Shown here: positions 1 through 32,634 of the stretch, in pieces | How the letters are laid out: every line of letters starts with the position of its first letter | Numbering within the stretch: the first letter of the stretch is position 1 | Assembly: GCA_943704415.1 (NCBI GenBank) | Contig: CALSCO010000868.1 | Location: 1 to 32,634 of the forward strand | DNA from: Parvularia atlantis | Lineage: Eukaryota | Length of the DNA stretch: 32,634 nucleotides | Direction of reading: 5' to 3' | The notes under the pieces: generated by a model | Told to the model about the DNA's origin: nothing | Seen by the model: the letters and a program-made list of their open reading frames with translations, nothing else | The model's database searches: none | Position numbers and translations under genes: made by a program

Positions 1-10042: not shown

Positions 10043-13000
10043 ATGCGGCTGGCCCCGCTCGTGTTCGTCGCCCTCCTGGGTGCGGCAGCGGCGGCCACCT
10101 CGGCGAGCGCGCAGGTGTGCACGTCGCAGGCCCAGCCGATCAGCGTCGTCGTGCCCGCAGGCTTCGTGAACCGTGCGCGCATCACTCGACTCGCGGCTCG
10201 CGGCTCACCGGCTCACCCGTGCCCGCGCGCGCGTGCACGCAGAGGGCTTCCAGACGGCCGTCGCGGGCCAGGCGATGCCCGCGTCGTCCACGTGCACCTT
10301 CGCCTTCTCCTTCGCCAGCACGCTCCCGTCCAGCGCCAGCCCCGAGCCGTACCCGCTGCTCGTCAACTTTGACTTCAACGGCGGCGCGACCAACTTTGGC
10401 GCGAGCTACGCCATCTACGACACGTCGACGCAGGCCACGCTCACCTCGGCCAACCTGCTGGTGCGCGCCCTCTGGGGGAAGAGGGGGGGGGAATTATTTC
10501 CTGAACCAACGCGCGCGGATACGCAGGGCACCTTCTCGGGCTCGACGTTCACGGTCAACACGAATGGCCCCAAGGCGCGCTACACCGGCCCCCCGGCCAA
10601 CGCGCAGTACACGACCACGTGGAACGGCGCGGACCTGCGCCTGCGCGCCATCTCGTTCGCCGTCGTCGTGACCTCGGGCGCGACGCCCCTCCCCGGCTTC
10701 CAGACGCTCGTGCAGATCGCGTCGCACGTGAGCGGCTACGACCTCGACAACGACGGCTACACCTGGCCCAGCTACGACTGCTGCGAGACCCAGCGCAACG
10801 ACACCGCGCTGACGGGCTACCCGGGCTGCTTCTACCCATCGCAGGTCAACATTGGCGCGTTTGAGATCGGCGGCAACGGCGTGGTCGACGCCGGCGCGGG
10901 CGCGAGCTGCACCGCGCGCTCGGGCGCGAGCAACAGCCTCACAAACGACGTGAGCGAGAGCCAGACGTGCTCGTTCGCCTCGGACGCGTGCAACGCCTAC
11001 TCGAGCTCGGGCCTGACCGGCGCCAACTGCCCGATCTACACCGGCACGCGCCTGCTCCAGGCGATGGACATCTGCCAGTTCAACCGCCCCTACACCGTCC
11101 CGCCGGCCCAGAGCGCGACCAGCCTGACGAACCAGTGGTCCGTCACCTCGTCCTCGCTCACCCTCGCCGACGGCACCTCGGCCTCGCGCGGCACGGTCAG
11201 CTACGTCGTCTACTCGGGCTATTACGGCTGCTACTGGTCCACGGCCACGGTCAACTGCGCCGGCCGGAGCAGCAACGCCAACTACTACGGCTTTGCCGAC
11301 CAGTCGGCCGTGCTCACGCCGGCCATGCTTGGCCAGACGGCCTTCTTCGCGGGCAACGTGATCGTGGGCGACACCATGGCCGTGCTCTCGACCGGCTTTG
11401 CGGCGTCGCACTCGGGCGCGTACTCGCTCGGCGGGTGCCTCACGTCGCGTTCGTCGGCCCTGCCCTGGTACAACGCCAAATGCAACTCGTACTACCCCAT
11501 CACGGCCAACGTGCCCTCGTCGTACCTGAGCAAGCACAACAACGTGCTCGAGACCTCGGGCGGGTGCAACACGGGCTCGGCCAGCGTGTACGACTCGATC
11601 ATGCTCACGGCCGTCATCACCGCCCCGACCAACGCGCTCTCGTTCAGCTACAACCTGCGTTTCCTCTCGCAAGAGTTCCCGTACTGGGTCTGCACCATCT
11701 ACAACGACTTTTTCCTCGCGCTCATGTCGTCCGACGACCCGCGCTACGGCACACCCGGCGTCGGCAACAGCCCCATCCCCGCCGACGGCAACATTGCCCG
11801 CGCGCCCTCGGGCGCGAGCACGGTCCCGCTCACGATCAACTACGACGCGTTCTTCACCGTGTGCCAGGGCAACCAGCGCAACAGCAACTACAACATCGTC
11901 GGTGCTGCCTGCGTCACCTCCACCTACAGCCAGCTCGTCAGCACCGGTGCGTCCCATTGGCATTGCGGGTTGGTGCTTGCTTGGCTGTTTGGTGGCACGC
12001 GCCCCTCTTGCTCGCCCCTGCCCTCCGCCCCGCCCTCGCACACACACACACACTCACCCCCCTCGTCCGCACAGGGTTCAACTTTGTGGACACCGAGCGG
12101 CCGTCTTGGACGTCGACGTCGGTCAACTTCAACGCGGGCGCGTCGTCGCAGATGCTGACCAACACGGTCAACGTAATCCCCAACAGCCAGTTCACCGTGC
12201 GCTTCCTCATCTTTGACGTGAGCGACTTCCAGTTCCAGAGCACGGTCGTGCTCGACGGCTTCCAGTGGAACGCCCTGCCCGTGCCCGCCGGCGGCTCTCT
12301 CGGCTTCCTCGACCAGTGCCCGACCGACCCGCTCAAGACCGCCCCGGGCATCTGCGGCTGCAACGTCGCCGACACCGACTCGGACGGCGACGGCGTGGCC
12401 AACTGCAAGGACGCGTGCCCGTTTGACAGCACCAAGACCACCTCGGTCGGCCTGTGCGGCTGCGGCGTGAGCGACGTCAACTATCTCGGAGCCGACCCGG
12501 CCTGCGCCACGACCATGCAGTGCTGTGCCACCGGCGGCTACCTCGGCGGCCGGCTCGCCTGGCAGCAGAGCGTCAGCAACGCCCGCGCCGACGAGATGCA
12601 GATCCTGGCCCAGCAGACCCTCGCCTCGGGCGCGTTCTGCGCCGGCTCCAACACGCCCACGGCCTTTGCGCGCTGCTCGACCGTGTCCCTCGCCGGCCAG
12701 ACGGCCGTCTACCCGTCCGTGGGCTCGGTCCTGCCCTCGCACTTCCTCAACTACGGCCTGCTCTGCCCGAGCGCGGTCACGGCCACCCCGGCCACGCCCT
12801 GCCCGGCCAACAGCCACGACGCCATCGTCGCCCTCGCCGCCACGGGCGCGTGGGTCGCCGCCAGCTCGGCCACGGCCTACCAGGGCTCGTACATCTACAT
12901 CAGTGGGCCCACCGCCGGCGCGTCCTACATCGTCAGCCTGCCCGCGGGTATGAGCGGCACGCTCTACATCTCGACCTACGCCACCAAGCCCACCGTCGCC

Positions 13001-16000
13001 CAGACGTTTGCGCGCATGACCGCCACCGTCACGTTCAACGGCGGTGCGTCCTCGGCCACGGTCAACTTTGTCCCGACCGGCCTCGGCTGGCGCGTCCTCG
13101 GCGCCTGGCAGTTCCTGGGCACACCCGCTGTCGAGCGCGTCGTCTTCACCACGGTCGACACGGGCGCGAGCTTCCTGCTCATGCTCAACGCCCTCCGCTT
13201 CACCTCGTACGACCCCGCGTGCGACCTCATGGACGCCACGGCCGCCCTCGGCGCCGCCCAGACTCTCACCTACTACACCTACCTGCCCGGCGGCACCGGC
13301 GCGCGCTTCGAGGCCGCCCCGCTCTCGGGCACGTGCACGCTCGACCTCTACGTCAACGCCAACGTCGACGTGAGCACAACGGCCTTCGTCTACCGCGATC
13401 TGGCCTCGGCCCGCCCCGCTACCGTCGCCAACGCCGCCGTCAACGTCGTCGCGGCCGCCGGCGGCCAAACTTTCGCCGTGCTCGCCGTCGTGGCCACGGG
13501 TTCGTGCACGCCCGAGATCCGCCGCTCGGTGCTCGTGCCCGCGACGGTCGTCAGCGTCAACGTAGCCGACAGCTACGTCGTTGCCCAGGCCTCGACCACC
13601 GTGCACTTCCCCGCCCGCGCCTGCGTCGCCAATCCGGCGCCCTACACCGTCGCGTTCGAGGGCCTCAGCCGCGACACGGGCACGGGCCTGCGCGGCCGCA
13701 GCTACCGCGTCAGCGCCTCGGTCGCCGCGCCCTACACCGCTGTCAACGCCAACGGGCGCTCGCCCGCGCTCGCCCTCCCGCCGCTCCTGCGCGTGCCCTC
13801 GGGCGTCGCGCTCAGCTTCCGCGGCTGGGGCGGCTCGGCCGTGGGCGGGTCGCTTTCGCAGGCGAGCGCGAGCGCGCTTAGTGCCAAGTTCTACCCGCAG
13901 CTGCCCGTTGCCACAGCCGGCGCGCCCGCTTCGAGCTCCTTCTCGGGCTCGTACTCGTTCGGCTACACGTACAACCTGCCCGCGCTCGGCGCCGACTACT
14001 ACCTAGCCTCGGCCGTCGTGACCGACAGCGGCGCCGTGAGCACGCACGACCTCGTCCTGCGCGTGCTCACGCCTGTTGGCGGCAACGTCAACCCGACCGT
14101 TACCATCGGCAGCCCCGTCAATCCACTCTTTCTCAACTGCCCCAATAGCTTCACCGTGACGGGCACGGGCGGCGGCAGCAATGCGGTCTACCTCGAGTAC
14201 GTGCCCCTGCCGAGCACGTGGGCCACGGGCGTGAGCACGGCCACGGCCTCAACCGCGACGACGGCCACGGCCACGATCAGCTTCACGCCGGTCGAGGCCA
14301 CCGCGCTCGCGCTGCTCTATGGCGCGTACGACCTCAAGAACGGCACGGCCTACGCCTCGACTGTGCTCACGCCCACCGCGCGCTCGTGCCCACTCAACAA
14401 CGGCGTGCAGTGCAACAACCGCGGCACGTGCACCTGCGCCGGCACGTGCCAGTGCAACGCGCGCTGGTCGGGCAACGCCTGCCAGACCTACGCCAACACC
14501 GCGCCCACCGTCAGCCCGAGTGCGTTCACGATCAACCAAAACTCGGGCCAGGGCACGTATCAGCTCGTGGCGAGCGACGCCGAGGGCGACGCCGTCACGT
14601 TCTCCAACCTCGTCGGCAGCCAGTTCCACGGCACGATCGCGCTCTCGGCCGCGGGCCTGCTCACGTTCACGCCCACGACCAACTACTTCTCGCCCACGGG
14701 CGCGCCCGACACGATCCAGGTCACCCTGACCGACAACGGTGTCGTGCCGGCCAGCGCCACCTACACCATCACGATCACGATCCAGAAGGTCTACGTGCGC
14801 CCGACCGTGCCCAACTTTGCCGCAACGGTGCAGGAAAACTGCGCGGCGACGTCGTGGAACCTCCTGAGCACGATCACCAACCCCAACGGCTACGCGCTCA
14901 CGTTCTCCCTCCCCGGCACGACCGGCAGCAAGGGCACGGCGTCGTTCGCGGGCTCGATGCTCACGTACGCCTGCGCCAACCTCCAGTACGGTGTCGACAC
15001 GATCCCCTTCCAGGTCAACGACGGCCAGGGCCAGGGCCCGACCGGTGCCAACATCGTCATGACCGTCACGTTTGTGCACCAGGCCCCGACCGTCGCCAGC
15101 TTCACCGTCAACACGGACGAGGACACGCCCGTCTCGCGCACGCTGCAAAGCAACAACATCGACGGTGCCCCGGCCGTGCACCAGATCCTCAGCCAGCCCG
15201 CCCAGGGCACCGTCGTCCTCACCAATGCCGCCACCGGCGCCTTCACCTACACCCCGCAGCAGTACAAGCCCGGCACGTACACGTTCACGTACAACCTGCT
15301 CGAGACGGGCGACGTGCCCGGCCAGCCCGGCACCGCGCGCCTCACGTCCAACACGGGCACCGTCACGCTCGTCGTCGCCCACGTCAACCACGCGCCCACC
15401 GCCCAGGCCGTCGCCATCCAGGGCCTCGAGAACGCGCCGTCAATCGCCGGCACCTACGTCGGCTCGGACAACGATGTCGGCGACACGCTCTCGTACGCCT
15501 ACGTCGCCGGCAGCCTCGCGCCAGCCGGCGCCGGCTCGGTCGTCGCCGGCAGCGGCGCCGCGTTCTCATTTGTGCCCGCGGCCAACTGGTTCGGCACGGC
15601 CACGTTCACCTACCGCGTCACCGACAACGGCGGCCTCTCGGGCACGGCCACGGTCACCGTGACCGTGCTTTTTGTAAACGTCGCGCCCATCGTCACGCTC
15701 AACGCGGTCACGGTCAACCAGAACGCGGGCACGGGCACGTACTCCCCGCTCTGGTCCAGCATCAACTTTGGGCCGAACGCGGCCGTGCTCAGCTTGCTCT
15801 CGGCCAGCGTCGCGGTCATGTCGGACCCGGCGGGCGTGTTTGCGTCGGCGCCCTCGCTCAGCAACGCGGGCGTGCTGTCGTACTCGGTCAAGCCTAACGT
15901 ATTTGGTGTGGCCACGCTCGCCGTCACCGTGCGCAACAACGGCGGCACAGCCAACGGCGGCGTCGACTCGTCCACGACCCAGACCACGTTCACCGTGCGC

Positions 16001-19000
16001 TTCGTCAACCAGGCGCCCTCGTTCATGTCTGTTGCCGTCGCGTCCGTGCCCGAGGACACGCCCGGCCAGGTCGCGCGCACCTTCGCCACCAACATCTCGC
16101 CCGGCCCCGCCGGCGAGAGCGTGCAGACAGTCGCGTTCAACGTCGTCACGGGCGTGTGCACGCCCATCGCCGCCGGCACGCTCTTTGCCGCCGCGCCGGT
16201 CTTTGGCGCGGACGGCATCGTGCGCTTCACGCTCAACCCGCTCTACTACAGCACGTGCACGTACACGATTAACCTGCAGGACAACGGCGGCACGGCCAAC
16301 GGCGGCGTCGACACGTCGGCCAACGCGGTCGTGACCATCACCGTCACGCCCGTGCCGCACGCGCCTGCGTTCAATGCCCTCGCCACGACATGGACCGTGC
16401 TCGAGTCGGCCACGGCCGGCAACGCCATTTCGCTCAACTTTGCCAACGGCATCTTCACGGGCTCGTCGCAGGAGACCGACACGATGGCCTTTGTCGTGTC
16501 GTCGAGCGGCTACACCGGCGCGGCGTACTTTGCCACCGGCCCATTCACGGCCACGCCCACGGTCGCGCCGGCCACGCCGGGCAGCACGGGTGTGCTCCAG
16601 GCGACGCAGCGCCAGTACGCCAACGGCAACGTCACGCTCTCTGTCATCCTGACCAAGCCCAACCTCTCGCCCGTGCTCTCCTCGCCCGCGGCCACGCTCA
16701 ACGTGCGCATCGTCCCCGTCAACAACGCGCCCAGCTTCACCCTGGCCACGCCCACGCTCTCGTACTACAACTCGGACGTGACCTCGACCACGACCGTGAC
16801 GGTGGCGACGGGCGCGGTGGCCGGGCCGGCGGACGAGGTCGCGACGCAAACGCTCGCGTTTGTCGTCACGCACGACTGCGAGGGCTCCGCGCCGCTTTTT
16901 GCGCAGCAGCCCACGGTGACGGTGCAGGGCACGGCCGGCGCGCAGACGGGCGTGCTCTCGTTCTCGATCCAGGCCTACCGCAGCACGTACCTGCTCAGCG
17001 GCGGCAGCTGCACGCTCAGCGTCGTCCTGCGCGACAGCGGCGACACGACCGACGGCGGCAGCAACGCCTCGCCCGCCCAGACCATCACGCTCACGATCAC
17101 CCCGGTCAACCAAGCGCCCAGCTTCACCGCGCCGAGCACGCTCACCTACACCCAGAGCGGCTCGGGCAACATCGTCGTGAGCACGCCCTGGGCCTCGGCC
17201 ATCTCGGCCGGCCCGTACGAGACCTGGCAGATAAGCTCTCTCGCGTTCACGATCACGACCGTGTCGGGCGCGTCGCTCTTTGCCGAGCTGCCGACGGTGT
17301 CGCCCGCGGGCGTGATTGCGTTCCAAATCAAGCCGCTCGTCTCGGGCTCGGCCACGTTCTCGGTCGTGCTCCAGGACGGCTACGGCACGGCGCACAGCGG
17401 CCAGGACACGTCGGCCCCGTTTAGCCTCGTCATCTCCGTGCCCAGCGCGACCTTCCCCGTCTCGTTCCAGATGGTCTCGGCCGTGACCGTGCCGATGAAC
17501 TCGGCCACGTACACCAACGCCGCATTCCTCACCGGCATCGACGCCTCATCGCTCCTCCTCGCGCAGTCGCTCACGGCCTCGGTTCAAGTCACGTCGGGCG
17601 CGAGCCTGCTCACGGGCACGCCCCAGGTCACGATCAGTCAGGCCAGCTTTGACGGCAACGGCGCCGGCGGCGTCGCGGCCGTCTCGTTCACGCCCGCGCC
17701 CGGCGTGACCTCGTTCGGCACCGTCACCTTCTCCGTCACGCTCTCGTCGTCCTCGTCCACCTCGGCCCCGCGCTCGGCCACCGTCACGATCACCTACGTC
17801 AATCAGGCGCCGACTTTTGCCATCCCGCAGCCGGCGCAGGTCGTGCAGGAGGACGTGGGCGCGGTGTCAGTGCCGGCCTTTGCCACGAGCATCATCGCGG
17901 CCGCGGGCAACCCCTACGGCACGACCGTGACCTTTGCCGTCACCTGCACCAACGCCGCCACGCTCTTCTCCGCCGGCGGCGCCCCGGCCATCTCGCCCCA
18001 GGGCACGCTCACGTTCACGTCGGCCGTGTCGGAGGTGGGCACGAGCGCATGCTCGGCCGTCGCCACCAACAACGGCAGCCCCGCGCTGTCGTCTGCCTCG
18101 GTGCCGTTCACGATCGAGTTCACCTACTGGAACCACGTGCCATCGTTCACCGCCGGCGCCGACCAGACGGTGCTGCAGAACGCGGGCACGGTCACGGTCG
18201 CGGGCTGGGCCACAGGCATCCTGCCCGGCCCGCCCAACGAGTACGCGCAGACGGTCGGCTTTGCGCTGACGGGCTTTGATGCGGCGCTGTTTGAGGTCGC
18301 GCCGACCCTGAACGTCGTCGGCACGTCGTACCCCAAGACGGCCACGCTTTCGTTCCGCGGCAAGACCAACGTCTACGGCAGCACCACGGTCACGGTCGTG
18401 CTGAGCGACTCGGAGGGCGCGTCGACCGCGGCGCGCTCGCTCGGCATCACGATCACGTTTGTCAACCAGGCGCCCTCGTTCGCGCTCTCGGCCAGCGCCA
18501 TCAGCGTGCCCGAGTACAGCGGCGCGCAGACCGTGCCGGGCTTTGTGCTCAACGCCGTGGCCGGCCCGGACAACGCGCTCGAGAACGCGCAGACGCTCAC
18601 CTGGATCGTCACGGCCAGCAACGCCGCGCTCTTCGCCAAGGATAGCAACAACCAGCCGCTGCTGGCGATCGTCGGCGGCGCGCTCGAGTACACGCTGGCC
18701 TCCGGCGTCTTTGGCACGACCACGCTCACCGTCACCGCGACCGACAACGGCGGCACGGCCAACGGCGGCCAAAACAGCTTCGCGCTCAGCTCGATCTCGC
18801 TCACTGTGACCTTTGTCAACCGCCCGCCCACGTTCACGTGCGGCGCGGCCACGGTGACGGTGCTGCAAAACTCGGGCGCCAACGCCGTCGCGGGCTGGGC
18901 TTCGGCCATCTCGCCGGGCGACCCAAGCGAGACCGCGACGCAGACCGTGACGTTCAACGTGACCGTGGACGCGGCCTCGCCCATGCCCGTCAGCGGCTTG

Positions 19001-22000
19001 GCCGTCGCGGGCGGCTCGGGCACGCTCAGCTTTGCCACGGTGACGCAGATGTGGGGCTCGGTCGCCGTGACGGTGCAGGCGTGTGACAGCCTCGGCCTAT
19101 GCTCGGTGCAGACGTGCCCCGCGACGCTGCAGGTGCTTTTCGTCAACCAGGCGCCGACGTTCACCCGCGCGCTCGCGACCGTGTCGGTGCTGGAGAACAG
19201 CGGTGCGAGCACGATCGCGGGCGTGTTCACGGGCATGTCGGCCGGCCCGGGCTACAACGAGGCCGCGACGCAGACGCTCGCGTTTGACATCACGGTCGTG
19301 TCGGCCTCGCCGTCCAACCTGCTCGTGGGCACGCCGACGGCCAACGCGGCCTCGGGCGCGCTCTCGCTGCAGCCGCGGGCCAACCTCTTTGGCAATGCGA
19401 CCCTGCGCGTGACCTTGCGCGACGACGGCGGCACGACCAACGGCGGCGTGGACACATCGGCGACGGCGACGGTGCTCGTGCAGGTGCTCTGGGTCAACCA
19501 GGCGCCCTCGGCCACGCTGCTGCAGTCGGTCGTGTCGATGCCGGAGAACAGCGGTGCGCAGAGCGTGAGCGGCCTGTGGAGCGCGATCAGCGCCGGCCCA
19601 GACAACGAGGCGTGGCAGACGGTCGCGTTCACCGTGATCGACACAAGCATCGCCAACCTCAACGCGCCGCGCGCACCCTTCACGCTCTTTGCCGTCGCGC
19701 CGGCGATATCGTCCGCGGGCGTGGTTACGTTCCTGACCAACGCGGACGCGTACGGCACGGCCACGCTCACCGTGCGCCTGCGCGACAGCGGCGGCACGGC
19801 CAACGGCGGCGTCGACACGGCGCCCGCGACCTTCACGCTGACGATCGACGTGACGCGCGTCAACCAGGTGCCCCTCGCCGTGAACGACCTCGCGACCACG
19901 CCCGAGAACCAGGTGGCGACGTTCGGCGTGCTGGCCAACGACTACAGTGACTGGGACTTTGACCTGGGCACGTTGACCCTGCGCGTGGCCTACATCGTGT
20001 CGGCGTCGGTGTCGTCGGGCACGGTCGTGACGGTAGCGGGCAACGGTCTGGGCGTGGTCTACACGCCGCGGGCCAACTGGTACGGCGTCGACACGTTCCA
20101 GTACGTCGCGACGGACGGCGCGTGCACGGCGTCGGCCAGCCTGTGCTTCTCGGCGCCGGCGACGGTGACGGTCAACGTGACGCACGTGTTCATCGCGCCC
20201 GTGACGCAGCCCGTCGCGTTCACGGTCGTGGGCGACGGCGTGTACACGTCGGCCGCCACGGCGCTCTTTGTCGCGTCCACACCCAACGCGGGCGACCCAA
20301 TCGCGTTTGCGCTGCAGTCGCAGCCGGCGCACGGCACGGCCTCACTCGTCGGCGGCGTGTTCACGTACACGCCCACGCTCTACTACTGCGGCCCTGACAG
20401 CCTCACGTACAGCGCGTCGTCAGGCCCGGCCGTGGGCAACACAAGCCCGGTCACGATCACCGTCACGTGCATCAACCACGCGCCCACGGCCAGCAACATC
20501 ACGGCGACGATGGACGAGAACACGGTCAGCAGCAGCGGCAAGACCGTCACCCTCGTGCTCTCGGTGGCCGACGTAGATGCGGCCGACCAGGGCCAGCTGA
20601 CGTACTCGTGCGCGGCGCCGGGCTTCGCCAAGGGCCAGTTCAGCCCCGCGGCAGGCGCGACAAGCGCGACGTCGGTCGCGATCGTCTACTCGCCCACGCC
20701 GTACAAGAACGGCGTCGACGCGATGCGCTGCACCGTTTCGGACCCCGCCGGCGCCACGGCGACGTTCTGGGCGATCGTGACTGTGATCGGCCCGGCGTTC
20801 CACAACCCGCACCTCGTCACGCCGCTCGTGCTCTCGGGCTACTCGGACGTGCCGGGCGCGGGCCAGCTGCAGGCGATCGACTACGACGGGCTCAACACGC
20901 TCGCGTACAGCATCCTCACACCCCCGCCGGCCTCGCTCTGCACCGTCAGCCTCAACACGACCACGGGCGCGTTCACCTACGTCTCAGCACGGCTCCAGTT
21001 TGGCCAGTGCAGCTTCACATGGACGGTCGTGACGGCGCAGAGCCTAGGCCCGGACAACGCACCGGGCCTGGTCCAGATCAACATCCAGGCGGTGCAGCAC
21101 AACCCGGTCACGTACGCGAGCACGCACACGGCGTACCAGAACTTTGTGCTCTCGAACCAGCAGCTCAACGTGACCGACCTCGACTCGAACCAGGCGGGCG
21201 CGGGTCTGACGGTGGCGGTCGTGACGAACACGCCCGCGTCGGCCGGCACGGTCGTGATCACCAACGCGGCCACGGGCGTGTTCCAGTTCACGCCGGCGAC
21301 CAACTACTTTGGAACGACCTCGTTCACGTACCGCGCCACGTCCAACTTTGGCATGCAGTCGAGCGTGACGACAGCGACGATCGTTGTGGTGCGCCTGAAC
21401 CAGCCGCCGACGGCGCAGAGCGGCACGGCAACGACGCCGATGAACACGCCCGTGAACGTGCTCCTGCCCTACACCGACATTGACACGCCCCTGGCCAACA
21501 TGACGTTCGCGATCTTGCAGGCGCCCACGTCGGGCACGGCCGCGATCAGCACCAGCGTGGCCCAGACGGCCGTCTACACGCCCGCGAGCAATTGGTACGG
21601 CGTCGACTCGTTCCGCTTCAGCGTGAGCGACGGCCAGTACACGGCCACGGGCACGATCACGGTCAACGTGACCTTTGTGCACTACCCGCCCACGGCGCAG
21701 GACGCGACGTGGACCGTCCCGGCCAACACGGTGTACCAGGACCAGCTCTCGATCGCCTCGTTCCAGTTCCCGCAGACGCTCACGGCCGTGCTCTTTGGCG
21801 CGGGCCCGCAGAACGGCTCGGTCGTGTTCAACGGCGGCACGCCCTTCCTTGTCACATACACGCCGCGCACATCGACCGACCCCAACTACGCCTCGACCGA
21901 CTCGTTCCAGTTCCGCGCGTTTGACGGCACGCTCTACTCGGCCGTGAGCACCGTGCGCATCTCGATCACGCGCTCGCCCTTCCGCGCCCCGACTGCGGCC

Positions 22001-25000
22001 TCGTTTGCCGTCTCGGCGCAGCAGGAGCAGCCGTACGCGTTTGTGCTCCAGGGCGCCGACCCCAACACGCCCGCGCTGCCGCTCACGTACTCGATCGTCG
22101 CCGCGCCAACCCTGGGCACGCTCAGCGGCCTCGGCGCGGGCACGGGCCAGGTCACATACACGGGCGCGAGCAACAAGTGGGGCACCGACACGTTCACGTA
22201 CAAGGTCAGCAACGGCTACTACTCGTCGACCGTGGCCGCGGTCACGGTCAACGTGCTCTACGTCAACAAGCCGCCGCTGGCCGCGTCGCTCTCGTTCACG
22301 ACCAACGAGAACACGGCCCTGTCGGCGCAGCTCTCCGCTACCAACATTAACGGGCCGGGCCCGCTGCGCTACATCCTCACGGTGCCGACAACGTCGGGCA
22401 CGGTCGCGGTCAACGACGTGACGGGCCAGTTTACCTACACGCCCAGCACGTACTTTTACGGCACCGACTCGTTCCAGTACAAGGCCTTTGACGGCGTGGG
22501 CTACTCGACCACGGCGGCCAAGGTGACGATCACGGTCGTCAACGTGCACCAGCCGCCGATCCCGACCAGCGCAAGCATCGTCACGCGCGAGGACGTGCCG
22601 TACACGGGCACGCTCGCGTGCTGGGGCCCGGACTCGACCACGTACCGCTTCTACATCACCGCCAGCCGCGTCCTCGGCTCGGTCACGGTCGACCGCCTGA
22701 CGGGCCGGTACACGTACATGCCGCCGCCGGCCTGGTCGGGCGCGGACGAGTTTGCGTTCACGTGCGACGACACGGTCCTGTCGTCGACTGGCCCGGGCAC
22801 GGTCTCGGTCACTGTCACGCACGTCGACCGCGCGCCCGAGGCGCTGGCGCAGACGGTCAACGGCCAGCAGAACCAGGCCGTCTCGGTCACGCTCACGTCG
22901 TACAACCGCGACAACCTGCCCGTGACCTACACCCTGCTCTCGCTCACGACCGTGCGCGGCGGCACGCTCCAACAGACCAGCGTCGGCTCGCCCGCGCTCG
23001 TCTACACACCCCCGAGCCAGTTCTTTGGCACAGACTCGTTCTCGTTCACGTGCAACTCGGGCTCACTCGCCTCGCCCGCGCCGGCGCTCGTCACGCTCCA
23101 GATCGCCCACGTCAATCAGCCGCCGACGGTGAGCCCGCTCGTGCTCTCGATCGCCGTGAGCACGTCGACCATCGTGGCCGTGCCGTCGTCGGACCCGGAC
23201 CTGGTCTGCTGCGATGACACGCTCATGCTCGCGGCCCTGCCAACCGCGGCCATGGGCAACGTCGCCTTCGTGCCCGACCCGCCCGCGGCGTTCTTGTACA
23301 CGGCGCGCACAACGCCGGGCACCGAGACGCTCACGGTGACGGTGCGCGACCGCGAGGGCCTCACGGCCACGACGACGGTGACGATCTACATCACGGGCGC
23401 GTCGGTCGTGCCGCCGGTGATTTCGGACCTCAAGTGGTTCGGCACGGAGGACCAGCAGCTGCGCGACACGCTCGCCTGGGGCATCGTCCGCGCCACGTCC
23501 AACGTGGTTAGCTACACCGTGTCGGGCCTGGACGGGAGCATTGCTGCGCTCGACGCCTCGACCAATGCCGCGACGGGCTTTGTGGCGCTCAACCTGCGCC
23601 AGTACTACTTTGGCACGTTCTCGTTCAAGTACCAGGTGCGCGACGCCAACAACGCCGTGAGCAATGTCGCGACGGTCACGGTGACGATCGACGAATAGTG
23701 CGTGCTCTTTTTGGGCGGCGACGCTTGACTGACTTTTGTGCGCACGCGCAGCCCGTACGCGCCCACGGCGTACCCGCGCACCGTCACGATCAACCAGGAC
23801 ACGACGGCGTCGTTCACGCTGCAGGCGTCGGACGTGAACGGGCACAACAGCTTTGTCTTCTCGGTCGCCTCGACGGGCAACGCGCAGCAGGCGACGATCA
23901 GCCTCGACTCGGCCAGCGGCGCGTGCACGTTCAAGCCGCCCGCGGGCCGACACGACACGTACGTCTTCTATTACCGTGTGTTTAACGGCTTCACGTTCTC
24001 GGCCCCGGCCGCGGTCACGGTCGTGGTCAACAAGGTGTACGCGGCGCCGGTGGCGCAGTCGGCCACATACGAGGCGCCGCAGAACGCGGCCGTGTCGGGC
24101 GTGCTCCCGTGCAGCCAGGTGGACGGCCTGACGCTGAGCTTCGCCTGGGTCGGCGGCCAGCCGCAGGCGCTGCTGGCGCTGGGTGAGCTCGAGAGCAACC
24201 AGATCGAGGGCACGTTCACGCTCACGCCGACGGGCGCGATCTTTGGCACGTTCACGGCGCAGTTCTACTGCTCGGCGCAGACCCCGGCCGGCAGCACGCT
24301 CACGAGCAACACGGGCACGATCACGGTTGTGCTCACGTACGTCAACAAGCCGCCGACCGCGTTCGACCTGCCGCTGTCGTGGCCGCAGGCGACCTACCTC
24401 AACGCGGCGACCTACTCGGCGCGCGTGACAGCGCTCGACCCGCAGGACGGCGCCAACCTGCGCGCGTTTGTGCAAAACAGCGACCCGAGCTACGGCGCGC
24501 TCTCGTTCGCTTCCGACGGCACGTTTGACTACGCCCCCGCGATCAACTACGTCGGCCAGGACAGCTTCACATTCTACGCGCTCGACGTCGAGGGCCTCCA
24601 GTCCAACGTCGCCACGGTGACGATCACGCTCCTGGCCGTGCGCGTGCCGCCGCTGGCGCGCGTGGTCACAGTCAACGTGGACGAGGACTCGTCGGTCGAG
24701 GGCCAGCTCGAGGGCGTGTCGGCCTACCCAGACAGCGTCACATACACAATCAAGGTCGCGCCCGTGTACGGCACACTCGACCTGCTCGACGCGAGCGCCG
24801 GCACGTTCCGCTACACCCCGCGCGCACTCTACCACGGCAGCGACTTTGCGGCGTACACGGTCACGGACAGCGACGGGTCGACCGTGCTCGAGTCGTCGAT
24901 CGCGTCGGTGGCGATCCAGGTGGCCCACATCAACCACGCGCCGGTCGCGCGCAACTTTAGCATCACCGCGACGGCCGGCGTCAACTACGTGGGCGAGTGG

Positions 25001-25672
25001 GACGGCTCGGACGTGGACGCGGGCGACGTGCTGACGGGCGTGCCTGTGGCGAGCGCGACGACGGCGGGCACGGCTTCGACCGAGAGCGGCCTCGCGTTCA
25101 CGTACCTGCACCCGGCCACAGCCGCGGCGACGACAGACGTGGTCGCTTTCTACGTGCAGGACCAGACCGGCACGACGTCGGACGTGGCCTACATGACCGT
25201 GACGGTGCTGGCGGCGCCGCCGGTCGCGCCCACGATGGGCGAGAGCAACAACAACACGACCGGCACCAACATTGCCGGCGCGGCCGTGGGCGCCGTGCTC
25301 GCGGCGCTCGTGCTCGTGGCCCTGGCCGCGCTCGCCTGGTACCGCTACCGCGAGGCCTACGCCGTGTCGAGCTTCCAGAAGGAGGCGATGGTCGCCGCGG
25401 CCAACATGTCCAACTCGAACCCGCTCTACGTCGGCATGACCAACGAGTTTGTGTCGCCGCTCTACCAGGACCCGTCGAGCAACCGCGACCACATCTGGGA
25501 GCGCCAGCCGTCGGCAGGCACGGTCCGCCAGGCGCCCACGGGCACAGTCGAGGACCTCTACCGCGATGCGCCCACGCACGGCGGCGCCGCCCGCGGCTCG
25601 CAAGGCTTTGTCGGCGCGCGCTCGCTCCAGCAAGAGACGTTCTTAAACCCGCTCTTTGCGAGCGACGACTGA
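10043..25672 (+). CDS. Giant type I membrane adhesion receptor (~5,103 aa, 5 exons) with bacterial-type Ig/cadherin-like repeats and an integrin-beta/Sib-like NPxY tail
   Basis: Signal peptide MRLAPLVFVALLGAAAAATSASA. Introns 10173-10242, 10461-10526, 11947-12074 and 23698-23751 join four separately called ORFs into 15,312 nt of continuous frame. Modules: choice-of-anchor-L-like, TSP3-like, golvesin-like, EGF-like, about 30-35 Ig-like repeats, a TM helix at 25271-25339, and a tail with NPLY, SPLY and NPLF. Confidence 0.88.
14490..25210 (+). repeat. Tandem array of roughly 30-35 diverged ~95-125-aa Ig-like (Big_9/tandem-95/cadherin-like) protein repeats
   Basis: Recurring VNQAPxF/VNHAPTA linkers, YTPxxNWYGxDxFxY cores and D[ND]GGTANGGVD loops. 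Confidence 0.85.
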
Positions 25673-26487
25673 GCCACCACCATACACCTGTTCTGTTTCG
25701 TTCTTTTGTTCCCTGTTTCGTTCACATGGTCAAAACAGCAGCACTCAAGTGCACGTCACGGTAGCGAGTGGTCGCAGCGATGGTTCTGAGGGACGCAGTT
25801 GAAGAGCCGTCGGCAGTGAGGCGCACTGCCCTATTCAGTTCAAGTTGGCGCCAAAGCAGCCGACGAGCAGAGAACCGTCGTCCAGCGCGCACACACACCA
25901 AGACGATTCGCAGTTGATCGTTTGCTCCATCATGATCACGCCTGCAGTGCCTCGCAGCATGAGCTTGTTCAGGTTGAACAGGAAAACCCAGACTAGGCGC
26001 CACGGCAAGGCCGTACGGGCCCGCCTGACGTCGCCACGCTGCGCAAAACTGCAGACGCGTGATTCTCAGGCTGGTCCGCCACCGTGACGACCAGCTGCCA
26101 GTGGCCGTGGCCGGTGAAACTGCAGCCTCAGGCTGCCCGTGAGCGATAGGGCCCGGGCCGTGCAAACTGTCCAGCTGCATTCAGGTTGCCACTTGTGCCG
26201 TTCCCGATCGTGGGCACGGGCTGGCCGAGCGTGCGGTAGTCGCGCGTCGGTCGAGCGGGTGCGGCGCAGGTCTCTTGCCGCTCCCAGTTGCCCGACCGAC
26301 AGACGTATAAGACTTCGTGGTTCGTAAGCGACGGAAGACACACAACACAGGGGGTGGGGCACAAGGCCGAGATGGCTGAGGTAAGCGGGTGAGGTAAGAC
26401 GATGACAAGAGATGACAGACGGCAGTCGACAAAAGTGACACTCATCAGCCATGCAGTGCACCTGTTTGGCACCACGGGACGCACAGC

Positions 26488-27318
26488 ATGCCCGCGATAG
26501 ATGACGCGATGCGCTGGGCGACACTCGCGGTCGGCTGGGACCAGGGCCGGCGCTACGACCGCGCGCTCGTGGCGTACGACGAGGCGGCCGGGGCGTGCCT
26601 GCGTGCGCTACGCGACGGTGCGTGTGCCGCCGGGCGCGTGCGGGCGGCGGCGGCGGAGAAAAAGGCGCTGAGAAATATGTCCGAAATGCGCCGCCGGTCG
26701 GGACGCGCGCGCGCAGACAGCCTGGACGAGGAGACGCGCGCCGCCGTCCGCGCCAAGGCCAACGAGTACCGCAACCGCGCCGAGCTGCTGCGCTCGCACG
26801 CCGGGAGCGTGGACGTGTCGCGGCCGGCGCGTGCGCCACTGCTTGACGTGGACGCGTTCGAGTTCGACAACCCGCTCGACGTGACCGTGACGGACCAGGT
26901 CGTGGCGACCGCCCTCGCCTCGTTCGCGCACCTGCGCAGCAGCGGCGTGCTGGACGCCGTCGTGCGCTCGGCCGCGCTCGCCGTCGAGCTGTGCCGCATC
27001 GTCGACGCGCGGCTCGGCATCAGCGCGGCCGTGGGCGACGCGCTGCGCCGGTGGCTCCCGTTCGGGTCGGACGGCAGCGGGAGCAGCGGGAGCAGCAGCC
27101 GCAACCGGCGCATCACGGCCGAGTTTGTTGCGGGCTCGCCCGCGGCGCACTACGCGGACCCGGCGCCGTCGCCTGTCGAGCAGCCGCACGACCCGCCGCC
27201 CGCGTCGGTCGCGCCTGGGCTGATGTCGTGGTCGTCCTCGTCGTCGTCGTCGGCACGTACGTCGTGGGCCGAGGCAGCGACGCCACCGCACAGCGCAGGT
27301 GCGACGGCGTGGCGGTGA
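26488..27318 (+). CDS. MIT-domain protein (N-terminal three-helix MIT), 2 exons
   Basis: AIDDAMRWATLAVGWDQGRRYDRALVAYDEA...AVRAKANEYRNRAELLR fits the MIT pattern (AvxxD, AxxxY, KxxxYxxRAExL) once the in-frame GTGCGT...GCAG intron 26618-26716 is removed. Confidence 0.8.
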   Translation: MPAIDDAMRWATLAVGWDQGRRYDRALVAYDEAAGACLRALRDGACAAGRVRAAAAEKKALRNMSEMRRRSGRARADSLDEETRAAVRAKANEYRNRAELLRSHAGSVDVSRPARAPLLDVDAFEFDNPLDVTVTDQVVATALASFAHLRSSGVLDAVVRSAALAVELCRIVDARLGISAAVGDALRRWLPFGSDGSGSSGSSSRNRRITAEFVAGSPAAHYADPAPSPVEQPHDPPPASVAPGLMSWSSSSSSSARTSWAEAATPPHSAGATAWR

Positions 27319-27352
27319 GCAATGTGTGCGATCATGTACAGTGCGTCATTCA

Positions 27353-28508
27353 TCAGCTCGGTGCTGGCTGCTGCGCGCGCCGTGAGCGTGCATGAGCGTG
27401 CGTGAGCGGCACGGCAAGCACGCAAGCGAACGCACGGCAGGGCTGGCGTCGGGTGCGGCGAAGCGCGCAAAGCGGTCGGCGGAGGCCGTGTGGACGAAGT
27501 AGCGAAAGTGCTTGGCGACGTCGAGCGCCGTGAGGCCGGCGTAGGGGCGCGTCAGTCCGACCTGCCCGATCGCCGTGCCGCCCGACAGCACGTAGAAGGC
27601 CGTGCTGAGCACGCTGTCGTCGCGGCTGTAGTAGACGAAGGTGCGGTGTCGCGCGAGGCCGTCGAGCATTACCGTGCACTCGCTCTGCGCGCGGCGCCGT
27701 GCTGCGTGAGTAGTCGTTGGTGCGCGTCCTGGCGTCCCCACACCTCGCGCATCGCAGCGGCGTTGAGATGCAGCACGTCTGGGCGCTCGGCCGGTGTCAT
27801 CGCCGCGACGGCGACGATGGCGTGGCGGCAGCCGAGCGAGTGCGCGACGAGGCGGACGCGGTCGTGGCGGGTGCGCAGCGTGAGCAGGTGCTGCGCAAGG
27901 TCGTCGGCCTGCTCGTGCGCGTAGTGCGTTGCGAGCCAGTACTGGTACGCGAGTCGTCCTTGCGGCGTGCACGCGAGCGATCAGCAGCAGCAGCAGTAGC
28001 GGCGGCAGCAGGCGGGTCGCGCGCGCACCTGCGATCTGCACCAGGTCTGCGCCGGCGACGCCCGCGAGCGCCGCGGGAGTGGCCCAGCGCAGCGGCGTGC
28101 GGCGCAGGGCGAGCAGCAGGCCCGAGGCGATGGTGGCGACGGGCAGCGGGAAGGCCGAGAGCGAGTTGAAGACGCCCGACTGCCACGTGTGGCCTGCGCG
28201 CGCGAGCTCGTCGTGAGCACGCGCCGCGAACGGCGGACGACGACGCGGACCGGCGCAGAGCGGGCCCCAGCGGTGCGTCTCGAGCAGTGCCAGCTGCATG
28301 TGCGCGCGGAACCACGCCGCGAACGACTCGTGCGTCTCGCCCTGGGCCAGGAAGCCCTGCGCCGCGCCCGTCAAACCCTCGCAGCCGGACGCAGCCGGAC
28401 GGGCGGACGATGGCGCGCCTTGATGTAGACCGTCGCCTCGCGCTCGGCGTCGGCCGCGGCACGCGTCAGCACCGTGTAGGGCGGCGCGACCACCCGCGCC
28501 GTCCGCAT
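27353..28508 (-). CDS. DUF726/DUF900-like alpha/beta hydrolase, 6 exons
   Basis: The spliced product contains TVYIK/GFL, GHTWQSG, nucleophile elbow VRLVAHSLGCR, LHLNAAA, VYYSRDDSVL and AIGQVG. Introns: 28357-28418 (GC-AG), 28194-28250, 27959-28028, 27685-27743, 27371-27435. The terminal exons are less certain. Confidence 0.75.
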
Positions 28509-28535
28509 TGGCGGCGCAGATCGAAGCTGACTCGG

Positions 28536-29331
28536 ATGTGCGGTCTGCACTGGACGCTGCGCCTGCTGCGGGACGACACGGACGACGCGGACGACGCGGA
28601 CGACGCGGACGACGCGGACGACGCAGACGACGCAGACGTCGACGTGGAGATGGACCGGCTGCTGCGCCGCCGCGGCCCCGACAGCGCCGCCGTCTGCACC
28701 ATCCGCACGCCCGGCGCGCGCCTCGTCTGTCGCTGCGCCGTGCTCGGCCTCCGCGGGCGCGCGCCCGAGCCGCAGCCGCTGCGCGCCATCGACGGCGACG
28801 GCGACGACGACGGCGACGCGCTCGCGTGGAACGGCGAGGTGCTGGACGGGCCGCTGCTGCCGCGCGACGCCGACGCCAACGACGGCCGCGCCGTGCTCGA
28901 CGCGCTGCGGGCCGCGGACGAAGGCGACGACGAGGGCGGCGTGGCGCGCGTCGTCGCTGCGCTGCGCGGGCCGTGGGCGATGGCCTGGTGGGACGCACGC
29001 CGCGCGCGCCTGTGGTGGGGCCGCGACGCACTCGGCCGCCGCAGCCTGCTCTGGCGCGTCGACGGCGCTGGGCGTGTCCTGCACCTCGCCTCGGTCGGCG
29101 CCGCAGTGCGCGACAATGACGACGGGGACGACGACGGCGAGGGCGACGAGCGCGATCAGCCGGCGGACGTGTGGCGCGAGGTGCCCGCGCACGGCCTGTT
29201 CTACGTCGACGTGCGCGCCGGGATCGACCGCCTCGACAACGCCGTGCGCGTCGTGCGATGGGGCAGCGCCGCCCTGCCGCGGCCGTTCGGCGCCGTCTGC
29301 GTCGACGTGGACGATGCGCCCCCGGGCAACA

Positions 29332-29379
<48 letters not shown>

Positions 29380-30327
29380 TGGACGGTGGCGGAGTGGTGG
29401 TGCTCGACACGTTGGAGCGGCTGCTGGACGACGCCGTGCGCCGCCGCGTGCGCCTCGTCGCGCCTGGCACGCGTGTCGCTGTGCTGTTCTCGGGCGGACT
29501 CGACTCGACCGTGCTCGCGCGCCTTGCCAGCCGACACCTCGCCTCTGACGCGCCGCTCGACCTGCTCAACGTCGCCTTTGCGGACGACGGCCGCTTTGAT
29601 GCCGTGCCGGACCGCGTCACAGCCCGCGCGGCCGTTGCCGAGCTGCGCGCGCTCGACCCGGGGCGCGACTGGCGGCTCGTCACCATCGACGTGACAGGTG
29701 CCGAGGTTGAGGCGGCGCGCGGGCACCTGCGCCGGCTGATCGCGCCGTGCCGCACCGTGCTCGACCTGTCGATCGCCACGGCGCTGTGGTTCGCCGCGCG
29801 CGGCCACGGACGCGTGGACGGCAACGACGCGCCCTACACCAGTCCCGCGCGCGTCGTGCTCTCGGGCATCGGCGCCGACGAGCAGCTTGCGGGCTACAGC
29901 CGGCACTGGGCGCGCTTCCACTCGCACGGCTGGGCCGGCCTGGTGCACGAGGTGCGGCTCGACGTGGAGCGGATCGCGTCGCGCAACCTCGGTGCGCCGC
30001 CGGTCGTCATTCGTTCTCTGGCTGCCTGATGTTGTGTTTTGCGCAGGCCGCGACGACCGCGTCATCTCGGACCACAGCCGCGAGGTCCGCGCGCCGTTCC
30101 TCGACGAGGCCCTGGTCGACTCTCTCAGCGCGCTGCCCGTCTGGCGCAAGGCCGACCTGCGCCTCGCCCGCGGCGTCGGCGACAAGCGTTTGCTGCGGCA
30201 GCTCGCGCTCCGGCTGGGGCTCAACGGCACGGCGGCGGCGCCCAAGCGCGCGATCCAGTTTGGCTCGCGCATCGCCAAGCTCGCCGGGGCACCGCGAGGA
30301 GCGAGGGGCTCGGACGCCGTGTCATGA
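28536..30327 (+). CDS. ASNSD1: Asparagine synthetase domain-containing protein 1 (ASNSD1/YML096W-like), 2 exons
   Basis: Ntn-type start MCGL, then [48 protein letters not shown], spliced RNL/GRDDR (intron 29992-30046) and [10 protein letters not shown]. Confidence 0.93.
28572..28634 (+). repeat. Seven copies of a 9-bp GACGACRCR unit encoding (DDA)n in ASNSD1
   Basis: GACGACACG, then GACGACGCG x4, then GACGACGCA x2. Confidence 0.92.
29334..29378 (+). repeat. (GAC)15 microsatellite encoding poly-Asp in ASNSD1
   Basis: Direct read of the sequence. Confidence 0.95.
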
Positions 30328-30360
30328 CCTCTCGCGCACACAGAGCAATGCGCAACGCAC

Positions 30361-31290
30361 TCACAGCGCCTGCGCAGCCGCCACGCGCTCGCGCCACGCC
30401 ACGAGCTCGTCCGGCGACGCGCTGAGCAGGCGAGGTCAGCCGAGCCAAAGTGCATGCGAGCGCACACGCACCTGCGCGCCGAGTAGCACTGGAAGACGCG
30501 CTCGCGCTGGTCGCTGTTGCGCGCGCGCGTGCCGTTGATGAGCCGGCCGACGACGCGCATGGGCGTGCCAAGCGGGGCAAGCGGGCTGCGCAGGCGGTAG
30601 TCCATTTCGTAGAAGACGCAGGGCAGGACGGCGAGCGCGGCGGCGGGCGTGCCGAGCGACTCGACCAAGGTGAAGCGGCGGCCTACGTTGTCGCCGCCGC
30701 CGTGGTTGCGCTGGACCGAGTGCAGGTGCCCTAGCCGGCGCAGTGAGAATCCACAGAGCGCGCAAGGCACGACGGCGCACCAAAGACCTCGACGGCGGCG
30801 ACAGTCTCGGGCGGGAGCAGCGCGTAGGCGAGGGCCGTGTCGGGCTCGGCGAGGACGCGGGCGATGGTGCGCGGCACGACACGGCCGTCGCGCGCATAGT
30901 TGACGACGTCGACGAGCACGGCTGAGCGCGGTGGCGCGCTGGCGGCGGTGGCGGCGGCGCGCGGCGGCTGCTGGCGGCGGACGGGCGCGGGCGTCGGCGT
31001 CGGCGGCTGCTGCGGCGCGAGGGCGCTGAGGTGCCTGGCCGAGAAGGCGCCGACGTGCGGGCGCAGCTGCCGCATGGGAGCGTGGCGCGTGAGTCGTGGC
31101 GCGGTCGGTGCGGGGCGGCGCGCACCGGCGTCGTGCGGGTCGCGTCGAGCGCGAGGTCGCCGCCGGACGTCTGGGTGAGGACGCGGTTGAGCGGGCGCGG
31201 CGTGCCGTGCGGCGGGCGGGGCGGGCGGCCGTCGTCGAGCGCGTCGTCGGCACCGTCGTCGGCGCGGCGCGGGAGGGCGACGGGGCGCAT
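30361..31290 (-). CDS. SPATA22: SPATA22-like OB-fold protein (putative meiotic ssDNA-binding partner of MEIOB), 4 exons
   Basis: Introns 31067-31125, 30731-30780 and 30422-30471 give VEVFGHLHS...RRFTL...LPCVFYEMDYRL...MRVVGRL...FQCYSARSASPDE. This parallels the SPATA22 C-terminal pattern (FEV...LDS, LPCVFYEIDR, RCVG, FxCVSVRPAS). The N-terminus is low-complexity. Confidence 0.72.
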
Positions 31291-31294
31291 GGGG

Positions 31295-32158
31295 AAACAG
31301 CCTGATCTTGCGCTCGCGCTGGCGTTCCTGCGGATAGACGACCCAATAGGAGCGGTCGTCGCGCACCACATGATCGGCCGCGAAGACCAGCCTTCCGGCC
31401 GCAATGTCGTAGGCGAACAGCTCCGGTATCGCCATCGCGATGCCATGGCCGCGCAGCGCCGCCTGAATGCTCATCGCCTGCATCTGCAGCGCCATGGTCG
31501 GTCGCCCGTCGGGCTTCGGCGCATCGATGCCGAGATCGGCAAACCAGCTCTTCCATGACAGCTCCGTCGGGCTCAACCGCGGCGCCCGCAGCAAATCCTC
31601 CGGCGTGCGCAGTTGCAGTTGCTCGCGCAATTCCGGGGTGCAGAGCGGCGCGTAATGGCAGTCGAAGAGCTTCTCCGCGACGAGGCCGGGCCATTCGCCC
31701 AGCCCGTAGCGCAGCGCGAGATCGACGGAATCCGTCGCGAAATCCACCAGATGCTCGGAGGTTCCCACCCGCACCTCGAACTGCGGGTTCTCGACCTGGA
31801 ACTGGGCCAGCCGCGGCGAGAGCCAGGTGATCGCCATGGTCTGCAGCGAGGAGATCGTCAGGACGGTCTGGTTCTCCTCGCAGAGATTGCGGAACACCGT
31901 GCCGATATCGGATAGCGCCTTCGTCACCGGCCCGGCGAGCCGCTGGCCGATGGCGGTCAGCACGACCTGGCGCGGCTGTCGCACGAACAGGGCCGCGCCG
32001 ACCCGATCCTCCAGCAGCCGGATCTGGTAGCTCACCGCAGCCTGCGTCATGCCGAGCTCTTCGGCCGCGCGGGTGAAGTTCTGGTGACGGGCCGCCGCCT
32101 CGAAGACGCGGACCGCGGCCAGGGGCGGCAACTTCGGCGGCGGCGGATGCGTCGGCAT
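31295..32158 (-). CDS. Bacterial LysR-family regulator (GcvA-like), C-terminally truncated at the junction with eukaryotic DNA
   Basis: HTH LPPLAAVRVFEAAARHQNFTRAAEELGMTQAAVSYQIRLLE and substrate domain WLSPRLAQF, VDLALRYGLGEWPGL, SYWVVYP. No introns. Similarity stops at KIRLF (288 aa), and the expected final RDWL-type helix and stop are absent. Confidence 0.93.
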
Positions 32159-32165
32159 GCCGAAG

Positions 32166-32182
32166 CATAAGCTGTCTTTATG
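32166..32182. promoter_or_regulatory. LysR-type binding box (CATAA-N7-TTATG, T-N11-A)
   Basis: A perfect inverted repeat CATAAgctgtctTTATG lies 8 bp upstream of the LysR start, in the gap between the divergent LysR and DUF1127 genes. Confidence 0.8.
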
Positions 32183-32279
32183 ACAGATAGCAATCTTCCG
32201 CTTTGTCGTGCGGGCCGCTTTCGCTCAGATTCGACCTCACGACAGCGGGCCCGGAGGCCCGCGCTTCCGAGGATAGACC

Positions 32280-32507
32280 ATGACCTGCGTTTCGCAGACG
32301 GCTCCGCTGGCCTCGCCCGGCGGCATCACCTTTCCGCGCGCCTGGCTGGCGCTCTGGCGGCGCTATCGGGACGAGGCGCGGGTTCGGCGCCATCTCGCGA
32401 CGCTGGACGAGCGCGCGCTCCGCGATCTCGGCCTGTCGCGCGAGGCGGTCGATCCGCCACGCCCCTGCGACCCCGCCGGGCTATGGCTCAACCGCGTTCC
32501 GGGATAG
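32280..32507 (+). CDS. DUF1127 (YjiS-like) small protein
   Basis: 75 aa with the signature WRRYRDEARVRRHLATLDERALRDLGLSRE. It is divergent from a GcvA-like LysR gene, a common proteobacterial arrangement. Confidence 0.88.
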   Translation: MTCVSQTAPLASPGGITFPRAWLALWRRYRDEARVRRHLATLDERALRDLGLSREAVDPPRPCDPAGLWLNRVPG

Positions 32508-32520
32508 GCGCGCCGGCCCC

Positions 32521-32563
32521 TTCGCCGCAAAAGCGGTTTCCACTTTGGCCGAACATGCTCTAG
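32521..32563 (-). repeat. Half copy of an alphaproteobacterial intergenic palindromic repeat (CIR/BRU-RS-like)
   Basis: The minus strand reads CTAGAGCATGTTCGGCCAAAGTGGAAACCGCTTTTGCG, matching the remembered CTAGAGC...AAGTGGAAACCGGTTT arm typical of Hyphomicrobiales/Caulobacter repeats. Confidence 0.6.
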
Positions 32564-32600
32564 ACGACGGCTGACGAACCTCATCAGATCGCAAGCCGCC

Positions 32601-32634
32601 ATGACCACCTACAAGTCCGATTTCCTGCGCGTGC
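32601..32634 (+). CDS. tyrS: Probable start of tyrosine--tRNA ligase (cut by the window end)
   Basis: MTTYKSDFLRV resembles the MxxFKSDFLxxL N-terminus of Hyphomicrobiales TyrS. Only 11 codons are visible. Confidence 0.6.
   Translation, partial: MTTYKSDFLRV

Follow-up and report, generated by a model that had tools for sequence, protein, structure and literature searches.

We have found that a single spliced gene at positions 10043-25672 of the window, the whole 32,634-nucleotide stretch of DNA analyzed here, specifies a very large protein in which an ectodomain like those of bacterial giant adhesins is joined to a membrane helix and tail like those of β-integrins. The splicing is borne out by contigs that lack the introns, the domain order is established, the helix with its paired tail motifs is conserved in three species, and the helix and motifs match integrin β. 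Together with two orthologues, P0165 and P0166, the window protein constitutes a new family. With an ectodomain akin to bacterial giant adhesins and an anchor and tail akin to β-integrins, the protein likely provides a long-range grip on surfaces or prey, on which it would exert a pull via talin and actin. We put at about 0.62 the probability that this single gene encodes a long-reach adhesion receptor that binds talin at its membrane-proximal NPLY motif and so links actin to a surface or to a prey cell.

The joined frame comprises 15,312 nt, equivalent to 5,103 residues plus the stop, and contains no internal stops. It opens at the start codon at 10043 and is distributed over five plus-strand exons, 10043-10172 (which includes the signal peptide region and is supported by the frame and by an X1 contig), 10243-10460, 10527-11946, 12075-23697 and 23752-25672. 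The intervening GT-AG introns measure 70 nt (intron 1, 10173..10242), 66 nt (intron 2, 10461..10526), 128 nt (intron 3, 11947..12074) and 54 nt (intron 4, 23698..23751), the last of which excises the stop that ends the large open reading frame. A fifth GT-AG intron, of 61 nt in the 5′ UTR (9952..10012), was absent from the preliminary description. All five are precisely missing, with no mismatches, from contigs of run X1, a run that is RNA by the tool's guess: introns 1 and 4 are closed by the joints 10172-10243 and 23697-23752, intron 2 is closed by a further joint, the contig pieces 10526-11945 and 12074-16314 adjoin across intron 3, and the 5′-UTR intron is skipped. Run X3 contains the same stretch with the introns retained. 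A 6,084-nt X1 contig extends from the 5′ UTR across three introns to 16314 and overlapping X1 contigs continue to 25682, so that support for one mRNA takes the form of a chain of short-read contigs, with no single read or contig covering its full length. Two of the breaks between the X1 contigs (16314/16286 and 19818/19790) recur in X3 and thus appear to be assembly breaks rather than transcript ends.

GC3 lies between 0.93 and 0.97 in all 17 blocks of the joined frame, and codon use is like that of neighboring host genes (GC3 of 0.94 versus 0.95 and 0.97). We rejected bacterial contamination as the origin of the gene. The preliminary description had proposed that four short GT-AG introns fuse the open reading frames into one frame of about 5,100 residues, and both proposals hold. 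It had also named separate genes as the outcome that would count against it, and we reject these, as the spliced X1 contigs back one gene. Its list of open reading frames was right as to the joined frame but not as to the large one, which is coding only from 12075, the first ~400 codons being a wrong frame of exon 3 plus intron 3; the stop-to-stop ends also differ slightly from the values given there. We note separately that the last 1.3 kb of the window resembles foreign bacterial sequence, and the contig may therefore contain a misjoin.

The protein begins with a predicted signal peptide (residues 1-23; 10043-10111), recognized by hydropathy and a small-residue end, and a domain of no Pfam or NCBIfam family (residues 24-182; 10112..10724) that also occurs in metagenome fragments P0003 and P0135 and in P0166. 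There follows a MopE-like Cys/Asp motif with a choice-of-anchor L domain (residues 183-660; 10725..12286), interrupted by intron 3. The spliced module scores 243.8 bits with our own profile of relatives, built from 104 hits, in line with the choice-of-anchor-L-like head proposed earlier. The library model NF038133 (choice-of-anchor L; PF26766; cut-off 27) gave 23.8 and 14.1 bits on the two exons taken separately, intron 3 dividing the domain, and all four relatives from the head profile that were tested pass it. The head is predicted to be a jelly-roll binding domain, as judged from a model of its homologue P0008 (pLDDT 95). Fold matches, made with this bacterial homologue's model, are of intermediate quality (Z 9.0 at an rmsd of 3.0 over 138 aligned residues; Z 8.1 at an rmsd of 3.1 over 135), and MAM domains and other binders of non-glycan ligands are among them; Foldseek with the head model found nothing with an E value of 0.001 or lower, and a PDB sequence search with the head returned no match. 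By hand count, 53 of 76 loci for the head are titled as Myxococcota taxa. The module is C-terminal in all 48 bacterial open reading frames read out, the bacterial relatives being 468-1,180 residues long and carrying a lipobox, by a simple pattern, in 25 of the 48. In a quick tree built with 45 of the 104 full-length hits of bacterial type, the three eukaryote-type heads form a group (SH-aLRT 100) whose long branch falls outside all 45 bacterial rows, and so the tree gives neither donor nor direction. Metagenome contigs searched with the head pair yielded 52 pattern matches, none confirmed, and the window proteins and P0003 have no entry in the Atlas.

Behind the head lies a thrombospondin type 3-like Cys/Asp segment (residues 661-741; 12287..12529; TSP_3 E 0.0048, under the cut-off) that is 55% identical to P0166. 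The middle region (residues 742-1355; 12530..14371), 32-40% identical to the orthologues, contains a golvesin-C-like domain at about 12830-13117, for which Golvesin_C falls under the cut-off in the window protein (E 1.8e-4) and over it in both orthologues; a single-sequence model of residues 739-1398 reached a pLDDT of 34. An EGF-like domain (residues 1361-1392; 14387..14482) scores 30.9 bits with EGF_2 (cut-off 22.1). The MopE-like, thrombospondin-like, golvesin-like and EGF modules had not been recognized previously. As the preliminary description had it, no VWA domain is visible: neither VWA nor the integrin_beta family was found when every exon (E up to 0.1) and both P0165 and P0166 (E up to 1) were searched, in a search in which ~420 residues of the window protein (938-1355) were without an assigned family, and the sole DxSxS (residue 257) falls within the MopE/choice-of-anchor L module.

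Residues 1397-4955 (14495..25225) form a stalk of 34 bacterial Ig/cadherin-like repeats, in keeping with the 30-35 estimated beforehand. They are arranged as 4 short, 12 long (109-129 residues) and 18 short units, have a mean pairwise identity of 23% and make up 70% of the protein. Big_9, Cadherin_4, Cadherin_5 and tandem-95 all exceed their cut-offs (exon 4 alone gives 430 bits with NF012211, tandem-95, and 382 bits with Big_9); the ectodomain is of bacterial type, as had been claimed. The cadherin-like families hit are bacterial only, and the PF00028 Cadherin repeats and catenin-binding Cadherin_C tail that mark holozoan or classical cadherins gave no hit; Ig_SIBA-E_2nd weakly matches one repeat (14.8 bits against a cut-off of 27.8; E 0.032). 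A PDB sequence search with the repeats gave weak rows only, and none of the RTX, T9SS, PEP-CTERM and sortase models matches the last exon.

Apart from the N-terminal one, there is a single strong hydrophobic helix (residues 4974-4992; Kyte-Doolittle 2.7), part of a predicted transmembrane helix with GxxxG at residues 4970-4993 (25268..25339). It is conserved in both orthologues, the helix region being 56-68% identical to theirs, the highest value of any region. A cytoplasmic tail of 110 residues, as foreseen, occupies 25340..25669, assigned from motifs and profile searches, and carries a membrane-proximal NPLY (25418-25429), an SPLY eight residues beyond it (25454-25465) and a distal NPLF (25646-25657). 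Integrin_b_cyt (PF08725; cut-off 23.4) is the best Pfam family of the tail in all three family members; the P0165 tail exceeds the cut-off (29.0 bits, E 8.6e-7), and the tails of the window protein (16.4 bits, E 0.0075) and P0166 (14.4 bits) fall under it. When a profile of the three tails was run against the PDB, integrin β chains accounted for 15 of the 20 hits, with a best E of 5.9e-4, and for 12 of the 13 that ranked highest, and no chain of the LDL-receptor family or APP was among the 20; the window tail alone reached integrin β3 at E 0.42. The place of the Trp found eight residues before the Tyr in β1 and β3 is taken by Phe in P0165 and by Met in P0166, and the window tail has a Met seven, not eight, residues ahead; its second motif is SPLY rather than NPxY. 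The α-binding LLxxxHDR[RK]E stretch is absent from all three tails. The integrin-β/Sib-like membrane and tail module suggested earlier is conserved in two orthologues and matches integrin β over the helix and both motifs. This likeness is stronger than was visible from the letters alone.

Both orthologues are colinear with the window protein: P0165 (4,346 residues, 13 members) is 42% identical over 96% of exon 4, and P0166 (4,722 residues, 3 members), which we infer to be of eukaryotic origin, is 37% identical over 99%. The next-best hits show 23-39% identity across at most 68% of exon 4. Both continue without interruption across the point where intron 4 lies in the window gene and reach the same GxxxG helix, then 40-42 residues, then NPLY-x8-[N/S]PL[Y/F], with NPLF or NPLY as the second motif, and all three proteins have a third NPx-type motif close to the C terminus. 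The motif pair occurs in none of 118 other long hits, and of the 10 among these that have a C-terminal helix none has NPx[YF] behind it. Beyond these orthologues, a word-index search with the tail among proteins of 1,120-3,195 and 143-455 residues, outside the orthologues' lengths, found nothing; metagenome contigs searched with the last 342 residues gave 143 pattern matches and viral contigs searched with the tail alignment gave 57, none confirmed; and searches with the tail profile and with the middle region, both run without a positive control, gave 0 matches in 301 genomes of the phylum of G001. An already described family, which the preliminary description had named as telling against novelty, was not encountered, the full-length homologues carrying no name. 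We found no printed description of the protein in the literature covered; the supplements of a bioRxiv integrin survey may list nucleariid talin or tail-only proteins.

The protein is neither a true integrin nor a true Sib, as it has no detectable VWA/MIDAS head, and we rejected both assignments, although it likely functions in a similar way. With integrin β it shares the GxxxG helix, the NPxY-x8-NPxY-type tail equally far from the membrane and one EGF-like domain, and the P0165 tail passes PF08725. It differs in that no β-I/VWA head (MIDAS, ADMIDAS, SyMBS), PSI or integrin tail-domain hit or Cys-rich stalk repeats were found, the lone EGF-like domain lies ~3,580 residues from the helix, and the α-binding HDR[RK]E stretch is not kept in the family. 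Sib proteins are about 1,900-2,000 residues long; compared with their descriptions, the window protein is far longer, with a choice-of-anchor L head, 34 repeats and no detected VWA. Dictyostelium SibA-E are nevertheless described as type I proteins with a glycine-rich helix and two NPxY-type motifs that require no α partner (PMC9197732, PMC12686525). According to these accounts the proximal NPxY of SibA is required for talin A binding (PMC9197732), the SibA-talin link carries force without integrins, and the relationship of SibA to integrins is described as open (PMC12686525); one survey describes Sib as known only from dictyostelids, and variosean type II integrin βs of 1,405-3,641 residues as retaining a VWA head with cation sites (10.1101/2020.04.29.069435). 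Clustered β tails, including those of Capsaspora, are described as recruiting talin via NPxY/F (PMC6450878). Acanthamoeba MBP1, a proposed talin partner, is likewise portrayed as lying at the cell surface and as combining two NPLF motifs with a binding domain of bacterial likeness (PMC9692275, PMC12686525), but it is much smaller, has no long stalk and has DUF4114 and CXCXC repeats, whereas the window protein shows no Pfam hit to DUF4114 and no CXCXC run in its Cys map. Bacterial giant adhesins (tandem-95/Big_9) share the long array and the repeat families over cut-off, but the window gene is spliced and no bacterial hit spans more than 68% of exon 4. Myxobacterial MopE/choice-of-anchor L lipoproteins share the head module, which is C-terminal there and near the N terminus of a spliced, probably type I protein here. 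Green algal gralins, proposed integrin stand-ins, are presented as eukaryotic membrane proteins whose ectodomains are likely bacterial in origin, but as type II, and their tail of 11 residues lacks a talin motif (PMC4494055).

If the protein is a type I cell-surface adhesion receptor, the jelly-roll head would form the ligand-binding tip, most likely for glycans, and the 34 repeats, with a length of about 4 nm apiece, would act as a spacer some 140 nm long. Talin would dock at the first motif, the one eight residues further on would receive a second adaptor of the PTB/FERM kind, and the receptor would work without an integrin α chain or MIDAS-type activation, as does Dictyostelium SibA. NPxY motifs also serve endocytosis and recycling, and the protein might instead be a receptor for capture and uptake, comparable in a protist to megalin or to a phagocytic lectin, whose motifs are sorting signals read by clathrin adaptors or sorting nexins and not a talin site under force. 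The very long ectodomain with its predicted binding head and the three NPx-type motifs, the last close to the C terminus in all three proteins, would suit such a role, as would the two NPLF motifs described for the prey-binding lectin MBP1 (PMC9692275). We nevertheless consider it unlikely, since the tail profile retrieves integrin βs and not LDL-receptor-family or APP tails, and the eight-residue spacing, membrane distance and upstream hydrophobic residue are as in integrin β. Uptake and adhesion roles can coexist.

Nucleariids often have a mucous coat, and it is less probable again that the protein is a structural tether or spacer of a mucous sheath or glycocalyx, its tail on cortical actin, that binds no outside surface or prey. 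Repeats make up most of its length, and gralins are described as attaching scales to the algal cell through bacterial-type ectodomains (PMC4494055). Within the ectodomain, however, conservation is highest in the head (51% identical to P0166 versus 35-42% for the repeats), which fits a specific ligand, even if the cell's own coat could be that ligand. That the integrin likeness is due to chance or is a functionless relic, or that the great length of the protein is an artefact of assembly or of genes run together, is very improbable; two of three tails fall under the Pfam cut-off and the window's bacterial-looking end may signal a misjoin, but the exact X1 splicing, the contiguous DNA in X3 and two independent orthologues unbroken over the intron 4 site into helix and motifs have largely refuted this reading, and an NPx[YF]-x8-[NS]Px[YF] pair arises in a fraction of only 3.5e-5 of 200,000 tail shuffles.

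As to its origin, the head and stalk of the proposed adhesion receptor may represent an old transfer from bacteria, the head coming from a myxobacterial-type lipoprotein family. Only tentatively do we suggest that the helix and tail descend directly from an ancestral integrin β whose ectodomain was swapped for a bacterial giant adhesin in the fungal lineage. Were this so, the integrin β gene would not have been lost outright there and an α-independent receptor of ~140 nm would still be driving talin; integrin β, Sib and the present family would in that case represent a single talin-docking module that is mobile and whose ectodomains can be exchanged. Holomycota are described as without integrins (10.1101/2020.04.29.069435) and talin as retained in most chytrids (10.1101/2020.06.12.142943), and the Fonticula alba genome has no obvious cadherins, integrins or Dictyostelium-type adhesion molecules, its cell-cell link being unidentified (PMC9097593). 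If the host is a nucleariid, the family offers a specific candidate for the adhesion receptor that is missing in these integrin-less relatives of fungi. It is surprising to find a eukaryotic mechanotransduction tail on a wholly bacterial-type giant adhesin, maintained at 37-42% identity, a surprise tempered by the NPxY-tailed non-integrin receptors already known (Sib, MBP1). We note that the PF08725 threshold given in the main survey, E <1e-10, is stricter than the best E value in the family, 8.6e-7, and proteins of this kind would therefore escape such surveys.

We have found that the giant gene for a putative receptor singled out in the preliminary description, at 10043-25672 on the forward strand, is real. 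Its five coding exons (10043-10172, 10243-10460, 10527-11946, 12075-23697 and 23752-25672) join into one frame of 5,103 aa with zero internal stops, in GC-rich DNA of eukaryotic type whose spliceosomal introns are short, and the stretch is present in three public sequencing runs, X1 (probably RNA), X2 (a lake-water metatranscriptome) and X3, which retains the introns. Contigs from X1 omit all four coding introns and one more intron, which lies in the 5' UTR, with 0 mismatches, bearing out the proposal that the giant ORFs are spliced into one frame. A single X1 contig covers 9906-16314, overlapping contigs continue to 19818 and then 23666, one short contig crosses intron 4 and the final contig ends at 25682; two contig breaks are common to X1 and X3 and therefore look like assembly breaks. 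This chain of short-read contigs, as distinct from one molecule, supports one mRNA for the giant gene. Among the X2 matches listed, at least eight pieces of 151-248 nt are identical to the gene, and one, which overlaps part of intron 2, may be DNA or unspliced RNA. GC3 is 0.93-0.97 along the entire coding frame, and codon use matches that of two host neighbour genes, which argues that the gene has long been resident in its host.

A search with exon 4 (proteins of 2,130-6,778 aa; 1,776 candidates scored, 149 matches, 120 of them listed) returned two orthologues, P0165 (42% identity, 96% cover, 13 members) and P0166 (37% identity, 99% cover, 3 members), that are colinear with the window protein and stand far above the remaining matches; no member of either carries a name. 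The start of P0165 reads as intron sequence, and its member P0289 continues through an in-frame insert there, so the P0165 species is probably a eukaryote with different intron positions. Near-identical copies of P0165, 13 in all, come from three metagenome sources, so its host is likely to be common. P0166 has the head but is without the first ~80 residues and the signal peptide; an upstream exon fits this start, short of proof. P0003 (65% identity), P0135 and P0009, all of them short metagenome proteins, resemble exon fragments from additional family members.

The window protein is predicted to be a type I membrane protein, on a hydropathy profile with an N-terminal hydrophobic stretch and one strong helix at aa 4974-4992. 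No family matched aa 24-182. Exon 3, searched against 1.84 billion proteins, gave 389 matches, the best 150 of which do not exceed 1,221 aa and for the most part combine a MopE motif with choice-of-anchor L, and a profile from 104 exon-3 relatives scores 243.8 bits over aa 183-660, unbroken across intron 3. This head is followed by TSP3-like, golvesin-like and EGF modules and then by 34 bacterial Ig/cadherin-like repeats in a pattern of 4 + 12 + 18, with a mean mutual identity of 23%. Domain searches detected no VWA domain in the window protein, P0165 or P0166. A bacterial-type ectodomain of about 30-35 repeats, with a choice-of-anchor-L-like head and no visible VWA/MIDAS motif, had been claimed, and all of this stands. 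Acidic repeat motifs number 10 in P0166 versus 1-2 in the others (Asp+Glu 8.4% versus 5.2%), a difference that suggests decay of calcium sites within the repeats in two of three lineages.

Myxococcota taxa appear in the titles of 53 of 76 genome loci of head relatives (hand count), and Atlas clusters of a head homologue are mostly Myxococcota. In a quick tree the window protein's head groups with those of P0166 and P0009 (SH-aLRT 100), apart from 45 bacterial rows; we infer transfer from bacteria because the bacterial family is broad, and not from nesting in the tree. The module is C-terminal in 48/48 bacterial ORFs inspected, with a lipobox (simple pattern) in 25/48, so that it would be the end farthest from the membrane in both settings. 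A model of the head homologue P0008 (113 sequences, pLDDT 95, mainly beta) best matches jelly-roll carbohydrate-binding, MAM and cleaved-adhesin domains (Z 7-9), matches that would give the head's fold class and not its function. One myxobacterial genome holds 14 head-module matches, evidence that some predatory bacteria have expanded the family, which appears unstudied.

The integrin-beta/Sib-like helix and tail that had been described are likewise kept in both orthologues. All three proteins share NI[AT]GAA[VI]G and a hydrophobic helix, the most conserved region (56-68% identity), followed 40-42 residues beyond by NPLY-x8-[N/S]PL[Y/F] and, near the C-terminal end, by a further NP motif. Integrin_b_cyt (PF08725) is the best Pfam family for all three tails (P0165 29.0 bits, cut-off 23.4; window 16.0-16.4; P0166 14.4), and 15 of 20 PDB matches to a three-tail profile are integrin beta chains (best E 5.9e-4), the alignment covering the helix and both motifs. 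The motif pair arises at 3.5e-5 in tail shuffles and in none of the 118 other long exon-4 matches listed. Chance likeness or artefact seems to us very improbable. In beta1 and beta3 a Trp that contacts talin precedes the Tyr by eight residues; its counterpart is Phe in P0165 and Met in P0166, and the Met of the window protein is shifted by one. None of the three tails has the alpha-binding HDR[RK]E stretch. Doubtfully, the helix and tail might be a remnant of an integrin beta whose ectodomain was swapped in the fungal lineage, but short motifs can converge. The Holomycota argument stands or falls with a nucleariid host, on which neither the anatomy nor the family depends.

We favour, with a probability of about 0.62, a long-reach receptor. 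Its head would attach to a glycan on a surface or on prey, with the repeats keeping the head about 140 nm off the membrane, and its proximal NPLY would recruit talin, through which the bond would be loaded onto actin; like SibA, it would need no alpha chain for this. The same tail motifs could instead be sorting signals of an uptake receptor, which we regard as unlikely, and a coat tether is less likely still. With no VWA domain detected, the head places the protein outside both true integrin betas and true Sib proteins, but it likely works like them. Sib (PMC9197732, PMC12686525) and Acanthamoeba MBP1 (PMC9692275) are non-integrin receptors with NPxY-type tails, as in the window protein; Sib is set apart from it by description, not by sequence alignment. 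Large type II integrin betas keep the VWA head, and the PF08725 survey discarded matches weaker than 1e-10 (10.1101/2020.04.29.069435). A literature search that left out most subscription journals found no paper on the giant-receptor architecture; within the searchable literature, none was found with the term 'choice-of-anchor L' and one with PF08725. The window protein and its orthologues appear to be an undescribed family.

Neighbours in the window include a C2H2 zinc-finger protein, an S15 peptidase, a RING protein, V-ATPase subunit F, an alpha/beta hydrolase, a GH92 mannosidase, and MIT-domain and asparagine-synthetase-domain proteins. The intron-less zinc-finger gene (498-1601, reverse strand), with a long acidic tract and an N-terminal motif that we take to resemble fungal Sfp1, is a possible lineage marker; a tRNA-Asn(GTT) gene lies at 363-436 on the same strand. 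The GH92 alpha-mannosidase gene (about 6830-9513, reverse strand) opens with a signal-peptide-like sequence and is oriented divergently from the giant gene, across a gap of about 400 bases; it is conceivable that both take part in handling glycans. From 31290 to 32634 the sequence takes on a bacterial look. A LysR regulator gene without introns occupies the reverse strand; its codon use is unlike that of host genes (GC3 0.88, CTG over CTC), and its end, where the expected stop is missing, merges into host-like sequence near 31290. Also present are a short ORF that points away from it and the beginning of another that presumably resembles tyrosyl-tRNA synthetase. A chimeric join in the contig, or a contaminant, is the likely explanation, with a recent insertion still conceivable. 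Just 3' of the giant gene, depth in X3 and X1 rises sharply at 26186-26362 and many ends hang loose there, which suggests a short dispersed repeat.

What the first reader, a model, noticed from the sequence alone, without database searches (positions are those of the whole stretch)
25271..25672. GxxxG transmembrane helix plus integrin-beta-spaced NPLY / SPLY and a third terminal NPLF
Seen: the TM IAGAAVGAVLAALVLVALAALAW contains GAAVG and is followed by YRYREAYAVSSFQKEAMVAAANMSNSNPLYVGMTNEFVSPLY. NPLY and SPLY start 12 residues apart, and FLNPLF lies near the C-terminus. Known: integrin beta tails have a membrane-proximal FEKE helix, then NPxY (talin) and a second NxxY (kindlin) about 12 residues later. 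Inference: this is a conserved or convergent talin/kindlin docking tail with an extra FxNPxF endocytic or PTB-type motif.
Basis: partly seen in the sequence, partly recalled or inferred. Interest (0 to 1): 0.75.

Follow-up and report, generated by a model that had tools for sequence, protein, structure and literature searches.

The report
Giant Sib-like receptor with integrin tail
A probably single-celled eukaryote encodes a spliced, 5,103-amino-acid surface protein that is not an integrin yet ends in the conserved double NPxY tail of integrin beta chains, so it likely grips the actin skeleton through talin, as the slime-mould Sib adhesion receptors do.

Summary
The stretch is the C-terminus of a five-exon, 5,103-aa type I membrane protein; all four introns are skipped in contigs of one run. 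It has a signal peptide, a head of bacterial-adhesin-type modules, one EGF, 34 Big_9/tandem-95 repeats, one GxxxG helix and a 111-aa tail. Two distant orthologues (53% and 41% identity) keep GxxxG and the NPLY–NPL[YF] pair 12 residues apart; one keeps the terminal FxNPLF. The tail scores below the Integrin_b_cyt cut-off, but 5 of 6 PDB hits of the family profile are integrin-beta tails, in register. No vWA, MIDAS or PSI was found, so it is neither an integrin nor a bona fide Sib. A split SibA-N-terminal-like domain is moderately supported. Best reading (0.55): an integrin-independent adhesion or prey-capture receptor whose first NPLY docks talin. Main rival (0.33): an endocytic or sorting tail. 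Kindlin is unlikely, being reported only in animals. Talin binding, host talin and host lineage were not testable. Verdict: new variant of a known kind.

The parts
10043..25672 (+). Whole gene, five coding exons: 10043-10172, 10243-10460, 10527-11946, 12075-23697, 23752-25672; product 5,103 aa
   Evidence: Four GT..AG introns of 70, 66, 128 and 54 nt give one open frame. Contigs of run X2 (guessed RNA) skip all four; X1 contigs run through them (tables 5 and 8).
9947..10007 (+). Probable 5' UTR intron (61 nt; the ends may shift by up to 5 nt)
   Evidence: Joint in an X2 contig, GT..AG with cut +5
10043..10111 (+). Signal peptide (aa 1 to about 23), inferred
   Evidence: Second most hydrophobic window, at aa 3; no signal-peptide predictor was run
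11571..11843 (+). Choice-of-anchor-L-like segment (weak)
   Evidence: NF038133 E=2.6e-5, 23.8 bits, below cut-off 27
12308..12505 (+). Cys/Asp-rich TSP3-like repeats (aa ~668-733), weak
   Evidence: TSP_3 E=0.012, below cut-off; partly conserved in P0010
12539..12604 (+). First half of a putative split SIBA-E_N-like domain (aa ~745-766)
   Evidence: Second-best of 54 windows against a profile of bacterial PF24907-type proteins; aligns to template positions 4-24; P=2% on its own
12830..13117 (+). Golvesin_C-like domain inside the insertion
   Evidence: E=7.7e-5, below cut-off; 38.7 bits, above cut-off 31.6, in P0005
13544..13792 (+). Second half of the putative SIBA-E_N-like domain (aa ~1080-1162), followed by two Ig-like units collinear with the bacterial module
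   Evidence: Best of 54 windows, P=31-33%; module aa 1100-1365 P=84% over 225 columns; Pfam does not call it
14387..14482 (+). EGF-like domain
   Evidence: EGF_2 25.5 bits, above cut-off 22.1
14483..25180 (+). Stalk of 34 Big_9 / tandem-95 (bacterial cadherin-like Ig) repeats, aa 1393-4940, crossing intron 4
   Evidence: Big_9, Cadherin_4/5 and NF012211 above cut-off; 34 units in both this protein and P0005 by an iterated profile
25271..25336 (+). Single transmembrane helix with GxxxG at its outer end (aa 4971-4992)
   Evidence: Hydropathy; 12 of 22 and 15 of 22 residues identical in P0002 and P0005; helix with pLDDT 78-92 in the model
25337..25417 (+). Membrane-proximal segment with FQKE, predicted helical
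   Evidence: Aligns to the FEKE/FEEE helix of integrin beta; second helix only pLDDT ~55; conserved in P0002, not in P0005
25418..25429 (+). Motif 1, NPLY (aa 5020-5023), predicted talin/PTB site
   Evidence: Invariant in all three family members
25454..25465 (+). Motif 2, SPLY (aa 5032-5035); NPLY in P0002, NPLF in P0005
   Evidence: 12 residues after motif 1 in all three
25493..25567 (+). Two further conserved tail blocks, IWERQ and EDLYRD, role unknown
   Evidence: Identical in P0002; only D-x-Y of the second is left in P0005
25634..25657 (+). Motif 3, ETFLNPLF (FxNPxF) at the C-terminus
   Evidence: 7 of 9 identical in P0002 against 4 of 19 in the linker before it; not present as such in P0005

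Best explanation
This is the membrane anchor and tail of a giant, spliced, single-pass surface protein that likely works as an integrin-independent adhesion or prey-capture receptor, with its first NPLY predicted to dock the talin F3 (PTB-fold) domain and so tie the long outer stalk to actin, as in Dictyostelium SibA. Shown: the gene model and splicing; the type I layout; 34 repeats; conservation of GxxxG and the motif pair in two distant orthologues; in-register likeness to integrin-beta tails; no vWA head found. Inferred: the head (aa 24 to about 1390) binds surface or prey; the 34 Ig-like units hold it roughly 100-150 nm from the membrane (about 4 nm per unit, recalled); motif 1 binds talin; motifs 2 and 3 (FxNPx[YF]-like) bind a second FERM/PTB adaptor for turnover or recycling rather than kindlin; no alpha subunit is needed, since none of the three tails has the HDR[KR]E motif.
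For: Orthologue conservation peaks on the motifs: against P0005 the double motif is 8 of 16 identical, its flanks 2 of 27 and 5 of 36; against P0002 motif 3 is 7 of 9, its linker 4 of 19. With a profile of the three orthologues, 5 of 6 PDB hits at E<=10 are integrin beta-7, beta-1, beta-1D and beta-3 tails (E 0.06-0.33), with TM end, FEKE and both NPxY in register. Integrin_b_cyt is hit in each of the three, below cut-off. 0 of 119 other listed repeat-sharing proteins, bacterial where named, end in a TM plus NPxY tail. The twin motif occurs 3 times in 1.9 million six-frame residues of 142 held sequences, each time in this family. Precedent: SibA has two NPxY and a Gly-rich TM, and its proximal NPxY is needed for talin A binding (PMC9197732 passages); SibA-talin bears force, and amoebal lectins with integrin-like tails are proposed to do so (PMC12686525 sections 10 and 12); tails of a protist integrin recruit human talin through NPxY (PMC6450878 passages). 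The head shows moderate likeness to the SIBA-E_N module.
Against: No binding was tested. No host genome is held, so host talin is unknown, and the lineage is unproven. All profile scores to integrin tails are below significance or cut-off. The Trp that precedes NPxY in the aligned integrin tails is replaced by Met, Met and Phe. The membrane-proximal helix is not conserved in P0005. Motifs 2 and 3 fit the FxNPxY endocytic consensus (recalled) as well as or better than a kindlin site. Only three independent family members were found; the 13 members of the P0005 cluster have identical tails. The SIBA-E_N likeness is not called by Pfam, was weak by HMMER (2.3 bits), and whole-length hhalign put its best match elsewhere (P=60%).
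Confidence: 0.55

Rival explanations
1. The tail mainly serves uptake and sorting: a giant scavenger-type receptor (LRP/megalin-like logic, recalled) whose NPxY and FxNPx[YF] motifs bind clathrin adaptors or sorting nexins, or another FERM/PTB protein such as a MyTH4-FERM myosin, rather than talin. This can coexist with the best reading.
For: Motif 2 is preceded two residues earlier by F (window) or M (P0005), and motif 3 by F (window, P0002). Three motifs in a 111-aa, mostly disordered tail. Further conserved Trp/Tyr blocks have no integrin counterpart.
Against: The first motif lies 27 residues after the TM, with an FxKE helix before it and a second motif exactly 12 later, which is the integrin-beta register. 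No LDL-receptor-family chain appeared among the 8, 21 or 6 PDB hits at E<=10. Motif 3 is lost in P0005 while the pair is kept.
Confidence: 0.33
2. It is a highly derived integrin beta chain or a true Sib family member that lost its vWA domain, so the tail is directly inherited rather than a reused module.
For: In-register TM-plus-tail likeness to integrin beta. A SIBA-E_N-like domain, Ig units and one EGF lie in the N-terminal part, and the two halves together give P=81%, score 37.0 against a null maximum of 19.5 in 60 pairs.
Against: No vWA, Integrin_beta, PSI or vWA_SIBA hit in any segment scanned. The only DxSxS in the protein (aa 257) lies in a Cys-rich stretch with no vWA signal. SIBA-E_N also occurs in bacteria (2 of 301 and 1 of 301 genomes over cut-off), so a shared domain need not mean shared descent from Sib. 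No Sib sequence was available for a direct comparison.
Confidence: 0.09
3. The motifs are a chance pattern in a low-constraint tail, or the ORF end is an artefact.
For: Single-sequence scores are weak (PDB E=1; Pfam E=0.008-0.03). The window contains a mis-join elsewhere.
Against: Motifs are conserved at 41-53% overall identity. One X1 contig spans 19790-26243 and one X2 contig 23752-25682, both with no mismatch. Shuffle rate 2.5e-5.
Confidence: 0.03

Closest known systems
Dictyostelium SibA-SibE (similar to integrin beta)
   Same: Type I protein, Gly-containing single TM, two NPxY motifs in the tail, EGF/Cys-rich unit, and probably a SIBA-E_N-like N-terminal domain followed by Ig units.
   Different: No vWA domain found; 5,103 aa with 34 tandem-95 repeats; SIBA-E_N-like domain split by a ~310-aa insert with a Golvesin_C-like domain; ~740 extra N-terminal residues; longer tail with a third motif. 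Sib was reported only in dictyostelids (bioRxiv 10.1101/2020.04.29.069435, passage).
Integrin beta cytoplasmic tail (Pfam PF08725; beta-1, beta-3, beta-7)
   Same: TM end, FxKE-type helix, NPxY, then a second Nxx[YF] 12 residues later, in register.
   Different: Below the Pfam cut-off; no HDR[KR]E; no Trp before motif 1; tail runs ~68 aa past motif 2; none of the integrin ectodomain domains.
Bacterial tandem-95 / VCBS / Big_9 giant adhesins
   Same: The stalk is 27-37% identical to them over long stretches; choice-of-anchor-L-like, TSP3-like and SIBA-E_N-like modules also occur in bacteria.
   Different: Spliceosomal introns, an EGF domain and a TM plus NPxY tail; 0 of 119 listed relatives have such a tail.
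Acanthamoeba mannose-binding protein and Entamoeba Gal/GalNAc lectin
   Same: Non-integrin adhesion receptors with integrin-like tails proposed to use talin (PMC12686525 section 12).
   Different: No homology was tested here; different ectodomains as described.
LRP1/megalin-type giant endocytic receptors (recalled)
   Same: Very large single-pass protein with several NPxY or FxNPxY motifs.
   Different: No LDLa or YWTD domains in the Pfam scans; motif spacing is integrin-like.

Membership tests
Integrin beta subunit | vWA-type beta-I domain with MIDAS/SyMBS | tested here: not met
   No such Pfam hit in exons 2-5 or in P0005; a single DxSxS without vWA context. Definition from bioRxiv 10.1101/2020.04.29.069435 passages.
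Integrin beta subunit | PSI domain and repeated Cys-rich (I-EGF) stalk | tested here: not met
   One EGF only, 3,600 aa from the membrane; EGF_integrin E=0.11, below cut-off.
Integrin beta subunit | Alpha-subunit-binding LLxxxHDR[KR]E motif | tested here: not met
   Absent from 3 of 3 tails; P0002 has a partial RR..S.FEKE likeness.
Integrin beta subunit | Proximal NPx[YF] and distal Nxx[YF] in the tail | tested here: met
   3 of 3 family members, 12 apart; the window has Ser for Asn in motif 2.
Integrin beta subunit | Integrin_b_cyt above the curated cut-off (23.4 bits) | tested here: not met
   16.3, 14.5 and 12.7 bits at best.
Sib (SibA-E) | Extracellular vWA domain | tested here: not met
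   As above.
Sib (SibA-E) | SIBA-E_N N-terminal domain (PF24907) | tested here: inconclusive
   No Pfam call. Profile-profile against 4 bacterial proteins (3 above the PF24907 cut-off, 1 below): top 2 of 54 windows are the predicted halves, P=81% with the insert left out (boundaries chosen after seeing the match). Whole-length comparison did not recover it.
Sib (SibA-E) | Gly-rich / GxxxG single TM | tested here: met
   GAA[VI]G in 3 of 3.
Sib (SibA-E) | Two NPxY motifs in the tail | tested here: met
Sib (SibA-E) | Tail binds talin through the proximal NPxY | not testable with these tools
LDL-receptor family | LDLa repeats and YWTD propellers | tested here: not met
   None in the Pfam scans.
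Tandem-95 repeat protein (NF012211) | Score above cut-off 90 | tested here: met
   444.7 and 104.8 bits for two segments; this names the stalk only.

The most novel reading that the evidence does not exclude
The host lies on the fungal side of the opisthokonts, a branch reported to keep talin-type scaffolds in several basal members but to lack integrins and known adhesion molecules. This family would then be a missing talin anchor there: a Sib-related receptor outside the dictyostelids, built from bacterial adhesin modules with a fixed 34-repeat stalk, showing that the integrin-beta tail is a portable talin-docking unit reused on unrelated ectodomains. The fungal-side placement rests on recalled family signatures of two neighbouring genes, not on a tool result.
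Probability: 0.3. Interest if true: 0.78.

Novelty: new variant of a known kind. Interest (0 to 1): 0.58.

Why it matters
Talin is widespread in unicellular relatives of animals and fungi that have no integrins, and what it holds on to there is an open question. [quoted passage not shown] This family gives a concrete, conserved tail that can be tested with a simple chimera or pull-down. The principle (a non-integrin receptor with an integrin-like tail) is already known from amoebozoans, which caps the surprise.

Tried and rejected
Host genome: none held, so no talin search and no proteome scan for other tails. Word-index searches with the tail (longer proteins) and with exon 3 found nothing; weak evidence by the tool's own note. 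P0003 was dropped: an Ig_7 repeat protein matched through a short repeat. P0004 has a similar TM and twin motif but is a 121-aa fragment with no shared ectodomain, so it was not counted as an orthologue; adding it lifts the integrin-beta hits to E=1.5e-4 (15 of 21 hits), and I relied on the profile without it. Atlas: tail hits all below 0.9; the hydrolase neighbour gave mostly bacterial clusters, no lineage signal. No RNA holder was listed on record; X2 is only guessed to be RNA. X3 holds a small share and was not used. Single-sequence fold of the head region failed (pLDDT 34), so no fold search was run. TM-plus-tail homodimer prediction gave no answer. Viral contigs: 0 of 103 candidate stretches confirmed. 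Genome contigs: 76 prokaryotic loci matched, none reaching the tail. PF24907 search: 0 of 5, 3 of 301, 0 of 301, 1 of 301 and 1 of 251 genomes at E<=0.001; L132 and L141 were below cut-off and left out. Lineage: V-ATPase F exon scores 51.6 bits against the 119-aa chains, 46-47 against the 128-130-aa chains and 40.2 against the 117-118-aa chains (mammal, plant and yeast by recall), suggestive only; zinc-finger, tRNA and Rfam scans gave no lineage signal. Three papers were not held, among them the original SibA paper. Own-findings look-ups by place and sequence were empty.

Full report
1. Observation. All quoted residues are present in the + frame ending at the stop at 25670-25672. NPLY starts at 25418, SPLY at 25454 and NPLF at 25646. 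In 200,000 shuffles of the tail the twin pattern appears at 2.5e-5 and three motifs at 6e-5, whereas GxxxG appears in 7.8% of shuffled helices. The patterns were picked after the fact, so I weight conservation more than these rates.

2. What the stretch belongs to. It is the end of one long eukaryotic gene. Four GT..AG introns (70, 66, 128, 54 nt) join exons from 10043 to 25672 into a 5,103-aa frame. Contigs of run X2, which the tool only guesses to be RNA, skip all four introns and a fifth in the 5' UTR; contigs of X1 run through them. The order is: signal peptide (inferred from hydropathy); about 450 residues without a family; a weak choice-of-anchor-L segment; weak TSP3-like repeats, a Golvesin_C-like domain and one EGF; 34 Big_9/tandem-95 repeats; one TM helix; a 111-aa tail. 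The model of TM plus tail shows a confident TM helix, a weak second helix up to motif 1, then disorder.

3. Relatives. A search of 1.84 billion representatives with the C-terminal 147 aa gave 4 hits at E<=0.001. P0002 is a C-terminal fragment, 53% identical over 358 aa. P0005 is a near full-length orthologue, 41% over 4,395 positions, also with 34 repeats; its cluster has 13 members with identical tails, counted as one. P0004 is a fragment of unknown ectodomain, and P0003 is a spurious repeat hit. The P0005 gene lies in loci L001 and L002 beside a CBS/PB1 gene broken by intron-like gaps, so its host is also a eukaryote. Among the 120 listed of 195 long proteins sharing the last repeats, those with names are bacterial adhesins, and 0 of the 119 besides P0005 end in a TM plus NPxY tail.

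4. The tail. GAA[VI]G and NPLY are kept in 3 of 3 members, and motif 2 follows exactly 12 residues later as SPLY, NPLY or NPLF. Against P0005, identity is 15 of 22 in the TM, 2 of 27 before motif 1, 8 of 16 over the pair and 5 of 36 after it. Against P0002 it is 11 of 27, 9 of 16, 19 of 36, then 4 of 19 in the linker and 7 of 9 at motif 3. So the pair is the invariant core, while the FxKE helix and motif 3 are kept in only one orthologue. Integrin_b_cyt is hit in all three members, always below its 23.4-bit cut-off. The best PDB hit of the window tail is integrin beta-3 (E=1), and 5 of 6 hits of the three-member profile are integrin-beta tails, in register (E 0.06-0.33). The alpha-binding HDR[KR]E motif and the Trp before NPxY are missing.

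5. The head and Sib. A recalled resemblance to the SibA N-terminal domain was tested indirectly, because no Sib sequence was at hand. Pfam did not call PF24907 in 8 sub-segments. I collected four bacterial proteins of this type (three above the PF24907 cut-off) and compared profiles. Aa 1100-1365 aligned collinearly over 225 columns (P=84%, score 46; 30 shuffles at most 19.5), but ordinary stalk repeats scored as high through the Ig part (up to 54). With the N-domain alone as template, the best two of 54 windows were the two predicted halves, aa 1065-1145 and 745-825. They match the template's C- and N-terminal parts, and together give P=81%, score 37 against at most 19.5 in 60 random pairs. 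Against this: HMMER gave 2.3 bits, whole-length hhalign placed its best match elsewhere, and I chose the boundaries myself. I rate a split SIBA-E_N-like domain as probable, not shown. The domain also occurs in bacteria, so it does not prove descent from Sib. No vWA domain was found in the window protein or in P0005, so it fails membership of both integrin beta and Sib.

6. Mechanism. SibA's proximal NPxY is needed for talin A binding (PMC9197732, passages), and the SibA-talin link carries force (PMC12686525, abstract, introduction and sections 10 and 12). A protist integrin tail recruits human talin through NPxY (PMC6450878, abstract and passages). By analogy the head would bind substrate or prey at the tip of a stalk of fixed length, and motif 1 would dock talin F3 and couple to actin (inferred, 0.55). 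Kindlin is reported only in animals (PMC4325847, abstract and passages), so motif 2 more likely serves another FERM/PTB adaptor. Motifs 2 and 3 also fit the recalled FxNPxY uptake signal, which is the main rival (0.33).

7. Host. No genome is held and the lineage is not shown. Short introns, compact eukaryotic neighbours and a mis-joined bacterial stretch suggest a protist grown with bacteria (inference). The neighbouring Bem46/ABHD13-type hydrolase and Sfp1-type zinc finger look fungus-side to me by recall only; searches did not decide it. If so, the family bears on a stated gap: basal fungi keep talin but lack integrins (PMC5042518, abstract and passages), Holomycota lack integrins and Sib was not seen outside dictyostelids (bioRxiv 10.1101/2020.04.29.069435, passages), and Fonticula alba has no obvious adhesion molecules (PMC9097593, passages). 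Whether talins on that branch keep a FERM head was not established; the word FERM does not occur in PMC5042518.

8. Novelty. Ten full-text searches showed no listing that describes this family. The library lacks most subscription papers and the original SibA paper, and I read no supplements; domain tables in genome-paper supplements could list the protein as cadherin-like. Also seen as passages, without bearing on the verdict: PMC10846614, PMC9453864, PMC13366479, bioRxiv 10.1101/2023.12.07.570557. A non-integrin receptor with an integrin-like tail is a known kind. The vWA-less 5,100-aa architecture from bacterial adhesin modules, with a conserved repeat count and a three-motif tail, appears to be a new variant. 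Interest 0.58.

Noticed in passing
window 31295-32634: Probable assembly mis-join: a bacterial stretch (LysR regulator; next ORFs look like a small DUF1127-type protein and the start of tyrosyl-tRNA synthetase, by recall). In run X1 the host contig (depth 160) stops matching at 31295, and a depth-6 contig with a different left flank covers 31294-31929. It cuts a host gene on the minus strand.
   Followed up: yes
window 26194-26362: Short multi-copy element between the receptor and the MIT gene: summed contig depth rises to ~6,650 in X1 against ~180 in the flanks, with many loose ends.
   Followed up: no
window 30474-30728 (-): The reading frame resembles the SPATA22 meiotic OB-fold protein by recall; Pfam gave no hit.
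   Followed up: partly
window 26448-28420: One X2 contig runs from the + strand MIT-domain gene (intron 26617-26715, GT..AG) into a minus-strand hydrolase-like gene (CT..AC introns), suggesting convergent, overlapping 3' ends.
   Followed up: no
window 6900-9550 (-) and 1770-3900 (+): Intron-containing GH92 alpha-mannosidase and Peptidase_S15/PepX_C genes, families common in bacteria (recalled); possible older gene transfers.
   Followed up: no
window 363-436 (-); 495-1601 (-); 3942-5093 (-); 5099-5590 (+); 5843-6700 (-); 28287-30350 (+): tRNA-Asn, two-finger C2H2 protein, RING protein, V-ATPase subunit F, ABHD13/Bem46-type hydrolase and an ASNSD1-type gene (subfamily names recalled).
   Followed up: partly
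P0004 (121 aa): An unrelated fragment with TM plus NPLY-8-NPLY scores 22.3 bits on Integrin_b_cyt, just under the cut-off, and hits integrin beta-3 at E=0.02; a hint that the tail occurs on other proteins.
   Followed up: partly
L130, L131, L140: Bacterial secreted proteins carry the SIBA-E_N domain above cut-off, L140 also Ig_SIBA-E_2nd, so the Sib head module has bacterial counterparts.
   Followed up: partly
L001 9544-11263 (-): Single-frame GMC oxidoreductase two genes from the orthologue.
   Followed up: no

What the first reader, a model, noticed from the sequence alone, without database searches (positions are those of the whole stretch)
31285..32634. Abrupt eukaryote-to-alphaproteobacterium junction
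Seen: intron-rich genes end at the SPATA22-like ATG (31290). Only 4 bp away begins an intronless bacterial block: LysR, its operator, DUF1127, a repeat arm and probable tyrS. The LysR loses its last helix and stop exactly at the junction, and the eukaryotic gene has no room for a promoter or 5' UTR. No transposon ends or target duplication are visible. Inference: most likely a chimeric join with a co-cultured or symbiotic Hyphomicrobiales genome. A very recent insertion cannot be excluded from sequence alone.
Basis: partly seen in the sequence, partly recalled or inferred. Interest (0 to 1): 0.7.

Follow-up and report, generated by a model that had tools for sequence, protein, structure and literature searches.

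The report
False eukaryote–Bosea assembly join
The apparent jump from eukaryote genes into bacterial genes is most likely an assembly error: public sequencing data show a deeply covered eukaryote sequence and a thinly covered Bosea bacterium each carrying on separately past the join, so it is an ordinary artefact and not gene transfer.

Summary
The junction is in the window but very likely not in any genome. Window 31294-32634 is an ordinary piece of Bosea chromosome (LysR/GcvA-like regulator, DUF1127 gene, native repeat arm, start of tyrS). It is colinear with 16 Bosea-group loci at 75-83% nucleotide identity. Everything to its left is an intron-containing, GC-rich eukaryote, and the composition change-point is at 31284. 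In run X1, which holds both sides without a mismatch, the eukaryote contig (159.6x) runs to 31295 and continues with other letters. A separate 5.92x contig starts matching at 31294 and continues into the missing LysR tail. Three more runs show the same intact LysR continuation, and none of the 7 records laid on the junction bridges it. The two true sequences share only 2 bases, so a chimeric library molecule kept by the assembler is the likely cause (inferred). Contigs cannot exclude a rare true insertion (about 2%). The SPATA22 label was not confirmed. Verdict: contamination chimera; trim the contig at 31295.

The parts
31294..31295 (.). Chimeric join: two bases (GA) shared by the eukaryote sequence, which matches up to 31295, and the Bosea sequence, which matches from 31294
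   Evidence: X1 eukaryote contig matches to 31295 and then has 9 other letters; Bosea contigs of X1, X2 and X4 match from 31294 with 242, 87 and 94 other letters before
31295..32158 (-). Bosea LysR-type regulator (GcvA-like), codons 1-288, cut about 29 codons before its natural stop
   Evidence: Pfam PF00126/PF03466; 248/275 identical to the L001 protein; NF008352 GcvA 283.1 bits against cut-off 288, full-length L001 orthologue 293; tail lengths
32166..32182 (.). Imperfect dyad with T-N11-A spacing between the divergent lysR and DUF1127 genes; probable LysR binding site (inferred)
   Evidence: core columns conserved in 8 of 8 rows; binding not tested
32280..32507 (+). DUF1127 small-protein gene, 75 aa, intact
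   Evidence: PF06568 E 1.1e-9, 38.2 bits against cut-off 23.3; orthologous ORF in Bosea loci
32529..32563 (+). Arm of a dispersed Bosea intergenic repeat; native to this locus, not an insertion end
   Evidence: same place in all 7 Bosea rows; 4-11 related copies in each of 4 Bosea genomes, 0 for the reversed control
32601..32634 (+). First 11 codons of tyrS, cut by the window end
   Evidence: aligns with the start of the gene scored TIGR00234 tyrS in L003
30361..31290 (-). Eukaryote gene beside the join; 4-exon model 31290-31126, 31066-30781, 30730-30472, 30421-30361, 256 codons; true 5' end not in the window; family unconfirmed
   Evidence: GT..AG introns of 59, 50 and 50 nt with branch-point-like motif and an open frame; covered by the 159.6x X1 contig; no significant homologue
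28536..30327 (+). Eukaryote asparagine-synthetase-domain gene (ASNSD1-like; name recalled) with intron 29992-30046
   Evidence: PF00733 and GATase domains; a contig of run X3 (RNA status a guess) skips the 55-nt GT..AG intron (table 5)

Best explanation
This is most likely an assembly chimera, in which the end of a eukaryote contig was fused to 1.34 kb of low-abundance contaminating Bosea DNA, probably through a single chimeric library molecule. Shown: both sides exist unjoined in run X1 at depths differing 27-fold, each with its own continuation, and the Bosea continuation is the missing LysR tail. Inferred: the true sequences overlap by only 2 bases, too few for a shared-repeat (k-mer) misjoin, so a ligation, PCR or amplification chimera supplied the link. 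The assembler probably kept that link because the true eukaryote path ends 9 bases further on in G-rich sequence and the true Bosea path is a short low-depth stretch, so both could be clipped as tips. The truncated LysR, the long read-through frame and the missing promoter are by-products with no biological function.
For:: X1 record of 1949 nt at 159.6x matches 29500-31295 with 0 differences; X1 record of 878 nt at 5.92x matches 31294-31929 with 0 differences; another of 298 nt at 6.8x matches 32030-32327; 0 of 7 records laid on 31200-31460 bridge the junction and no joint is listed. In 4 of 4 runs a bacterial record leaves the window at 31294-31296. Read by hand on the minus strand, these loose ends encode the R-D-W-led tail that follows residue 288 in 15 of 16 Bosea-group loci. 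A 16-base motif from that loose end lies at L001 4827-4842, directly after the aligned part, and nowhere in the window with up to 2 mismatches. L081, found with the junction-side pattern, carries a whole 316-aa LysR. The block keeps Bosea gene order, operator and repeat and Bosea composition. It runs to the window end with no return to eukaryote DNA.
Against: Only contigs were available, not raw reads; contigs drop rare variants, so absence of a bridging record does not prove absence of bridging molecules. X1 may be the source of the assembly (not independent), or another preparation of it. At 90% likeness one X1 record gave a joint 31011-31304 that spans the junction on paper (table 5). It has only 21 letters on its shorter side and unknown letters between, which the tool flags as typical of unrelated sequence. 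could not re-test it because 31011 lies outside that stretch. Table 8 was cut (98 pieces not shown). The chimeric molecule itself was not seen.
Confidence: 0.96

Rival explanations
1. A very recent true insertion of Bosea chromosomal DNA into the eukaryote chromosome by end-joining with 2-base microhomology, present in a small minority of nuclei or only in the preparation that was assembled.
For: A 2-base overlap without transposon ends is what end-joining repair can leave (established knowledge). Contigs cannot show rare alleles (tool note).
Against: The Bosea contig at 5.92x continues into its own intact LysR tail, which accounts for the bacterial-side depth. The eukaryote contig at 159.6x passes the site without the insert. 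No second junction back to eukaryote DNA in the window. A fixed insertion would give about 160x, or about 80x if on one of two homologues.
Confidence: 0.02
2. In-silico misjoin without any chimeric molecule: scaffolding or gap-closing software abutted two unrelated contig ends without N padding.
For: The overlap is only 2 bases, and the eukaryote contig of X1 ends 9 bases after the join, near where an independent assembly might stop.
Against: Both true sequences continue past the join in X1 (9 and 242 letters), so both ends would have had to be trimmed to these points. This is a variant of the artefact reading, not a rival to it; its probability is counted inside the 0.96.
Confidence: 0.2
3. 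The Bosea strain is an intimate symbiont of the eukaryote and not a casual contaminant (bears on the source of the DNA, not on the join).
For: Its DNA is in the same run as the eukaryote with 0 mismatches over 636 and 298 bases.
Against: Near-identical DNA lies in runs of other studies without the eukaryote side: X2 (3 differences in 550), X5 (0 in 346 and 362), X4. Bosea is listed among genera found in blank controls (PMC4228153, Table 1 passage). The block shows no reduction in GC or gene content.
Confidence: 0.1

Closest known systems
Bacterial contamination and chimeric joins in draft eukaryote genomes mistaken for horizontal gene transfer (tardigrade case, as described in PMC8862208, passages read)
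   Same: Bacterial DNA from the sample inside a eukaryote assembly, told apart by read depth and k-mer composition
   Different: Here the foreign DNA is fused to a host contig end at base resolution, at similar GC (0.70 against 0.67), so whole-contig GC/coverage filters would miss it
Bosea tyrS - DUF1127 - LysR (GcvA-like) locus, e.g. L001 Bosea sp. RAF48, L003 B. thiooxidans
   Same: Gene order, divergent arrangement, dyad, repeat arm; 80-90% protein and 75-83% DNA identity
   Different: The window copy stops at LysR codon 288; the strain is not one of the 16 matched loci, though near-identical DNA is in runs X1, X2, X4, X5
Genuine bacterium-to-eukaryote insertions (e.g. Wolbachia inserts, yeast operon capture; recalled, the latter seen only as a reference title in PMC8862208)
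   Same: Bacterial genes adjacent to eukaryote genes in one sequence
   Different: Those have host-level depth, two junctions and spanning reads; here depth is 27-fold lower, there is one junction at a sequence end, and no record spans it

Membership tests
Assembly chimera with contaminant DNA | Depth step at the join | tested here: met
   159.6x against 5.92x in X1; depths are per-contig means
Assembly chimera with contaminant DNA | Both partners found unjoined with their own continuations | tested here: met
   loose ends at 31294 and 31295 in X1; LysR tail in 4 of 4 runs
Assembly chimera with contaminant DNA | No or only singleton raw reads across the join | not testable with these tools
   all listed runs are kept as contigs; 0 of 7 records bridge
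True horizontal transfer / insertion | Foreign DNA at host depth | tested here: not met
   0.037 of host depth in X1
True horizontal transfer / insertion | Records spanning the junction | tested here: not met
   none among 7 records in 4 runs; contigs cannot show rare alleles
True horizontal transfer / insertion | Return to host sequence on the far side | tested here: inconclusive
   window ends inside tyrS; no genome held; X2 record runs over the window end as Bosea-like DNA
True horizontal transfer / insertion | Amelioration, introns or mobile-element ends | tested here: not met
   Bosea composition; no junction-anchored repeats among those listed; repeat arm is native
LysR-type regulator (PF00126 + PF03466) | N-terminal HTH_1 and LysR substrate domain above curated cut-offs | tested here: met
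   77.7 and 93.8 bits
GcvA subfamily (NF008352) | Score above cut-off 288 | tested here: inconclusive
   truncated copy 283.1; full-length L001 orthologue 293
SPATA22 | Significant similarity of the C-terminal domain to named SPATA22 proteins | tested here: inconclusive
   exon 3 alone (87-98 aa) gave no hit in Pfam, PDB, two word-indexed searches or phmmer over 1.84 billion proteins, and no informative Atlas cluster; the resemblance is recalled only and the query was short

The most novel reading that the evidence does not exclude
A bacterium-to-eukaryote transfer caught in the act: Bosea chromosomal DNA end-joined into the 5' end of a eukaryote gene in a few percent or fewer of nuclei, too rare to survive contig simplification but picked up by the original assembly.
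Probability: 0.02. Interest if true: 0.6.

Novelty: not a real feature. Interest (0 to 1): 0.06.

Why it matters
As an artefact it matters only for curation. The last 1339 bases should be removed, the adjoining gene flagged as 5'-incomplete, and the read-through LysR frame ignored. Other contig ends of this assembly deserve screening, because GC filters will not separate a 67%-GC Bosea from a 70%-GC host. If the 2% reading were true, it would be a rare direct view of the first step of horizontal transfer into a eukaryote.

Tried and rejected
No whole genome is held, so other contig ends could not be screened. An exact 57-base junction-side pattern found 0 metagenome stretches; a 29-base one found 1 (L081), a different Bosea strain at 78% with intact LysR. 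The eukaryote side 29000-31293 has only short low-complexity matches (38-100 bases) in 5 of 5 Bosea genomes, so it is not Bosea DNA. The repeat arm was rejected as an insertion end. Rfam at gathering threshold finds only a tRNA at 364-436. X3 (same organism label, other study) has no depth from 31075 to 32634; a hole in contigs proves nothing and is not used. Eukaryote lineage: the ABHD13-like exon's best named hits are early-diverging fungi at about 50% identity, too distant to place it; left unresolved. Searches for the SPATA22 identity were all blank. No other bacterial-like kilobase among 31 bins from 1 to 31000. Earlier-findings look-ups returned nothing. Paper searches were seen as listings with abstract starts only; PMC12501420 gave one reference-list passage and was not used. 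Only 6 of the 21 listed runs were laid (X1, X2, X3, X4, X5, X7).

Full report
Observation. The window is a GC-rich eukaryote from base 1 to about 31295: short GT..AG introns, one of them (29992-30046) skipped by a contig of run X3, a tRNA, and typical eukaryote genes. From 31294 to the end it is bacterial. An order-4 Markov comparison, trained on window 1-27000 and on Bosea DNA outside the homologous block, is negative in all 17 held-out bins up to 31250 and positive in all 6 after, with the change-point at 31284. None of 31 one-kilobase bins from 1 to 31000 looks bacterial.

Identity of the bacterial block. A scan of GTDB genomes with the LysR returned 80 loci. The top 16 are Bosea or unnamed relatives at 80-90% protein identity, and the other 64 fall to 44-51%. 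These 16 align with window 31294/31296 onwards at 75-83% nucleotide identity (14 in one piece to the window end, 2 in two pieces), and no locus matches further left. The alignment of 8 sequences shows the same lysR start, dyad, DUF1127 gene, repeat arm and tyrS start (domains). The repeat arm has 4-11 relatives in each of 4 Bosea genomes, so it is native and not an insertion end. After residue 288 the orthologues continue for 29 residues in 13 of 16 loci (31 and 23 in two, one not parsed), always starting R-D-W. The window instead reads on into eukaryote DNA.

The decisive test. Run X1 holds 0.85 of the sampled words of 29500-32634. One X1 contig (1949 nt, 159.6x) matches 29500-31295 without a difference and then continues with 9 other letters before ending. 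Another (878 nt, 5.92x) matches 31294-31929 without a difference and carries 242 other letters before 31294. X2 and X4, from other studies, show the same 30-letter loose end at 31294, and X7 a variant of it at 31296. Read by hand on the minus strand, this loose end is the missing LysR tail; a 16-base piece of it lies in L001 immediately after the aligned part and nowhere in the window. None of the 7 records laid on 31200-31460 bridges the junction.

Results against, or limits. The runs are contigs, which drop rare variants. X1 may be the assembly's own source. One X1 joint 31011-31304 at 90% likeness spans the junction formally, but with only 21 letters on its short side and unknown letters between, and it was not re-tested. 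Table 8 was cut by 98 pieces.

Mechanism. Shown: the partners exist apart; they share only GA at 31294-31295, with mismatches on both sides (compared by hand). Inferred: 2 bases cannot cause a de Bruijn repeat misjoin, so a chimeric library molecule, or gap-closing software, made the link. It likely survived because the true eukaryote path stops 9 bases on in G-rich sequence (the window also begins with a G run) and the true Bosea path is short and shallow. Whether the X1 contig ends there by a coverage gap or by a branch is not known. The 14 true bases upstream of the ATG at 31290 contain no in-frame stop, so the gene may begin further 5'.

Source of the Bosea DNA. It was in the same library at low depth. 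Near-identical DNA appears at 3-4x in runs of other studies (X2, X4, X5), and Bosea is among genera found in blank controls (PMC4228153, Table 1 passage). Culture, water or reagent contamination all fit; symbiosis is not shown.

Comparison with what is known. This is the familiar contamination-as-transfer trap (PMC8862208, passages), here at a contig end and at matched GC. It fails the tests for true transfer: host depth, spanning records, amelioration. The SPATA22 name of the neighbouring gene rests on recalled resemblance; a 4-exon 256-codon model is open, but all searches with its third exon were blank. No supplements were read; none bears on the verdict.

Verdict. Not a real feature; chimera 0.96, rare true insertion about 0.02; interest 0.06.

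Noticed in passing
window 10044-25672 (+): A giant eukaryote gene of roughly 5,000 codons with few introns: signal-peptide-like start, an EGF-like domain (just under cut-off), at least 19 Big_9 / bacterial cadherin-like repeats (Pfam E 2.8e-115 and 6.6e-33), and a hydrophobic, probably membrane-spanning, stretch near the C-terminus. It has host composition. Probably a surface adhesin; the origin of the bacterial-type Ig repeats is worth a look, more so than the junction.
   Followed up: partly
window 23697-23752 (+): The long frame of the giant gene ends in TAG at 23696-23698 and a new frame resumes by 23729. An intron here would need a non-standard or shifted donor, or the gene is interrupted; not resolved.
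   Followed up: no
window about 7050-9512 (-): Intron-containing GH92 alpha-mannosidase-family gene (PF07971, E 6.4e-77), a family common in bacteria and fungi (recalled).
   Followed up: partly
window 1742-3893 (+): Intron-containing secreted CocE/NonD-like hydrolase gene (PepX_C PF08530, E 1.8e-26); mostly a bacterial family (recalled), so a candidate old transfer.
   Followed up: partly
window 364-436 (-): tRNA gene (RF00005, 66 bits); anticodon GTT (Asn) read by eye.
   Followed up: partly
window 5102-5589 (+) and 5713-6698 (-): V-ATPase subunit F-like gene (by eye) and an ABHD13/bem46-like gene whose best named hits are early-diverging fungi at about 50% identity; the host may be a poorly sampled lineage.
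   Followed up: partly
L001 about 3490-3590: This Bosea genome carries a 97-base longer, two-armed form of the intergenic repeat between DUF1127 and tyrS, where the window and six other rows have one arm.
   Followed up: no
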